Part shown: positions 1 through 60,977 of the stretch, in pieces
Position numbering within the stretch: position 1 is the stretch's first letter
Layout of the letters: each line of letters begins with the position of its first letter
NCBI GenBank assembly: GCA_046757165.1
Contig: JBHHXT010000008.1
Location: 1 to 60,977 of the forward strand
Direction of reading: 5' to 3'
DNA: 60,977 bases
From: a bacterium
GTDB taxonomy: Bacteria > Zhuqueibacterota > Zhuqueibacteria > Oceanimicrobiales > Oceanimicrobiaceae
Notes under the pieces: model-generated
What the model saw: the letters and a program-made list of their open reading frames with translations, nothing else
What the model was told of the DNA's origin: nothing
The model's database searches: none
Position numbers and translations under genes: made by a program

Positions 1-1
1 A

Positions 2-91
2 AAGCGTGTCAAGGTTCACTTTTACACCACACTCAATCATGAGAATAATGGACAGCAGCCACAAGTGGTCGCAATTGAGAGAGAGAATTAG
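2..91 (+). CDS. 3' end of an upstream gene truncated by the window edge (KRVKVHFYTTLNHENNGQQPQVVAIEREN*)
   Basis: Open frame from base 2 to TAG at 89-91; too short to identify. Confidence 0.35.
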   Translation, partial: KRVKVHFYTTLNHENNGQQPQVVAIEREN

Positions 92-265
92 GGGAGCGGA
101 TCTGGGTTCGAGTCCATCCTGACAATCAAACATGACCAATGCGCCGCAGAGTTGGCCCAAAAAGGGTATTGGACATTGTCTGGAATTCACGTATATTTGG
201 TGGACAGATCAGACGGCGCGCAGATTCAGATTTTGAATAAGACACCAACTCAAGGATTTCAGCAG

Positions 266-1192
266 ATGGAGAGCCATGTATTCAACGAAATAAAAGATTT
301 GGTCACTGAGGCCCCCAATCCTGTCTCCACCGACATCGACTGCAAGGAGACACTGGAAATACTCCGCATCATCAATTCGGAAGACAAGAAGATACCACGC
401 ATCGTCGAGAGCGAAATCGAAAACATTGCGAGAGCGGTTGAGCTTCTTGTTGATGCGTTTAGAAAGGAGGGCCGGCTCTTCTACATCGGCGCCGGGACGA
501 GTGGACGGCTGGGCGTGCTCGATGCTGCTGAATGTCCGCCAACCTACGGCACGGACCCCGGGATGATTCAGGGCATCATCGCCGGGGGATGTGAGGCCCT
601 GGTAAGATCACAAGAAGGAAGTGAAGACCGAGCCGAAGATGCGGTGCGCGATTTGGAAGCGGCCGGATTTACGCACAAAGACGTGGCCTGTGGAGTCGCT
701 GCCAGCAAACGAACACCCTACGTCATGGCGGCCGTAAGGAAGGCGCGGGAGATAGGCGCGAAGACCATCTATGTCACCTGTAACCCCGGCTCAGAGCCAG
801 ACCTCGAGGTAGACGTCGCGATCTGTCCGGTGGTCGGGCCAGAGGTCATCATGGGTTCTACCCGGATGAAGGCCGGCACCGCAACAAAGCTCGTTCTAAA
901 CATGCTCACAACCACTGCCATGATTCGATTGGGGAAGGTGTACGGTAATATGATGGTAGACCTGCAAATGACATCCCGCAAGCTGGAGGAACGTTCCAAA
1001 AAGACGGTGATGATGGTGACGGGATTGGATTATGACAGGGCGTCTCAGTTGCTGGAGAAGTCAGGCGGCCATGTAAAAACAGCCTTGGTCATGAGCCTGG
1101 CGGGCGTCAGTGTGCAGCAAGCCCGCGCACGACTCAAAGCAAGTGGCGGGTTCGTCCGGGCGGCCATCGCAATGGAGAAAAAACGAGGGTAG
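266..1192 (+). CDS. murQ: N-acetylmuramic acid 6-phosphate etherase
   Basis: Motifs TEAPNP..DID, GAGTSGRLGVLDAAECPPTYG, GPEVIMGSTRMKAGTATKLVLNM. ATG 266 preferred over TTG 152, which lies upstream of a promoter-like TGGACA..TATATT. Confidence 0.95.
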   Translation: MESHVFNEIKDLVTEAPNPVSTDIDCKETLEILRIINSEDKKIPRIVESEIENIARAVELLVDAFRKEGRLFYIGAGTSGRLGVLDAAECPPTYGTDPGMIQGIIAGGCEALVRSQEGSEDRAEDAVRDLEAAGFTHKDVACGVAASKRTPYVMAAVRKAREIGAKTIYVTCNPGSEPDLEVDVAICPVVGPEVIMGSTRMKAGTATKLVLNMLTTTAMIRLGKVYGNMMVDLQMTSRKLEERSKKTVMMVTGLDYDRASQLLEKSGGHVKTALVMSLAGVSVQQARARLKASGGFVRAAIAMEKKRG

Positions 1193-1471
1193 TCTATGAG
1201 GATTCGCTCGGATTGCAACCTTTCAACCCGGAGGCCGTATCTTTCTAGCAAATTCTCATAAACGATTCCTTCCTCCTCCAGAGCCGTTGATTCTCGGATT
1301 GACGGCTCTTCTTCATGGGCACAAAACGTTGTTTTTGTTAAGAACATAAAGTTTTTGCAACAATTAGACGATATTGCTGTCAGTTAAGTAGCTGTTATAT
1401 TGGGTTTTATAACTTTCGCATGATTTCGAGCGATCTCGGGCGCGACATCCACTGAGAGACGGAGCCGGTTA

Positions 1472-1618
1472 ATGAACGAAAGCAATGAACTTGACGAGGC
1501 ACGACGCAGTGAAATTCAACGACGGATTGAACAGGGATTCTACTTCACCAGGCGAATCTATGAAGTGATCGCAGAAAAAGTCATGAAGGAAATTATCTTC
1601 CGAAAACGAAGGTCTTGA
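1472..1618 (+). CDS. Small 48-aa protein resembling the C-terminal sigma-binding segment of FlgM (MNESNELDEARRSEIQRRIEQGFYFTRRIYEVIAEKVMKEIIFRKRRS)
   Basis: Hand-translated. GGAG RBS at 1461-1464; R..EI..RIE.G.Y......IAEK pattern; below the ORF-track cutoff. Confidence 0.6.
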   Translation: MNESNELDEARRSEIQRRIEQGFYFTRRIYEVIAEKVMKEIIFRKRRS

Positions 1619-1643
1619 CTTTCACGCCACAAATCCGTATAAT
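1615..1643 (+). promoter_or_regulatory. sigma70-type promoter of tRNA-Ala
   Basis: TTGACT-N17-TATAAT about 20 nt upstream of the tRNA. Confidence 0.8.
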
Positions 1644-1665
1644 TCACACCATTACAAGTACAGCA

Positions 1666-1739
1666 GGGGCCGTAGCTCAGTTTGGGAGAGCGCATGAATG
1701 GCATTCATGAGGTCGTGGGTTCGATCCCCATCGGCTCCA
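1666..1739 (+). tRNA. tRNA-Ala(GGC)
   Basis: GGGGCCG/CGGCTCC acceptor with G3:U70, anticodon arm CATGA-ATGGCAT-TCATG, GGTTCGATCC T-arm; CCA not encoded. Confidence 0.97.
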
Positions 1740-1740
1740 C

Positions 1741-1773
1741 AAAAAAAGCCCTCGGTAACGCGAGGGCTTTTTT
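1741..1773. terminator. Bidirectional intrinsic terminator
   Basis: A7-GCCCTCG-gtaacg-CGAGGGC-T6 between tRNA-Ala and a convergent small ORF. Confidence 0.85.
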
Positions 1774-1790
1774 GTCAACCGTTCGCTTGT

Positions 1791-1970
1791 TCAGATTCTT
1801 CTCAAAGTCCCGACGGTGATGAAACTGTACAAATTCTTCCCGCAATTATTCTCACATGTGAACGCCCGGAAAATACGTTCTGAATCCTTTTCGTTTCGCA
1901 CCTCGAATTTTTTGACATTGCCGCAGGCTTCACATGTGATGATCAGTTCTTTTACTTCAATAAGTTCCAT
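1791..1970 (-). CDS. Small 59-aa putative zinc-ribbon protein (MELIEVKELIITCEACGNVKKFEVRNEKDSERIFRAFTCENNCGKNLYSFITVGTLRRI)
   Basis: Hand-translated. GGAG 8 nt upstream of ATG; CxxC and CxxxC pairs; ends just before the bidirectional terminator. Confidence 0.7.
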   Translation of the reverse strand: MELIEVKELIITCEACGNVKKFEVRNEKDSERIFRAFTCENNCGKNLYSFITVGTLRRI

Positions 1971-2095
1971 TCATTGCGCTCCGAAACTTGTAGGAATTGC
2001 ATTGCAAGTTGGATAGAGGAATATAGCAATTTTTTCTTGATCTTGAAAGAGAAAAGTTCTAAATTTTAACATTCTAAATCAGGTCAAAAAACAAC

Positions 2096-2124
2096 TTGCA
2101 TCGGTCAACATTTTTTGATATATT
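2096..2124 (+). promoter_or_regulatory. sigma70-type promoter of the Gly-Cys-Leu-Leu tRNA cluster
   Basis: TTGCAT-N17-TATATT. Confidence 0.55.
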
Positions 2125-2141
2125 CAACCTTGTCATTATCA

Positions 2142-2214
2142 GCGGGAGTGGCTCAGCTGGTAGAGCATCACCTTGCCAAGGTGAGGGTCGCGGGTTCGAA
2201 TCCCGTCTCCCGCT
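2142..2214 (+). tRNA. tRNA-Gly(GCC)
   Basis: GCGGGAG...CACCTTGCCAAGGTG...GGTTCGAATCC...CTCCCGCT. Confidence 0.97.
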
Positions 2215-2273
2215 CAAACAACCCCAAGATCAGAGTTTGTGAGGAGCTCTGATTTTTTATTGCTCCAAAGCAT

Positions 2274-2349
2274 GGCGGCGTAGCCAAGTGGCCAAGGCGG
2301 AGGTCTGCAAAACCTCTATTCATCGGTTCAAGTCCGATCGCCGCCTCCA
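2274..2349 (+). tRNA. tRNA-Cys(GCA)
   Basis: GGCGGCG...GAGGTCTGCAAAACCTC...CGCCGCCTCCA, CCA encoded. Confidence 0.97.
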
Positions 2350-2368
2350 ACCAATGGTTTCGACGGCG

Positions 2369-2454
2369 GCCGGGGTGGCGGAATTGGTAGACGCAAGGGA
2401 CTTAAAATCCCTCGGGGATTTATCTCCGTGCCGGTTCGAGTCCGGCCCTCGGCA
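2369..2454 (+). tRNA. tRNA-Leu(TAA)
   Basis: GCCGGGG...AGGGACTTAAAATCCCT, long variable arm, GGTTCGAGTCC. Confidence 0.97.
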
Positions 2455-2499
2455 CTCACCTGCTGAACCAGGCTAAGGCAAGCACAGGCGTCATCTCTT

Positions 2500-2583
2500 G
2501 CCGGGGTGGTGAAATTGGCAGACGCGCTGGACTCAAAATCCAGTGGGCTTCGGTCCGTGAGGGTTCGAGTCCCTCCCCCGGCA
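2500..2583 (+). tRNA. tRNA-Leu(CAA)
   Basis: GCCGGGG...CTGGACTCAAAATCCAG, long variable arm, GGTTCGAGTCC. Confidence 0.97.
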
Positions 2584-2655
2584 CTCTTTTTTTGATACTT
2601 CGCGAAACCCGCTGAATTCGCTGCCATTTTTGCACAATTCCAAGAATCTCAGATT

Positions 2656-3414
2656 TTGGCTCAAAAAATTCCAACATTCTTGCTCGCTCTCGGTTCCGGC
2701 GTGGCGTACTTTGTGCTCGGGCTGGACTACTGGGTTTTGCTGGCTCTTTTGATCGTGACGGCAGTTATTCGCTTCAAGGCCAGCACGCGACGAATTGGGC
2801 AGTTTTCTGAAATGCTGCTCTTCTTCTTCTCGGTTTGGTTCCTACTCGACAAATTTGATATCGAGTATCCGTACTCCTTGATCCTCATTTTGACGGCAGC
2901 CGTCGGGCTTATTTTCTATGAAGGGCCCGAATGGAGCGAATTCTACTTCGCGTTTGGCACGACCAGCAAGCATGTGAAACTAGCGATGGCTGTGGCCCTG
3001 GTCTTCAGTTTGCTGTTTGGGGGGTGGACATACTTCAACTTTGGCGACCTTCAGAACCCTGTGCCATATTATTGGCCCCTGGATGCGCTGCTCATCGGCG
3101 GTATTGGATTCTCTCTGTATACCGCCATCATGAACGAAATGCTCTTTCGCAGTTTTATCCACCAGCGTGCCAGATCGGCCGCAGGCGGTGAATGGGCTGT
3201 TGCGATTCAAGGAGTATTCTATGGCGTGATGCACTATCACCTTCCGGTGACGAACGGCTATTCAGGCGTTTTCGTGGCAACGTTGTTCGGGGTGACGCTC
3301 GGATACTTGGTCAAAAAAAGTAATAGCATTTATTTGTCCATAGTTGTACATTTTGTCGTGATTCTGGTTGTATTCATAGAATTGGTTGTCCTTGCGAAAG
3401 TTCATGCACCCTAA
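2656..3414 (+). CDS. CPBP/CAAX (Abi/Rce1-like) intramembrane protease family protein with degenerate motifs
   Basis: Multi-TM; NEMLFRS (for EExxFRG), FYGVMH, SIYLSIVVH. Confidence 0.75.
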   Translation: MAQKIPTFLLALGSGVAYFVLGLDYWVLLALLIVTAVIRFKASTRRIGQFSEMLLFFFSVWFLLDKFDIEYPYSLILILTAAVGLIFYEGPEWSEFYFAFGTTSKHVKLAMAVALVFSLLFGGWTYFNFGDLQNPVPYYWPLDALLIGGIGFSLYTAIMNEMLFRSFIHQRARSAAGGEWAVAIQGVFYGVMHYHLPVTNGYSGVFVATLFGVTLGYLVKKSNSIYLSIVVHFVVILVVFIELVVLAKVHAP

Positions 3415-3495
3415 CCCGGACAAACCCGGAAATTCGAGATCCTAAACTAAACTCTAAATTCGAAAAGAAAGTGTCACAAAAAATCTTGCCAAAAG

Positions 3496-4047
3496 GTGAC
3501 AGAAAAGAATTCGTCAGGTTTTAGTCTAAGGAGCCCAGACCCGGTCAAGTTTGTGCTCGCCGTCACCTATCGTGAGCCAGGACTCGTGCAGGAAGCTCTC
3601 GAGCCCTTTAGCCATGAATGTGGTAAACCCGACTGCAACTCTCCCGCTTTTGTGTTCAATCATACGCGATATTACGAAAAGGAGATGGGCCAGGATTTGA
3701 GCAAGCAGTTTATGAGTTTTGAGAACCTCGGAAATCGTGAGAAATTGGTCGAGCTAAAACTCCTGGCACTTTCAGTGGAGCAGAGCCTGACACAGAACCA
3801 GAAGCGGCGGGTGAACCTCGATCCGGCGTACCTGGAGCTGGCAAAGCTTGTCGTGGCGTCGACCAAGAACTTCGCTCATCGTATCTACCTGGCGAATGGC
3901 ATTTACGGCGATGTGCAGCTTCAGTATCGCAACGGAGGCTTTATCCCCAATAGCTGGACTTACGCCGATTACAGGAGTGACCTGATGACTGAATTCCTGA
4001 CTCGGGTCAGGAGCATTTACCAGCACCAGCTTTACGAGAGGCGATGA
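3496..4047 (+). CDS. DUF4416 family protein
   Basis: F.HTRYYEKEMG..L, RRVNLDPAY, ASTKNFAHRIYL..GIY, WTYADY. Confidence 0.8.
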   Translation: MTEKNSSGFSLRSPDPVKFVLAVTYREPGLVQEALEPFSHECGKPDCNSPAFVFNHTRYYEKEMGQDLSKQFMSFENLGNREKLVELKLLALSVEQSLTQNQKRRVNLDPAYLELAKLVVASTKNFAHRIYLANGIYGDVQLQYRNGGFIPNSWTYADYRSDLMTEFLTRVRSIYQHQLYERR

Positions 4048-5054
4048 GTGAGCTTTCCTACAAAGAGGCTGGGGTGAGCATCGAGGCAGGTGAGCTCGCG
4101 ACGGCGAAGATCAAGCGTTACGCGGAGGGCACCCATAACCGGAATGTCTTGAAAGGAATTGGCCTGTTTTCTGGCTTCTATGAATTAGAAGCAGAAAAAT
4201 ACCAGCAGCCCGTTCTGGTTTCCAGCATTGATGGCGTGGGCACCAAGGTCAAGGTCGCAGAAATGGCCGGGAGTTATGGCAGTATCGGCCAAGATCTGGT
4301 GAACCACTGCGTGAATGACATCGCCGTCTGTGGCGCAGACCCTTTGTTCTTTCTGGATTATGTGGCGGCGGACAAACTGGATGTGGAGGTCATTCAAGCG
4401 CTCGTGCAAGGCATGTCCTTCGCCTGTCGGCAAGCCAACTGTGCCTTGATCGGCGGCGAAACTGCGGAGATGCCGGGGGTCTACCGGCCGCACAATTTCG
4501 ACGTTGCCGGGGCTGTGGTGGGCATCGTGAGCAAATCCCAGATCATCGATGGCTCACGGATTGGTGCGGGAGATGTGCTGGTCGGCCTCGCTTCCAACGG
4601 ACTGCACACAAACGGCTACTCGCTGGCACGCAGGGTCTTTTTTGAGCTCAAGCACTATGGCGTCGATGATTGTTTGCCTGAATTGGGCTCGACACTGGGC
4701 GAGGCGCTGCTGCAACCGCACAAGAGTTACTTGCATCTCATCCGGACCATCCGGACCTCGGACGGTGTGCACGGCATCGCGCATATCACCGGAGGAGGCA
4801 TCATCGGCAATGCCTCACGCCTGTTGCGGCAAGGATTAGCTCTCAGCATCGATTGGTCCACATGGCAGCCTCCAGCCATTTTCGAGCTTCTTCAGAAAGC
4901 GGGCGGCATAGAGGAGACTGAGATGCGCCGGGTTTTCAACGTCGGGATCGGCCTGGTGCTCATCGTGGCTGAAAAGGATGTGGACCGGATTACGCGTGTG
5001 TGCGGGAGCTGCGGCGAAAGGTCACTTATCATCGGTTCGATCATCAGCAAATAG
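4044..5054 (+). CDS. purM: Phosphoribosylformylglycinamidine cyclo-ligase (AIR synthase)
   Basis: SYKEAGV, DGVGTK, VNHCVND, GGETAEMPG, SNGLHTNGYSL, AHITGGG. Confidence 0.97.
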   Translation: MSELSYKEAGVSIEAGELATAKIKRYAEGTHNRNVLKGIGLFSGFYELEAEKYQQPVLVSSIDGVGTKVKVAEMAGSYGSIGQDLVNHCVNDIAVCGADPLFFLDYVAADKLDVEVIQALVQGMSFACRQANCALIGGETAEMPGVYRPHNFDVAGAVVGIVSKSQIIDGSRIGAGDVLVGLASNGLHTNGYSLARRVFFELKHYGVDDCLPELGSTLGEALLQPHKSYLHLIRTIRTSDGVHGIAHITGGGIIGNASRLLRQGLALSIDWSTWQPPAIFELLQKAGGIEETEMRRVFNVGIGLVLIVAEKDVDRITRVCGSCGERSLIIGSIISK

Positions 5055-5071
5055 GGGAGAGGAAGGCACAC

Positions 5072-6067
5072 GTGGCACGGTTTGCGATTATTGGTTCAGG
5101 GAGCTGGGGAACGGCGCTGGCGCGCATCCTGCATTTGAATGGCCACCAGATCTTTCTATGGGATCGCGATGCTGAATTGATGAAGACGCTGCAAACAGAG
5201 AGGGTCAACAAGAAGTATTTGCCGAACTTTGTCCTGCCACCAGACCTCTATATCGAGCCCGATCTAAAGACAGCCGTGCAGGGCAAAGATGGCTTGATTA
5301 TGGCGGTGCCCTCTCACGGTGTTCGTTCCGTGATCAACCAGTTTCCTGGCGTACCCGAGGGTACGTATGTCGTCAGCGTCGCCAAAGGGATTGAAAATGA
5401 GACCTTGCTGCGGGTCAGTCAGATTCTGGCAGAGAGGTTTGACGAGCGCAGGATTGCGGTGTTGTCTGGCCCAAGCCACGCGGAGGAGGTGAGCCGGGAT
5501 GTGCCAACCGTCGTCGTCAGTGCTTCCAAGAACCCGGCTACCGCCCGGTGGCTTCAGGACGCCTTTATGCGTCCGACGTTCAGAGTTTATACCCATCATG
5601 ACGTGATTGGCGTTGAAATCGGTGCCGCCCTGAAGAATATCGTCGCCGTTGCCGCGGGCATCATCGATGGCGTGGGCGGCGGGGATAACACCAAGGCGGC
5701 GCTTTTGACCAGAGCGCTGGCAGAGATCACGCGTCTGGGGACAAAACTGGGGGCCGAGTCTCTAACGTTTGCTGGTTTGTCCGGGATGGGGGACCTGATC
5801 GTGACCTGCATGAGCAGGCACAGCCGCAACCGCTATCTCGGTGAGCAAATTGGCAAGGGCAAGACCCTGGAAGAAGTGTTATCTGAGATGGTCATGGTGG
5901 CCGAAGGCGTCAAGACCACGCGTTCGGCCTATGAGCTCGCCAGGAAACACCAGGTCGAGGTCCCGATCATCACGGAGGCTTACAATGTCTTGTTTCAAAA
6001 CAAAAACCCGAAGGACGCAGTTTACGACCTGATGACTCGCGCTGCCAAGGTCGAGGACTGGGGCTAA
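5072..6067 (+). CDS. gpsA: NAD(P)H-dependent glycerol-3-phosphate dehydrogenase
   Basis: GSGSWGTALA, LSGPSHAEEV, ALKN, GDLIVTC.S.HSRN; GTG start 5072 after GAGAGGAAGG. Confidence 0.95.
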   Translation: MARFAIIGSGSWGTALARILHLNGHQIFLWDRDAELMKTLQTERVNKKYLPNFVLPPDLYIEPDLKTAVQGKDGLIMAVPSHGVRSVINQFPGVPEGTYVVSVAKGIENETLLRVSQILAERFDERRIAVLSGPSHAEEVSRDVPTVVVSASKNPATARWLQDAFMRPTFRVYTHHDVIGVEIGAALKNIVAVAAGIIDGVGGGDNTKAALLTRALAEITRLGTKLGAESLTFAGLSGMGDLIVTCMSRHSRNRYLGEQIGKGKTLEEVLSEMVMVAEGVKTTRSAYELARKHQVEVPIITEAYNVLFQNKNPKDAVYDLMTRAAKVEDWG

Positions 6068-6085
6068 ACTGCGACAATTTGCGCT

Positions 6086-6922
6086 ATGATCAAATCTATT
6101 TTGTTGTCAGTCGACGGCTCGGTTTACACTGACGCACAGGTCAAGCACGCCATCGACCTGGCGAAGGCGTGTCAAGCACGTCTGAAAGTTATCTCTATCG
6201 TCGACGTGCGTATCTTCGAATGGGCCGTGGTCATGGGAACGGACGGCTTTGTTCCCGTGATTCCCTCCAATGTTTACAAGGAAGAAACCAAGAGAATATT
6301 GGAAGACAAGGCGAGCGCCATCCTTGAAAAGTGCCAATCGATTCTTTTGGAGGCGGGAATTGAGTTTGAAACGGAAAAAATCTATGGCGCCCCTGTCGAT
6401 GTCATCCTGGAAAAATCCCGCCTGGTGGACATGCTGATCATCGGTGCCCGCGGCGAGTTCGCCAAATGGAAGAAAAATATGGTTGGGGCGACTCTCGATG
6501 CGGTCATGCGACAATGGAACAAGCCGTTGCTGATCACGCCGCAAAAGTTTCGAAAGATGTCCAAAATTATCTTCGCGTATGACGGCAGCGACAGGTCCAA
6601 TAAAGCGCTGCAGTTGGCGGGCTTTTTTGCCACGCAGCTCGAGGCAGGCTTGAGCGTCCTGACCGTGCACGATAAACCCAGCATGAGACAAAAATTCCTG
6701 AATGAGGCGAGGGCCTATCTGGAACCCTATCACGTGGCGTTCGACCTCACCGGCGTTGCCGGACACCCAGAAAAGGAAATTGTTCAAGTCGCGGATGAAA
6801 CCGGGTGCGACTTGATTATCATGGGGGCTTTTGGCCACTCCAGAATCCGGGAAGCCATCCTCGGCAGTACAACGGAACAGGTTATCCGAAATGCGAATAT
6901 TCCGGTGCTTCTATCGAAGTAA
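6086..6922 (+). CDS. Tandem-domain universal stress protein
   Basis: ILLSVDGS and IFAYDGS; MGAFGHSRIREAILGSTTEQVIR..IPVLL. Confidence 0.9.
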   Translation: MIKSILLSVDGSVYTDAQVKHAIDLAKACQARLKVISIVDVRIFEWAVVMGTDGFVPVIPSNVYKEETKRILEDKASAILEKCQSILLEAGIEFETEKIYGAPVDVILEKSRLVDMLIIGARGEFAKWKKNMVGATLDAVMRQWNKPLLITPQKFRKMSKIIFAYDGSDRSNKALQLAGFFATQLEAGLSVLTVHDKPSMRQKFLNEARAYLEPYHVAFDLTGVAGHPEKEIVQVADETGCDLIIMGAFGHSRIREAILGSTTEQVIRNANIPVLLSK

Positions 6923-6964
6923 GAACGGTGTTCATTCTTTGATTCAACCAGGGCGACAGAACTC

Positions 6965-8260
6965 ATGACAGAAAAAGTATATGTTGCAGAGGTCTCAGAT
7001 TTTGTAGGGCAAGAGGTCACGATCTATGGCTGGCTGTACAACAAACGCTCCAGTGGGAAACTATGGTTTCTGCTGGTGCGAGACGGTACGGGCATCATTC
7101 AAGCCGTCGTGTTCAAGGGCAATGTCAGCGAGGAGCTGTTCCAACGATGCGAGCAGGTGACGCAGGAATCCTCAGTGCTGGTCACCGGAACCGTCAACGA
7201 AGACAAACGCTCGATCGGCGGCTTTGAATTACAGGTCACCGATTTTGAAATTCTGAAGCCGGCCGAAGAGTATCCGATCACGCCCAAAGAGCACGGCACC
7301 ACATTCTTGATGGACCACCGCCATCTCTGGCTGCGCTCATCCCGGCAACACGCCATCCTGACGGTCAGGCATGAAATCATTCGCGCCTGCCGGGACTTCT
7401 TTGATGGCAGAGGCTTCACCCTGCTCGATGCCCCAATCTTCACACCCAGCGCATGCGAAGGGACGACCACGCTGTTTGAAACCGAATACTTTGGCTCCAG
7501 CGCATACCTGACGCAGAGCGGGCAACTGTACATGGAGGCCGGCGCGATAGCCTTCGGCAAGGTCTACTGCTTTGGCCCCACTTTTCGCGCTGAGAAATCA
7601 AAGACGCGACGCCACCTCACCGAGTTCTGGATGATCGAGCCGGAAGTGGCATACATGGACTTGAGCGGGGACATGGATCTGGCGGAAGACTTTGTTGCGT
7701 TCGTTGTACAAAGAGTCCTGGAGAACAGACGCGAGGAGCTGGAAAAGCTCGAGCGCAACCTCGCGCCATTGGAGAAAGTGGCCAAACCTTTCCCACGCAT
7801 CACTTACGACGACGCAGTGGAGATCCTGAAGAAGAACGCCATCGAGTTCGAATACGGCAGTGACTTCGGCGGCACCGATGAAACCGTCATCTCAGAAGCA
7901 TTCGACCGGCCTGTGATGATTCATCGCTATCCGGCGCAGATAAAAGCCTTCTATATGAAAAATGACCCGGACGACTCGAACAAAGCGCTCTGCGTCGACA
8001 TGCTTGCGCCGGAGGGGTACGGCGAGATCATCGGCGGCGGTCAACGTGAAGATGACCTGGAAGTGCTGCAGAAGAAGATAAAAGCGCATGAGCTGCCGCA
8101 GGCGGCCTTCGAGTGGTACCTGGACCTGCGTCGCTATGGCACGGTGCCGCATGCAGGCTTCGGGATGGGAATCGAGCGCGCGGTCGCCTGGATATGTGGC
8201 CTGAGCCATGTGCGTGAAACGATCCCATTTCCCCGATTGATGCACAGATTGACGCCGTAA
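6965..8260 (+). CDS. asnS: Asparagine--tRNA ligase
   Basis: OB fold, [42 protein letters not shown]. Confidence 0.96.
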
Positions 8261-8743
8261 ATGAGCGCCAGAAAGATCATCGGGGTCATTGGCGCCGGCC
8301 AGTGCTCCACTGAAATCGCTGCCCTGGCAGAGGAAGTGGGGGGGGTTATTGCAGAACGCAACGCCATCCTGATTTGTGGCGGCTTGTTTGGTGTGATGGA
8401 AGCGGCGTGCCGGGGCGCCAGGGCCCGGGGCGGCATGACCATCGGCATCCTGCCGGGCTGCCACAAGTCCGAAGCCAACCGGTACGTCGACCTGGCGATT
8501 CCGACCGGGATGTCGGAAGCAAGAAACATCATTATCGTCCGGGCTGCCGACGGCGTCATTGCTGTTGGTGGGAAGTACGGCACGCTCTCGGAGATGGCCT
8601 TTTGTCTGAAATTTGGTGTACCGGTAGTGGGACTCCGGACGTGGCAGGTGAGCAAGGAGGTTGTCGTCGCAAAGACAGCGGAGGAGGCCGTCAGCAGGAT
8701 TTTTGAGCTCATCGGGAGGCAGGGGAGTGAATACCTGTGTTAG
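8261..8743 (+). CDS. TIGR00725/LOG-like Rossmann-fold protein
   Basis: GGLFGVMEAACRGA..GG.TIGILPG, ARNIIIVR, GG.YGTLSE. Confidence 0.85.
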   Translation: MSARKIIGVIGAGQCSTEIAALAEEVGGVIAERNAILICGGLFGVMEAACRGARARGGMTIGILPGCHKSEANRYVDLAIPTGMSEARNIIIVRAADGVIAVGGKYGTLSEMAFCLKFGVPVVGLRTWQVSKEVVVAKTAEEAVSRIFELIGRQGSEYLC

Positions 8744-9002
8744 ATTCAAGGTGAAGGGCCGGGTGCAGGGAGTCGGATTTCGCTGGTTCATCTATCAGAA
8801 AGCGACCGACCTCGGGGTGACGGGCTATGTCAGGAACCTGCCGGATGGCGCTGTGGAGATTGAAGTGGAGGGCGCCGAAGAACAAGTCGAGCGCCTCCTC
8901 GACTATGCCCGGCGAGGCCCGGCTTTTTCAAATGTGACCCATGTTGACCTCCAAAGACGAGAATATGGCGCCAAGTACAAAGATTTCCAAATCACTTACT
9001 AA
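8727..9002 (+). CDS. acyP: Acylphosphatase
   Basis: V.GRVQGVGFR, GYVRNLPDG.VE; GTG start 8727. Confidence 0.93.
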   Translation: MNTCVRFKVKGRVQGVGFRWFIYQKATDLGVTGYVRNLPDGAVEIEVEGAEEQVERLLDYARRGPAFSNVTHVDLQRREYGAKYKDFQITY

Positions 9003-9020
9003 TCGTGTGGAGACAATGGA

Positions 9021-9545
9021 ATGGCTAATCTGAAGGAGCACATACGAAACGTTCCGGATTTTCCGAAAAAGGGTATTGGTTTTAAAGATATTACGACATT
9101 GCTAAAGAATGGGCCTGCTTTTCGTGAGGCCGTGGATGTGATGGCCAAACGATTTGAATCGAAGCGGATCGAAAAGATCGTTGGCATCGAGTCTCGTGGC
9201 TTCATCTTCGGTTCGGTCCTGGCCTATAACTGGAATATCGGGTTTGTACCCGTGCGAAAGCCCGGCAAGCTGCCGGCAGAAATCGTGCGCGAAGAATACC
9301 AGCTCGAATACGGCACGGACAGTCTTGAAATCCACAAAGATGCCATCCGTGGTGGCGAAACCGTGTTGATCGTCGACGATCTGCTCGCAACTGGCGGAAC
9401 AGCCCTGGCGACCGTCAAGCTGCTCGAGCGCCTGCAAGCGGAGATCATGGGTATGGCGTTTCTCATCGAGCTGACTTTCCTGAACGGGAGGGAGAAATTG
9501 CAAGGGTACGATGTGTTTTCCATCATCGAATACGGGGCCGAGTAG
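9021..9545 (+). CDS. apt: Adenine phosphoribosyltransferase
   Basis: PDFPKKGI.FKDIT, ESRGF, VRKPGKLP, LEYGTD, VDDLLATGGT. Confidence 0.97.
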   Translation: MANLKEHIRNVPDFPKKGIGFKDITTLLKNGPAFREAVDVMAKRFESKRIEKIVGIESRGFIFGSVLAYNWNIGFVPVRKPGKLPAEIVREEYQLEYGTDSLEIHKDAIRGGETVLIVDDLLATGGTALATVKLLERLQAEIMGMAFLIELTFLNGREKLQGYDVFSIIEYGAE

Positions 9546-9572
9546 AGCGGTGAAACCGGAATCTTGATCCGT

Positions 9573-9745
9573 AACCGCGAATCAACGCTAATCCACGCGA
9601 ATCTGCTGCCTCGACTACGTTTTCGAACAAAGTGCCGCCGTCACCCCAATAAAGACACCGCCCTGATGTCATTGGCGCATGAATAAGACCAAATCCGTGT
9701 AAATCCGTTCTATCCGTTAAATCCGTGTTCTATTCATTTGCGGTT
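9573..9745. repeat. Short intergenic repeat element with 9-10 bp tandem units, bounded by an imperfect inverted repeat
   Basis: AACCGCGAAT/CAACGCTAAT/CCACGCGAAT (9573-9602); four ATCCGT units (9691-9734); ATTTGCGGTT (9736-9745) is a 9/10 inverted match to 9573-9582. Confidence 0.6.
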
Positions 9746-9924
9746 TCGCCGCGCTGGGAAACTCCAAAAAAATAGAAATAGTGATCCTACACAGTTTGCA
9801 ACTGTGTATACCTCCCAGATTTGTGCGCAAAACACGGTTGTCCCGCAAAGGCGGGATGTTGGATCGGGCTTGAATGAATTGTCTCCCCAAAAATGGGGGA
9901 CATTCAGTCCAGGCTAAAAACCGC

Positions 9925-9953
9925 TTGACTTTGTTCCACAGTTAAAATATATT
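9925..9953 (+). promoter_or_regulatory. sigma70-type promoter of the B12 operon
   Basis: TTGACT-N17-TATATT just upstream of the riboswitch. Confidence 0.7.
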
Positions 9954-9967
9954 TGTTGAAACATAGC

Positions 9968-10144
9968 GGAAACAGGTAATTCCCGTGATTCGGGAAGGAA
10001 GTCCGGTGAGAGTCCGGCGCTGCCCCGCAACTGTAATCAGCTACGAAAGCCACAATTACCACTGTGACGAGACAACTCTTCTATTTCGGAATGGGAAGGG
10101 TGGCGAGTAGGTTTGAAGCTGTGAGCCAGGAGACCTGCCTGTGC
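9968..10144 (+). promoter_or_regulatory. Cobalamin (AdoCbl) riboswitch
   Basis: ACAGGT..GGGAA..CCGGTGAGAGTCCGG..CTGCCCCGCAACTGTAA..CCACTG..TGGGAAGG..GAGCCAGGAGACCTGCCTGT (B12 box). Confidence 0.95.
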
Positions 10145-10185
10145 GTATCTTCGAGGGAAGGATGCTAAGCATTTCTATGCCAACT

Positions 10186-10229
10186 GATCCTCAATTTCCA
10201 GGCCTCGGAGATTGGGGATTTTCTCTTTT
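10186..10229 (+). terminator. Riboswitch expression-platform terminator
   Basis: GATCCTCAATTTCC/GGAGATTGGGGATT stem followed by TTCTCTTTT, between aptamer and start codon. Confidence 0.7.
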
Positions 10230-10312
10230 GAGCACCCATCTCCACCCGATATCGTCCACAGATCCGCTCTGATTCATTTCACAACTCTTAAGCAAGCAAG
10301 GAAGACACCGAC

Positions 10313-12532
10313 ATGTTCGATGCGATCAAAATGCCGGGCGTCGTCCTGGCGTTTGTCCTGGGTGCATGCACGTTTGCCCTGGGACAGTCAACCGTCAAGA
10401 TTGAAGGGTATGTTACCTCCGGTGATGGCCAGCCACTTGCCGGGGCCAATGTGGTCGTCATCGGGACTGGGCACGGCGCAGTGAGCGACGGCCGCGGATA
10501 TTTTTTCATCGAAAATCTTTTTGCCGGGGAATACCAGATCGAGGCCCGCTTCATGGGGTATGAGCCGGGTGAGCCCCGCACCGTCGTGGTCAGCAAGGAT
10601 TCTGGCGTGAACGTCAACTTCGTCCTGCGCCCGCGAATCTTGTCCCTGGGTAAAATTGTCGTCGAAGGGAAGCGGCCGGCACAGGCCATCAGCGTGCAAC
10701 AGATTCTATCGCGTGAAACCATCGAGCAGAGTGGCGCTGCGACCCTGGATGAACTCCTCTCAAGCGTTGCAGGCGTGCAGGTGGTGGGAGACGGCACAGG
10801 CTCCGGGCGCAAGCGGCTCTCTATCCGGGGCAGCAACCCCAATCAAGTTCTGGTGTTCTATGACGGCGTGCTTCTGAATGATCCGTTTTCTGCGGAAGCA
10901 GACTTGAGCGGGATTTCGCTCGCAAGCGTCGAGGAGATTCGAATAACCAAAGGCGGCGCCAGCCATCGATACGGCAGCGGCGCGCTCGGTGGAGTCATCG
11001 AGGTCATTTCGCGCAAGTATCGCGTGGATGAGGTACGCCTGAGCAGCAAGGCCGGCAGTTTCAATACCCTTGGCATCCAACCTCTGGTTGCGGGCAGCGT
11101 GGGCAAGCTGACTTATTTGCTGAACTTCGAGCACGCCCGTGAGAAAGGAGATTTTCCCTATGCCTACACGCGTCTGGACGGCTCAACGGTCAGAGAACAG
11201 CGACTCAATGCGGACTTTACGGCGAACAACTATTTCGGCAAGTTCGCCCTGGAGCTGAATCAGCACACCTTGCAGATTCAAGCCAACATTTATCACTCGC
11301 AGCGTGGATTGCCCGGGCTGGTATTTGCGTGGACACCGTTCGCGCAGGCGGAAACCGAGCGCAGAATACTCATCGGAAAATATTCTATGCACACGGATCG
11401 GTGGCGCAGCGAGCTGCAGCTTTCCCAGCACCTGAACAGGAACCAATTCTTGAATGACCCGCCGGAGCAGGCGCCGCCACGGTTTCGAGCGGTTCCGGCC
11501 TATCACTCGAAGTATCGTGTTCTTTCGCACCGCGCCGCTTTGGACAATGACTTTTTTGGGGGAGAGAGCTATCGCTCGCTTTTGCAGGCGGTCATTCAGA
11601 GCGATTCTTTTGAGGATGAAGATCTGCGCGGCGGATTCCTGGGCGGCGAACGCAAGACTCAAAATCTGAACGCAAGTGTGATGGCTCGTGGTGAGTGGCA
11701 TCTATCCATACCCGGCATCCTCACCACGGTCCTGGTGACGCATGCCGTCCGGGTCGACTACTTCTCATTCAAGAGTGGAGCGCTGAGGCGACGGGACTCG
11801 CAAATCAGCCCCTCCCTCGGTCTGGTACTCTCTCGCCAGCACGGGGTGCGGACCATGTTGAGCATCAATTGGGGCCGCTCGTTTCGGGTGCCTTCCTTCG
11901 CAGACTTGTTCTTCCAGGACTTTCGCATCCGTGGAAATCCTGACCTGCTACCGGAAACGAGCTGGGGCTTCGACGCACAGGTGAAGGTGGGGCTGCCCGT
12001 GCCCGGTAGGTGGGAGTTATCCGCCGGCTACTTCCGCCAACGAATCGACAACCTGGTTGTCTGGCAATTGGGGTCGTTTGCCACCTGGCAGCCCTCGAAC
12101 AGCAAAGCCCTTCTAAGGGGCTGGGAGCTCAGCGGGACCTGGAGTTTTCTGAGCGGGCACGTTGTCGCTCAGGCCAGCCACGTCATCTTACGGGCAATCA
12201 ACAAGAACGGCGAAAGAACGACCCACAACCGGATACTGACTTATCGGCCAGCCCATACCACAAATCTTGGTGTTCGAGTCAACCTGGCGCCCATCGTGCT
12301 GAATTATCAAAGAAGGGTAGTGGCCAAGCGGTTTACCAACGCCTCCAACCAGAAGAGCCTCCCGATGTATGCTGTCGACGACCTGACGCTCTTGCTAAAG
12401 ATGAATTTCAAAGGAGTTGGCTTCAATCTCAATGCCTCTCTTTTCAATCTTTTCGATGCACGGTACGAAATCGTCCGCCGGGCGCCGATGCCTGGCCGGC
12501 ATTGGAGGGTGGGTCTGGAAATCGTGAGGTAG
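10313..12532 (+). CDS. TonB-dependent receptor, probably BtuB-like cobalamin receptor, with N-terminal carboxypeptidase-regulatory-like domain
   Basis: Signal peptide, G.V...DG.PL.GANV; plug SIRGS...VLV..DG, EEIRITKGG.S..YGSGALGGVI; GNPDLLPE; NLFD..Y..PGR; lies under a B12 riboswitch. Confidence 0.9.
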   Translation: MFDAIKMPGVVLAFVLGACTFALGQSTVKIEGYVTSGDGQPLAGANVVVIGTGHGAVSDGRGYFFIENLFAGEYQIEARFMGYEPGEPRTVVVSKDSGVNVNFVLRPRILSLGKIVVEGKRPAQAISVQQILSRETIEQSGAATLDELLSSVAGVQVVGDGTGSGRKRLSIRGSNPNQVLVFYDGVLLNDPFSAEADLSGISLASVEEIRITKGGASHRYGSGALGGVIEVISRKYRVDEVRLSSKAGSFNTLGIQPLVAGSVGKLTYLLNFEHAREKGDFPYAYTRLDGSTVREQRLNADFTANNYFGKFALELNQHTLQIQANIYHSQRGLPGLVFAWTPFAQAETERRILIGKYSMHTDRWRSELQLSQHLNRNQFLNDPPEQAPPRFRAVPAYHSKYRVLSHRAALDNDFFGGESYRSLLQAVIQSDSFEDEDLRGGFLGGERKTQNLNASVMARGEWHLSIPGILTTVLVTHAVRVDYFSFKSGALRRRDSQISPSLGLVLSRQHGVRTMLSINWGRSFRVPSFADLFFQDFRIRGNPDLLPETSWGFDAQVKVGLPVPGRWELSAGYFRQRIDNLVVWQLGSFATWQPSNSKALLRGWELSGTWSFLSGHVVAQASHVILRAINKNGERTTHNRILTYRPAHTTNLGVRVNLAPIVLNYQRRVVAKRFTNASNQKSLPMYAVDDLTLLLKMNFKGVGFNLNASLFNLFDARYEIVRRAPMPGRHWRVGLEIVR

Positions 12533-12585
12533 AGCACGTGCCGAGGACACCAAACCATTCATAACCATTCACTTAAGGAGGAACC

Positions 12586-14484
12586 ATGAAAAGACGAGAC
12601 TTTTGTTTACTGGGGATTGTGTTGCTCATTACGCACAGCTTCGCGCAGGATACGCCAAGGAAGCTCTACGTTCTAAATGGCCTGGCTCAGACGGTTTCCG
12701 TCATGAACCTCGAGACCGAACAAATCATGAACGACGTTGTGAAGGTGGGAGACATCCCAGGCCGCATCTACGCACGCGGAGAGAGGATTTACGTGGTCAA
12801 TTCAGTGCCGGCAGGCATTACCGTGATAAATGGCAGAACTGAGCAGATCGAGATGGAAATTTCCCTCACAGATGGCAGCAATCCGTGGGCTCTGGCGTTT
12901 GTCGGCACGACAAAAGCGTACGTCACCAATCTGGTCGCCAACACGATTACGGTCGTCGACCTCGCCACCGGTGACTCTCTCGAGACCATCGAGGTGGGCG
13001 AGGCGCCAGAGGGCATTCTTGTGGTTGGAAACACGGCGTATGTTGCCAACACAGGTGGGTTCCCGGACTACACCCCGTCGACTCTCTCTGTGATCGATAT
13101 CACCACCGATGTGATCACAAAAACCCTCCAGGTGCCGATGAATCCACAAGATTTGGCCCTTGCCCCGGATGGCAACATCCACGTGGTTTGCACCGGCAAT
13201 TTCGTGGATGTTTTTGGCAAGGTTGCCGTGGTCGATCCGTTCGGAGATACGGATTTCACCGCCCTGGTGGTCGATACGCTGGAAATCGGGGGCTCGCCAG
13301 GAGACATCGTTGTCACCGCTGACAGCGTTGGCTATCTGCCGGACTTTGGGGATGAAACCGGCGGTTTTCTGTATCGCTACAATGCCTTCACACGAACGGT
13401 TGAACGCAATGCCACCAATCCAATTCTGGTTGGCAAGGGGGCCATGAATCTTCTATTTGATGGGCGGACAGGGCAGTTGTGGGTTAGCAACTTTGCCGAG
13501 GATGCTGTTCAACTGCTCGATGCAGCGGACGGGGGTGTTGTCAACACCTTTGACTTTGGTGACGGTGCGCAAGCCATGGCGATCCTGGAGCCTTTTTCCG
13601 AATCAGACCCCTGGGCCGATCTTGTGGCATCCTTCACTCCCGGAGAGGGCGCTGGTTTTGGGGAGAATTTCTTTCCGGACAATGTGCTCGGACCACCTGA
13701 TCCCGATCCGACCTTGACCGAGTTCAATCCGAGCGCCAAGCCGCAGGAAATCCTCTCTCTTGGAACAGGAGGCGAAATCACGCTCGAATTCCAGGACAAC
13801 GTCATCGTCGACCGTGACGGCCCGGACTTCACTGTTTTCGAAAACGTTTTCTTGAACGTGTTTGATGACAACAAACCGTTTCTTGAAGCGGCTTTCGTGG
13901 CGGTCAGCATGGATGGCGAGAATTTTGTGACCTTCCCGGCCGATACAGCGACGTTTGAGGGTTTCGCAGGCGTCACGCCAACGCTTGATAATCTCAACCC
14001 GACCAACCCGGAAGTATCTGGCGGCGATTCATTCGATCTGGCCGACCTCGGCCTGCCCCTCGCACGGTTCGTTCGTCTGACCGACCTGGGGACGGTCAAG
14101 CAGGAGGGACCGTTCAACGGCGACTTTGATCTGGATGCCGTGGTGGCCATCAACAGCGAGCCAGCCCCCCCTGCCTCGGTGGCTGCGGGCGATGCTCCCA
14201 TTCCTACGACTTTTTCACTCTCTCAAAACTACCCGAATCCTTTCAATCCTGAGACGCGCATCGACTTTGAGCTTTCCGCCAGGACGCTTGTCCAAATCGA
14301 GGTATTCAACCTGGCGGGCCAGGTGGTTGCAACCCTGGTGGACGGGGCGTTTGAGGCCGGCAAATTCTCCACGAGGTGGAACGGCACAGACAAACTGGGG
14401 CGCAGCGTTGCCAGCGGCGTCTATCTTTACCAGATGCGCGCCGATGATTCTAGCGTGGCGAAACGATTGATTTTGCTAAGATAG
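12586..14484 (+). CDS. Secreted protein: YncE/BtuG-like beta-propeller + putative cobalamin-binding surface domain + FlgD-Ig/T9SS-like C-terminal domain
   Basis: Signal peptide cleaved at A-Q; YVTN-type repeats; SLGTGGEITLEF..DGPDFTVFEN..FDLADLG; LSQNYPNPFNPET..ASGVYLY..KRLILLR. Confidence 0.8.
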   Translation: MKRRDFCLLGIVLLITHSFAQDTPRKLYVLNGLAQTVSVMNLETEQIMNDVVKVGDIPGRIYARGERIYVVNSVPAGITVINGRTEQIEMEISLTDGSNPWALAFVGTTKAYVTNLVANTITVVDLATGDSLETIEVGEAPEGILVVGNTAYVANTGGFPDYTPSTLSVIDITTDVITKTLQVPMNPQDLALAPDGNIHVVCTGNFVDVFGKVAVVDPFGDTDFTALVVDTLEIGGSPGDIVVTADSVGYLPDFGDETGGFLYRYNAFTRTVERNATNPILVGKGAMNLLFDGRTGQLWVSNFAEDAVQLLDAADGGVVNTFDFGDGAQAMAILEPFSESDPWADLVASFTPGEGAGFGENFFPDNVLGPPDPDPTLTEFNPSAKPQEILSLGTGGEITLEFQDNVIVDRDGPDFTVFENVFLNVFDDNKPFLEAAFVAVSMDGENFVTFPADTATFEGFAGVTPTLDNLNPTNPEVSGGDSFDLADLGLPLARFVRLTDLGTVKQEGPFNGDFDLDAVVAINSEPAPPASVAAGDAPIPTTFSLSQNYPNPFNPETRIDFELSARTLVQIEVFNLAGQVVATLVDGAFEAGKFSTRWNGTDKLGRSVASGVYLYQMRADDSSVAKRLILLR

Positions 14485-14953
14485 GTTGGGGAGGTGCTGA
14501 TTCCGGCGCCCGAAACGCTGGAACCGGCGTTCCTCTTTTGGCGGAAACCCGGAAATTGTTCAGTTTTTAGTCATCAAGGTGTTTAGATACTACACAAATG
14601 GATTGACTCCTGACATGCGGCTAAATGATTCGGGTATTTGTAACCAACCGTGCTGGCAAAAAAGTGGATTATTTTCAGATAGTTTTGCCGGGAAATCGGA
14701 TTTGTTAACATACTTTAACCTTGCATTCACAAATATTTCTTGACTAAGAGGGATTAGTGTTGTATTTTCAAGTTTTAACTGGCCGATTATCGACCACCCC
14801 TGTGTCCAAATCAAAAAAGATGAATTGATGATATCAGGAAACTCCCGCAAAAACCACAATGCTATTGTAAGACATACATGTCGTCTACCCCAACGAATGA
14901 CCATGAAAGAGTAAACTTGAAGTCGCGTTAATTTGATTTCTGAGCACAACACC

Positions 14954-15904
14954 ATGTCGAATAACACCCGATCAAAAAGCATACTTGTCGTCGACGATGT
15001 TCCGGTTAACATACAATTGCTCACCACTTATCTCTCATCGGAAGGCTACCAGGTGATCTCCGCCAGAGATGGCAGCGAAGCGATTGCCAAGGTGAATGAA
15101 AGCAGGCCGGACCTCATTCTTCTGGATGTGATGATGCCGAAGATGAACGGCTTTGAGGTGTGCAAGATTCTGAAGTCCGAGCCGAGAACAAAATACATTC
15201 CAGTGATCCTGGTGACCGCCTTGAACGAGATGCAGGACAAGGTAAAGGGCATGAATTCAGGCGCGGATGACTTTCTCAGCAAACCCTTCAACAAATTGGA
15301 GCTGCTGGTTAGAGTTCGCTCTCTGCTTCGAATCAAGTACCTGCATGACGAGTTGCAAGATAAGGTGCTGGAGTTACAAAAGACCAAGGAGGAATTACGT
15401 CAATTAGCGATTACCGACGGATTGACAGGACTCTACAACTACCGCTATTTCAGGGAACAGTTGCAGCAGGAGATCAATCGCGCTCTGCGTCATGAGTTGA
15501 ACCTCTCGCTTATCATGATAGATATCGACCATTTCAAACACTACAATGACACCAATGGCCATCCAGCCGGAGATTTGCTCTTGCGTGAGATGGGCAAACT
15601 ACTGAAAGACAACATTCGTAGCATCGATGTGGCCTCGAGATACGGCGGTGAAGAGTTTTGTCTTGTGCTCAACGAGACGAACAAGAACGCAGCCAGAATT
15701 GTCGCAGAAAAGATCCGCAAGTTGGTCGAAGAACACACCTTCGAGTTCGAAGAGAAGCAGCCGACGGGCCGCATTACCATCAGCACTGGCGTCGCGACGT
15801 TTCCGGAGGATGGCAAAGAGTTCGAAGTGTTGGTCACCCGGGCGGATGAGCGCTTGTATCTCGCAAAGCAAGCGGGGAGAAACACGATTTTCGCAGATTC
15901 TTGA
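14954..15904 (+). CDS. Response-regulator diguanylate cyclase (REC-GGDEF)
   Basis: LLDVMMP..KPF receiver; TDGLTGLYNYR, RxxD I-site (RSID), GGEEF. Confidence 0.95.
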   Translation: MSNNTRSKSILVVDDVPVNIQLLTTYLSSEGYQVISARDGSEAIAKVNESRPDLILLDVMMPKMNGFEVCKILKSEPRTKYIPVILVTALNEMQDKVKGMNSGADDFLSKPFNKLELLVRVRSLLRIKYLHDELQDKVLELQKTKEELRQLAITDGLTGLYNYRYFREQLQQEINRALRHELNLSLIMIDIDHFKHYNDTNGHPAGDLLLREMGKLLKDNIRSIDVASRYGGEEFCLVLNETNKNAARIVAEKIRKLVEEHTFEFEEKQPTGRITISTGVATFPEDGKEFEVLVTRADERLYLAKQAGRNTIFADS

Positions 15905-15983
15905 CAAGGCACGAGCCGCCACGCACTTGATTCTTCACATTTGGTGCAAGAGAGCCAGCGCAATAACATAACGAGGGGAACTT

Positions 15984-17477
15984 ATGAAGGTACCGTTTTT
16001 CATCCGGAGTTCGCTCTTCAAAAAACTTTTTGTGGTCACCTTTTTTGCGGCTTTCGTCCCGATCGGTCTGTCGTGGATTTATTTCTTTTATCTTTCAGAC
16101 GGTACCATTCCCGGCCAGCACAGCAATTTACTGGTTGTCTACTATGGCTTGTTTGTGTTGGCCTTGTTTTCTGCTGCGCTCGGTGCCTATTCTTTCAGCA
16201 AACACATTACGCGGCCCATCACCCATTTCATCAAGAGCGCGATTGAGATTGCAGGCGGCAATTTTTCTCACCAGGTAAAGGTCGAATCCAGTGATGAAAT
16301 TGGACGATTGGCCAAGATATTCAACTATATGGTCGAAGAGCTGCGCCGTCTTCACGACAGGAACTTGTACGAAATAATCGCCTGGAAAAAGATTTATGAA
16401 ACGATCCTGGAGAATATCGCTGATGGCGTTATTTTGACCAAGCAAGATAACAAGATCATGTTCGTCAACCGTGCAGCCGAGGGGTTTTTTGATTTGGCTG
16501 CCACCAATGTCGTCAATCAGCCGATTGGAAAGACGCTCAGGCATCCGGAGCTTCTTGAAGCCATTCAGGCCACCAGGAATGGCAAGCAGAAACTCGACAA
16601 GATCGAAATCACCGTTGAGTCCTCATCGCGACGAAAGCCGATCATTTTGGAGGCCAAACCTCGATTTATTCCGCTCGAGGGTTCCGACAAGCTCGAAGTG
16701 AAGGAGGCCGTTGCAACGACTTTCACCGACTTGACCAATCTCAAGGAAGTCGACCGCGTCAAGACAGAACTGGTTTGGATGGTTGCTCATGAGCTGCGCT
16801 CTCCGCTCACCTGTATTTCAGGATTCACTGAACTGCTTCTCGACCCTTCAATTACGCGAGAGCAGGCAGAGGAGTATGCTTCAATCATTCTCAAGGAATC
16901 GAGCCGCCTGAATGATTTGATCAACAAATTCCTGGACATTTCCAAGATCGAGGCGGGCAAAAGTCATGTGCGAAAGACCCCGGTGGACATGAAAATGCTG
17001 GTGGAAAAAGTCCTGGATTTCAATTCTCAGTTGGCGGACAAGAAAGAGATTCACGTTCATTTCGAATCGCCGGCGGAAGTATCTCTTCTGGAACTGGACC
17101 GGGATTTGATAGAGCAGGCAATCCTGAACTTGTTTTCGAACGCGGTCAAATATAGCCCGGAAAACGCTCAGGTGACAGTTCGTTTGCGTGAGGATGCTAC
17201 TGTGATCTCTGTGGACATTGAAGATACTGGATATGGAATTTCCGAGAAATCAATACCCCATATCTTTGAAAAGTTCTACCGCGTCACCGACAACGAAGAC
17301 GTTCGGGACACCATGGGCTCCGGCCTGGGGTTGCCGCTGGTTAAGGAGATAGTCGAGATTCACGGCGGCAAGATAAAAGTGAGCAGCGTGTTAGGAAAAG
17401 GCTCGATCTTCACCATTTTCCTGCCCAAAAAGACGGTCGAGACTGCTGAAAGCCACATTGACCGGGTGCTGAATTAG
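15984..17477 (+). CDS. Membrane sensor histidine kinase (2TM-HAMP-PAS-HisKA-HATPase)
   Basis: DEIGRLA..FN HAMP; AHELRSPL; NAVKYS; DTGYGI; GSGLGL. Confidence 0.95.
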   Translation: MKVPFFIRSSLFKKLFVVTFFAAFVPIGLSWIYFFYLSDGTIPGQHSNLLVVYYGLFVLALFSAALGAYSFSKHITRPITHFIKSAIEIAGGNFSHQVKVESSDEIGRLAKIFNYMVEELRRLHDRNLYEIIAWKKIYETILENIADGVILTKQDNKIMFVNRAAEGFFDLAATNVVNQPIGKTLRHPELLEAIQATRNGKQKLDKIEITVESSSRRKPIILEAKPRFIPLEGSDKLEVKEAVATTFTDLTNLKEVDRVKTELVWMVAHELRSPLTCISGFTELLLDPSITREQAEEYASIILKESSRLNDLINKFLDISKIEAGKSHVRKTPVDMKMLVEKVLDFNSQLADKKEIHVHFESPAEVSLLELDRDLIEQAILNLFSNAVKYSPENAQVTVRLREDATVISVDIEDTGYGISEKSIPHIFEKFYRVTDNEDVRDTMGSGLGLPLVKEIVEIHGGKIKVSSVLGKGSIFTIFLPKKTVETAESHIDRVLN

Positions 17478-17491
17478 ATTCGACACGACAA

Positions 17492-18169
17492 ATGAAAAAG
17501 GGCACGGTCCTGCTGATCGATGACAATCAGGATATGATCACGATTGGCGAGCAAATCTTTGTGCCGGCGGGCTACCGATATGTCTCGGCAGAATGCGGAC
17601 GTGATGGGCTGAAGAAGCTGAAAGCGGAAGGGCCTGACGTGGTCATCCTCGACTATCTCTTGCCGGACATAAAGGGAGACGAACTGATTGAGCGGGTTGC
17701 CGGCACGGCTGAATTCGCTGACGCACGCTCCACGCCGTTTGTGATCTTGACCGCCTGGGAGGAAGAAATCGAGAACATGAGCCTTCTTTACAACAAGGGG
17801 TTGGCGGCTTATTTGACCAAACCGTTTGGGCATCGGGAGCTTAGATGCGTGATCGAGAATGTGATTCAGCGAAACCGGGCCAGGCAGCCGGGTCCGAAAT
17901 CGGACACGAGTCCTGCCCGCAAGTCAGGGTTCTGGCAAGAAAGCGAGGTGATTGCGGATCTGGCCAATTGTGTTTTGGGGCTGTCCAGAACTCTGTTGCA
18001 CAGCTTAGATGGCGAACTCAATGAGCAGCAGCGTACGGATTTGGCGGCCATCCACAATTGTGGCAAAAAACTGCTGAGACGGTTCGAGGCTCGCATTACC
18101 GCGACCAAAGCCGGGAAAGTCAGCCAAAAGAGAGAACTGAAAGATCTGGACCACCAGCAAAGTACTTAG
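17492..18169 (+). CDS. Response regulator with a C-terminal His-less DHp-like helical hairpin
   Basis: Intact receiver (ILDYLLPD, LTA, KPF); C-terminal LANCVLGLSRTLL..DGELNEQQRTDL..I..CG..LL. Confidence 0.8.
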   Translation: MKKGTVLLIDDNQDMITIGEQIFVPAGYRYVSAECGRDGLKKLKAEGPDVVILDYLLPDIKGDELIERVAGTAEFADARSTPFVILTAWEEEIENMSLLYNKGLAAYLTKPFGHRELRCVIENVIQRNRARQPGPKSDTSPARKSGFWQESEVIADLANCVLGLSRTLLHSLDGELNEQQRTDLAAIHNCGKKLLRRFEARITATKAGKVSQKRELKDLDHQQST

Positions 18170-18172
18170 TCT

Positions 18173-20071
18173 ATGACCAAAAACAGGACAATCCTATTTG
18201 TCGATGATGATCCGGACATGCTCGAGATCGGGGGCATCATCATCCGGAAAGCCGGGTACAACTACATTTCCACGACCTCCGGTGAAGAAGGATTGAAGCT
18301 GTTGCTGAAAAGAACCCCGGACCTGGTCATTCTCGACTACTATATGCCTGGCATCAACGGCTATGAATTCTTCAAGGAGCTGACGCAAAACCGCAAATAT
18401 GGCGCTGTCAAAGAGACACCGGTCATCATGCTGACCGCCGCTGCTGAAGAAGATGTCGAACGCCGGGAGCTGTTCGAACTTGGGTTGAGCGCGTTTCTGC
18501 TGAAGCCATTCGGGAACAGGGAGCTGATCAACATCATAGACAACGTTTTTATCTTGAATGACTTGAGGCTAAAGAACAAGGAGCTTGCGGAACAGGTCAA
18601 ACGAACAGAGTACAAGTACCAGGATCTGATCGAAAACGCCAGTGATTTGATATTCACACTGGATCCGGAAGCCAATTTTGTCTTCATCAATCGACGGCTC
18701 GCAGGGATTTCCGGCGTAGAAAAGCAGGAGTGGCTGGGCAGGAGTTTTTTTGATCTTATCTGGGAGCAAGACCGTCGGATAGCGCGTGAAAATTTCGACA
18801 AAACGATCAACGGGAAGTCCAGTATCTTTGAGGTGCGACTCTGGCACAAGAACAAGAACTGCATTCACCTCTCCATCAACATCAATCCGATATTCGAAAA
18901 GGGACAGGTGATCGGCTGTGTTGCGATTGCGCGCAACATCACGGAAAAAAAGCAGCTCGAGCAAGAGATCATCGAGCTCAAGAATTTCAACGAAAGCATC
19001 ATTCAGAGTATGGGGTCCGGTCTTATCACCATCGATTTAGACCACAAGGTAACCTCATTCAATAGCAGCGCATGTGAAGTCCTGGGATATGCTGCCAACG
19101 AGATTCTGCACAAAACTCTGGAAGAAGTCTTCCCGAAGGAAGACTGTGAACGCTTGCTCTTGAACATCGATGACCCACACCAGGGGCTGCTCAATCGGGA
19201 GATGCAGCTCACCGGAAAAAACGGCAGGCCTATCTTTGTCGGCTTCTCTGTCACACCGAGATTTGACGTGCAGAATAGACGCGTGGGGACTATCATCTCT
19301 TTCAAGGACATTACGCAGATCAAGCAGATGCAGGTAGAGGTGCAAAGAATGGACCGTCTTGCATCGATGGGGGTGTTGGCCTCTGGGATTGCCCATGAAA
19401 TCCGCAATCCGTTGGCGGGGATCAAGACCATAGCTCAGACGCTGGAGGAGGAAATCGAACCCGATGACCCGCGCCGGGAGTACATCGCCCGCATTGTGCG
19501 ACAGGTCAACCGGATGGATGATTTGCTCAAGACGATTTTTTCGTATGCCAAACCGCGACAGCCAAAGAGAAAATACCATCGCTTCCAGGAGATCATTCAA
19601 GAGGTCTATGCGCTGCTCGAAAACCGGATGCGCGCGCAGTCCGTTCACTATGCGGAATCATATCATTCAGAACTCCCCCTGCTCTATGTTGATTTCTACC
19701 AAATACAGCAGGTGTTTTTGAATCTGTTCTTGAATGCCCTGGACGCCATGTCGGATGGCGGCGAGCTGAAATTGCAAGCATCCCCAAGAATCACGACGCT
19801 CAACCGTGTCGACCGACGCGGCCGGCCCTTTCCCATCCAGAAGAAAAGCGCACTTTACGCAGAGGTGCTGGTGTCCGATACGGGTGTGGGCATCAACCCG
19901 GACGCAGTTCAGTCTATTTTCAATCCCTTTTTTACCACAAAGCCGCAGGGGTCGGGTTTGGGACTTTCCATCTGCTACCGGATTATGAGCGAACATGACG
20001 GCGAAATCCAGGTCGAGAGTGAATTGAACCAGGGCACAACGTTTAGATTGTTGTTACCAACAGAGGAATAG
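18173..20071 (+). CDS. Cytoplasmic hybrid histidine kinase (REC-PAS-PAS-HisKA-HATPase), NtrB-like core
   Basis: LDYYMPG; two PAS domains ending ARNITE and FKDITQ; IAHEIRNPL; NALDAM; FFTTK..GSGLGL. Confidence 0.95.
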   Translation: MTKNRTILFVDDDPDMLEIGGIIIRKAGYNYISTTSGEEGLKLLLKRTPDLVILDYYMPGINGYEFFKELTQNRKYGAVKETPVIMLTAAAEEDVERRELFELGLSAFLLKPFGNRELINIIDNVFILNDLRLKNKELAEQVKRTEYKYQDLIENASDLIFTLDPEANFVFINRRLAGISGVEKQEWLGRSFFDLIWEQDRRIARENFDKTINGKSSIFEVRLWHKNKNCIHLSININPIFEKGQVIGCVAIARNITEKKQLEQEIIELKNFNESIIQSMGSGLITIDLDHKVTSFNSSACEVLGYAANEILHKTLEEVFPKEDCERLLLNIDDPHQGLLNREMQLTGKNGRPIFVGFSVTPRFDVQNRRVGTIISFKDITQIKQMQVEVQRMDRLASMGVLASGIAHEIRNPLAGIKTIAQTLEEEIEPDDPRREYIARIVRQVNRMDDLLKTIFSYAKPRQPKRKYHRFQEIIQEVYALLENRMRAQSVHYAESYHSELPLLYVDFYQIQQVFLNLFLNALDAMSDGGELKLQASPRITTLNRVDRRGRPFPIQKKSALYAEVLVSDTGVGINPDAVQSIFNPFFTTKPQGSGLGLSICYRIMSEHDGEIQVESELNQGTTFRLLLPTEE

Positions 20072-20077
20072 CCAAGT

Positions 20078-21448
20078 ATGTCGAAAGCGAACATTCTGAT
20101 CATCGAGGATAATGAGGATTTGTGCCAAACGCTGGCGGATGTCTTAAGGAAAGAAGGCAATAAAGTTAGGACGGCTTACACCGGTGAGCATGGGTTGTCC
20201 ATTCTCGAAAAAGACATCATCGATTTGGTATTGCTGGATATCAAGCTGCCAGACATGAATGGCCTCTCGATTCTGGCAGGGGTCAAGGACAAAGACCCTG
20301 ACATCCTGGTGATCATGATTACGGCTACGACCGATGCTCGCCCCGCCGTGGACGCCATGAAGAAGGGGGCCTATGACTATCTGATGAAGCCGTTCGAACT
20401 CGACCAGCTCAAATTAGTGGTCGCCAAAGCTCTGGAAACGCATCACCTCAAAAAAGAAGTCTCTCGCTTGAAAAGCCAACACAAAGACCAGTTTCCAGAC
20501 AACGACCTGTTTGGCGATTCCAAACCGATGCGCGAACTCAAGAAGCTGATCAAAATTGTCGCTGGTACGCCGAAGACTTCTGTTTTGATCCAGGGCGAAA
20601 GTGGAACAGGCAAAGAACTGGTTGCGAATGCCGTCCACAATTGGAGCTCCAGGTCGGACAAGCCGCTCATCAAAATCAACTGTAGCGCGATCCCGGAGAA
20701 CCTGCTGGAAAGCGAGTTGTTTGGCCATGAAAGGGGCGCCTTTACAGACGCCAAGAACCTCAAGAAAGGCATCTTTGAGATGGCGAACAACGGTACGATT
20801 TTTCTCGACGAGATTTCGAGCATGCAGATGTCCATCCAGCCCAAATTCTTGCGCGTGCTGGAAACGCAGTCATTCCGTAGAATAGGCGGCACATCGGACA
20901 TTCAAATCGATGTTCGCATCATTGCTGCAACCAACCGAAACCTGGAAGATTGTGTGGAACAACAAGCCTTTCGAGAGGATCTGTATTACCGGCTCAAGGT
21001 CATGGTATTGAATATCCCGACTCTGCGTGAACGCACTGAGGACGTCATCCCGCTAGCCCTGCTGTTTATCGGAAGAAACAACAAGGAGTTCGGAAAAGAA
21101 ATCAAAGGCATTGCGCGTGATGCGGCAGAAAAAATGGTGAAGTACCGCTGGCCGGGCAATGTCCGGGAGCTGAAGAACGTCATCGAAAGAGCGGTGATCC
21201 TTTGCAATGAGCACGAGCTGCAATCCGATCACCTACCGTTGGAACTGCAGCACGGTATTTCCAAACTGGGCACCTCGAATGAGTTCGCTTCCCTCACAGG
21301 AGACGCTGATTCTCTTGAAGAAATGGAAAGACGCCACATCTTGAATGTGTTAAAGAAATATAACGGCAACAAATCCAAAACCGCAAGGATGCTCAATATC
21401 TCGAGATCCACGTTGCGGGAAAAGATGAAAAACTATGGCATTGCGTAA
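20078..21448 (+). CDS. sigma54-dependent transcriptional activator (REC-AAA+-Fis HTH; NtrC/AtoC family)
   Basis: GESGTGKE, ESELFGHERGAFTDA, FLDEI, FREDLYYRL, WPGNVREL, HTH. Confidence 0.97.
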   Translation: MSKANILIIEDNEDLCQTLADVLRKEGNKVRTAYTGEHGLSILEKDIIDLVLLDIKLPDMNGLSILAGVKDKDPDILVIMITATTDARPAVDAMKKGAYDYLMKPFELDQLKLVVAKALETHHLKKEVSRLKSQHKDQFPDNDLFGDSKPMRELKKLIKIVAGTPKTSVLIQGESGTGKELVANAVHNWSSRSDKPLIKINCSAIPENLLESELFGHERGAFTDAKNLKKGIFEMANNGTIFLDEISSMQMSIQPKFLRVLETQSFRRIGGTSDIQIDVRIIAATNRNLEDCVEQQAFREDLYYRLKVMVLNIPTLRERTEDVIPLALLFIGRNNKEFGKEIKGIARDAAEKMVKYRWPGNVRELKNVIERAVILCNEHELQSDHLPLELQHGISKLGTSNEFASLTGDADSLEEMERRHILNVLKKYNGNKSKTARMLNISRSTLREKMKNYGIA

Positions 21449-21648
21449 TCACAAACTGTACGAAAAGTGACCATCTGTATAGAAACTACTCCATAAATTC
21501 TACCTACCTCGATCCTCAATCCCCTATCTGCCCTGTCATTTGTTGAGGAACGCCCTTGCGTTTAAGGTTTTCGGTTCAGGTGACGAAATTCACTTTTGTG
21601 AGCGGAAGCCAAAGGCTTCTCTGCTGATTCCTGTCCCCTATTTGTATT

Positions 21649-21664
21649 TGGTATAAGTTTTGCT
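21649..21664 (+). promoter_or_regulatory. Predicted sigma54 (-24/-12) promoter of the downstream operon
   Basis: TGGTATAAGTTTTGCT with exact GG-N10-GC spacing, about 40 nt upstream of ATG 21707 (AGGAG RBS). Confidence 0.75.
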
Positions 21665-21706
21665 CAAGGCAGGCGTGCGACTAGCTCGACGTTAAGGAGA
21701 CCGTGT

Positions 21707-22375
21707 ATGGAAAAGCCGAAGAAACTTCTGATAGCCGATGACGAGGAGGACATATCCTGGGCAGTTTCGAAGAGCCTGAAAAAGTCAAACCTCAATATTG
21801 ATATTACGTGTGTCAACAACGGGGACGCTGCTCTAGAGCTGCTACGTCGCCAACCTTTCGATTTGGTCGTCTCCGACATTCGAATGCCCGGGTGTGATGG
21901 CCTAAGATTGATTCGAGAGATTCGGAAACACCACCCGGCAACCAAGATCATTATCATGACAGCCTATGGCTCTCAGGAGGTCATGGACCGTGCCGATGCC
22001 CTGGGCAGCTTTTTTTACCTTGAAAAGCCATTCGACATCGGGTATATGAAGCAGCTCATCATGGAGGCTTTGGACCTCAGGCAGCAAGGCTTCAAGGGCT
22101 CAATCGACCGTGCCGGCATTCGCGAGCTGGTACAGTTGAACTGCTCAAACAAGAGAAATTCTTCATTGTTCATCTCCAGACAAGAGGAAAATGGTGCGAT
22201 ATACTTCAAGAATGGGGACATTGTCCATGCCGAGTGTGGCCAGCTAAATGGAGAAAGAGCTTTTTTCAGTATCTTGAATTGGAACCGAGGGACCTTCAAG
22301 ATCGACTACAATCCGTCGTCAACCAAGAGAACCATTTCTCGCAGCTGGAAAACACTGCTCCACCAATGCGCTTAG
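21707..22375 (+). CDS. Response regulator with DUF4388 (PatA_N-like) domain
   Basis: Receiver (SDIRMPG, MTAYG, KPF); GFKGSI...LVQL..GAIYFKNGDIVHA..GE.AF..IL.W..G.F. Confidence 0.88.
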   Translation: MEKPKKLLIADDEEDISWAVSKSLKKSNLNIDITCVNNGDAALELLRRQPFDLVVSDIRMPGCDGLRLIREIRKHHPATKIIIMTAYGSQEVMDRADALGSFFYLEKPFDIGYMKQLIMEALDLRQQGFKGSIDRAGIRELVQLNCSNKRNSSLFISRQEENGAIYFKNGDIVHAECGQLNGERAFFSILNWNRGTFKIDYNPSSTKRTISRSWKTLLHQCA

Positions 22376-22409
22376 GTGAAAGAAGCGAAGAAGGATTTAG
22401 CAGCTACAT

Positions 22410-23219
22410 ATGGGAGAAGTCATCGCCATTGCCAGCCAGAAGGGGGGAGTCGGAAAAACAACAACAGCGGTCAACCTGGGGGCAAGTCTTGCGACCCTGG
22501 GGTATCACGTGCTGCTCATAGACATCGACCCGCAGGGAAGCGTGGCCTCGAGTTTCGGCTTTACCCAGTATGACATCAAAGCTGGCATTCTGGATGTCTT
22601 CTTGAGCGATGAGCCAATCACAAATGCGATTCATCCCACCGGTCAACAGAATTTCGATTTGATTCCCACCAATCTTTGGTCGGACGACAATGAGAGGCGA
22701 CAACTGGTTGGGGTTGCCTCGAAGGTCCGATTGAAAGACAAACTCACCTCCATCAAGCAGAGCTACGACTTTCTGCTCATCGACTGTCCCCCTTCGCTCG
22801 GTAATTTGACCTTCAATGCGTTGATTGCGGCAGATTCCCTGATCATTCCAATTCAATGTGAATACTACGCCCTCAAGGCCCTGGGACGATTCCTCAAACT
22901 CACCCGAATTATCAAGAAAGAGAACAACCCACGACTTCGGTACCGTGGATTTCTGCTAACCATGGTCGACCCTAGAAACAGACTGACTAAAATTGTCGTC
23001 GAAAAAGTCCGATATACTCTGAAAGGCCTTGTTTTTGAGACCATGATACCGAGAAACATACGATTAGCTGAAGTGCCGTACTACGGGCAGCCCGTCATAA
23101 CCTTCGACAAAAAGTGCAAAGGGGCCGCTGGCTACATGAATCTGGCCCGTGAAATCTTAGGAGAAGGCGGCAATGTTGTTGGTCTTGCTGCCGATAAACA
23201 AGAAGTGAGTGTGGTTTAA
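22410..23219 (+). CDS. ParA/Soj family ATPase (orphan, no parB)
   Basis: KGGVGKTT, DIDPQG, IDCPPSLG, PIQCEYYAL, IPRNIRLAE.P..G. Confidence 0.93.
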   Translation: MGEVIAIASQKGGVGKTTTAVNLGASLATLGYHVLLIDIDPQGSVASSFGFTQYDIKAGILDVFLSDEPITNAIHPTGQQNFDLIPTNLWSDDNERRQLVGVASKVRLKDKLTSIKQSYDFLLIDCPPSLGNLTFNALIAADSLIIPIQCEYYALKALGRFLKLTRIIKKENNPRLRYRGFLLTMVDPRNRLTKIVVEKVRYTLKGLVFETMIPRNIRLAEVPYYGQPVITFDKKCKGAAGYMNLAREILGEGGNVVGLAADKQEVSVV

Positions 23220-23232
23220 AAGGAGTTTGACC

Positions 23233-23640
23233 TTGGCCAGGATACTGATTGTTGAGGATGACTGCAACACTCGCGTCGGGTTGTCTGAAATCCTAAGTGA
23301 AGAAGGGTACGATATTGTTGCGGTCGAAACGGCAGAAGCAGCACTCGAGAGAATCGAGACTGATATCGACATCCTGTTGTCAGATCTTCGACTTCCCTGC
23401 AAATCAGGACTCGAGCTCGTCAAAGAATTCAAATCTCTTCGTCCCGCTCTAATTGCAATTATCATGACAGCATACAGTACCCCGGAGTGTTACATTGAAG
23501 GAAAAGACATAGGAGTAGAAGCATGGTTAACTAAGCCTTTGAACGTTGAGAACCTACTTTCCCTGTTAAAAAAAACGCAATCATCGGTGACATGTCACAA
23601 GGAGCGACAAATTCCACAGCCTGAAACCGTTCTTGAATAA
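23233..23640 (+). CDS. Single-domain response regulator (CheY-like)
   Basis: ILIVEDD, LSDLRLP, MTAY, TKPL; TTG start after AGGAG. Confidence 0.88.
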   Translation: MARILIVEDDCNTRVGLSEILSEEGYDIVAVETAEAALERIETDIDILLSDLRLPCKSGLELVKEFKSLRPALIAIIMTAYSTPECYIEGKDIGVEAWLTKPLNVENLLSLLKKTQSSVTCHKERQIPQPETVLE

Positions 23641-23679
23641 CAATCGGCACCACCCCTTCTGAAAGGAGGCTTGCACCAC

Positions 23680-24369
23680 GTGTTCGTAGCAATCGCATCA
23701 AACGTTCTCAAGAAGCTTACCTTTATTTCCATGATGGTTCTGATGTTCATTTCAACGTTGAGTTTCACAACCAATATTAGAAAGATAGAAGAGCAGAATG
23801 AGAGCCTCACTGAGATCGCTGACTATGTGAAGGCTTTCCAGAGCGAGTTGAAAGTAGACAGCGTCAGAACCGCAGCACTCAAGAAAATCACTAGAATCAT
23901 GTGCCAGTACAATCAGGACTTGAGCGCCAACGAAAAACATTCTATCGCCAATGAAATCTATAACATGAGCGTCAAGTATGACAACCTCGACGTGGATTTG
24001 ATTTGTGCAACCATCACCCATGAAAGTGCTCGCACATGGCAGCCGGATGTCACTTCGCCTGCCGGTGCCATGGGCTTGATGCAGGTCATGCCGCATACGG
24101 CCTCATTTCTCAGCAAACATGAAGGGATCGAATGGACAAGTCCGGAAACCGTGCTCTACAACCCGATCTACAACATACGCATGGGGTGTCGTTATCTGTC
24201 CATGCTCATCGAACTCTACAATGTTGATGGTGGCCTGGCAGCATACAATGGGGGTGAAAGGCGTGCGGCACAATGGCTGGCAAGTGGCCGTAACGATGAG
24301 GTTCTCTTTGAAGAAACTCGTGGGTACATTCCGGCCGTGCTCAAACTTTACGACACATTCAAAGATTAG
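23680..24369 (+). CDS. Membrane-anchored lytic transglycosylase (SLT domain)
   Basis: N-terminal TM helix; ITHESA catalytic Glu; GAMGLMQVMP; LAAYNGG; ETRGY; start at GTG 23680 or TTG 23671. Confidence 0.92.
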   Translation: MFVAIASNVLKKLTFISMMVLMFISTLSFTTNIRKIEEQNESLTEIADYVKAFQSELKVDSVRTAALKKITRIMCQYNQDLSANEKHSIANEIYNMSVKYDNLDVDLICATITHESARTWQPDVTSPAGAMGLMQVMPHTASFLSKHEGIEWTSPETVLYNPIYNIRMGCRYLSMLIELYNVDGGLAAYNGGERRAAQWLASGRNDEVLFEETRGYIPAVLKLYDTFKD

Positions 24370-24383
24370 GCAATGGAGTTCAA

Positions 24384-26417
24384 ATGGACGCAAAACCATT
24401 GTCGCAACAAGAGTTTTATCGCGAGCTGGTCAACCGGTTCTTCCACACAAACAGTTATTTCTATCACTGCATCAAGAATGAACTCGACGCTGTCTTGCGT
24501 GAGCTTCAGGGCGCAAACAACCACGAATATTTGCTCCTGGGCAACTTGTTCGACAATCTTGTCTCAGCGCACGATACCGTGGCCGAGCTTGGCCGACTCA
24601 CGGCCATAAAGGGATTCTCCGAGTTTGGCGAGAAGCTCACACAGGGCATCCAGTTCTTACATGATATCGACCTCGATTCTGAAAGGATGAAGATTGAAAT
24701 CGAGAGCCTTGCGCACTCGATGTTCAATAGCGTCTTGCTTGCTTTTCAGGATAAGGACTCCCTGCAACAATTGAGGAACATGTTGGGCGCGGATTTCAGA
24801 GACGAACCTGCGTCGGACCTCCAGGAGGACCGGGACCGGCCCGACGAGGAGTTTCAGTTGTCCGCCGGCTTGATGGCTGAGGCGCAGGAATACGGATCAG
24901 ACCAACCTCTCTTCGAAGACCGGGCGGGTGTGTTTTCAGATGAAGAGAGTAGCCGGGTAAACGAAATAGAGGAAACAAGCTTTGACCCGATATCGGAGGA
25001 TGACCCCACGGAGGACAACGAAAATGGCCAAGATGAGCGGTTTCGAGATTTGGCGCTCGAAAACGATGACCCGGCGCTCACAAATGAAGTTGGAAGCAAC
25101 GACCTCTTTTCAGACGACCACATAGACCTGGACGTAGAGCTGTTGCTAGAAGACGACTTGAAGGTGTACGACGATATTGGGATGCCACCTGAACCCATGC
25201 CTGCACTTGAAGATACGAGTCCTCAATTCCCCGAACGGTGTGAACCTGAAGCAGAACACACGTCCGAGCCGCCGGTGAAACATGAAACCGATGACGCAGC
25301 CCCGGCACCTCGGAATTCTGAGCCCGATAGAAAACCTCGGCTTCATGAGCCCGAGGTTGTGGTCAAGTACTTTTGTCAGGAGGTGCGCGACCATCTCGCT
25401 GAATTGGACGAAGTGCTGGCGAAACTGAAATCAGAGCCGACGCAGGCTGATTTGTGGGAGAAGAGTGACGCCATCATGGATTCAATTGTTATGACTTCCG
25501 TCATTTACGGTTTTGAAGCCTTCGAGCAAATTACCGCCAAAGCAAAAAAGTTGATCGCACGAACTCGCAGCGATGAGGAGAGCGGCTATGACCGGGCGGT
25601 CGTCATCGTGACAAAGACTCGGCAAGTGCTGAATTACTTTCTTGCTAACAACCCGGAGAGAATCGAGTCAAAGTTGGTCAAGCAGTTTACCACAAAGCTC
25701 ACCACGCCACTGGTTCCATCCGAACCCACAGGCAGGGCTTTGCCTGCAATCCATGCCCGGGAGGGCCGGATTCCTGGGACAGAAAGAGACGGAGAGACCG
25801 AGACAGGAAACAAGAGAACTGAGGTCCAGGGGCTTAAGCTTCCAGGAGAAGACGATGCTGAAGTGATGAACTTGATCGCTGAAATCACCAGGGAGAAAGA
25901 GGAAAAGAATTCAGCCAGTAAAAGAGAATCCAAAGATAATCGCCTTGGCACACGACCGGGAGAGACCCTCGAGGACAATGAATTTGTAGACAAGAGACCC
26001 TCTCCACCGGTCAATACCTCGAAATCGCAAGCACATATGACGATCTACCGGCGTGGAGCTGAGGTATATTTGAACGCCATGGAGGAGGCCCTGATTGCTC
26101 TGGACGCCAATGGCCAAAACAAGACGGCGTTGGATGATCTTGAAGTGGCTGCCAACGCCCTCTACGGTCTCACATTGAAACTCAATCTGGAGGAGATCGG
26201 TAGATTCCCGGACTTGCTCTTGACTTTGCTCAGGGACGTGCTGGCTACAAACTACTCTTTTTCAAGCCATGAGCTGGCGCTGATGAAGCATGTCACTCAA
26301 TATTTTCGCAATCTGCAGAGTGTTGAACAGACAAAAGAGCGCCAATTCATGCAAATGCTGACATCGCTCAAAGACCTTGACGCGAGAGTCAAGAACTATG
26401 TGCGTAGTAGCCAATGA
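24384..26417 (+). CDS. Hypothetical scaffold: helical N-domain, long acidic linkers, two His-less Hpt (CheA P1)-like domains
   Basis: F.QEVRDHLAELDEVL.KL..EP...IMDSIVMTSVIYGF and Y...AE.YL.AMEEAL.AL...AANALYGL..KL. Confidence 0.7.
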   Translation: MDAKPLSQQEFYRELVNRFFHTNSYFYHCIKNELDAVLRELQGANNHEYLLLGNLFDNLVSAHDTVAELGRLTAIKGFSEFGEKLTQGIQFLHDIDLDSERMKIEIESLAHSMFNSVLLAFQDKDSLQQLRNMLGADFRDEPASDLQEDRDRPDEEFQLSAGLMAEAQEYGSDQPLFEDRAGVFSDEESSRVNEIEETSFDPISEDDPTEDNENGQDERFRDLALENDDPALTNEVGSNDLFSDDHIDLDVELLLEDDLKVYDDIGMPPEPMPALEDTSPQFPERCEPEAEHTSEPPVKHETDDAAPAPRNSEPDRKPRLHEPEVVVKYFCQEVRDHLAELDEVLAKLKSEPTQADLWEKSDAIMDSIVMTSVIYGFEAFEQITAKAKKLIARTRSDEESGYDRAVVIVTKTRQVLNYFLANNPERIESKLVKQFTTKLTTPLVPSEPTGRALPAIHAREGRIPGTERDGETETGNKRTEVQGLKLPGEDDAEVMNLIAEITREKEEKNSASKRESKDNRLGTRPGETLEDNEFVDKRPSPPVNTSKSQAHMTIYRRGAEVYLNAMEEALIALDANGQNKTALDDLEVAANALYGLTLKLNLEEIGRFPDLLLTLLRDVLATNYSFSSHELALMKHVTQYFRNLQSVEQTKERQFMQMLTSLKDLDARVKNYVRSSQ

Positions 26418-26438
26418 AGCACAGTCTGCCTTGGATTT

Positions 26439-28163
26439 ATGAATCATCAACATAGGTATGGGCTCATGTCGAATTATCAGTCAGAGACGGACAAAGAACT
26501 TGAAGAGGTGCTCGGGTCTCACAAGACCATCATCAAGATAGTTGGAACCGGGGGAGCCGGCAACAACACGGTCACGAGATTGCTCGAAGTTGGAATTCAG
26601 GGCGTTGACGTCATTGCCATCAATACAGACGCACAAGATTTGCTCCATGCCAGGTCAGACCACAAGATCTTGATCGGCAAGAATATCACCAATGGCCTGG
26701 GCGCGGGTAGCGATCCTTCCAGAGGGGAGGAATCGGCCAGAGAAAGTCTGGACGATATCGAGAGCAAGCTGGCCGGGAGTGACATGGTCTTCATCACGTG
26801 TGGCCTGGGTGGAGGAACCGGCACCGGCTCAGCGCCGATTATCGCAAATATTGCTCAGAAAATAGGAGCCCTCACTGTCGCTGTCGTCACCCTGCCTTTT
26901 GGCGATGAAGGCATCATTCGTTGGGAAAATGCGCGTAAGGGTCTGCAGCAATTGCAGAACAACGTGGATACGGTCATCGTTGTTCAAAACGATAAGCTGC
27001 TTGACCTCGTGCCTGACATGCCGTTGAACGCCGCCTTCAGATTTGCAGACGAGATTCTGGTCAACGCGGTCAAAGGCATGACTGAACTGGTCACGGAGAA
27101 GGGCCTCGTCAACCTGGATTTTGCAGACCTTCGTACCATCATGCAAGGCGGCGGGCTGGCCATGATCGGCCTGGGTGAAAGTGAGACTGAAATGAATGCC
27201 GAGGAAGCGGCAGAAAAAGCCCTGGAAAACCCGCTCCTCGATGTTGATGTCACTGGCGCCAAGAGTGCTTTGATCAACATTTCAGGCGGGCAGGAGTTAT
27301 CGCTGAAAGCAGCTAAGACTGTCATGCGGATTGTCGCCAAGAAGCTGGACCCATCTGCCAGAATCATCTGGGGTGCAAGGCTCGATGAGGCAATGGGCAG
27401 CAGTCTGCGCGTCATGCTCATCGTCACATGTCTACAAACATCACGACGGTCGGCGTCTGAAGTTGAAATGGTTCTTAACACCTCACCCGAACCGACTGTC
27501 ACGCCGCTCTCGCTGGCCGAACCCACGCCGCGGCAGAGCGAAAAAACAGCCGCTCCATCTGAGGCCAACAAGAAAAGGGCCGGTAAGATTTTTTCGGACA
27601 TCTTCATCGAAGAGTCCGACAGCGAATTGAATCTACTGGAGGAGTCGATAAGAAACTTGAGTCTCGGCAGGCCTGCTGAAAATGAAAAACACTTCAACGA
27701 AATAAAACAAGCCTGCTCAGCTCTTTACAGTTCCTCCGAACTCTTCGGATACGACAGAATTTCCGATTTTGTTGAGGTGATCGAAGATGTGACGGAATAT
27801 GCCGCAAATGGTGAATTCGAACTGTCCAAGAGCTTCCTGGATCTCTATCGTCCAATTCCTTCCACGCTCCGGTCGATGATGACAGATGACGAGGTAGCAT
27901 TCGAGCAAGCAGAGGAGATCAAGCAGAAGTTTGGCAATATCCTGGAATTGGTGACGAAACCCGACCCTGAGGAAGCAGACACCGCACAGAAAAGCGCACA
28001 AAGTTCTGCCAGCAGGCCCGCGTCCGACACACAGAATCAAGGAATAGATGAGAAGCAAAACGACGGCGATACGAAAGAGAATGTGCACGCCAGCGCGGGC
28101 AAAACGAAATCGGAATTTTCGAGTGTTCGTGAAGCTGTAAGGTATTTTGACAAACTCTTTTAG
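26439..28163 (+). CDS. ftsZ: FtsZ-family GTPase (archaeal FtsZ1-like) fused to a C-terminal Hpt-like domain
   Basis: [31 protein letters not shown]7 loop NLDFAD; about 240-aa extension with IFIEE..EL.LLEE..LFGY. Confidence 0.93.
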
Positions 28164-28185
28164 AAGCCCGCGACAGGTCTGATGC

Positions 28186-28752
28186 ATGTTAACCGAGAGT
28201 GACAACTACTATTTCTCAGAGTTCATGCGGTCTCTGCATCGAATGAGCAGCATATTGACCAAACTCAAGCCGGAAGAGGATAACCAGGCACACCTCGCTG
28301 CCGCATGTGAAGCCGCTCATCGCATAAGGGATCTGGCCATGGTGCACGGCTATGCCGGGGTCGAAAACGTTGCCAACAAATTCTGTCAACAGTTCGGCCA
28401 ATTCACGCACGGAAAGAAGGAGCTGGACGCTCAATTGCTTGAGAAAGTGGAGTCGGGTGTGATGGCCATTAGACGTCTGGCAGAGATAGAAGATTCGGTG
28501 GAAGATCAGATGATAGTCGAGCATCTGAACTGGAGAGCCGAACCCCAAAGCACGCGAGAGATATGTCAAAGCGCCCAGTGGTTTGACAATCGCCAGCTAG
28601 AGCTGTTCCATCACGATGCGAACATTCCTGCGCTCGAGAGCAGACTCGCCATAGACTTCGAGATTCAAGAGTGTGATGCCATTCTGACCGGATCTGAAAA
28701 GCAAATGGCATGGGAATCAAAAAACATGATGTTAGACTTGTTTGACAAGTGA
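28186..28752 (+). CDS. Hpt-like domain protein (His retained)
   Basis: YF.EF..SL..M..L.KL..AAHRIRDLAMVHGY..V..VA. Confidence 0.65.
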   Translation: MLTESDNYYFSEFMRSLHRMSSILTKLKPEEDNQAHLAAACEAAHRIRDLAMVHGYAGVENVANKFCQQFGQFTHGKKELDAQLLEKVESGVMAIRRLAEIEDSVEDQMIVEHLNWRAEPQSTREICQSAQWFDNRQLELFHHDANIPALESRLAIDFEIQECDAILTGSEKQMAWESKNMMLDLFDK

Positions 28753-28780
28753 CCGTTTGATACTCGATCTTGTTTTGGCA

Positions 28781-28813
28781 GGCTGACCTCTTCTGCATGA
28801 GGTTGGCTTTTTT
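28781..28813 (+). terminator. Intrinsic terminator closing the FtsZ-Hpt operon
   Basis: GGCTGACCTC/GAGGTTGGCT stem plus T-run. Confidence 0.7.
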
Positions 28814-28874
28814 GATCTTAGGTGCACCGTGTCTCCGGCAGAAAACCGTTGCGTCTTATCTGGTGATTTAGTAA

Positions 28875-30409
<1,535 letters not shown>

Positions 30410-30410
<1 letters not shown>

Positions 30411-30491
30411 AAAAACGAAACCGGGTTTGCAATCTTGCCGGAATTAGGGGGAGTTACCGGTGTAGATGCGCTAGCCCGGTTTCTTGTTTTT
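30410..30491. terminator. Hairpin between convergent guaB and rpsT
   Basis: GAAACCGGG...CCCGGTTTC flanked by A- and T-runs. Confidence 0.55.
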
Positions 30492-30506
30492 CAGAGATTG
30501 GTAAGC

Positions 30507-30758
30507 CTACATGCTGTCAACATGCAGCGCTAATCTAGACTTTTGATTTGCAGCCTTATTACGATGAATAATACCCTTAGTTACCAACTTGTCCAATAAA
30601 GATTGTGTTTTCGTAAACGCTGAAGCTGCTTCATCCTTGCTTTCGGCCGATAGCACTCTTTTGATCTCCGTCCGCATCATGGACTTGTAGTGCTTGTTGC
30701 GTTGCCTTGATTTTTCACTTCGCCTTATTCTTCGTATCGCGCTCGCGTAATTCGCCAT
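30507..30758 (-). CDS. rpsT: 30S ribosomal protein S20
   Basis: MAN.ASA.RRIR.SEK.R.RN...KS, KG.IH.NKAAN.KSRL. Confidence 0.96.
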   Translation of the reverse strand: MANYASAIRRIRRSEKSRQRNKHYKSMMRTEIKRVLSAESKDEAASAFTKTQSLLDKLVTKGIIHRNKAANQKSRLALHVDSM

Positions 30759-30996
30759 CTTTCGAATCTGCACTCCTTAACTAAATGTTGTTTTTTTAAT
30801 GTTTGCAATATACAAAAATAGATCGCTCTTGTCAATAAAAAAGTGACTTTCGCAGGAACACCCAGGCCAAACTTTTTCTTGACTTTTTAGCAGTTTTGTC
30901 TTATTATCTTACAGTTGCTTCTTCGAGACCGTGTCCTTTTCTCTTCGACTTGCACCTGAGAAAAGTAAGAAATTCCCATTTTGCTGAGGAGGGTTT

Positions 30997-31335
30997 ATGA
31001 AAATCAAAGAACGTATGTTTAACGATGTCGCTATCCTGGAGTTGAGTGGAAAGTTGCTGGGCGGGACGCCAGATTCGCAAGAGTTAAAAGACATGATTTA
31101 TGCGTTGATCAACCAGGGCACGACCAGGGTGGTAGTGGATTTATCTGAGGTGAAACGGATGAACAGTTCTGGTCTCGGTATTTTGATCTCTGCACTTACT
31201 TCTTTGCGAAACAAAAACGGGGATCTCAAGCTTGCCGCCATCGATGAGCTGATGGAGGGAATTCTGGTCATGACAAAGTTGAACACGATCTTTGAAACCT
31301 ACGAAACGGCCGAAGGCGCAGCTAAGAGCTTTTGA
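30997..31335 (+). CDS. STAS-domain anti-sigma factor antagonist
   Basis: VVVDLSEV..MNSSGLG.L, LRN..GDLKLA. Confidence 0.9.
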   Translation: MKIKERMFNDVAILELSGKLLGGTPDSQELKDMIYALINQGTTRVVVDLSEVKRMNSSGLGILISALTSLRNKNGDLKLAAIDELMEGILVMTKLNTIFETYETAEGAAKSF

Positions 31336-31398
31336 GATTGGCAGACAGGACACGACTAATGGGTATTGCAAATCTCATAATGTTGCCAAAGGGAGGTT

Positions 31399-33492
31399 AT
31401 GGTGAAAGAATATACTCCGGAGAACATCAGAAATCTGGCGCTGATTGGTCATGCGACCGTGGGCAAGACCACACTCGCAGAAGCCATGCTCTACTGTGCC
31501 GGGGAGGTCAATCGCCAGGGTAGCGTCGATGAAGGCGCCACGGTCTCCGATTACAATCTCGATGAAATTGAGCGCAAGATTTCCATCAATACTTCCCTTC
31601 TACATTGTCCGTGGAAGCATGCCAAACTCAACCTTCTCGATACCCCAGGATATTCCGATTTCATTGGCGAGATTCACGGCACGCTGCGCGTGACAGACCT
31701 GGCCGTGGTGGTTTTGAATTCTGTCGCCGGTGTAGAAGTCGGAACCGAAAGCGCCTGCAAAATCGCCGCCAACAATAACGTTTCGGCCCTTTTCTTCTTG
31801 AACCGGATGGATAAGGAGCATGCGGATTTTGAGCACTCCTTCTCTGCCATCCAGCAGCGATTCGGCAACAAGGGCGTGCAAATACACCTGCCCATTAACG
31901 CGGGAGAGGGATTTGATACGTTCATCGATGTGCTGGATATGCAGCAGGTGACATACGAGAATAACAGATCCGGTAAGTACTCGACCAGCGACATCCCGGA
32001 GGAGCACAAGGCCAGAGCCGAGGCGTTGCACGAAAAAATCATCGAGATGGCAGCAGAAAGTGACGATGAGCTGCTGGAGAAATTCTTCGAGGAAGGCACC
32101 CTGTCCAGGGAAGAACTCAAGCGCGGGTTACGCGCCGGAGTGGCAAATCGTTCTATCTACCCAGTCCTTTGTGGTGCGGCTGCCTCGAATATCGGGGTTC
32201 AACATTTGATGAATTTCATTGCAGAGTACGGCACTGCTCCGCTTGACCGCGCCCCGGAAATCGCCAAGAAAGCCGGCAACGATGTGGAAGTGGAAGTGAA
32301 GTGCAGCGAAAATGAAGCGCTTTCCATGCTGGTGTTCAAGACGGTTTCTGAGGCCCATATCGGTGAGATGTCCTTTTTCAGAATCATGTCCGGCAAGCTT
32401 TCCGCTGGCACTGAGGTTCAAAACACCTCACGCAGGGTTTCGGAAAAAATCGGTCAGATTTACTTGCTCAATGGCAAGAACCGCAAGGAAATCGGCGTGT
32501 TGAATGCCGGCGATATCGGCGCAACTGTCAAGCTGAGAGACACCCACACCGGCAACACGCTGAGCGACAAGAGAAATCAGATCGTCCTGAAGTCCATCGA
32601 CTTTCCGCCACCTGTTATTCGTATCGCTATTGAGCCGAAATCCAAGGGTGATGAGGAGAAGATATCTGCCGGCCTGCATACCCTGCATGAGCAAGATCCG
32701 ACATTTGTGGCCAGCTACGATGGTGAGCTGAGACAAACCATTATTTCCGGACAGGGCGAGCTGCATCTTGCCATCATCGTAAGAAGATTGAAAGAAAAGT
32801 TCGGTGCCGACGTCAACCTTGTCGAGCCCAGGATTCCCTATCGCGAAACGATCCGGGCTAAAGCCCAGACGCAAGCGAAGTATAAGAAACAGACTGGCGG
32901 CCGCGGCCAGTACGGGGATGTTTGGGTGAAAGTTGAACCCTTACCTGGCGGCTCCGGTTTCGAGTTTGTCAATGCGATAGTCGGGGGCGTCATTCCCGGA
33001 AAGTTCATCCCGGCCGTCGAGAAAGGCATCAGAGAAGCGATGGAAGAGGGGGTACTTGCAGGATATCGGGTGCAGGACGTCAGAGTTTCATTGTACGATG
33101 GCAGCTATCACAACGTTGATTCCTCGGAGATGGCCTTCAAGATCGCAGGGTCGATGGCTTTCAAGAAAGCATTCCTGGAGGCGAAACCGGTTCTCCTCGA
33201 GCCCATTTTCGATGTAGAAGTTATGGTCCCTAAAGATTATATGGGCGATGTCATGGGCGATATCTCGAGCCGCAGAGGAAAAATTTCCGGCATGGATTCG
33301 GAAGGCCCGTTCCAGGTGGTCAAGGCAAAGGTGCCCCTGGCTGAACTCTACAAATACTCGACTTCTCTCCGCTCCATCACCCAGGGGCGTGGCTTGCACC
33401 GCAGGAAATTCTCGCACTACGAGACGGTTCCCAATGATATCACTCAGAAGATCATCGCCGCCGTGCAGGAGGAGAAGGAGAAATCCAAATAA
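31399..33492 (+). CDS. Elongation factor G paralogue (EF-G2-like)
   Basis: Full EF-G domain set with variant G motifs GHATVGKTT, ERKISI, DTPGYSDF; not in the str operon. Confidence 0.9.
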   Translation: MVKEYTPENIRNLALIGHATVGKTTLAEAMLYCAGEVNRQGSVDEGATVSDYNLDEIERKISINTSLLHCPWKHAKLNLLDTPGYSDFIGEIHGTLRVTDLAVVVLNSVAGVEVGTESACKIAANNNVSALFFLNRMDKEHADFEHSFSAIQQRFGNKGVQIHLPINAGEGFDTFIDVLDMQQVTYENNRSGKYSTSDIPEEHKARAEALHEKIIEMAAESDDELLEKFFEEGTLSREELKRGLRAGVANRSIYPVLCGAAASNIGVQHLMNFIAEYGTAPLDRAPEIAKKAGNDVEVEVKCSENEALSMLVFKTVSEAHIGEMSFFRIMSGKLSAGTEVQNTSRRVSEKIGQIYLLNGKNRKEIGVLNAGDIGATVKLRDTHTGNTLSDKRNQIVLKSIDFPPPVIRIAIEPKSKGDEEKISAGLHTLHEQDPTFVASYDGELRQTIISGQGELHLAIIVRRLKEKFGADVNLVEPRIPYRETIRAKAQTQAKYKKQTGGRGQYGDVWVKVEPLPGGSGFEFVNAIVGGVIPGKFIPAVEKGIREAMEEGVLAGYRVQDVRVSLYDGSYHNVDSSEMAFKIAGSMAFKKAFLEAKPVLLEPIFDVEVMVPKDYMGDVMGDISSRRGKISGMDSEGPFQVVKAKVPLAELYKYSTSLRSITQGRGLHRRKFSHYETVPNDITQKIIAAVQEEKEKSK

Positions 33493-33501
33493 TAGGGCCG
33501 G

Positions 33502-34293
33502 TCATTCGTGAATCCGTGATTTTTCTTCTTTCTTGATTTTCTCCCAGATCACGTCCATTTCATCCAGACTCTTTTCGCTCATCTGCTCGCCGCAGCGTTC
33601 AAAATACTGCTCCATCTTCTTAAACCGCCGGCTGAACTTGTCGGTGGTTCTCCGAAGGGCATCTTCCGGGTTCAGGTTGAGAAAGCGGGACAGATTTACC
33701 AATGAAAAAAGCAGGTCACCAAATTCCTCTTCGATTCTTTCATCGCTTTCACCCTGGCATGCAGTCTTCAGTTCGGCCAATTCCTCCGAAATCTTGTCCC
33801 AGACCGGCTCAGGCTGGCGCCAGTCAAATCCAACAGTGGCGGCCTTTTGTTGAATTCGCCACGCTCGCAGCAAAGCCGAGAGCGCTTTTGGTACCCCGTC
33901 GACCGTCGAAGTCTTGCCTTCGGCTCTCTTCATCTTTTCCCAGTTGATGGACTGCTCTCGAGCGGTCTTGATCTCGAGGTCGCCGAAGACGTTCGGATGT
34001 CTGCGAATCAATTTCTCGGCGATGGCGGTAAGGACATCCGAAACATCAAAACTGTTTGTCTCTGAGGCGATTTGTGTGTGAAAGACAATTTGGAGCAAAA
34101 GATCACCGAGCTCCTCTTTCAGGTCGTCGTGGCTGCCATCATCGATTGCCTCCAGCACCTCATAGACTTCTTCAAGCAAATACTGTCGCAGGGATTCGTG
34201 CGTTTGTTCCCTGTCCCAGGGACAACCTGATGGGCTTCGAAGTTTTGCCATGATCTTGACCAGGTGTTGAAATTGTTGACCAACATTTTCCAT
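33502..34293 (-). CDS. mazG: Nucleoside triphosphate pyrophosphohydrolase
   Basis: GCPWDREQT, EEVYEV, EELGDLLLQ, RRHPNVF, EEFGDLLF. Confidence 0.96.
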   Translation of the reverse strand: MENVGQQFQHLVKIMAKLRSPSGCPWDREQTHESLRQYLLEEVYEVLEAIDDGSHDDLKEELGDLLLQIVFHTQIASETNSFDVSDVLTAIAEKLIRRHPNVFGDLEIKTAREQSINWEKMKRAEGKTSTVDGVPKALSALLRAWRIQQKAATVGFDWRQPEPVWDKISEELAELKTACQGESDERIEEEFGDLLFSLVNLSRFLNLNPEDALRRTTDKFSRRFKKMEQYFERCGEQMSEKSLDEMDVIWEKIKKEEKSRIHE

Positions 34294-34578
34294 GTGGCAC
34301 CTTTCATCACGAAATTATCTCCAGGATTGCTGGGCACTAAAAGTGGTTAACGTAAGGATTCTAAGGAGCATTGTCAATCAAAATTGCCCCGGTGCTGGCA
34401 AACCAATTGCCCGGGCAAAAGGCGGTGTAAAATGCTTGACTCTTAGACATTTTTTGAGTATGTTTGACATTGGCTTGATAAGCAACCCAGATGATTCTTT
34501 TTTTTACACAAGAAAGATTTTCCAGAAAACTTTAGCCTTAAGATCTCCTTTGATGGTATAGTCATCAAACAAGATATC

Positions 34579-34866
34579 ATGTTTTTGAAGGATTTTTTTG
34601 CGAAAAGGGAGCCACGCAAGTTTGGCTTTATTCCTTACTATTATCAAAAAGAGGATGAAGAGACCGATGGACCCGGGCCGCGAATCAGGTTCAGACGCAT
34701 TCGGCAGGCAAGGCAGATATCGAATAAATCGGTGCGAAGCCTGGTTCTGCTGGTCGTTTTCCTGCTCTTTTGTCTATTTCTTTTGAGACTGGTTACTAGG
34801 GAAATGCGGACATTTGATATCGAGAGCATCAGGATTGAAGACGTGCCGGGCGATCATAGGCTTTGA
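34579..34866 (+). CDS. Small hypothetical membrane protein
   Basis: PRKFGFIPYYY, basic stretch, single TM; stop overlaps the next start. Confidence 0.65.
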   Translation: MFLKDFFAKREPRKFGFIPYYYQKEDEETDGPGPRIRFRRIRQARQISNKSVRSLVLLVVFLLFCLFLLRLVTREMRTFDIESIRIEDVPGDHRL

Positions 34867-36419
34867 ACCTCAAGTTAGGCTTCTTAGAGAAAGTGCCTCA
34901 ATCTATTCAGCCAAAACATGACGTCAATGTCACCTCGGGCCAACCTGTTTCACCCGATCCCCGACCGGATGACTCCTTACCCAGGTCAGTTTTCGAGCTC
35001 TCTGGCCATCTGTTCGTTTCCTGGTGGCACTCTTTGGTTGAACGATTCCGATTCTTGCCCATCCGCTTCAAGCTGGGGTTGATCATCGGGGCTATTGTGG
35101 TCGTCGTTCTCACGGCTTTCAGTTTGATCATTTTGCAGAGCCAGGAAATGGTGTTGATGAAGCGGATGACGCAAGTGAGCAACGTCCTCATTCGCACGCT
35201 GTCAGAGACGGCTAAAGGGGATCTGCTGTTGCGCCGGCACGACCAGGTCAAGGAGATCGTGTTTCGTTTGAATAATACGAATGTCGAGGGTCTCAAAAGG
35301 GTTGCCATTATCAATCACGAGGGTCAGGTGGTGGCCGGCTTCGACAAAGAAGGGGAAACGATCAAAATTGAGAATCCCAAATCTTTGCTGACACTAAGAA
35401 GATTCACCGCGCTGGAACGCGGTCGCCGCTTCGAGTATTTCAATCCCATCATCTCGGAAATCACGGAAAACAACGAAACTAAACAGGTGACCATTGGGGT
35501 TGCCTATATCGGGTTTTCTAAACGTGCTATCCTGGCACCGATTGAGCAGGCGCGAACGATCGCATTAGTGTCTGCGGTCACGATCACTTTGCTCGCGATA
35601 GTAGGCATCAACCTCGTGGCCAAAAAGATGGCCAATCAGATTCAACTGCTCTCTGAAGGGGCGCGTCAGGTCGGAAGCGGGAATTTAGGTGTAGAAATTT
35701 CCGTCAATTCCAAAGACGAGCTTGGACAACTCGCGGACGAATTCAACAAAATGATTCAGCATCTGCGAGAAAAACTGCAAATGCAGAAGTTTGTGTCGAA
35801 ACTGACGGTGCAGATGATCAAAGATTCGGTGCGAACCGACGGCTCCTGGTCCCGGGCGATCAAGCAAGATGTGGCCGTGCTGTTCTCAGATGTACGGAAT
35901 TTCTCCTCGGTGGCAGAACACCTGGACCCGGGAGAAATCGTCAAACTCATCAACATCTATTTCGACATTCAAACTCGAATTATTGAAAGCCATAGCGGTA
36001 TCGTCGATAAATTCATGGGGGACCAGATCATGGCCATTTTCCAGGGGAAAAACATGGCCGACAATTCGTTGCGCGCTGCAGTCGAAATCCAGAGGCAGAT
36101 TCGATTGATCAACCAACAACGTACGCTGAAAAACAAAACGACTCTGGAAATGGGAATCGGGATAAACAACGGTTCAGCCGTGATGGGAAATATGGGATCT
36201 TCGCAACGAATGGACTACACGGTTATTGGCGATGTCGTCAACGTTGCCGCCCGTTTGTGCTCTGTCGCAAAAACGGGTCAAATCATCACCTCCTATGAGG
36301 TTGCCAGGAAGGTCAACGGCTCCTATCCCACGTCGCGTCTGAAATCGATTTCAGTCAAAGGCCGAAGCCAGAAGATTGAAGTCTGTGAGGTCGACTACGA
36401 CCGCAATATACTGACGTAA
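34863..36419 (+). CDS. Membrane class III adenylate cyclase (2TM-HAMP-cyclase)
   Basis: LFSDVRNFS, DKFMGD, GIGINNG, DYTVIGDVVNVAARL; start uncertain. Confidence 0.93.
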   Translation: MNLKLGFLEKVPQSIQPKHDVNVTSGQPVSPDPRPDDSLPRSVFELSGHLFVSWWHSLVERFRFLPIRFKLGLIIGAIVVVVLTAFSLIILQSQEMVLMKRMTQVSNVLIRTLSETAKGDLLLRRHDQVKEIVFRLNNTNVEGLKRVAIINHEGQVVAGFDKEGETIKIENPKSLLTLRRFTALERGRRFEYFNPIISEITENNETKQVTIGVAYIGFSKRAILAPIEQARTIALVSAVTITLLAIVGINLVAKKMANQIQLLSEGARQVGSGNLGVEISVNSKDELGQLADEFNKMIQHLREKLQMQKFVSKLTVQMIKDSVRTDGSWSRAIKQDVAVLFSDVRNFSSVAEHLDPGEIVKLINIYFDIQTRIIESHSGIVDKFMGDQIMAIFQGKNMADNSLRAAVEIQRQIRLINQQRTLKNKTTLEMGIGINNGSAVMGNMGSSQRMDYTVIGDVVNVAARLCSVAKTGQIITSYEVARKVNGSYPTSRLKSISVKGRSQKIEVCEVDYDRNILT

Positions 36420-36468
36420 GCGGTGTCCATTGCCGCCCTAGGTTTTTTGGCACCGCTCGATTATCATC

Positions 36469-38772
36469 ATGGCCAAACGTCTACTTCTGACCATTCTGCT
36501 TTATCTCTTCCACCCCCCCACTTTGGCTCAACCTCAAACTGAGGCTGATTCTACCTCCACCACCCTGGGGTCAAATGTTTTTGCCCTCGATGGGCGTGCT
36601 GCCGGGCTGGGGGGGTCGCTGGTCGTGCAGGTAAGAGACGCCTCCGCTGTGTTCTGGAACCCTGCCCTGTTGTCTGGTTTGAAGGACCGTTCCCTGCTTC
36701 TGAGCGTTAACGATCCGTTCGAGTTCAACCTTGTGAGTTTTACGCAATTTGTCCCACGGGTTGGCACTTTCGGCGTTAGCCTCACTCGAATCCTGACCTC
36801 GCAGGGCACGGTCGATCGCGGCAACATCGCCTGGGGCCATGAGCTGAACCGCCGCATGTCTACCGGCACCAGCTTCAATTTGGAAAAACACGGTGAGGAG
36901 TGGGCTGGGTCGGCTGGACTCGGTTTTTTTGTCGGCAATCCCAGGATCGGGACGTTGGAAAACCGGTGGCGAACATTCACCCGGGCCAAATTCCCGGATA
37001 GACTCAACTTCGCCTTGATGGTTCGGGATATCCCACTTTACAAAAGCGCCTTTGAGACCTCGGTTCTGCTCGGGCTCAGCTATCTTTTCCCAACGTCTGG
37101 TCTCCTCATCAATAGCGGTTACGACATTCAGGAAGGAGAAAACACCAGTCACCTCGGCTTTGGCCTCGAAGCGAGCAGGAACTTGACCCTCTTTGCCGGT
37201 ATCTCTCAGCTCGAGTTGGACACCTGGGCCGTGGGACTGGGGTACACTCACGACAATTTTGTCTTCAATCTAACCTATTCCTACGCGCTGAAACACTTTC
37301 TGCTAACGCTTTCAGCAAGGATCAGTCCGGATCCGGCCACATTTGCCAGGCCCTATTATGATCGCGGCACTGAGCATGCGAAAGCAGGTAATTACAAACT
37401 GGCCAGTAAGGAGTTCAAGAAGTATCTCGCCTTTGATCTGCTGGATTCGAGATCACGATCCGTTCGGCAACTTGTGGCTCTGCTCGACAGAAGGATTGCC
37501 AGGACAGAGATGAGAGTTGATTCCCTGTTTGCGGTCAGCAAGACACTCCTGGCGCAGGAAGAGCCGCAGTTCTTGCGAGCCGCCCTGATCCTGACCAGGA
37601 TCAAAGAACTGGATCCGACCAACACGGAGGCTGGCAAGCAATTGCTGGCGCTGAAGCCCGCTGTCGACATCTTCGTTAAGAAATCGATCCAGAACGGCAT
37701 CGATAGGTTTGAAGCAAACGACTATGTCACCGCCAGGAAATTGTTTCAGCGGGCGTTGATGTTTGAAAAGAACAACGCCACGGCCAGCTACTACATTTCC
37801 AGCATCGGCAAAATCCTGAGCGATATGGGCAGTGAATATTTTCTGCAGGGCGTCGGCTACTATCAGCAGAAAAACTATGCTCGTGCCAAAACCGAGTTTG
37901 AACGCGCTATCGAATTCAATTCAGACCTGGAGGAGGCACAAAAATACCTGAGACTGACAAAAGAAAAAATCGCGCAACGGGAAGAGAAAGTCACGGAGCT
38001 CCTGCGGCAGGTCAAAGTTCTCGAGCAGCAAGGGAAATCTGTCCAAGCGACCAATGTCTGCCTGAAGGTCCTCGAGCTCGACAAGAACAACCAGCAGGCG
38101 CTGGAGTTCTTGAATCGACTCAGACCGAAAACCGCAAGGTTCGTAAGCCGTGAGTTCGATGAGGCGATGCGCTACTACCAGCAGGGTAATTTGAGCAAAG
38201 CCAGTAAGCTCTTTGCCCACATTCTCTCCATCGATCCCAATCACAGCCGCGCCAAAACCACCTTAGCGAAACTAAGGCAGGAGCAAAAAACAAAACTGGC
38301 GTTTCACCTGGCTCAGGCTGATGGTTTTGCTCAGGCGTCGCAATGGCAGAGGGCATTGGAACACTATTCGAAAGCTCTGACTGTTGAGCCAGGGAATCGT
38401 GAGGCGCTGGCGGGCAGAGACCGGATGCAGATGAAACTACAAATCGCGACCATGTTGGCCAGCGCACAAACCGAGTTCGAGCGGGAAAACTACACCAAAG
38501 CCGTGACTGACTACGAAAGTATTCTGCGGCTCGACCCGGACAACTCTACCGCGAAATTGAATCTCAGGAGCGCCAATCAAAAAATCCAGCAACAAGTTGA
38601 GACCCATTTCAACAAAGGAATCAATCTCTACACCCGGGACAAATATGATGATGCCATCGTGGAGTTCGAACGGGTGTTAGCTCTTGACCCGAATCACAAC
38701 GGGGCCAGGGATTATATTCAACAAGCTGAACAACGACTTACGGCGCTGAGACGAATCCAGCCAAGACAATAG
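36469..38772 (+). CDS. PorV/UPF0164-like outer-membrane beta-barrel fused to a long TPR array
   Basis: Signal peptide; GRAAGLGG...DASAVFWNPA; many TPR units ending L.LDP.N..A. Confidence 0.75.
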   Translation: MAKRLLLTILLYLFHPPTLAQPQTEADSTSTTLGSNVFALDGRAAGLGGSLVVQVRDASAVFWNPALLSGLKDRSLLLSVNDPFEFNLVSFTQFVPRVGTFGVSLTRILTSQGTVDRGNIAWGHELNRRMSTGTSFNLEKHGEEWAGSAGLGFFVGNPRIGTLENRWRTFTRAKFPDRLNFALMVRDIPLYKSAFETSVLLGLSYLFPTSGLLINSGYDIQEGENTSHLGFGLEASRNLTLFAGISQLELDTWAVGLGYTHDNFVFNLTYSYALKHFLLTLSARISPDPATFARPYYDRGTEHAKAGNYKLASKEFKKYLAFDLLDSRSRSVRQLVALLDRRIARTEMRVDSLFAVSKTLLAQEEPQFLRAALILTRIKELDPTNTEAGKQLLALKPAVDIFVKKSIQNGIDRFEANDYVTARKLFQRALMFEKNNATASYYISSIGKILSDMGSEYFLQGVGYYQQKNYARAKTEFERAIEFNSDLEEAQKYLRLTKEKIAQREEKVTELLRQVKVLEQQGKSVQATNVCLKVLELDKNNQQALEFLNRLRPKTARFVSREFDEAMRYYQQGNLSKASKLFAHILSIDPNHSRAKTTLAKLRQEQKTKLAFHLAQADGFAQASQWQRALEHYSKALTVEPGNREALAGRDRMQMKLQIATMLASAQTEFERENYTKAVTDYESILRLDPDNSTAKLNLRSANQKIQQQVETHFNKGINLYTRDKYDDAIVEFERVLALDPNHNGARDYIQQAEQRLTALRRIQPRQ

Positions 38773-38922
38773 TATGCTGACGGCAAAAAAACGGATTAGA
38801 TCTCGCTTGCACTTTTTGCTGGATTTTTAGTCGGAATTTTCGCACATTGCAGTCTTGTTAGAATGACGAAAGGCGCCCTTGCAAAAACAAGAGGTTAGCA
38901 TTTACACACTGAGTTTGATGTC

Positions 38923-41016
38923 ATGAATAGAGTTTTGTTCATCGCACTTTTGAGTTTTATTTTTTCATCCTGCGCCTACTTCAACACCTTCCATAACACC
39001 AAGAAGCTATACAATCAAGCAACAAAAGAACGCAAGAAGCGGACGGACGACGTTCTCGGCGCGACGGAGCGCAAGCTCTATGACGATACCATAGCGAAGG
39101 CGTCGAAGATTCTCGAGCTTTACCCTCGCAGTAAGTATGTCGATGATGCCCTTTTCATTCTGGGTGAATGTCTATATCACAAGGGCGAATCGATTAAGGC
39201 GCAACGAAAGTTTCAGGAGCTAACGACTTACTTCCCCGGGAGTGAATATTTCGACAGAGCGAAAGTTTGGCTGGCAAAGACAGATGTCCGATTGAAAGAC
39301 CGGGCTGCGGCGAAAATCATTCTAAATGAGCTTCTGCAAAGGCCCGACCTGGACAAAGCGCTCGAGCAGGAGGCAAGCTTTCTCCTGGGTGAAATCCACT
39401 TTGGCCAGGGATATTATGAACAGGCGGCTCATGAGTTTCACGACGCCGCCAAGCTGGGAAAGGAGAAGACGACCACCTCGGAGGCGTGGCTGAATTTGGG
39501 CCAGTGTCAACTATTCTTTGGAAATAACCAGGCAGCGGTGACGAGCTTTAAGAACGCCGTGAAACAAAGCCCGGACAATTTGCAGGGGTTTGAGGCCCGT
39601 CTTAGCTACGCAAGAGCACTAAAATTGACCGGTGACTTCAAGAATGCCGCCAGGCTCTGTAACGAGCTCCAGGAAAATCAGATTTACCAGAAAAAGCATG
39701 GCTACGTACAATTGGAGCTTGCAGACATCATCTATCAGGAAGGAAAAGCGCTCAATGAAAAACTGAAGGGGACAGATCTGCAGTACTTAGGCAAGATCGA
39801 GGAGGCGGTCGAAAAGTACGACATCGTGATCCTGCAAAACAAGCGATCCGAGGTCGCGGCAATCGCGCACTATCGCATCGCCAAAATTAGAGAGAATGAC
39901 CTGCACGACTTTCCGGGCGCAAAAGAACATTACGAGAAAGTCAAACTGGAATACAGCCGTTCAGAATATGCCGAGGAGGCTGAGCAAAGAGCCAAGAGTA
40001 TCGGCGATCTCATCCGGCTCACCAACCTGGTGCGGGAGGCACAGGGACAACAGTTGATGGCGGAATCACAATCGAGTCAAGGGCTCTCCGAACTCGAGCT
40101 CCTTCTGCTGGAGCATGGCGTGCATCCTGAGTTGCGCTTTATGCAAGAGCAAAAAGAACTGGCACGAGTGGCTCGATCGTCCGTGGATTCGGATGCCTCA
40201 GGCCCGAGCAGCGAGGAAATGCTGCAAATCGAACGTCTGAATCAACTGGTGCGCAACAAGCTGCAACTGGCGGAAATCTATCTTTTTCAATTTGGTCAGA
40301 TCGATTCCGCACTGGCGCAGTATCGCCAGGTTGTCGAGCTCTTTCCAGACCATCCCGCCGCCGCTAAAGCCATTTACTCCACGGCGTATGTTTACGAGAA
40401 TGAATTCCACAACAAGTTCAAAACGGATTCGTTGCTGTATCTTTTGATCGAGAGATTTCCGGAATCAGAACAGGCACGCGAGGCGCACCGGAAATTGGGA
40501 CTTCCGGTGACGAAGAGTGATGAGCCAGCCGCTGAACTGTTCCGGCGGGCAGAAACCACCTTGTTCACTCACCGCGATGCAACTCGAGCACTGCAACAGT
40601 ACAGAAGGGTCATCAGGATGTATCCCGACTCCGATTATGCGCCGAAAGCGTTATATGCCTCGGGTTGGATTCATGAGCAAATCTTATTCGACAATGACAA
40701 GGCGGCCGAAATCTATCTGGAGATTCAGAAAAACTATCCGGACTCTGAGTACTTCAATTCCATCAACCAGAAATTACTCGCTCTGGAAAATCTCAACCCT
40801 GCGGATGAGGCACGACCTGATGTGACCCCTACCCGGGAACAGCAGCCCACCGAGGTGCTCAGGGAAAAAACACCGGCAAACGGCCCGGATGAGGCGCTGT
40901 CAACGCCACAGCTAGAGCCATCCCCGGAGGAGTTGCTGGAAATAAAGAAACGAAAACTGTTGGACAGGCGCGCAGCGAAGCGAAGAGCGCGCGAACCGTC
41001 GAAAAAAGACAAGTAG
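38923..41016 (+). CDS. TPR-repeat lipoprotein (possibly SprE/PorW-like)
   Basis: Lipobox FSSC followed by AYFNTFHN; YPRSKYVDDAL; repeated YP.S.Y TPR ends. Confidence 0.75.
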   Translation: MNRVLFIALLSFIFSSCAYFNTFHNTKKLYNQATKERKKRTDDVLGATERKLYDDTIAKASKILELYPRSKYVDDALFILGECLYHKGESIKAQRKFQELTTYFPGSEYFDRAKVWLAKTDVRLKDRAAAKIILNELLQRPDLDKALEQEASFLLGEIHFGQGYYEQAAHEFHDAAKLGKEKTTTSEAWLNLGQCQLFFGNNQAAVTSFKNAVKQSPDNLQGFEARLSYARALKLTGDFKNAARLCNELQENQIYQKKHGYVQLELADIIYQEGKALNEKLKGTDLQYLGKIEEAVEKYDIVILQNKRSEVAAIAHYRIAKIRENDLHDFPGAKEHYEKVKLEYSRSEYAEEAEQRAKSIGDLIRLTNLVREAQGQQLMAESQSSQGLSELELLLLEHGVHPELRFMQEQKELARVARSSVDSDASGPSSEEMLQIERLNQLVRNKLQLAEIYLFQFGQIDSALAQYRQVVELFPDHPAAAKAIYSTAYVYENEFHNKFKTDSLLYLLIERFPESEQAREAHRKLGLPVTKSDEPAAELFRRAETTLFTHRDATRALQQYRRVIRMYPDSDYAPKALYASGWIHEQILFDNDKAAEIYLEIQKNYPDSEYFNSINQKLLALENLNPADEARPDVTPTREQQPTEVLREKTPANGPDEALSTPQLEPSPEELLEIKKRKLLDRRAAKRRAREPSKKDK

Positions 41017-41033
41017 GAGCGCGAGCTGGGAGC

Positions 41034-41873
41034 GTGAATGAGGAAAGTGTCTCAGTCGGACAGGATTACAAATGCATCGATGACTGTGCAGTGCTTTCTA
41101 TCGAGAACCTGAGCGGAGATGTTTATTGCATGCGTCTGGCCGGGCGGCACATTGCACACCAGTGCAGCCCCGGACAGTTTGTCAACCTCAAAGTCACCCA
41201 GCAATATATTCCTTTCTTGCGAAAACCGTTCAGCGTATGCCGGCGGGACAAAGAAGCCGGTTGGTTTGAAATTCTGTGGAAAATCGTGGGCACAGGGACA
41301 GCAGCGATGGCCAGGGCCAAACCCGGCGATACGTTCAATGTCATCGGTCCGTTAGGGCGTGGCTACCGTGAGCCGCAAAATATGACCACCGCAATCCTTG
41401 TAGGAGGTGGGCTGGGTATCGCTCCTCTCCTTTTTTTGTGCGAAGAGCTGCGGCGAAACGGCGTGCATGTGGAGGTATTTTTTGGGGCACGTTCAGCCAG
41501 CGATCTTGCCATGGTGGACGTTTTCCAGGAGATGGATGTGACGGTGACAATCACCACTGAAGATGGCAGCGCTGGCACACGAGGGGTCATCACCGAGGCG
41601 CTGATCGAGCGCCTCAACACGGGATTCGACATAGAGCGCGTTCATCTTTTTAGTTGCGGCCCCACCCGGTTCCTGCAAAGCATGATTCACATTACCGAAA
41701 CATTTGGCATCGAGGGCCAGATCGCCATCGAGACCATGATGGCCTGCGGATTTGGCATCTGTGTTGGCTGTCCGGTAAGAGCGCGAGAGCCAAAGCCCGG
41801 GGAGAAACAGTACAAACTGACATGCATTGAGGGACCGGTTTTCGGTGCCCGCGAGGTGGTGCTCGATGGTTGA
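41034..41873 (+). CDS. pyrK: Dihydroorotate dehydrogenase electron-transfer subunit
   Basis: PGQFV, LRKPFS, GPLGRG, GGGLGIAP, MACGFGICVGC...C..GPVF. Confidence 0.93.
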   Translation: MNEESVSVGQDYKCIDDCAVLSIENLSGDVYCMRLAGRHIAHQCSPGQFVNLKVTQQYIPFLRKPFSVCRRDKEAGWFEILWKIVGTGTAAMARAKPGDTFNVIGPLGRGYREPQNMTTAILVGGGLGIAPLLFLCEELRRNGVHVEVFFGARSASDLAMVDVFQEMDVTVTITTEDGSAGTRGVITEALIERLNTGFDIERVHLFSCGPTRFLQSMIHITETFGIEGQIAIETMMACGFGICVGCPVRAREPKPGEKQYKLTCIEGPVFGAREVVLDG

Positions 41874-42783
41874 TCTATCGACGAAGCTCGGACGTCTGTC
41901 CCTGAAGAATCCGGTTTTGGTCGCCTCTGGCACGTTTGGATACGGCCGGGAAAGTGAGCCCCTGGTTGACTTGAACGCGTTAGGAGCACTCATCACCAAG
42001 TCCGTGAGTCTGGAGCCGCGAGATGGGAATCCGCCGCCGCGGATTTTCGAGCTGCCGGCTGGCATGCTCAACTCTATCGGTCTCGCCAATGTCGGAGTAG
42101 AGGCTTTCGTGCGCGAGAAGCTGCCATTCCTGCGCACACTTGACACGACGGTTGTGGTGAACATCGCCGGCCGTACAGCGGATGAATATCTGGCGGTGGT
42201 GCGACGACTGGAGGAAGAGCAGGGGATAGATGGCTACGAGCTGAATTTTTCGTGCCCGAATGTGAAAAAGGGCGGGCTCGAATTCAGCCAGGACCCAAGG
42301 TTGACCGCCAGCGTGACACAGGCGGTCCGGGACGCGACCGAGCGGCCGCTGATCATCAAACTGACACCCAATGTGACCCGAGTCAGCGACGTTGCTCAGG
42401 CAACCGCCGAGAGTGGGGCAGATGCGGTTTCACTCATCAATACGCTGCTCGGCTTTGCTGTCGATGTGAAAACCCGGCGACCGCGGATTCACACCGGAAC
42501 CGCTGGCTACTCCGGGCTCGCCATCAAGCCTGTTGCCCTGGCCAAGGTCCTCGAGGTCGTGCAACATGTCGACATTCCGGTCATTGGCATCGGCGGCATC
42601 ATGGGAGTCAACGACGCCCTGGAGTTCCTGATCACCGGTGCGTGCGCCATCCAGGTCGGAACGGCGAACTTTATCGATCCCTGCACGGGCCAAAAGATCG
42701 TACAAGGACTCATCGACTATTGTGCCGCGAACAGGATCGGGGCGGTTTCCGAGCTGATCGGTTCTTTGAAGATGTGGTCATAG
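41866..42783 (+). CDS. pyrD: Dihydroorotate dehydrogenase class 1B catalytic subunit
   Basis: ASGTFGYG, GN.PPR, LNSIGL.N, ELNFSCPNV, KLTPN, INT. Confidence 0.95.
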   Translation: MVDLSTKLGRLSLKNPVLVASGTFGYGRESEPLVDLNALGALITKSVSLEPRDGNPPPRIFELPAGMLNSIGLANVGVEAFVREKLPFLRTLDTTVVVNIAGRTADEYLAVVRRLEEEQGIDGYELNFSCPNVKKGGLEFSQDPRLTASVTQAVRDATERPLIIKLTPNVTRVSDVAQATAESGADAVSLINTLLGFAVDVKTRRPRIHTGTAGYSGLAIKPVALAKVLEVVQHVDIPVIGIGGIMGVNDALEFLITGACAIQVGTANFIDPCTGQKIVQGLIDYCAANRIGAVSELIGSLKMWS

Positions 42784-42977
42784 CAGCAAACTGAAAAAGA
42801 AGCCAAGAAATGACCAAACGCGGTCTGTGACCGTGTTTTCACGAAGCCGGTTGTCCTTTTGCTTGACCTGGACTTGCAAAAGACACCGTTACAAACGGTG
42901 TCGGATCGGTGCTAGCTGGCGTTTGGTAACGCGAGGCGCGGGCTCATGTATTGACAAAAACAGGAGGGAGGATTCCA

Positions 42978-43808
42978 GTGGCTGCTTTAGAAACGCTTGG
43001 CGTCAGAACCCTCATCACCGTCCTTTTCGGTCCGTTGATTCTGGTCGCAGCGTGGTTGGGAGGTGCGTTTTTCCTGGCGGTCGTGGCCGTGATCGTCATT
43101 CTGGCGATGCACGAGTTTTACAGCATGGGCAGGCAGAAGGGCACACATCCCGCCACGTTTCTGGGGATAGCCAGCGGCGCTGCCCTGTCTCTTTTGCTTT
43201 TTCTGGATCATCTCACCCATATCTGGCTTTTGCTCATCGGCGCATTTCTCCTGATCGTGACCGTGGAGCTCTTCCGCAACCGGGACGCTCCGATGCTTAA
43301 TGTTGCCGTGACGCTCATGGGGTTGTTTTACATTGCGCTTCCCTTCGGCTTTTTGATTCTGATCCGGGAGCTCCCGGGCCACATGGGCCGGAGCGCTAGT
43401 TTAGGTGGTGAACTGGTCATTTTGATTTTTCTGGCGATCTGGATTTGCGACTCTGCCGCTTATATTTTGGGCGCGCGTTTTGGCAAACACAAGCTTTTCA
43501 CGCGCGTGAGTCCGAACAAAACCATCGAGGGAACACTCTTCGGGTTTGTTTTCGCGCTCGTGACCGCGTATGTCAGTCATGTGACCTTCCTGGGAGCGCT
43601 CGGTCTCGGAGAGACGCTGGTGATCGGGGCCATTTGCGGTAGTGTTGGGCAGGTGAGTGACTTGATCGAATCCCTTTTCAAGCGTGACGCCGGGGTCAAA
43701 GATTCTTCAAGTCTGATTCCGGGCCACGGGGGCGTGTTGGACCGCTTTGACAGTGAAATTCTGGTGGCGCCGGTCGTCTACCTGTATCTTCGCTTTCTGG
43801 TGGTTTGA
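42978..43808 (+). CDS. cdsA: Phosphatidate cytidylyltransferase
   Basis: DSAAY..G..FGKHKL..VSPNKT.EG, ES.FKR..GVKDS...IPGHGG.LDRFDS; GTG after GGAGG. Confidence 0.95.
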   Translation: MAALETLGVRTLITVLFGPLILVAAWLGGAFFLAVVAVIVILAMHEFYSMGRQKGTHPATFLGIASGAALSLLLFLDHLTHIWLLLIGAFLLIVTVELFRNRDAPMLNVAVTLMGLFYIALPFGFLILIRELPGHMGRSASLGGELVILIFLAIWICDSAAYILGARFGKHKLFTRVSPNKTIEGTLFGFVFALVTAYVSHVTFLGALGLGETLVIGAICGSVGQVSDLIESLFKRDAGVKDSSSLIPGHGGVLDRFDSEILVAPVVYLYLRFLVV

Positions 43809-43810
43809 AA

Positions 43811-44758
43811 TTAGAGCAGGATTTTGCCGTCCTCGATGATCCGTCTGCCATCGATGGTCAGAGTGGGGTTTGTAACCATGCCCTTGATGGCGTGCACGAT
43901 TCTTCCCTGAACGCCAGTCACCTGGTCTTGCCCGAGGGAAAGGTAGATTGCCCCCAGACACTTCTCATCTTCCTGGGCCGAGTTTCCGAATTTGACCCGG
44001 GCGTTGGTGCCAACGCCTAGCTCGCAAATTCTGCGGCCATTTTTGCCGAATTTGCGAATATCCTTGCGCAACATCTCGGCCTCTCTCTGGCCCTTTATTT
44101 GTGTGATGTAGCCTTTGGTCACGTTGAGAAGAACAGGCCGATGAAGTTTTCGCTTCATGCCGGCGATGCGATCGAGGGTCACCCGACCCTCGATGTTTCG
44201 GTTCAACATCATGGAAGCTTTGCCGGCTGGCAGGGAGGAAAGCTCGCCAGCGCTGCGGGCAAAGCCAGTCTCGGCGATACCCATGATTCTGGCGATGGCT
44301 ATTTTCGCCTCTGTGCCGCTGGGCGAAGTGAGCTCGATTGTCTTGCCAATGGAAAAGAGATCCGCAAGCTTGCGGCTCAGGTTAGACGCCAGGTTCAGGT
44401 TTGTTTCGAAGGTGCGCTCTATCATGGCCAGCGAGGCATGTTGCAGCACGATCACGCGTGAGCCATTCTGTCGTGCCTGATCGAACAATTGCTCGCCGAG
44501 ATGGGTTGGTGTGAGGATAACACAGGCGTCCGCATGTTTCAGCGAGGTCGTGATGCTTGCTGACAGCTCATGGCAGTTCGTATTCTTATTGGCGTAATGT
44601 ATCGAAATCAGGTTTTTGGTAATCCGCCTGGCCGTGTTCCAGATAGCCGCCGCGATCTCAGAAAGGTTCTCGTGGGAGACAATGACAAAATGCTCCCCGC
44701 GCTGCAGATTCAAACATTCTCTGAGGATCGTTCGAACTGATTTTTGCAGCGTCATCAT
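43811..44758 (-). CDS. M29 (aminopeptidase T-like) family protein, apparently catalytically degenerate
   Basis: LPAG, ELGVGTN, EDEK..G, NPTL.IDG..I..DG; several metal ligands substituted. Confidence 0.75.
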   Translation of the reverse strand: MMTLQKSVRTILRECLNLQRGEHFVIVSHENLSEIAAAIWNTARRITKNLISIHYANKNTNCHELSASITTSLKHADACVILTPTHLGEQLFDQARQNGSRVIVLQHASLAMIERTFETNLNLASNLSRKLADLFSIGKTIELTSPSGTEAKIAIARIMGIAETGFARSAGELSSLPAGKASMMLNRNIEGRVTLDRIAGMKRKLHRPVLLNVTKGYITQIKGQREAEMLRKDIRKFGKNGRRICELGVGTNARVKFGNSAQEDEKCLGAIYLSLGQDQVTGVQGRIVHAIKGMVTNPTLTIDGRRIIEDGKILL

Positions 44759-45005
44759 TTGAGGATCTCTTAGCCTGGATGGTTCCTAGAAGTTTAGCCG
44801 AAAAGTTCGGGCATATCGGCATGCGCCGGGGTCTGTAACAGACCCACGATCTGGGCTTGCCGATCATACCTCAGGCAAAAGAATGAGTCGCACATCAATC
44901 TATGGTGAACAACCCTCTGCTGTTCGCTTCGCGCTTCCTTCGAAATCCTCCAACGAGGCTGGGCATTTTCGCGTGCAGCGAATGGTCAGGGGGCTGTAAT
45001 CCAGA

Positions 45006-46256
45006 TTAGGAACGTAAAGCAACATAGGCGAATACTTTGGCATCCGTTAAGATATTATCTATCTTGACATATTCATTGGGTTCGTGCAAGGTCTCGTCTT
45101 GTGTTGCCCAGACGACGGCGGGAAACCCGGCTTGTCGAAAAAACGCCGCCACCGTGCCGCCGCCGATTCCCATCGGTTTCGAGCCAATTCCCTTGATCTC
45201 CTGAATCCCGGCCTGAATTGCTTTGACCACAGGCGCGTCAACGGAGGTCGGCGGTGGCGCCTCCAGCAACTGCTCTAAACTGACCTCCACTTTGACCTGG
45301 TGGCTTTGTTCTACCTCCCGGCAGATTTTCTTGACACTTTCCTCCAGACTCGCCACCTGATATTCAGGCAAAATCCGGCAGTCGAAGCAAAAAATGTCCT
45401 CACCAGGAATCGTGTTGATGTTGGGAACATTCGCTTCCTTCCTGGTGGGCTCAAAGGTGCTGATGGGAGGGTCGAATACAGGATTGACGGCGTCATAGAT
45501 TTCATAGAGCTGGTTGAGTTTGACAACGAGCGCCGCACCAGCCTTGAACGCATTGATGCCCAGCTCAGGGGTCGAGCCATGCGTTTGCTTGCCCAGGACT
45601 GTGAACTTGAACCACAGGATGCTCTTTTCCGCCACTTCGACCAGGGTGCCATCCGCATTGCCGGCATCAGGGATGATGATCAGGTCGTCGTGTGAAAACA
45701 GATCCTTGTGCTGCTGCAGAAGAAATTGTATCCCGTACTTGCTGCCGGTTTCCTCATCGGCGACCAGCAGCAGCCCCACATCGCAAGCCGGCGCAAACCC
45801 CTCGTCGCGAAAGGCCTTCGACGCCAACAGGGAGGAGACGATACCTTGCTGATTGTCCTCTGTCCCACGACCGTAGATCTTTCCGTCTTCGACGCGTACA
45901 GTCCACGGGTCGCTGCTCCATTTGGACAGGTCCCCGGGGGGGACCACATCCATGTGCGACATGAGCCAGAGAGTCCTGGCCTGGCTTCTCCCTTTTAGCC
46001 TGGCGACGATATTAGGCCGCGTGCCAGAGGACACGCGCTCATCAGGAGCATTGTAGAGGTCGATTTCATCACAATGCAGCTCGTTTTGCAGGTAGGCACG
46101 CAAAACCCGGGCCTTCTCATGTTCACCCTCCCCGCCATTCTCCGGCGCCAGGGCCGGAATGGCGGTGAGGGTTCTCTGGATGTTGACCGCCTCCTCCACG
46201 TAGGAGTCGATACGGTCGCAGAGTTTGTGCAGGGCTGTTTTATCCAACTCGCTCAT
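45006..46256 (-). CDS. M20 family metallopeptidase (ArgE/DapE-like)
   Basis: SHMDVVPPG, YGRGTEDN, ADEETGS, HEPNE. Confidence 0.9.
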   Translation of the reverse strand: MSELDKTALHKLCDRIDSYVEEAVNIQRTLTAIPALAPENGGEGEHEKARVLRAYLQNELHCDEIDLYNAPDERVSSGTRPNIVARLKGRSQARTLWLMSHMDVVPPGDLSKWSSDPWTVRVEDGKIYGRGTEDNQQGIVSSLLASKAFRDEGFAPACDVGLLLVADEETGSKYGIQFLLQQHKDLFSHDDLIIIPDAGNADGTLVEVAEKSILWFKFTVLGKQTHGSTPELGINAFKAGAALVVKLNQLYEIYDAVNPVFDPPISTFEPTRKEANVPNINTIPGEDIFCFDCRILPEYQVASLEESVKKICREVEQSHQVKVEVSLEQLLEAPPPTSVDAPVVKAIQAGIQEIKGIGSKPMGIGGGTVAAFFRQAGFPAVVWATQDETLHEPNEYVKIDNILTDAKVFAYVALRS

Positions 46257-46275
46257 CAGGTGGCTGCTAATTCAT

Positions 46276-46620
46276 TCATGACATCCAGATAATTGTTTTG
46301 CTTCTTTCAAGCGTCGCTAAGAAATGGTGCAGCCTGTCGAAAACCGGGTCGACTTTGTTGCCAAATTGTGCCGAAAGCGCTTCACCAATCTCCTTGACGC
46401 TGTGTGAGCCGTCGCATCTTTGCCAAACAAAACTTCCGATTTCATCCAACTTTACACGGCGCCTGGGACGCTTCATCTTTGACATGAACCAGCGCCCGAT
46501 GACATGGTTATCGAATTTCGGAATCAGGAGCACGCACAGGTCCTTGCCAGCGTGCTCCCACTCCCGGTTCCATTTTGGATACCGCATCAAGAATTCCTGG
46601 TCTTGCTCGAATTCAGTCAT
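46276..46620 (-). CDS. PqqD/RRE-like small protein
   Basis: V.LDEIGSFVWQ.CDG..SV.EI...L...FG. Confidence 0.8.
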   Translation of the reverse strand: MTEFEQDQEFLMRYPKWNREWEHAGKDLCVLLIPKFDNHVIGRWFMSKMKRPRRRVKLDEIGSFVWQRCDGSHSVKEIGEALSAQFGNKVDPVFDRLHHFLATLERSKTIIWMS

Positions 46621-48582
46621 CTAACTTTTGTTCGAAGCATCCATCGGAACTTTGATCAAAGCATAGAACAGGATGGCGAAAACAACCAGACCCAGCCAGG
46701 CCGTGCTTCCGGGAGACAAGCTTGCGAGTGTGAACGAGCTCTCTCCAACGTTCAGCGCCAGAACCACAAAGGCCAGAATCACAGCCATGAGCGACTCACC
46801 GGCGATGAGGCCGGAGGCCAGCAGCACGCCGGTGTTTTCTGCCCTGGTTTTTTGGGCGGCGGGGAAATTCTTCTGGGCCATGTTCCGATCCATAAACCAT
46901 TTGATCAGGCCACCGACGAAGATGGCCGCCGTCGAGCTAAAGGGCAAATACATGCCCACCGCAATCAACATGGGCGACGGCGCTTTGATCAGGATCAGTC
47001 CGATGGCGAAGAAAATCCCGACGATCACCAACGGCCAGGCCATCTCTCCGCCAACAATCCCCTGTGACATCAAAGCCATCAGCCCGGCCTGCGGGGCCGG
47101 GAGCTGAGCGCTGCCGATGACGTAGACTTTGTCCATCACCGCAATGAAGGGCATCAGCACCGCGCCGGCCACGAGCACTCCGATGATTTCGCCCAGCTCC
47201 ATACGCCACGGCGTTCCACCCAGAATGTGCCCCACTTTCAGATCCTGGAGCATATCCCCCGCGATAGCAGCAGCACAGCAAACCACCCCCGCGACAGCCA
47301 AAACCGCGGCCACGCCTTTCGCGCCGGTCACACCGATGGCGACCATCAGAACCGCGGAGATGAGCAGGGTGGACAACGTCAAGCCGCTGATGGGGTTGTT
47401 CGAGCTTCCGATGAGCCCGACCAGATAACCGGCGACCGCAGAGAAGAGAAAACCCACGATCAACAAAACCACGGTCAGCAGCAGAGAGCCGAGCAGAGAG
47501 CCGCTGAAATAGTTGTACAGTAAATACTGCGGCACGGCCAGGATAGCAATGGCCAACAAGATCTTTTTGAAATCGAGATCGATCTCCAGTCTGGATACCG
47601 GCCCGGCATGCGCTTTGATCTTTTGCAAATTCTTGAACGCTTTGCTCATCCCTTCCATCAGAGACGTGCGCAGGTTGTAAAGGGTGTAAAAAGCGGCCAC
47701 GATCATGGTGCCGACGGCAAGCGGACGAATTTGACGGAACCACACCTCATCACTGATGGCGAGCCAGTCATGGCTTGCCGCAAATTCCTGCAGCGATGGG
47801 TCCAGAAAAACCGCCAGCGGGACGAGCAGCAAGTGCCCCACCACCGAACCGGCAAATAAGACTGCCGAGATATTGAATCCAACGATATAGCCGACACCGA
47901 CCAGCGCAGGAGAAGCAGATGGCGTTTCCAGTTTGATTCCTCCCGAAAAAAGCTTGGAGGTGCCCAGAAACTGAATCTTGGACTGTGCGAAGCTAAAAAA
48001 GCGTGCAACCGAGTCCTGAACCAGGTGGATGCCGTTGCTGTTTTTGAACAGTTCGATCAGAGCAGAGAGCCCCATGGCGCCGAAGACGTAGATTGCGCCT
48101 GTCGCGCCGCCCTGTCCGGCTTTGACGATTTCGGCCGCGGCCACGCTTTCAGGATAGGGCAGGTTCGCCTCCTCAACCATCGTTTTTCGCAAAAGCACGA
48201 TGAACATCACGCCGAGCGAGCCGCCGATCAACATGATCATGGCTCCCTCCAGCAGATGGTCCATCAGGTTTTCCCAGACGCCGCTCAAGACGAAGGCGGG
48301 GATCGTGAAGATCGCCCCGGCGACCAGTGCCTCACCCACCGAGGCCGTTGTTCGTGCGACGTTTTCTTCGAGAATGGTGCCTTTGAATCCTCTCAACGCT
48401 GCCATTGCGACCACCGCAGCCGGAAAGGTTGCGGCAACCGTCAGGCCAGCTTTCATGCCCAGGTATGCGTTGGCAGCGCCTAGTACCACCGCCATCACAA
48501 CCCCAAGAAAAACTGCTTTGAAGGTAAACTCTTTCAAATCTGAGTCCGCTGGAACAAAAGGTTTGAAATCCGGATTACTCAT
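46621..48582 (-). CDS. OPT family oligopeptide transporter
   Basis: AANAYLGMKAG, IFTIPA, L.YPE, GLIGSSNNPISG, QDLKVG, APQAGLM, ASGLIAGE. Confidence 0.95.
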   Translation of the reverse strand: MSNPDFKPFVPADSDLKEFTFKAVFLGVVMAVVLGAANAYLGMKAGLTVAATFPAAVVAMAALRGFKGTILEENVARTTASVGEALVAGAIFTIPAFVLSGVWENLMDHLLEGAMIMLIGGSLGVMFIVLLRKTMVEEANLPYPESVAAAEIVKAGQGGATGAIYVFGAMGLSALIELFKNSNGIHLVQDSVARFFSFAQSKIQFLGTSKLFSGGIKLETPSASPALVGVGYIVGFNISAVLFAGSVVGHLLLVPLAVFLDPSLQEFAASHDWLAISDEVWFRQIRPLAVGTMIVAAFYTLYNLRTSLMEGMSKAFKNLQKIKAHAGPVSRLEIDLDFKKILLAIAILAVPQYLLYNYFSGSLLGSLLLTVVLLIVGFLFSAVAGYLVGLIGSSNNPISGLTLSTLLISAVLMVAIGVTGAKGVAAVLAVAGVVCCAAAIAGDMLQDLKVGHILGGTPWRMELGEIIGVLVAGAVLMPFIAVMDKVYVIGSAQLPAPQAGLMALMSQGIVGGEMAWPLVIVGIFFAIGLILIKAPSPMLIAVGMYLPFSSTAAIFVGGLIKWFMDRNMAQKNFPAAQKTRAENTGVLLASGLIAGESLMAVILAFVVLALNVGESSFTLASLSPGSTAWLGLVVFAILFYALIKVPMDASNKS

Positions 48583-48887
48583 ATCACCTCCGTTGCGAGA
48601 ATGAATAGGAACAAGTCTTAGACAAAACGCGCAGTAATCTACCCTGTGCGGCTTGCCCCGACTTCTTCCCCGGGATGCAAACGAGATGTCGGCAGTTGCC
48701 GCGCTGGGAATTCAAGAGTGGTGAGGCTGAATGGAAATATTCCTCCGATCTGAGGGCCAACTTAAAAGAAATTACTAAAAAAGTCAAGCGAAAAGTTCGG
48801 TCGCCGTCAATGAACTGCTTTTTTGTTTGATTTTTCTAAAAACAATTGTATATTCTTAATCTTGAGATCCAACTGGGAGAATCGGCC

Positions 48888-49682
48888 ATTTTACGGGACA
48901 TGACTCTGGGTCAGTACTATCCCGGGACGTCACCTGTTCATCGCCTTGACCCGCGCAGCAAGCTGGTTGCCTGCCTCACCTTGATGACGTGTCTGTTGCT
49001 GACCTCTAAAGCGGGTAGGATGTGCGTCGTGGCTGGAGTGTGTTCGCTGGCTGTGTGTAATTCGAGCATACCGGTCGGAGTTTTCACGAGAAATCTAAGG
49101 CCGTTTGCCTGGCTTTTTTTGATCACGTTTTGCATTCATGGTTTGACCACGGATGGAGAAGTTTTGCTTAGCCTGCCATTCGTGACGGTTGCCATCACGA
49201 AGGAGGGGCTTTTCAACGCTGGTCTCTACACTGTCCGGCTGCTGCTGCTGATAATCCTGGCAGCGTGGCTTACCTTGACAACAACACCGATCGAGTTGAC
49301 AGACGGCCTGGAAAGACTCCTGCTCCCGTTGAAGCGATTCAAGTTGCCTGTGCACGAGTTTGTTCTGATGGTCACCTTATCGCTGCGATTCTTACCGATC
49401 TTGATCCAGGAAGCTGAGCGCATCAAAAACGCGCAATTGTCGCGTGGCGCCAGCCTGGAGGGCACCCTGATGCACAAGGTACGCAATATCGTTCCGATGG
49501 TTGTGCCCCTGTTCCTGTCGGCAATTCGGCGGGCTGATGAGCTGGCGCTGGCGATGGAGGCCCGCCACTACGTCGGTGGCGATGGCAGAACATCCTTCGG
49601 CCATCTAAGACTCACGAAGGTTGATTGTGGCGTGCTGTTATTTTCATTTGGTTTTCTCGTTTTCATGGTGCTATGGGCGTAA
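48888..49682 (+). CDS. ecfT: Energy-coupling factor transporter transmembrane T component
   Basis: TLGQYYPG.SPVHRLDPR.K, LRFLP, AQLSRG, AMEAR; start ATT 48888 or ATG 48900. Confidence 0.92.
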   Translation: MLRDMTLGQYYPGTSPVHRLDPRSKLVACLTLMTCLLLTSKAGRMCVVAGVCSLAVCNSSIPVGVFTRNLRPFAWLFLITFCIHGLTTDGEVLLSLPFVTVAITKEGLFNAGLYTVRLLLLIILAAWLTLTTTPIELTDGLERLLLPLKRFKLPVHEFVLMVTLSLRFLPILIQEAERIKNAQLSRGASLEGTLMHKVRNIVPMVVPLFLSAIRRADELALAMEARHYVGGDGRTSFGHLRLTKVDCGVLLFSFGFLVFMVLWA

Positions 49683-49723
49683 ACTTTCACGTTTTGCGTC
49701 TGCCAATTGACATTACTTGATGC

Positions 49724-50452
49724 ATGCGAAATATTAAGCTCGTGCTGGAATATGATGGCAGCAAATACTACGGCTGGCAGTGGCAGCCAAGAGGCCGGAC
49801 CATTCAGGGCGAGTTGCAACGTTCTTTACAAAAGCTGCTGCAGGAATCTACAAAGGTGATTGCTGCCGGACGTACGGATTCAGGCGTCCATGCACTCGGG
49901 CAAGTGGTCAACTTCAAGACCGAGAATACGCTTGACGTTCCGTCTATCCGTCTCGGTATAAACAGTTATTTACCGGGTGATGTCAGGGTTTTGAGTGCGG
50001 TGCAGGTTCATGACACATTCCACGCCCGCTTTGATGCGCGCAGCAGAGTGTATCGCTACGTGATCAGCAAGCGTCCGCGGGCCGTAGGACGGCAGTACGC
50101 TTGGTACTGCAAGTATCTGCTCGAGGTTGCAGAGATGAAGCGGGCTTCGAGCCATCTGCTCGGCTCACATCGTTTCACAGCGTTCTCTCGCGTGATCGAG
50201 GAAGAACCGCACTACTTGTGTGAGGTCTATTCTCTATGCTGGAAGGAAACAAACGACGAGATCGAGATGGAAATCTGCGCGAACAGATTCCTGCATCATA
50301 TGGTTAGACTCATTGTTGGCACCATGGTTGAAGTTGGCCGCGGCAAATTGACGCCTGGCCGCGTGCAAGAAATCCTTGCGTCGGGAAGCCGCAAGGACGC
50401 AGGCAGCGCAGTACCGCCACAGGGATTGTTTTTGGTAAGCGTCAACTATTAA
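49724..50452 (+). CDS. truA: tRNA pseudouridine(38-40) synthase
   Basis: [31 protein letters not shown]. Confidence 0.96.
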
Positions 50453-50495
50453 CTGGACGTTCTTCTTAACCCAACAACATCGAGAGGAGTTAGCT

Positions 50496-51149
50496 ATGAA
50501 GTTCTTCTTGGACACCGCCAACATCGATGAAATCAAGCAAGCTGCCAGCATGGGAATTCTTGATGGCGTCACCACCAATCCAACCCTGGTTGCGCGGGAA
50601 CGCCGTAAGTTCAAGGATATTTTGCTCGAGATCTGTGAAGTCGTGAATGGGCCGGTGAGCGCTGAGGTGGTCTCGACTGAATTTGAAGGCATGGTGAACG
50701 AAGCGCGTGGCCTGGCCGCGTTGCATCCCAATATCTATGTCAAAATCCCGATGACTCGCGAGGGATTGAAAGCAGTCAAAGCGCTCTCAGGAGAGGGGAT
50801 CAAGACCAATGTCACCCTGTGCTTTAGCCCGAGCCAGGCTCTGATGGCAGCGAAGGCAGGCGCCTCATTCATCAGTCCATTTGTCGGTCGTGTCGATGAC
50901 ATCAGTGGCGTGGGTATGGAGATCGTCGAGGACATTCGCACAATCTACGATAACTATGGCTTCGAGACCGAAATTCTGGCGGCCAGCTTGAGACACCCAA
51001 CGCACGTGGTAGATGCCGCTTTGATCGGGGCAGATATTGCAACCATGCCGTATAAAGTCTTCGACCAGTTATTCAACCATCCGTTGACTGACATCGGGTT
51101 GAAGCGTTTTCTGGATGACTGGGAGAAAGTGAAGGACCGGGTCAGTTAG
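50496..51149 (+). CDS. tal: Transaldolase (short TalC/FSA-like family)
   Basis: DTAN, GVTTNP, SAEV and SPFVGR (transaldolase-type Glu/Phe), VKIP. Confidence 0.9.
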
Positions 51150-51170
51150 TCAAAAATCAAGGTGGGACAA

Positions 51171-52355
51171 ATGCGTCAACAAATACTACTCACCGTCGTT
51201 ACAGCCCTTCTCTTCTTGATTGGCTGTGGTGATGATTCCGATGAGTCACCGGTCAAGGGTCTGGACCTGGCGGCCCTGGGCGCGGAAGCCGTCAACTATC
51301 AGCCGTTGCATGACAATGATGAGGATATCTCCAATAGCCGTCGCACCGCCATCACCAACGCGGTTGAGAAGGTCAGTCAGACCGTGTGTGGCATCAATGT
51401 GACTCAAATCCGCGAGGCCAGGCGCGGCGTCTATTTTGACGATCCCTTCTTCCGCTTCTTTTTTCCGGAAAGAATCCCGCGGCAAGCCGTAAAGAGTTTA
51501 GGCTCAGGTTTCCTGATTTCTCCGGACGGGTTTATTCTCACCAATGAGCATGTTGTGCACAACGCCACCGAAATTGTGGTTTCCCTTTCAGACGGCACGA
51601 CGGCAAACGCGGAAATGATCGGCTCGGATTATATTACCGATATCGCTCTGATAAGAATCAAAGGGGACCACTACCCCTACATTCGCTTCGGCGATTCCAA
51701 TGAGGTGATTATCGGAGAATGGGTTATTGCGCTCGGCAATCCATTTGGCTTGTTCGAGATCAACGCCAAACCCACGGTTACAGTTGGTGTGGTCAGCGCG
51801 GTCGACCGGGATTTTGGCCGGCAACGCAACGACCGCGTTTATCAGGACATGATCCAGACCGATGCCGCCATCAATCAGGGAAACAGTGGCGGCCCGCTGG
51901 TCAACAGCCTCGGCCAGGTCATCGGCATGAACACATTTATCTATACCGGCGGCAACTACAGCAACGGCTCCATTGGTCTGGGGTTTGCCATCCCGAGCAA
52001 TCGTATCAAGCGGATTCTGGGGGATCTAAAAGAATATGGCGAGGTCAACCGGCGCTGGACGACGGGCCTGGTGGTCGAAGAAATTCCGCCGATGGTGGCG
52101 CGCTATTTCGGGCTCAAGTCCACCCATGGCGTGATCGTGACCAGTATCACCCAGGGCAGTCCCGCCGCCCGGGCGGGTCTGGAAGTCGGGGATATCATTG
52201 TCGAAGTGAATGGCGAACGCATCAAGAACGAGCACGACATTTGGCGAATCATCGATGATTCCGACCTGCGTGGCGGCGATATGCTCAAATTGAAGGTCGT
52301 GCGTGAGCGGAAGGTCTTAGAAATCCTGCTGGAATTAGAGGAGTTGACGAGGTAG
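51171..52355 (+). CDS. HtrA/DegP-like serine protease with one PDZ domain, probable lipoprotein
   Basis: LIGC lipobox; GSGF, TNEHVV, DIAL, QTDAAINQGNSGGPL; PDZ. Confidence 0.93.
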   Translation: MRQQILLTVVTALLFLIGCGDDSDESPVKGLDLAALGAEAVNYQPLHDNDEDISNSRRTAITNAVEKVSQTVCGINVTQIREARRGVYFDDPFFRFFFPERIPRQAVKSLGSGFLISPDGFILTNEHVVHNATEIVVSLSDGTTANAEMIGSDYITDIALIRIKGDHYPYIRFGDSNEVIIGEWVIALGNPFGLFEINAKPTVTVGVVSAVDRDFGRQRNDRVYQDMIQTDAAINQGNSGGPLVNSLGQVIGMNTFIYTGGNYSNGSIGLGFAIPSNRIKRILGDLKEYGEVNRRWTTGLVVEEIPPMVARYFGLKSTHGVIVTSITQGSPAARAGLEVGDIIVEVNGERIKNEHDIWRIIDDSDLRGGDMLKLKVVRERKVLEILLELEELTR

Positions 52356-52401
52356 GCGTCCTTGGTCTATGGAGCTTTCATCAACCAAAAGGAAGGGTTA
52401 G

Positions 52402-53700
52402 GTGATCGAACGATACTCGCGGCCTGAGATGGCCGGTATTTGGAGCGAGGAAAACAAATTCAGGAAATGGCTGCAGGTTGAACTCCTGGCGTGTGAAGCG
52501 ATGGCGCAGATCGGAGAAATCCCGGCTGATGCGGTCATCACCATCAAAGCAAAGGCTGACTTCGATAGCGCGCGAGTTCAGGAGATAGAACAGACGGTCA
52601 AGCACGACGTTATCGCCTTTCTTACCAACGTTGCCGAGTACGTTGGGCCTGAAAGTCGCTTCATTCACCTGGGGATGACCTCTTCGGACCTGCTGGACAC
52701 GGCGTTGGCCAGTCTTATGCGGCAAGCAGGCTTGCAGCTTTTGGAGGGCCTGGAGCACCTGAGAGCGCAGTTGGCCCGGCGCGCCGGCGACTTCAAGCAC
52801 ACCCCCTGCATCGGTCGTTCGCACGGCATTCATGCCGAGCCGACCACGTTCGGCTTGAAGCTGGCGGTGTGGTACGATGAAGTCGGCCGTGGCATGAAAC
52901 GGCTCGAGGGGGCCATCGAAACGATTTCAGTGGGCAAGATTTCGGGGGCGGTGGGCACGTTTGCGCACATCGATCCGCGGGTAGAAGCGTATGTGTGCGA
53001 GAAACTCGAGCTGAACCCGGCACCGGTGTCCACGCAAATCATCCAGAGGGACCGGCATGCGGAGTATCTCACCACCCTGGCGCTGCTCGCAAGCTCTCTG
53101 GAAAAATTCGCCACCGAGATCCGAAATCTGCAGCGGACTGAGCTGCTTGAAGTTGAGGAATCATTTGCCAAAGGGCAAAAGGGGTCATCGGCCATGCCGC
53201 ACAAACGCAATCCTGTCGGATGCGAGCAAATCTGCGGTATCGCCCGAGTCCTGAAAGCGAACGCCGCTGCCGCGATGGACAACGTTGCACTATGGCACGA
53301 ACGGGATATTACGCATTCCTCCGTGGAACGAATCATCATTCCGGACAGTACAATTGCTCTTGACTACATTCTGCACAAATTTACGAACATCGTTGCCACC
53401 CTGGTCGTCTATCCTGAAACCATGAAGAAGAACCTGGAGACGACCCGGGGAATCGTGTTTTCGCAAGCTCTGCTGTTGGCCCTGATAAAAAAGGGGATCA
53501 GCCGGGAGGAAGCATACAAACATGTTCAAGCTTGCGCCATGCAAGCCTGGGAGCAAGGTGGTAACTTCAAGGACATTGTGAAATCAAGTGGCCAAATCAA
53601 GCAATATGTGTCCGATTCGGAGATCGAGAGCTGTTTCAACTTGAACAAAAACTTGCGTCATGTAGATTTCATCTTCGGTAGAGTAGGATTGGGTAATTAA
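52402..53700 (+). CDS. purB: Adenylosuccinate lyase
   Basis: MIERYSR, HDV.AF, GRSHG.HAEP, SSAMPHKRNP. Confidence 0.97.
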   Translation: MIERYSRPEMAGIWSEENKFRKWLQVELLACEAMAQIGEIPADAVITIKAKADFDSARVQEIEQTVKHDVIAFLTNVAEYVGPESRFIHLGMTSSDLLDTALASLMRQAGLQLLEGLEHLRAQLARRAGDFKHTPCIGRSHGIHAEPTTFGLKLAVWYDEVGRGMKRLEGAIETISVGKISGAVGTFAHIDPRVEAYVCEKLELNPAPVSTQIIQRDRHAEYLTTLALLASSLEKFATEIRNLQRTELLEVEESFAKGQKGSSAMPHKRNPVGCEQICGIARVLKANAAAAMDNVALWHERDITHSSVERIIIPDSTIALDYILHKFTNIVATLVVYPETMKKNLETTRGIVFSQALLLALIKKGISREEAYKHVQACAMQAWEQGGNFKDIVKSSGQIKQYVSDSEIESCFNLNKNLRHVDFIFGRVGLGN

Positions 53701-53738
53701 CTTTAATTTGTAACGCAAACCATGAGGGTGAACAGAAA

Positions 53739-54461
53739 TTGAAAGAAACCAAGATCAAAAAAAAGAAAAAGTTATATGAGGGCAAAGCCAAGATCATTTA
53801 TGAAACCGATAATGAAGAATTGTTGATTCAGGAATTCAAGGATGACGCCAGCGCGTTTGATGGGGCAAAGAAAGGCAAGATCAAGGCGAAGGGTGTTGTG
53901 AACAACCAGGTGTCTGGCCACATGTTCACTTACCTGGAAAACTACCACATCCCGACACATTTCGTGAGTCAGTATTCCGACAACGCCATGGTTGTCCATC
54001 GGCTGGAGATGATTCCTGTCGAGGTCGTGATGCGCAATCTGGCGACGGGGAGTTTGGTGAAGCGGTACGGTGTTGAGGAGGGCAAGGAATTGGACCATCC
54101 CATCCTGGAGTTCTATCTCAAAGACGATGCCAAGCATGATCCCATGATCAACGAAGACCACGTGGTTGCATTCGGGCACGCTAACGAGGAGGAAGTCAAG
54201 CTCATCAAGCGGTATACCCAGAAGATAAACGCCATCCTGAAATCGTTTTTTTTCCGGCGAAACATGTTGCTCGTGGATTTCAAGCTCGAGTTCGGCCGCA
54301 ACAAATCTGGCAAGCTCAAGCTCGGCGATGAGATTTCTCCCGATACCTGCCGTTTCTGGGATGCCGAATCGGGTGAAAAGCTGGACAAGGATCGTTTCCG
54401 ACATGACCTCGGCAATGCCGAAGACGCTTACCAGGAAGTGCTCAAGAGAGTATTCAAATAG
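53739..54461 (+). CDS. purC: SAICAR synthase
   Basis: LYEGKAK, FKDDA, IPTHF, DFKLEFG, DEISPDTCRFWD. Confidence 0.97.
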   Translation: MKETKIKKKKKLYEGKAKIIYETDNEELLIQEFKDDASAFDGAKKGKIKAKGVVNNQVSGHMFTYLENYHIPTHFVSQYSDNAMVVHRLEMIPVEVVMRNLATGSLVKRYGVEEGKELDHPILEFYLKDDAKHDPMINEDHVVAFGHANEEEVKLIKRYTQKINAILKSFFFRRNMLLVDFKLEFGRNKSGKLKLGDEISPDTCRFWDAESGEKLDKDRFRHDLGNAEDAYQEVLKRVFK

Positions 54462-54497
54462 ATTACGCAGCTCAAGACCAAAAACGGGAGGAGAAAC

Positions 54498-55148
54498 TTG
54501 GCTCGAGAGGGACTCGGGATGATCGTCGGGATGGTTCTATTCACCACGATTATGACCATCGGTGCTGTCGCCAATCCGTTGACGCACCTGAAAATCATGG
54601 CCGTGATCAGTGTCTTGCTGACGGTTCTGGTGCTCATTTTCTTTCGCGATCCGGGGCGTCAGATTCCGCCGGGCGATGGGAACGTGCTCTCCCCGGCGGA
54701 CGGCAAGGTGATAGAGATTGTGGACGACCATGATGACGAATTCATGCACGCAGACGTGACACGCATCGGCATCTTTATGAACGTGTTCAATGTCCATGTC
54801 AATCGAATTCCGATAGCCGGCAAAGTCAACTATTTTCGCTATCAGAAAGGCTCGTTCATCCAAGCCTACAAAAGCGAAGCCGCTGAGGTCAATGAGCAGA
54901 CTGTCATCGGCATCGAGAATGGCGAAAGGAAGCTTCTCTTCAAACAAATTGCGGGATTGCTTGCCAGGCGGATCGTTTGCAACGTGCGCCAGGGCAACAA
55001 GGTGCAGCCAGGGGAAAGATTCGGGATGATTAAATTTGGTTCAAGAGTTGATATCTTTCTCCCCAAAAATGTCGACATCAGTGTAAGGCTAAACCAAAAG
55101 GTTAAAGGCGGAGAAAGTATCATAGGAGTGTTTTCCAATGAAGTATAG
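54498..55148 (+). CDS. psd: Phosphatidylserine decarboxylase
   Basis: FFRDP, SPADG, VHVNR.P, QIAG..ARRI, IKFGSRVD. Confidence 0.93.
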   Translation: MAREGLGMIVGMVLFTTIMTIGAVANPLTHLKIMAVISVLLTVLVLIFFRDPGRQIPPGDGNVLSPADGKVIEIVDDHDDEFMHADVTRIGIFMNVFNVHVNRIPIAGKVNYFRYQKGSFIQAYKSEAAEVNEQTVIGIENGERKLLFKQIAGLLARRIVCNVRQGNKVQPGERFGMIKFGSRVDIFLPKNVDISVRLNQKVKGGESIIGVFSNEV

Positions 55149-55875
55149 CAGAAACATCGTGCCAAGCATTTTCACAATGCTCAATCTGTTTTTCGGTTTC
55201 TTCGCAATCGTTAATGCGTTGCAGGGGAAATTCGTCACGGCGTCGTGGCTCATTGTCGCTGCGGCTATCTGGGATGGGTTGGATGGAAAAATCGCCAGGT
55301 TTACCCACACCTTTAGCGAGTTTGGAATTCAGTTCGACTCGATCACGGATGTGGTATCATTCGGTGTGGCCCCCTCGATTTTGATCTACAACGTGTTTCT
55401 GTACAAGCTTGGCGCGATTGGAGTTATTTTGAGTTTTCTTCCGCTCCTGTTCGGAGCCATTCGGCTGGCCCGATTCAATGTCACCCTCGACGGCTTCGAC
55501 AAGGAAAATTTTACCGGCCTGCCGATCCCGGCGATGGCGGTCACGCTGGCGTCGTACGTGATTTTCAACTATGACCTGTGGGAGGGCTTGAAGTTCGCTC
55601 TCTTGCTGATCCCGCTCGTGCTTTTTCTTTGCTACCTGATGGTGAGCCACGTCGAATACGAGATGATGCCGAGGTTCACGTTTCGCGGCAACAAGCACAA
55701 CTCGATTATTCTGGTGCTGCTCCTTTTGGCTCTGGCTGTCGGAGTCACCTTTCGAGAAAAAGCCACCTTCCCCCTTGCATTTGGCTTCATTTTGTATTAC
55801 TTTTTCCGGTCGGTGATGTCGAGCCACAAACATGACGAGGAGGAGGAGGTGCTGGATATCTCCTTGCCAGATTGA
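55138..55875 (+). CDS. pssA: CDP-diacylglycerol--serine O-phosphatidyltransferase
   Basis: DGLDGKIAR..S.FG..FDS..D.VSFGVAP, RLARFN, F.GLP.P. Confidence 0.93.
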   Translation: MKYSRNIVPSIFTMLNLFFGFFAIVNALQGKFVTASWLIVAAAIWDGLDGKIARFTHTFSEFGIQFDSITDVVSFGVAPSILIYNVFLYKLGAIGVILSFLPLLFGAIRLARFNVTLDGFDKENFTGLPIPAMAVTLASYVIFNYDLWEGLKFALLLIPLVLFLCYLMVSHVEYEMMPRFTFRGNKHNSIILVLLLLALAVGVTFREKATFPLAFGFILYYFFRSVMSSHKHDEEEEVLDISLPD

Positions 55876-55937
55876 GTCGCCTGGACGGAAGAAGTGCCAC
55901 CATGCCTGTCGTCACCAGTAACCAGACATCGAGCCGC

Positions 55938-56198
55938 ATGATAATTGCAAAGATTCATGTCACGCTCAAAAACGGCATCCTGGACCCGCAGGGAAAGACC
56001 GTTCACCATGCTCTGGAGAACCTTGGCATCGTGGACATCGCCGAAGTGCGGGTGGGAAAATTGATCACGCTGCGCTTTGACGAGGTGACAGAAAAAGAAG
56101 CGGAGCGGTTGAGCCATACGGCCTGCAAAAAGCTCCTGGCAAATCCTGTTATCGAAGATTATCGCATCGAGTTGATGTCCGACGACGGAGCCTCCTGA
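55938..56198 (+). CDS. purS: FGAM synthase subunit PurS
   Basis: LK.GILDPQG, VRVGK, LLANPVIEDY. Confidence 0.94.
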   Translation: MIIAKIHVTLKNGILDPQGKTVHHALENLGIVDIAEVRVGKLITLRFDEVTEKEAERLSHTACKKLLANPVIEDYRIELMSDDGAS

Positions 56199-56199
56199 G

Positions 56200-56889
56200 A
56201 TGAAATTTGGCATCGTTGTTTTTCCGGGGTCAAACTGCGATCACGACTGTTACTATGCGCTCAAGCACACCTTCAGGCAGGATGTCGAGTTTGTGTGGCA
56301 CAAAGATCCCGGCCTCAGGCAGTTCGATGTCGTGCTCTTGCCTGGCGGCTTTTCTTACGGAGACTATCTCCGAACCGGCGCCATCGCCCGCTTTTCCCCT
56401 GTGATGAACGCGGTCATCGACTTCGCCAACCGTTCTGGCGTCGTTTTGGGAATTTGTAACGGCTTTCAAATCCTGTGTGAGGCCGGGCTGTTGCCGGGGG
56501 TTTTGATGCGCAACCAAAGCCTGAGGTTCGTATGTAAGTATGTGAACTTGCGCGTGGAGAATGCCGCCACCCCCTTTACCAATCTCTGTCACCCAGGCGA
56601 GATCTTGAGCATCCCGGTGGCCCATGCGGAGGGGTTGTTTTACGCTGACGATGAGACCTTGAGCACATTGACTGAGAACAATCAGGTGCTCTTCAGATAC
56701 AGCGATGAGAACGGCGAGCTAACGGACTCTGCCAACCCCAATGGCTCGCTGCAAAACATCGCCGGCATCATGAACCGACAGGGCAATGTCATGGGCATGA
56801 TGCCTCACCCGGACCGGAGTTTTGAGTCGATCTTGAACTCGGCCGACGGAGCGAAGATTTTCGCCTCGGTGATCGCCTCGCTCAAATAA
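56200..56889 (+). CDS. purQ: FGAM synthase glutaminase subunit PurQ
   Basis: FPGSNCD, PGGFSYGDYLR, GICNGFQ, NPNGS, MMPHPDR. Confidence 0.95.
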   Translation: MKFGIVVFPGSNCDHDCYYALKHTFRQDVEFVWHKDPGLRQFDVVLLPGGFSYGDYLRTGAIARFSPVMNAVIDFANRSGVVLGICNGFQILCEAGLLPGVLMRNQSLRFVCKYVNLRVENAATPFTNLCHPGEILSIPVAHAEGLFYADDETLSTLTENNQVLFRYSDENGELTDSANPNGSLQNIAGIMNRQGNVMGMMPHPDRSFESILNSADGAKIFASVIASLK

Positions 56890-56906
56890 GGAAAAGGGAC
56901 GGCTGG

Positions 56907-57167
56907 ATGGCAAAAAAGTCTATGGGACGTGTAATCTTGTTCATTGTTATGGGCGTCATGATTGGATCACTGCTGGGTCAGTTGCTCGGATTGGTTTTGC
57001 CAGATGGGGTCGTGAAGGAATTCTTCCTCAAGCACACCACTCTGGAGGTCGGCCCTGCTCCGATTAACGTGGGACTTTTTTCATTCACATTCGGTTTCAA
57101 GATCATCTTGAACATTGTTGGTTTGATTGGCATTATCGTGGCGATTTATCTCTTGCGATGGTACTGA
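56907..57167 (+). CDS. Small membrane protein (DUF4321-like)
   Basis: Two TM segments, G..IGS.LG..., FTFG..I.LN..GLIG. Confidence 0.7.
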   Translation: MAKKSMGRVILFIVMGVMIGSLLGQLLGLVLPDGVVKEFFLKHTTLEVGPAPINVGLFSFTFGFKIILNIVGLIGIIVAIYLLRWY

Positions 57168-57239
57168 CCTTGTCCCCTAGAGAGAAAGCGGCGCAATTGC
57201 CTAATTTCACTTCGTTAAGTTATTGTAGGAGGTGATTCA

Positions 57240-57524
57240 ATGGGTTCCATTGGCATGACGGAGTTGATCTTCATTTTCCTGGTTGTTCTCATGCTCTTTG
57301 GATCGAAGCGGCTTCCAGAACTGGCCCGGGGGTTGGGCAAAGGGCTTCGGGAATTCAAACGCGCAGCGAACGAGCTTAAGCGCGAATTAGACGTGCAACC
57401 TATCAAACGGGATTTCGAGAACGAAATCAAAGGCAATCTGGATGAGATTAAGCGGGACTTGAGCGAGACGATCCATTCTGAGCCAAAACAGGTAGGTAGC
57501 AAGTCTTCAGACGGTAAGAATTAA
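57240..57524 (+). CDS. tatA: Twin-arginine translocase TatA/TatB-type subunit
   Basis: IG..EL.....[20 protein letters not shown]. Confidence 0.9.
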
Positions 57525-57535
57525 AGGAGAAGCAC

Positions 57536-57733
57536 ATGGGATTAGGTCATTGGGAGCTATTGCTCGTCATCTTTGTTGTTCTGTTGCTGTTCGGCGGCAA
57601 GAAATTTCCGGAGCTGGCGAAGGGCTTGGGTAAGGGATTGCGTGAGTTCAAGAAATCCGTCAAAGAACCGGATAACTCTGACCGAGCGCAAGTTGAATCT
57701 GCGGCAAAGAAGGACGAATCGGTCAACGACTAG
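57536..57733 (+). CDS. tatA: Twin-arginine translocase TatA subunit
   Basis: LG.WEL....[22 protein letters not shown]. Confidence 0.92.
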
Positions 57734-57739
57734 CACTTC

Positions 57740-57904
57740 GGTGCAAGACTCGAGTATGATGATCGAGCAGCGATCCGACACGGTCTCTGATCGTTTGAGG
57801 CCGGGTTGCTGGACAGCCCACCAAAACACAGTCAGAGACTGTGTTGGACCCTGTTCGTAGTGTAAATAAACCTGCTAATGCGGCGACCATCTCTATCATG
57901 CACC
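57740..57904 (+). ncRNA. Structured non-coding RNA, long rod with internal bubble (6S RNA-like)
   Basis: 17-bp stem 57774-57790/57832-57848 with G.U pairs, inner GGGTTG/CAGCCC hairpin, outer AGCAG/CTGCT and GGTGCA/TGCACC helices. Confidence 0.55.
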
Positions 57905-57973
57905 TGGCGGATTCCTGGTGCGTGAAACCGTGCAAACGAATCTGCGTCATCGTTTTCCTGGGAGGAAAAGCAG

Positions 57974-59404
57974 ATCGACATCTCGAACATAAACCAGGCC
58001 AAAGATGCCTTGATTCGAGGCGAGTGCACCTGTGTTGAGCTGGTGCAGAACTATTTGCAGCGCATAAATGAAGGCCGTGACTTGAACGCCTTCATTTTTG
58101 TTTTAGAGCAGCGCGCCCTGGAAAAAGCCAGGCAGGTTGACGAGAAGCTGGAAAATGGGTTCGCGGGCAAGCTGGCGGGCGTGGTCCTGGCGGTGAAGGA
58201 CATTCTTGTGATCAAGGACGAACGCGTGACCTGCGGCTCACGCATGCTGGAGAACTTCACTTCGCCCTACGATGCCACCGTCATCCGCCGGCTCGAAGCC
58301 GAGGATGCCGTCATCATCGGCAAAACCAATCTGGACGAATTCGCCATGGGAAGTTCAAACGAGAACTCCTATTTTGGCGCCGTCAAGAACCCGCTTAACG
58401 AGTGCAGGGTTCCCGGTGGTTCTTCCGGCGGGTCGTGCGTGGCAGTGGCGGCTGACATGGCTCTGGCCTCGCTTGGCACCGACACGGGCGGCTCCATCCG
58501 GCAGCCGGCCGCTTTTTGCGGGGTGGTGGGAGCCAAACCTACCTACGGCCGTGTGTCGCGATACGGCCTGGTGGCCTTTGCGTCATCTTTTGACCAGATC
58601 GGCCCTATCACCAAAAATGTGCAGGACGCGGCGCTTCTACTGGAAGTCATGGCCGGCATGGACCAAAAGGACTCTACCTCGGCGCCTGTAGAGGTGCCAC
58701 CGTTTTCCAAAGCGACAGGTCAGGACGTCCGCGGCCTGAAAATCGGTCTTCCCAAAGAGTATTTCGCCGGGGGATTGCAGCCAGACGTGCGACAGCGTCT
58801 TGAGCAGACCATTGCCATGCTGAAGGAAAACGGCGCTGAGTTTCTGGACGTGTCTCTACCGCACACCGATTATGCTATCGCCGCGTATTACGTCATGACC
58901 TCTGCCGAAGCTTCGTCCAACCTGGCGCGCTACGATGGCGCACGCTACGGCTATCGTGCCCAGGGCGCAACCTCTTTGGAAGAAATGTATGTCAAGAGTC
59001 GCAGCCAGGGATTTGGCGCGGAAGTGAAACGGCGAATCATGCTCGGTACCTACGTTCTTTCCTCAGGCTACTACGAAGCCTACTATCGCAAAGCCCAGAA
59101 AGTGCGCACATTGATCAGACGGGATTTTGAGCACGTCTTTGCGCAGTGCGACTGTCTCCTGACGCCCACGTCACCGACCACTGCCTTCAACCTGGCGGAA
59201 AAGGTCGATGACCCGCTGACCATGTACCTTTCCGATGTGTATACGGTTTCCGTCAATCTCGCCGGGCTGCCCGCGATATCCGTCCCGTGTGGCACAGATC
59301 GCCAGGGGCTTCCCGTCGGGGTTCAGGTCATCGGCAAGCCATTTGATGAGGAGATGGTTTTTCGGGTCGGCGATTTTGTCGAAAGAAAAGCAACAGACAC
59401 CTGA
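57974..59404 (+). CDS. gatA: Asp/Glu-tRNA amidotransferase subunit A
   Basis: AVKD, GKTNLDEFAMGSS, PGGSSGGS, GTDTGGSIRQPA, SSNLARYDG; start probably ATC 57974, otherwise TTG 58010. Confidence 0.96.
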   Translation: MDISNINQAKDALIRGECTCVELVQNYLQRINEGRDLNAFIFVLEQRALEKARQVDEKLENGFAGKLAGVVLAVKDILVIKDERVTCGSRMLENFTSPYDATVIRRLEAEDAVIIGKTNLDEFAMGSSNENSYFGAVKNPLNECRVPGGSSGGSCVAVAADMALASLGTDTGGSIRQPAAFCGVVGAKPTYGRVSRYGLVAFASSFDQIGPITKNVQDAALLLEVMAGMDQKDSTSAPVEVPPFSKATGQDVRGLKIGLPKEYFAGGLQPDVRQRLEQTIAMLKENGAEFLDVSLPHTDYAIAAYYVMTSAEASSNLARYDGARYGYRAQGATSLEEMYVKSRSQGFGAEVKRRIMLGTYVLSSGYYEAYYRKAQKVRTLIRRDFEHVFAQCDCLLTPTSPTTAFNLAEKVDDPLTMYLSDVYTVSVNLAGLPAISVPCGTDRQGLPVGVQVIGKPFDEEMVFRVGDFVERKATDT

Positions 59405-59416
59405 TATCAGAGCTCG

Positions 59417-60874
59417 ATGAACTACGAAGCTGTTATTGGACTCGAAGTCCACGCACAACTTCTGACCCGCTCCAAGATATTTTCCGCCAGCAGTGCGGCC
59501 TTTGGCGGTGAGCCAAATTCCAGGGTCGACCCGGTGTGTTTGGGCCTCCCTGGTGCGCTGCCGGTTCTGAACAAGCGGGCCGTGGAGTTTGCCATGCGGA
59601 TGGGTCTGGCGACGCATTGCCGGATCGCGCCGGTTTCGGTCTTCGCCCGCAAAAACTACTTTTACCCGGACTTGCCCAGGGGGTACCAGATCTCGCAGTT
59701 CGAGGAACCTCTGTGTGAAAACGGCTTCGTTGAAATTGAATGGCCAGGCAAGGTGAAAAGAATTGGCATCACCCGCATTCACCTGGAGGAAGATGCCGGC
59801 AAATCTGTCCACCATGAGGCGTTTGTCGACCAGAACGAGACCTTGGTGGATGTCAACCGCTGCGGCGTGCCCTTGATCGAGATCGTGAGCGAGCCTGACA
59901 TCCGGTCGCCAAAGGAGGCGTATCTCTATTTGACCCGTCTAAAACAAATCGTGCAGTACCTCGAGATTTGTGATGGCAACATGGAGGAAGGCAGTCTCCG
60001 CTGCGATGCCAACATTTCCGTGCGTCCCGCTGGCCAGGAGTTACTGGGGGTCAAAACTGAGCTGAAGAACATGAATTCTTTTCGCGGCGTTGAAAAAGCG
60101 CTCGAATTTGAAATCACCCGGCAGATGAAAATTCTTGCCGGTAGGGGAGAGGTGGTTCAGCAAACGCTGCTCTGGAATGCCGACAGAAACGAGGCAGTGG
60201 TCATGCGAAGCAAGGAGGACTCACATGATTACCGCTATTTCCCGGACCCGGACCTGGTTCCGCTCGAAATCCATCGCGAATGGGTCGAGGAGGTGCGCAG
60301 GTCGTTGCCGGAATTGCCAGCCGCCCGCAAAGCCCGCTTGATGACCCAGTACGGAATTCCGGAATACGATGCCGAGGTCCTGACCAGCGCCAGGGAGCTG
60401 GCCGACTACTACGAGCAGGTGGTGGCCTCGAGCGGCGGCGACGGCAAGGTCGCCAGCAATTGGGTGATGGGGGAAGTCTTGCGTGCGCTCAAAGAAAAGG
60501 AGCAGACCATCCGAGATTTTGCTATCTCGGCAGAGAGTCTGGGAGCACTGATCAAATTGACAGTTGCCGGCACCATCAATCTGAAAACTGCCAAGACGGT
60601 ATTCGCTGAAATGTTAGAGACTGGAAGGAGCGCACAGGAAATCGTGACGCAAAAAGGCCTGGGGCAGATCTCGGACGCGGACGAGCTCACGCAGCAGGTT
60701 CGCCGCGTCCTACGGGACAATCCCACCGAGGTCGAAAAGTACCGGGCAGGCAAGAAACAGGTCATGGGCTTCCTGGTTGGGCAGGTCATGCGAGCGACTG
60801 GCGGCAAGGCCAATCCGAAACTTGTCAACGAAATCCTGCAACGGGAAATTGCTCAATCTCAACAAAATCATTGA
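59417..60874 (+). CDS. gatB: Asp/Glu-tRNA amidotransferase subunit B
   Basis: IGLEVH, RKNYFYPDLP.GYQISQ, HLEEDAGK, EEGSLRCDAN, DYRYFP. Confidence 0.97.
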   Translation: MNYEAVIGLEVHAQLLTRSKIFSASSAAFGGEPNSRVDPVCLGLPGALPVLNKRAVEFAMRMGLATHCRIAPVSVFARKNYFYPDLPRGYQISQFEEPLCENGFVEIEWPGKVKRIGITRIHLEEDAGKSVHHEAFVDQNETLVDVNRCGVPLIEIVSEPDIRSPKEAYLYLTRLKQIVQYLEICDGNMEEGSLRCDANISVRPAGQELLGVKTELKNMNSFRGVEKALEFEITRQMKILAGRGEVVQQTLLWNADRNEAVVMRSKEDSHDYRYFPDPDLVPLEIHREWVEEVRRSLPELPAARKARLMTQYGIPEYDAEVLTSARELADYYEQVVASSGGDGKVASNWVMGEVLRALKEKEQTIRDFAISAESLGALIKLTVAGTINLKTAKTVFAEMLETGRSAQEIVTQKGLGQISDADELTQQVRRVLRDNPTEVEKYRAGKKQVMGFLVGQVMRATGGKANPKLVNEILQREIAQSQQNH

Positions 60875-60961
60875 TTTTCACATACCGCTTTCTATATTAT
60901 GATGTTCTGTCCCATCTTGAACCAATCCATCACTTAACCTCTTTTAAGAAAGGAGGGAGTC

Positions 60962-60977
60962 ATGAAGAGAATTCTAG
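60962..60977 (+). CDS. Start of the next gene, truncated by the window edge (MKRIL...)
   Basis: AGGAGGGAG RBS then ATG; promoter-like TTGATT..TATATT upstream. Confidence 0.5.

Follow-up and report, generated by a model that had tools for sequence, protein, structure and literature searches.

The Caulobacter-type developmental relay includes PleD, CckA, DivK, MipZ and PopZ, and sigma54 control together with an SLT transglycosylase is typical of envelope-machine programmes. In Myxococcus, PomX, PomY and PomZ offer a precedent for ParA-based positioning of FtsZ (PMC10307791, in the sections available). A survey of the FtsZ family states, in its accessible part, that no notable transfer of ftsZ was detected between archaea and bacteria (PMC9871819). 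Membrane binding through an FtsZ's own helix has precedents as well (10.1101/2023.08.29.555414 and PMC12583498, both in excerpt). The paper naming the phylum of the present host is based on metagenome-assembled genomes, and the portion of its text available carries no passage on morphology (PMC11683472).

Here we describe a locus in which an archaeal-type FtsZ is encoded with a phosphorelay, an orphan ParA, a lytic transglycosylase and scaffolds. An earlier note on this DNA had claimed twelve co-oriented genes, and an ORF check of the window (the whole stretch analysed, 60,977 nucleotides or 61 kb) found all twelve in one orientation at the expected coordinates, with domains identified by Pfam. 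The features are as follows.

14780..14796, no strand assigned: palindromic enhancer-like site ahead of the input operon (scored with a matrix built from other loci)
14954..15904, + strand: g1, REC-GGDEF diguanylate cyclase (Pfam)
15984..17477, + strand: g2, membrane HAMP-PAS histidine kinase (HAMP-PAS-HisKA-HATPase; Pfam)
17492..18169, + strand: g3, REC with a short, weakly DHp-like helical tail, a variable gene (Pfam)
18173..20071, + strand: g4, REC-PAS-PAS histidine kinase (REC-PAS-PAS-HisKA-HATPase; Pfam)
20078..21448, + strand: g5, REC-AAA-HTH sigma54 activator (Pfam)
21457..21473, no strand assigned: enhancer-like palindrome, some 190 nt before the promoter (from a motif search of 48 loci and from held-out loci)
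21649..21664, + strand: sigma54 -24/-12 promoter
21707..22375, + strand: g6, REC-DUF4388 (Pfam)
22410..23219, + strand: g7, orphan Soj/ParA ATPase (AAA_31; Pfam and motifs)
23209..23640, + strand: g8, single-domain REC (Pfam)
23671..24369, + strand: g9, SLT lytic transglycosylase with an N-terminal membrane anchor (Pfam)
24384..26417, + strand: g10, scaffold of 677 aa (AF2 model; no Pfam family)
26439..28163, + strand: g11, archaeal-type FtsZ, linker, His-less P1/Hpt domain and C-terminal amphipathic helix
28186..28752, + strand: g12, pseudo-P1 protein with an F[DE]IxE motif, a short form in the window
28780..28809, + strand: intrinsic terminator-like hairpin and T run

Intergenic distances range from -11 to 79 nt, with the exception of 258 nt between the activator g5 and g6. 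The ORFs scanned around the operon include no dcw, parB, che or flagellar gene, in agreement with the earlier note. A genome search for FtsZ-Hpt homologues, which that note had proposed, matched the operon FtsZ in 97/167 phylum genomes, and the gene order is conserved between families, being common to many genomes of several classes with housekeeping genes flanking. Since the closest relatives of the FtsZ core outside the phylum are archaeal, archaeal contamination of the metagenome bin, or a chance string of genes, had to be weighed. However, host contamination is 0.02%, and within a single contig the FtsZ locus has bacterial two-component genes on one side and guaB on the other. We regard an artefact as refuted, with next to no probability left to it, because the synteny is shared among many genomes. 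The host, probably of KSB1 type, has a separate dcw-linked ftsZ on contig C15, and the operon ftsZ is not its sole copy. A second FtsZ match was found in 90 of the 97 carriers; among four inspected of the seven exceptions, in three ftsA lies at the end of a contig or is truncated by it, and the fourth also lacks ftsA although a congener has it.

The g11 product belongs to the FtsZ family (404.8 bits against TIGR00065, cut-off 295.2), its FtsZ fold is confident, and codon 10 (26466), the start used in protein databases, is probably the true one. Pfam resolves it as Tubulin-FtsZ_C-Hpt, with Hpt at 26.1 bits (cut-off 24.6); the P1/Hpt domain covers residues 375-506 and the amphipathic helix 563-573. 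The GGGTG[TS]G motif is present in 58/60 operon FtsZs and the T7 NxDxxD motif in 60/60. Motifs are likewise intact in the ParA and SLT of the operon, so that the identities first assigned to all three proteins stand. Placement of the operon FtsZ on the archaeal side received support of 100/99 and 100/100 in trees of 53 and 60 rows, respectively. Nesting within the FtsZ1 clade was supported at 96/91 in the 53-row tree, whereas the 60-row tree gives no such placement, and a position outside FtsZ1+FtsZ2 is compatible with the data (AU p=0.228). The best solved relatives are archaeal FtsZ1 structures (389 and 351 bits vs 276 for the best bacterial chain). The phylum thus carries an archaeal-type FtsZ beside its own, which points to either a single kept transfer or a very old surviving paralogue. 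The archaeal type of this FtsZ had been missed in the earlier reading.

The tail of the operon FtsZ is equally distinct. The C-terminal FtsA-binding peptide, present in the dcw FtsZs of the phylum, is absent by eye from the 60 operon FtsZs, and the GID (SepF-binding) tail motif of the archaeal reference FtsZs is replaced; no SepF was found in the host. The terminal helix fits its pattern in 30/60 rows, and a strict pattern recovers the linker motif in 19/60 FtsZ tails, the window's FtsZ not among them. We rejected the operon FtsZ as the canonical divisome FtsZ: it is not in dcw behind ftsA, has no FtsA peptide and does not descend from the host FtsZ.

An alternative is that g11 conditionally modulates the normal division ring, joining or blocking the native Z-ring and delaying division as Agrobacterium FtsZ1 does. 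A non-dcw second FtsZ beside a canonical one fits this proposal, and division-inhibiting FtsZ paralogues have been described (PMC13732431, in the part available). However, the described paralogues are duplicates of the host FtsZ, an origin rejected here (AU p=0.0006), and the g11 core shares 41.7% identity with the host FtsZ vs 55-61% with 12 archaeal FtsZ1 rows. An inhibitor, moreover, would need no dedicated ParA, scaffolds or SLT, and we consider this role improbable.

The domain fused to FtsZ recurs in the neighbouring genes. The FtsZ tail, g10 and g12 are paralogous (hhalign 97.5, 99.5 and 97.3%) and together hold four pseudo-P1 domains in three genes. The AF2 model of g10 consists of a unique helical domain (8-134), an acidic disordered linker, a pseudo-P1 domain (324-440), an LPGEDD helix and a second pseudo-P1 domain (545-676). 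The modelled g10 pseudo-P1 matches CheA3 P1 with VIA Z 16.5 (rmsd 2.5, 124 aligned) and T. maritima P1 with VIA Z 13.7 (rmsd 2.9, 104 aligned). The P1 helical-bundle fold is thus assigned by structure comparison for g10, and by Pfam, profile and Atlas matches for the FtsZ tail and g12, where the Pfam match of g12 to Hpt is weak (E 0.002). Long forms of g12 have an additional pseudo-P1 domain and often a basic amphipathic end, which the window's g12 is without. Matches to g10 occur in 65/167 genomes, and g12 adjoins FtsZ in 19/20 metagenome loci. These proteins had been labelled Hpt-like, and the Hpt/CheA-P1 fold holds, but the phosphotransfer histidine does not: it is found in 0/60 FtsZ tails, in 1/36 and 0/36 sequences for the two g10 domains and in 1/28 for g12, the window copy only. 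Neither the missing histidine nor the paralogy of the Hpt domains across three genes had been remarked on previously.

The remaining output genes retain their characteristic residues. In g6, matched in 103/167 genomes and without DUF4388 in several families, the DDEED..W motif in helix 1 of the REC domain is invariant and Asp57 is present in 49/49. The aspartate of g8, which is adjacent in 15/60 loci, is conserved in 16/16. The ParA g7 keeps Walker A in 34/34 and both Arg motifs, which we take to bind DNA as in Soj. With these residues and no adjoining parB it is an orphan, as PomXYZ-type positioning would have; the host has a separate ParA-ParB pair on contig C62. The transglycosylase g9, adjacent in 35/60 loci, has the ES motif in 33/36, GLMQ and AYNxG in 36/36 and a hydrophobic N-terminus in 35/36. 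Its family is expanded in the host, with three close paralogues at unrelated genome positions. No membrane-integral partner or wall synthase is present among the operon genes.

Sigma54 control and an SLT enzyme would also suit a system that helps to build a machine spanning the envelope (flagellum, pilus or secretion system), in which ParA and FtsZ mark the site and SLT opens the wall. In NCBIfam, g9 scores best against a flagellar lytic transglycosylase but stays far under that cut-off (72 vs 234 bits), and the host itself has flagellins and CheW. Across the phylum genomes, however, neither flagellin nor CheW tracks the operon: flagellin occurs in 0/2 f11 and 0/14 f12 genomes despite a near-complete operon, and in 7/19 f7 genomes, which are without the operon FtsZ. 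On these flagellin and CheW profiles we regard this reading as very improbable.

The input half appears equipped for phosphorelay signaling. The GG[DE]EF motif and RxxD I-site of g1 are present in 39/39 and its phospho-Asp in 42/43. In g2, which has two N-terminal hydrophobic peaks, His269 is found in 44/44, and His408 of g4 in 47/47, with g4 matches in 128/167 genomes. The activator g5 has GAFT[DG]A in 45/47 and its phospho-Asp in 47/47, and rpoN was found in the host genome. The variable g3 is adjacent in 5/60 FtsZ loci and is found in f4, f5 and f9 input loci. Its former designation, REC-pseudoDHp, is sound for REC; the pseudoDHp part is weakly supported, with HisKA at E 0.19 in one of five sequences scanned.

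The -24/-12 promoter reported before the output half is the single exact match of the 61-kb window and lies inside the 258-nt gap. With one mismatch allowed, the 5 matches vs 6.5 expected show that the single-window count by itself is not significant. We accept the promoter because the box is conserved across loci: it stands upstream of g6 in 47/48 loci, compared with 0-5 of 23-60 for eight other genes and 42/4800 shuffles. Among held-out loci, 14/15 have the promoter and 12/15 an enhancer score of at least 15; the window's palindrome scores 11.0 with its own copy left out of the matrix. Where the halves are apart, both elements travel with the output half, as separated output halves score at least 15 for the enhancer in 6/6 loci and separated input halves have neither element in 14/14. 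The conserved enhancer is absent from the earlier reading. With box, enhancer, GAFTGA-type activator and rpoN all present, the output half is, judged by its sequence, a sigma54-dependent operon. The site at 14780..14796 is the second-best in the 6.1-Mb genome, and such sites precede gene 1 in 9/41 loci vs 0.7% of shuffles, making autoregulation of the input operon possible. The terminator said to close the operon is present as an 11-bp hairpin (-15.9 kcal/mol) with a T run, although the total of terminator-like sites does not exceed the chance expectation (17 vs 15.7).

The twelve genes need not occur together. The input half is found in more genomes than the output half (128 vs 97 of 167), and family f9 and genus g32 have it with no second FtsZ; independence of the halves, raised beforehand as an objection, thus applies to the input half, while separated output halves keep promoter and enhancer. 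Some f14/f15 genomes (91-100% complete) keep input half, promoter and REC with a single FtsZ only, and in f15 FtsZ is located elsewhere or missing. In f20-f26, ParA, SLT, g10 and g12 are jointly missing in 16/16 loci, leaving REC and FtsZ; this FtsZ is without the terminal helix but intact, and the g6 REC is the one gene directly adjoining it. Family f4 has REC, SLT and a degenerate FtsZ with the T7 motif lost.

These reduced loci bear on a further proposal, a positioned signaling hub in which FtsZ filaments and pseudo-P1 scaffolds gather receivers at one site to drain or localise the phosphorelay, with SLT an accessory passenger and no envelope remodelling. The most conserved core is kinase, activator, promoter and REC, and the f20-f26 loci, the catalytically degenerate FtsZ of f4, the number of pseudo-P1 domains and the invariant g6 helix-1 surface all agree with such a hub. 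Nevertheless, nearly all 60 FtsZ sequences keep GTPase motifs, SLT is frequently adjacent and stays with REC and FtsZ in f4, and receptor and CheW are both missing from the operon. We judge a hub unlikely, while giving it real weight.

On balance we lean towards an accessory FtsZ structure, inducible and self-anchored, that ParA positions and that remodels the wall locally. Kinases g2 and g4 would phosphorylate g5, with g1 as a parallel c-di-GMP output; the motifs are seen, and this flow is our reading of them. The enhancer palindrome would be bound, presumably by g5, and the promoter opened, and REC, ParA, SLT, scaffolds and FtsZ would be made on one transcript, a well supported step. The archaeal-type FtsZ, to judge from its motifs, would form its own GTP-driven filament and, having lost the tails for FtsA (bacterial) and SepF (archaeal), would use the grafted tail instead. 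In FtsZ, g10 and g12, the P1 domains without His would serve as docking modules and not phosphocarriers, binding one another, short linker motifs and the co-expressed receiver g6, and phosphorylation state may gate assembly through P1-receiver docking. Membrane attachment would come from amphipathic ends of FtsZ or g12. If PomXYZ is a guide, the orphan ParA would place the scaffold cluster via the nucleoid, and the anchored SLT would cut the wall there, so that the cell could conditionally change shape or divide in a special way. In favour of this reading we count the separate dcw ftsZ, the kept FtsZ, ParA and SLT motifs, the replaced FtsZ tails, the promoter and enhancer that stay with the output half, the paralogous P1 folds without His, and the joint loss in f20-f26 of ParA, SLT, g10, g12 and the terminal helix of FtsZ. 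Several observations count against an accessory cytoskeleton: the separable parts, the wider input half, the expanded SLT family, the patchy terminal helix and linker motif, and the lack of a membrane-integral partner or wall synthase.

The system looks to be an inducible cytoskeleton of a kind not yet described, one that stands apart from vegetative division; its role in division or differentiation is one that we infer. A fuller evolutionary scenario is more tentative, and we hold it as somewhat doubtful: the phylum ancestor would have gained an archaeal FtsZ, swapped its tail for a His-less CheA-P1 domain of its own scaffolds and added a dedicated phosphorelay, giving a second self-anchoring, ParA-positioned cytoskeleton gated directly by receiver binding. 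In this walled bacterium it would drive division or differentiation in a conditional way and without FtsA. The protein itself naturally joins a tubulin-family GTPase to a two-component docking fold, which would give a direct route from phosphorylation to filament assembly. The parts are small, mostly soluble and co-encoded, and thus polymerisation, membrane or partner binding and ParA positioning are testable in vitro or in a laboratory host, with natural reduced versions (REC and FtsZ; REC, SLT and degenerate FtsZ) as ready comparisons. The model predicts that a widespread uncultured lineage has an inducible programme of cell shape or development that has yet to be seen.

The earlier note knew of no described system with this gene set, and our literature search likewise found no description of one. 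Archaeal FtsZ1 (M. jannaschii FtsZ1 1FSZ/1W58; OdinFtsZ1 9V7V) shares the N-terminal extra helix, GTP-binding and T7 motifs, whereas the operon FtsZ has a bacterial host, no GID tail, no SepF and a His-less P1 fusion. Archaeal FtsZ1 genes lie among translation genes, according to the available part of PMC9871819, and the operon FtsZ in a sigma54 operon. Second bacterial FtsZs such as Hyphomicrobiales FtsZ1 are similarly non-dcw, non-essential-looking and beside a canonical FtsZ, but in the accessible sections they are duplicates, mostly truncated, while the operon FtsZ is of archaeal type, is longer and comes with an operon and a regulator of its own (PMC13732431). The CheA P1/Hpt domains (3KYJ, 1I5N, 1TQG) have the five-helix P1 fold in common with the operon domains, and one host CheA has a tandem P1-linker-P1 layout resembling the arrangement here; the operon domains differ in having no phospho-His, kinase, CheW or receptor, and one is fused to FtsZ. 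PomXYZ likewise joins an orphan ParA and two large scaffolds to an FtsZ needing placement, a likeness drawn by description and not sequence; the disordered linkers of g10 are long. The target of Pom, however, is the essential dcw FtsZ, and the scaffolds here are CheA-P1 folds. The Caulobacter relay also brings REC-GGDEF, PAS kinases and single receivers into one programme with a ParA-family ATPase and an acidic scaffold, although none of its families is matched here above the NCBIfam cut-off (PleD 378 of 474, CckA 188 of 1000), and the output of the operon instead runs through sigma54 and a dedicated FtsZ.

The locus is a real and conserved system, and we lean slightly towards reading it as an inducible accessory cytoskeleton. 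The earlier note had described twelve co-oriented genes from 14954 to 28752; all twelve open reading frames were found there in one orientation, and they carry the domains it had named. The input half comprises a REC-GGDEF protein (g1), a membrane kinase (g2), a REC protein (g3), a REC-PAS-PAS kinase (g4) and a sigma54 activator (g5). The output half comprises a REC-DUF4388 protein (g6), ParA (g7), a REC protein (g8), an SLT transglycosylase (g9), a pseudo-P1 scaffold (g10), an FtsZ-Hpt protein (g11, the operon FtsZ) and a pseudo-P1 protein (g12). The genes, motifs, folds, promoter, enhancer and co-inheritance of the system are matters of observation. Intergenic gaps are short throughout except for 258 nt behind g5, and this gap holds the sigma54 box already noted there, the sole exact match in the window. 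The hairpin and T run reported behind g12 were also recovered; scans for sigma70 promoters and terminators gave results at chance level.

Features of the window, forward-strand coordinates:
1666-2583, tRNA cluster of five genes
9957-10156, cobalamin riboswitch
10313-14484, TonB-dependent receptor and beta-propeller protein, the latter with a FlgD/Por-type C-terminal domain
14954-28752, operon genes g1 to g12
21649-21664, sigma54 box

The riboswitch and the two genes behind it, just upstream of the operon, are likely a B12 uptake unit. Housekeeping genes flank the locus, with gcvP on its upstream side and guaB or thrS on the other, so it is chromosomal and probably inherited; contamination as its source was rejected. 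Its nearest named relative, labelled candidate division KSB1, has identical gene order and an FtsZ of 69% identity, and another relative is labelled Calditrichaceae; the host is accordingly taken to be of KSB1/Zhuqueibacterota affiliation. The host genome is 99.98% complete and contains rpoN, flagellins, CheW and a ParA-ParB pair separate from the operon; SepF had no match in it. The note had asked for a separate dcw-linked ftsZ, and a second host ftsZ does end a dcw cluster on contig C15 (dcw genes identified by eye from translations), which rules out the operon FtsZ as the only copy in the genome. The idea that the operon modulates the native ring (compare the available text of PMC13732431) fits less well than an accessory cytoskeleton, and we consider it improbable.

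The operon FtsZ was matched in 97 of 167 phylum genomes (E<=1e-90; tally including the unpublished G162), in the host's class and in other classes, and 90 of the 97 carriers have at least two FtsZ matches. Four of the seven single-FtsZ exceptions were checked: in three, ftsA lies at a contig end or is truncated by it, and the fourth is without ftsA too, a congener having ftsA. Of the 97 loci, 60 were fetched, picked to cover many families and by the length of their contigs. Families f1, f2 and f11 to f14 share the order g1-g2-g4-g5-g6-ParA-SLT-g10-FtsZ-g12 apart from single losses, and of 20 metagenome loci retrieved through g12, 19 have FtsZ directly upstream of it. Gene order is conserved across families, and the modularity of the set speaks against a strict twelve-gene unit. 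Independent occurrence of the halves, which the note had named as grounds for refutation, was seen for the input half, which occurs in f9 beside a single FtsZ; in f5, f17 and f18 the output half lies at a distance from the input half. Of 167 genomes, 128 have a match to kinase g4 (among them 13 of the 14 genomes of f9), 103 one to g6 and 65 one to g10; the g4 and g6 tallies include the unpublished G158, and that of g4 also G162. At five loci (L114, L115, L121, L123 and L172) an additional (REC)-PAS histidine kinase separates g3 from g4, and g2 is often at least 700 aa in f17, f18 and f21 to f26.

Reduction goes further in several families. REC and FtsZ stand alone behind the promoter at 16/16 loci of f20 to f26, the f4 operon consists of REC, SLT and an FtsZ whose GTPase motifs are eroded, the FtsZ of f15 is either on its own at another site or absent, and two f14 genomes retain remnants that include no FtsZ. 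The main rival reading, a positioned signalling hub that does no wall work, fits these reduced operons better than an accessory cytoskeleton does; overall we hold it to be rather unlikely.

Several FtsZ variants were recorded. At the f4 loci L263, L264 and L265, FtsZ (510-520 aa) has lost the T7 motif, matches Tubulin at E 5e-22, has no FtsZ_C hit and still lies behind REC and SLT with the promoter present; it is a possible pseudo-GTPase. The lone operon-type FtsZs of f15 (L142 to L146) are 719-782 aa long with a very long linker, away from REC and promoter. Third FtsZ copies occur in G026 (L261) and G020 (L267); the former, behind an ftsA, could stem from contamination or represent a second dcw fragment. 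Locus L171 (G132), excluded from the alignments, has a single TAG between core and tail of its operon FtsZ, either a sequencing error or a natural split.

Flagellin was found in 0/16 genomes of f11 and f12, families with a near-complete operon, and in 7/19 genomes of f7, which has no operon FtsZ; CheW is likewise uncoupled from the operon. Because kin are not independent, these cases serve as counter-examples and not as a statistical test, and a flagellar or chemotaxis programme was rejected on this uncoupling. A role as assembly helper for a machine also fits less well than an accessory cytoskeleton, and seems to us slightly less probable still than modulation of the native ring.

Judged by its sequence, the operon FtsZ is of archaeal type. 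Among solved structures, M. jannaschii FtsZ1 matches g11 best (389 bits; the top bacterial one reaches 276), and the best 80 genome loci among the matches listed comprise 77 labelled archaeal and three bacterial full-length copies. Among the best 150 cluster representatives, which carry no taxonomy, 15 have a P1 tail; 13 of these were placed in a tree, all inside the operon clade. Our 53-row tree held 14 of 60 operon FtsZs, 16 FtsZ1-type, 9 FtsZ2-type and 14 bacterial rows; the archaeal rows are mostly best hits to the query, a biased sample, and the FtsZ1/FtsZ2 labels are our own, anchored on two annotated haloarchaeal genes. CetZ was left out for its long branches; in a first tree, two CetZ rows both fell inside the operon clade on very long branches. 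In the 53-row tree the operon FtsZs come out as one clade (100/100), joined to FtsZ1 (96/91) and split from bacteria (100/99). A 60-row tree with more divergent archaea retained the bacterial split (100/100), and in it the clade took no firmly supported place among the archaea. Duplication of the phylum's own ftsZ was rejected (AU p=0.0006), and a position outside FtsZ1+FtsZ2 was not (p=0.228). Transfer from archaea is likely on these trees. The main text of PMC9871819 reports no notable ftsZ transfer between archaea and bacteria, that of PMC8178401 separates archaeal and bacterial FtsZ clearly, and neither mentions KSB1.

The GTP-binding motif is intact in 58/60 operon FtsZs and the T7 motif in 60/60. 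In the g11 model the FtsZ core is followed by a disordered linker, a bundle of helices at 375-506 and a terminal helix at 563-573, whose hydrophobic moment is 0.91 in the window's protein; 30/60 rows end in a similar way, and 0/16 of those from f20 to f26. Foldseek with full-length g11 returned FtsZ chains only. Four unnamed archaeal-side FtsZs (P0036, P0046, P0040 and P0048) have long tails ending in basic, hydrophobic stretches, by which they may anchor themselves; P0036 and P0046 came out as weakly placed sisters of the operon clade, and this only in a FastTree run. Word-indexed protein searches gave 12 proteins each with no useful names, and cluster look-ups named few relatives.

Scaffold g10 has three folded helical domains, the N-terminal one at 8-134, separated by acidic disordered linkers. 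A wide structural search covered the other two, and both could be superposed on CheA P1 (Z 16.5, rmsd 2.5, 124 aligned; Z 13.7, rmsd 2.9, 104 aligned); Foldseek with the g10 model found nothing at E<=0.001. By profile comparison the g10 C-terminal half, the long form of g12 and the tail of FtsZ are paralogous (99.5, 97.5 and 97.3%). The layout is domain A, then a linker that carries a short motif (LPGE in 33/38 g10; F[DE]IxE in 27/28 g12 and 19/60 FtsZ tails), then domain B. The FtsZ thus appears to have swapped the tail it once had for this family's linker and B domain. In an alignment with three CheA P1 domains of the host, the phospho-His was found in 0/60 FtsZ tails, 1/36 and 0/36 of the g10 domains and 1/28 g12 proteins (second g12 domain left out), the single case in g12 being the window's copy; true phosphotransfer by the Hpt domains was rejected on this near-constant absence. 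About 15/28 g12 proteins end, by eye, in a basic amphipathic stretch that the window's short-form g12 lacks. Predicted as a complex, the FtsZ pseudo-P1 and the g6 receiver scored 0.00 in two runs for which controls were not folded. In one host CheA (C16:24155-26548) two P1 domains that keep the His stand in tandem with acidic linkers, an arrangement shared with the pseudo-P1 scaffolds; a CheA of this type is a plausible ancestor for them.

ParA g7 keeps Walker A (34/34) and both Arg motifs, which we take to be the DNA contacts of Soj. SLT g9 retains its three motifs as well as a hydrophobic segment at the N-terminus. Close paralogues of g9 lie at three unrelated places of the host genome (C3:55350-56057, behind another sigma54 activator; C44:11818-12552; C32:33329-34000), and together they form a lineage-expanded family of anchored SLTs.

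A -24/-12 box precedes g6 in 47/48 loci; ahead of eight other genes it occurs in 0-5 of 23-60, and in shuffles in 42/4800. A motif search of 48 regions gave a 17-nt palindrome, mostly 125-215 nt upstream; its count of 42/48 is circular, the same regions having served for discovery, and it was therefore tested on other loci. Among 15 new g6 loci, 14 have the box and 12 a palindrome score of at least 15. Separated output loci, excluded from the matrix but part of the discovery set, have the palindrome in 6/6 (-183 to -188), and behind the activator of separated input loci box and palindrome are both absent (14/14). Thus the link from activator to output travels with the output genes and would act in trans, g5 presumably being the protein that binds the palindrome. 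The palindrome also lies upstream of g1 in 9/41 loci versus 0.7% of shuffles, the window having its copy at 14780, a site that ranks second in the whole genome; this suggests feedback on the input operon. A genome-wide regulon search (sigma54 box plus enhancer) gave weak candidates at most. Further high-scoring enhancer-like sites outside long ORFs (C161:7988, C97:319, C278:3934 and C278:3989), one upstream of a malate dehydrogenase-like gene, are possible further targets of the activator. A TTAAG...TGACGAA motif at about 21560-21590, 70-100 nt upstream of the box and seen by eye in f1 loci only, is perhaps a site for a bending protein or co-regulator. The phospho-His is kept in g2 (44/44) and g4 (47/47), and the phospho-Asp in g1, g5, g6 and g8, with more variation at the receiver Asp of g4 (kept in 32/47).

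As an accessory cytoskeleton, the system would run from the relay through the activator to one transcript of the output genes. The FtsZ filament would be anchored by its own terminal helix or that of g12, and held and gated through the His-less P1 domains and receiver g6; ParA would place the structure and SLT would cut the wall locally. All interactions, the localisation and the biological event of such a cytoskeleton are what we infer by analogy.

The individual parts all have known relatives, and the set falls outside the canonical divisome, true Hpt relays and flagellar programmes. Our literature search, with most subscription journals outside its scope, found no described system in which an archaeal-type FtsZ is combined with inactive phosphotransfer domains, an orphan ParA and a sigma54 relay. 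The available text of PMC11683472, which describes the phylum from metagenome-assembled genomes, gave no hit for morphology or flagella. For positioning, PomXYZ offers an analogy (available text of PMC10307791). For self-anchoring, an analogy is found in the FtsZs with their own membrane helix described in the accessible parts of 10.1101/2023.08.29.555414 and PMC12583498, the helix being N-terminal in the latter.

Follow-up and report, generated by a model that had tools for sequence, protein, structure and literature searches.

We find that the window, by which we mean the whole 60,977-nucleotide stretch of bacterial DNA analysed here, contains a second, archaeal-type ftsZ gene fused to a CheA-P1 domain that has no phospho-accepting histidine (26439..28163, + strand; 574 aa, probable start at 26466). 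We suggest, with a probability of about one half, that this gene encodes an inducible FtsZ filament whose tail serves as a docking scaffold and not as a relay. A more far-reaching version, which we put forward tentatively, is that an archaeal GTPase moved into the ancestor of the phylum, and that a signal-induced filament with dead CheA-P1 domains would there read receiver phosphorylation directly and, without recourse to the division ring, set polarity or determine where pili are placed.

A description of the fusion was not found in open-licence PMC and bioRxiv text, and it is apparently undescribed in print; the databases name the protein plain FtsZ. Among the entries listed in the supplements of one study there are two KSB1 sequences, both dcw-like by eye (PMC9871819), and a table in another gives two FtsZ accessions for one KSB1 genome, in the table itself without comment (PMC8178401). 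The clade represents a phylum-wide exception to the split between archaeal and bacterial FtsZ, strongly constrained beside a normal bacterial FtsZ, and it unites a tubulin-family polymer and a two-component domain in one chain, for which no precedent was found in the literature searched. The question of whether receiver phosphorylation can control FtsZ assembly or cargo directly is thereby made testable in vitro, and the fusion offers a first way into the cell biology of a phylum that has no cultured members.

The start codon is likely Met10 at 26466, since alignments of homologues begin at residue 9-10 and the Atlas record at residue 10. The FtsZ core (residues 15-335; 26481..27443, +) has the N-terminal helix, placed at model residues 3-18 in the predicted structure, and intact T1-T4 and T7 motifs; all motifs quoted in an earlier note on this DNA, which had claimed an intact GTPase core, are found in the translation. 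T7 residues N225, D227 and D230, together with E157, N184 and the GGGTG loop, hardly vary, if at all, across 56 of 56 relatives, and the protein would be expected to hydrolyse GTP and to polymerise. Pfam recognizes Tubulin at 32-191, FtsZ_C at 239-332 and Hpt at 387-481 (the latter at E 1e-5 and 26.1 bits, cut-off 24.6), and the TIGR00065 (FtsZ) score is 405 bits against a cut-off of 295. A disordered linker (about residues 340-380; 27456..27578, +; pLDDT below 50 at model residues 343-365) follows, poorly conserved at a mean entropy of 3.25 bits versus 1.06 for the core, and leads to a five-helix CheA-P1-type bundle (about residues 375-506; 27579..27956, +) with conserved helices A and B. The earlier description of this region as a Pro/Ser-rich linker and a four-helix CheA-P1-like segment was right about the P1 fold, whereas the helices are five and the linker is a mixture of Glu, Pro, Ser and Thr; its placement of a Ser at the phospho-His position agrees with the HMMER alignment, in which Ser427 (27717-27719) pairs with the CheA P1 His. 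The protein ends in an amphipathic helix (28116..28160, +), absent from the earlier note, in place of both known FtsZ end peptides, as neither the archaeal GID type nor the bacterial PAFLR type was found in any of the 56 relatives. Its hydrophobic moment of 0.91 is matched by 3 of 2000 shuffles and a similar pattern occurs in 33 of the 56; the helix is a possible membrane or partner anchor.

The fusion gene belongs to an operon headed by a sigma-54-type -24/-12 promoter (21649..21664, +). A match to this promoter lies upstream of 30 of 33 orthologous receiver genes, with 0.22 expected by shuffling, the intergenic gaps from the site to the last operon gene are 48 bp or less, and rpoN is present in genome G000. 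The operon genes, all on the + strand, encode a receiver plus DUF4388 protein with an invariant acidic/Trp motif on helix 1 (21707..22375), an orphan ParA/Soj-like ATPase that falls below all NCBIfam cut-offs (22410..23219), a single-domain receiver that some of the loci do not have (23209..23640), an SLT lytic transglycosylase with a hydrophobic N-terminal segment (23671..24369), a 677-aa protein with an unknown N-terminal domain and two degenerate P1-like bundles at about residues 328-428 and 560-662 (24384..26417), the fusion, and a 188-aa protein with one P1-like bundle (28186..28752). With the tail profile, three more P1-like bundles were detected in this genome in the products of the 677-aa and 188-aa genes on either side of the fusion. 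The 188-aa protein has His45 at the canonical site; we reject it as a working relay site, as the histidine is present in 1 of 19 sequences and in none of the 18 orthologues. Longer orthologues of this protein contain two bundles, and many of them end in a basic amphipathic helix that is reminiscent of the membrane anchor of MinD. The N-terminal 135 residues of the 677-aa protein (window 24384-24800) form a well-conserved domain with no Pfam match. At window 22374, contigs of three runs have one extra base at the stop codon of the REC-DUF4388 gene, and the stop is kept.

Directly upstream, and likewise on the + strand, are genes for an NtrC-family sigma-54 activator (20078..21448), a REC-PAS-PAS histidine kinase (18173..20071) and, as the upstream part of a conserved signalling cluster, a REC-GGDEF cyclase, a HAMP-PAS kinase and a receiver protein (14933..18169). 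The activator likely drives the sigma-54-type promoter. Two further sigma-54-like matches on the + strand, at window 30020 inside guaB and at 34396 upstream of a small gene at 34579, may be due to chance. The order GGDEF-REC, HAMP kinase, REC-PAS-PAS kinase, NtrC, REC-DUF4388, ParA, SLT, 677-aa protein, ftsZ fusion, 188-aa protein recurs, with losses, in most of the 42 loci examined. In one class of the phylum only the kinases, the activator, the receiver and the fusion are kept; ParA, SLT and the additional P1 proteins are missing beside the fusion, which itself has no end helix. Among 167 genomes, the fusion and the orthologue of the operon-head receiver are both present in 90 and both missing from 55; of the 22 discordant genomes, 9 carry just the fusion and 13 just the receiver, so that the two are strongly yet not invariably linked. 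The high-quality genomes G027, G019 and G001 keep the fusion and have no receiver orthologue, and receivers persist after loss of the fusion in G143, G148, G154 and G155. The proposal in the earlier note that this FtsZ had been re-wired to signalling proteins holds as genetic coupling to signalling genes, through the conserved cluster and the sigma-54-type operon. The transglycosylase was considered as a core member of the cassette and rejected, because it survives cassette loss: in G090, G088 and G024 it adjoins hutH-guaB and the cassette genes are gone.

The strongest competitor to an inducible scaffold filament, although we consider it unlikely, is a developmental division ring, in which the sigma-54 programme would induce a special septation such as asymmetric division, multiple fission or the formation of spore-like cells, with ParA selecting the site, the transglycosylase opening the wall and the tail gating assembly. 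An intact FtsZ encoded in one operon with ParA and SLT would suit such a ring, as would the retention of the fusion in lineages with neither PilT nor FliG. The DUF4388 receiver at the operon head also speaks for it, given the link between DUF4388 and PATAN. PatA has been reported to act on the Anabaena divisome (PMC7380572). On the other hand, a division ring sits poorly with the lack of both end peptides in all 56 relatives, with SepF being found in 0 of 5 genomes by a search in which 7 of 14 controls gave a signal, with a transglycosylase that remains after the cassette is lost, and with a whole class that has neither ParA nor SLT at the locus.

The core is archaeal in type, of which we are close to certain. 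Its best solved relative is FtsZ1 of M. jannaschii at 389 bits, with bacterial FtsZ at 276 bits or less, and its median identity is 55% to 41 FtsZ1 rows, 44% to 13 FtsZ2 rows and 45% to 13 bacterial rows. Of the 13 columns that distinguish FtsZ1 from bacterial FtsZ, the paralogue clade has the FtsZ1-type residue at 12, and of the 12 that set FtsZ1 apart from FtsZ2 it has it at 11; its consensus shows the archaeal state at six of seven archaea-wide columns and the bacterial state at none. We built six trees (119, 83 and 53 rows and three of 49 rows; LG+G4 and LG+C20), the 83-row tree being a quick version. Redundant and partial rows and two degenerate ones were left out, the 49-row trees are also without two fast KSB1 rows and two Asgard rows, and, as far as we know, no tree includes Thermococci, Methanococci, TACK archaea, CetZ or TubZ. 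In six of six trees the paralogue clade (support 98-100) falls on the archaeal side, and bacterial FtsZ, including the dcw copy of the host, is split off at 100, so that the core does not group with bacterial dcw FtsZ. Duplication of the host's own ftsZ can be discarded, as grouping with KSB1 dcw FtsZ is rejected by the AU test (p=0.00015; AU values are for LG+G4 only).

The placement among archaea is looser. The clade groups with FtsZ1 at SH-aLRT 93 in one tree and the backbone is open in two others. The alternatives have AU p values of 0.076-0.51, and the test rejects neither a place beside Nanoarchaeota (p=0.076), nor a sister relationship with FtsZ2 (p=0.39), nor a branch that lies outside the sampled archaea altogether (p=0.097 and 0.26). 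Of the affinity to archaeal FtsZ1 that the earlier note proposed, the archaeal side and the FtsZ1-like residues stand, while nesting within FtsZ1 does not follow; a donor of the Methanocaldococcus or euryarchaeal type is not supported by the scores, which peak at 421 bits in the phylum to which a Woesearchaeota genome belongs and reach 390-392 bits in two methanogen/halophile phyla. We consider transfer from archaea probable. Alternatively, there may have been no transfer from within archaea, and the gene would be an ancient paralogue, of stem-archaeal or greater age, whose sole survivors are in KSB1. The AU results for a position outside all sampled archaea and the poor resolution of the archaeal backbone leave room for it, but it seems to us a poor second: the free trees put the clade among archaeal groups, the archaea-wide columns favor the archaeal state, the stem of the clade is short, losses in all other sampled bacterial lines would be needed, and, in a named-genome scan covering the best 79 loci of 601 stretches, the archaeal side received no further bacterial row. 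A plasmid search returned ordinary FtsZ only (119 records, best 52.5%). Two FtsZ phylogenies report a clean split between archaea and bacteria (PMC9871819, PMC8178401), the former stating, for its own data, that no notable inter-domain transfer of ftsZ was detected. In a record titled Methanosarcinales (L078), FtsZ1 and FtsZ2 both branch with Woesearchaeota, which suggests a mislabelled or mixed bin. Proteins P0158 and P0166 are FtsZ1-like with 170-aa low-complexity tails that end in a basic amphipathic helix, and have no P1 domain.

The M. jannaschii FtsZ1 structures (PDB 1FSZ/1W58/2VAP; TIGR00065) share with our protein the core fold, N-terminal helix and GTPase motifs, and its identity to archaeal FtsZ1 reaches 62%. 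The fusion differs in its bacterial host, in having no GID-type end peptide and no SepF found, in the P1 domain, and in its signalling operon where the archaeal gene lies with translation genes. Archaeal FtsZ1 carries a GID-type C-terminal peptide and is anchored by SepF (PMC8178401). Bacterial dcw FtsZ belongs to the same superfamily and has the same catalytic residues, but is only 41-47% identical, and the fusion is without the PAFLR-type peptide and the dcw context; a common origin of the two within KSB1 is rejected. Archaeal CetZ proteins are relatives of FtsZ with non-division roles in shape and motility. They may offer a functional analogy, namely a second tubulin-superfamily filament outside division, but identity with CetZ or TubZ was rejected: PDB entries that we take in part to be CetZ/TubZ score 28-60 bits (the CetZ-like entries 4B45, 4B46 and 3ZID 50-60 bits), compared with 389 for FtsZ1.

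Structure prediction for the tail by itself yields a model with five helices at high confidence (pLDDT 91). Foldseek matches this model to CheA P1 (TM 0.75, E 2e-4), VIA-align gives Z 16.2-16.3 at an rmsd of 2.4-3.2 A over 123-131 residues, where the best unrelated row has Z 10.1, and the Pfam Hpt model matches 22 of 30 tails at E up to 0.1, so that the extension has the CheA-P1 fold that the earlier note had expected. The tail shares the five-helix bundle and the conserved helices A and B with CheA P1/Hpt (PF01627; PDB 1I5N, 2LP4, 3KYJ), but it is joined to a cytoskeletal GTPase, its operon has no kinase, CheW or receptor, and a histidine occupies the phospho-His site 427 in none of 56 sequences (S23, K11, T7, A5, I4, others), with a His within four residues of the site in at most 7 of the 56. 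The only full-length non-FtsZ matches of the tail profile are 10 ChpA-like multi-Hpt kinases. We are highly confident that no phosphorelay passes through the tail. A relay that survives by phosphorylation on serine or threonine could draw on the 30 of 56 sequences with Ser or Thr at site 427 and on the Ser and Thr variants of ChpA (PMC12632253), but we give it very little credence: most other sequences have Lys, Ala, Ile, Asn or Met, this free variation argues against a serine relay, and in ChpA phosphate transfer was seen only for the His domains (PMC12632253).

Instead, we favor, with some confidence, that the tail works as a scaffold. Of its 18 most conserved positions, 17 are on helices A and B. 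In CheA3-P1 these two helices form the CheY6-binding pocket (PMC2817712), and the same conservation pattern in the tail would fit docking of a receiver; the helices may, however, be conserved for packing rather than docking. A cassette receiver is the leading candidate for the partner of the tail, though we rate this slightly less likely than not. A complex prediction for the tail with the receiver domain from the operon head scored 0.00 (mark 0.32; alignments of 30 and 34 rows), which speaks neither for nor against such a pairing. Precedents for such a function exist in the Pil-Chp system, where the receiver PilG is kept by FimL at FimV, a hub protein, and P1-like domains act as scaffolds that hold a receiver protein at a cellular landmark (PMC10519157, PMC12632253, 10.1101/2025.05.21.655318), and where the non-phosphorylated Xpt domains of ChpA have been proposed as scaffolds (PMC12632253). 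ChpA-like proteins are the next matches of the tail profile, and the 677-aa protein has FimL/Hpt clusters among its weak neighbours in the Atlas (TM 0.24); the FimL family has no match among the window proteins. In contrast to Pil-Chp, the landmark here would be an FtsZ filament, and the cluster is without ChpA and PilJ.

A further possibility is that the His-less bundles act as decoys, which bind phosphorylated receivers or the receiver of the hybrid kinase and so damp the phosphorelay, the filament only localising the decoy. Four P1 bundles, His-less or non-conserved, are encoded in this operon, relatives have as many as five, and the receiver of the REC-PAS-PAS kinase is lost or degenerate in lineages without an intact fusion, as in 13 of 14 genomes of family f12, two genomes of f9, and f4; in f12 and the two f9 genomes, the kinase without a receiver coincides with absence of the fusion. 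We nevertheless find a decoy improbable, for the strong constraint on the GTPase exceeds what a decoy would need, and in several fusion-less genomes the receiver of the kinase is retained.

The window gene is an extra copy, since the host has a separate ftsZ, 42% identical to it, on contig C15 in a full ftsI-murF-mraY-ftsW-murG-ftsQ-ftsA dcw cluster. Close homologues are labelled candidate division KSB1 and some Calditrichaeota or Caldithrix, and the gene is present in a named Zhuqueibacteraceae genome; on the strength of these labels we assign the host to KSB1. Of 167 phylum genomes, 96 have the core at E <1e-100 and 99 have the tail (101 matches minus G141 and G062, which are weak and CheA-like), including families outside the host's class, which argues that the fusion is ancient and not an artefact. 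It was not found in families f9 (0/19), f7 (0/8) and f12 (0/14), and five spot-checked genomes without it have a single FtsZ each. This distribution fits one early gain followed by several losses, and the host-like GC3 of the core (0.63, with neighbouring genes at 0.57-0.70) is as expected for an old gain. The fusion is real. Of 136 database homologues, 134 carry the tail and the other two are short (320 and 406 aa); a single contig of run X3 covers 21400-29000, and contigs of runs X2 and X4 cross the core-tail junction, the runs being from one study and X2 and X3 possibly the source of this DNA. A chimeric assembly, read-through or contamination, for which only the origin from a metagenome assembly of 531 contigs would speak, can be set aside given that the same fusion recurs in 99 of 167 genomes, that independent assemblies span the junction, and that the flanks are bacterial and the GC3 host-like.

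Several loci deviate from this pattern. Family f4 (L070:5580-7109, L071:6605-8164) has at the same locus a degenerate paralogue in which the T1 and T7 loops are altered and a P1 tail is not detectable, probably a GTPase-dead FtsZ kept as an open frame of 510-520 aa, and ParA and both P1 proteins are gone there. In family f10 (L028, L030, L048, L049, L074) the fusion lies outside the cluster, in frames of 717-908 aa with a much longer linker, and no clear site with the promoter consensus was found close upstream of it. At L059:8790-10505 (G134), core and P1 tail are in two separate frames, either a natural split or an assembly frameshift.

Returning to the inducible scaffold filament, we propose that an archaeal FtsZ1-like gene entered the KSB1 stem once and early, lost the archaeal end peptide and was joined to a P1 domain of the CheA/ChpA type, whose histidine has been lost. 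The adjacent kinases would phosphorylate the NtrC-type activator and the sigma-54 promoter would fire, upon which the operon would yield an FtsZ predicted to hydrolyse GTP and to polymerise. The His-less tail would then form a docking surface on the filament, most likely for one of the cassette receivers or else for a sibling P1 protein, by analogy with FimL and the unphosphorylated ChpA domains, and His-less P1 neighbours, ParA and amphipathic end helices could place the filament at the membrane. Such a filament would be separate from the vegetative Z-ring and would most likely organise position or polarity in the induced cell state.

The leading candidate output would be a type IV pilus or surface motility, which we hold to be possible but rather doubtful. 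Among 113 genomes at least 90% complete, the fusion is present in 46 of 49 with PilT and in 23 of 64 without, but kin are not independent and these counts therefore reflect a handful of loss events. Of the 69 fusion-positive genomes, 23 are without a full-score PilT, including families f6, f10, f14 and f15. Three PilT-positive genomes show no paralogue, and in family f8 the two genomes without PilT are also without the paralogue. In genome G000 (G000:C158:2477-3791), pilT lies in two overlapping frames beside an 838-aa PilM-like protein, by pseudogenization or assembly error. As a third of the fusion-positive genomes are without PilT, the G000 pilT is split and kin are not independent, we regard the pilus link as a lead only, suggestive but not required. 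Evidence for a flagellar link is weak, with FliG present in 30 of 69 genomes that have the fusion and in 10 of 44 that do not, and PilM is patchy at the threshold used (39/113). Separate from the cassette, locus L241 (G000:C16:12000-31900) contains two adjacent chemotaxis clusters with true, His-bearing CheA proteins.
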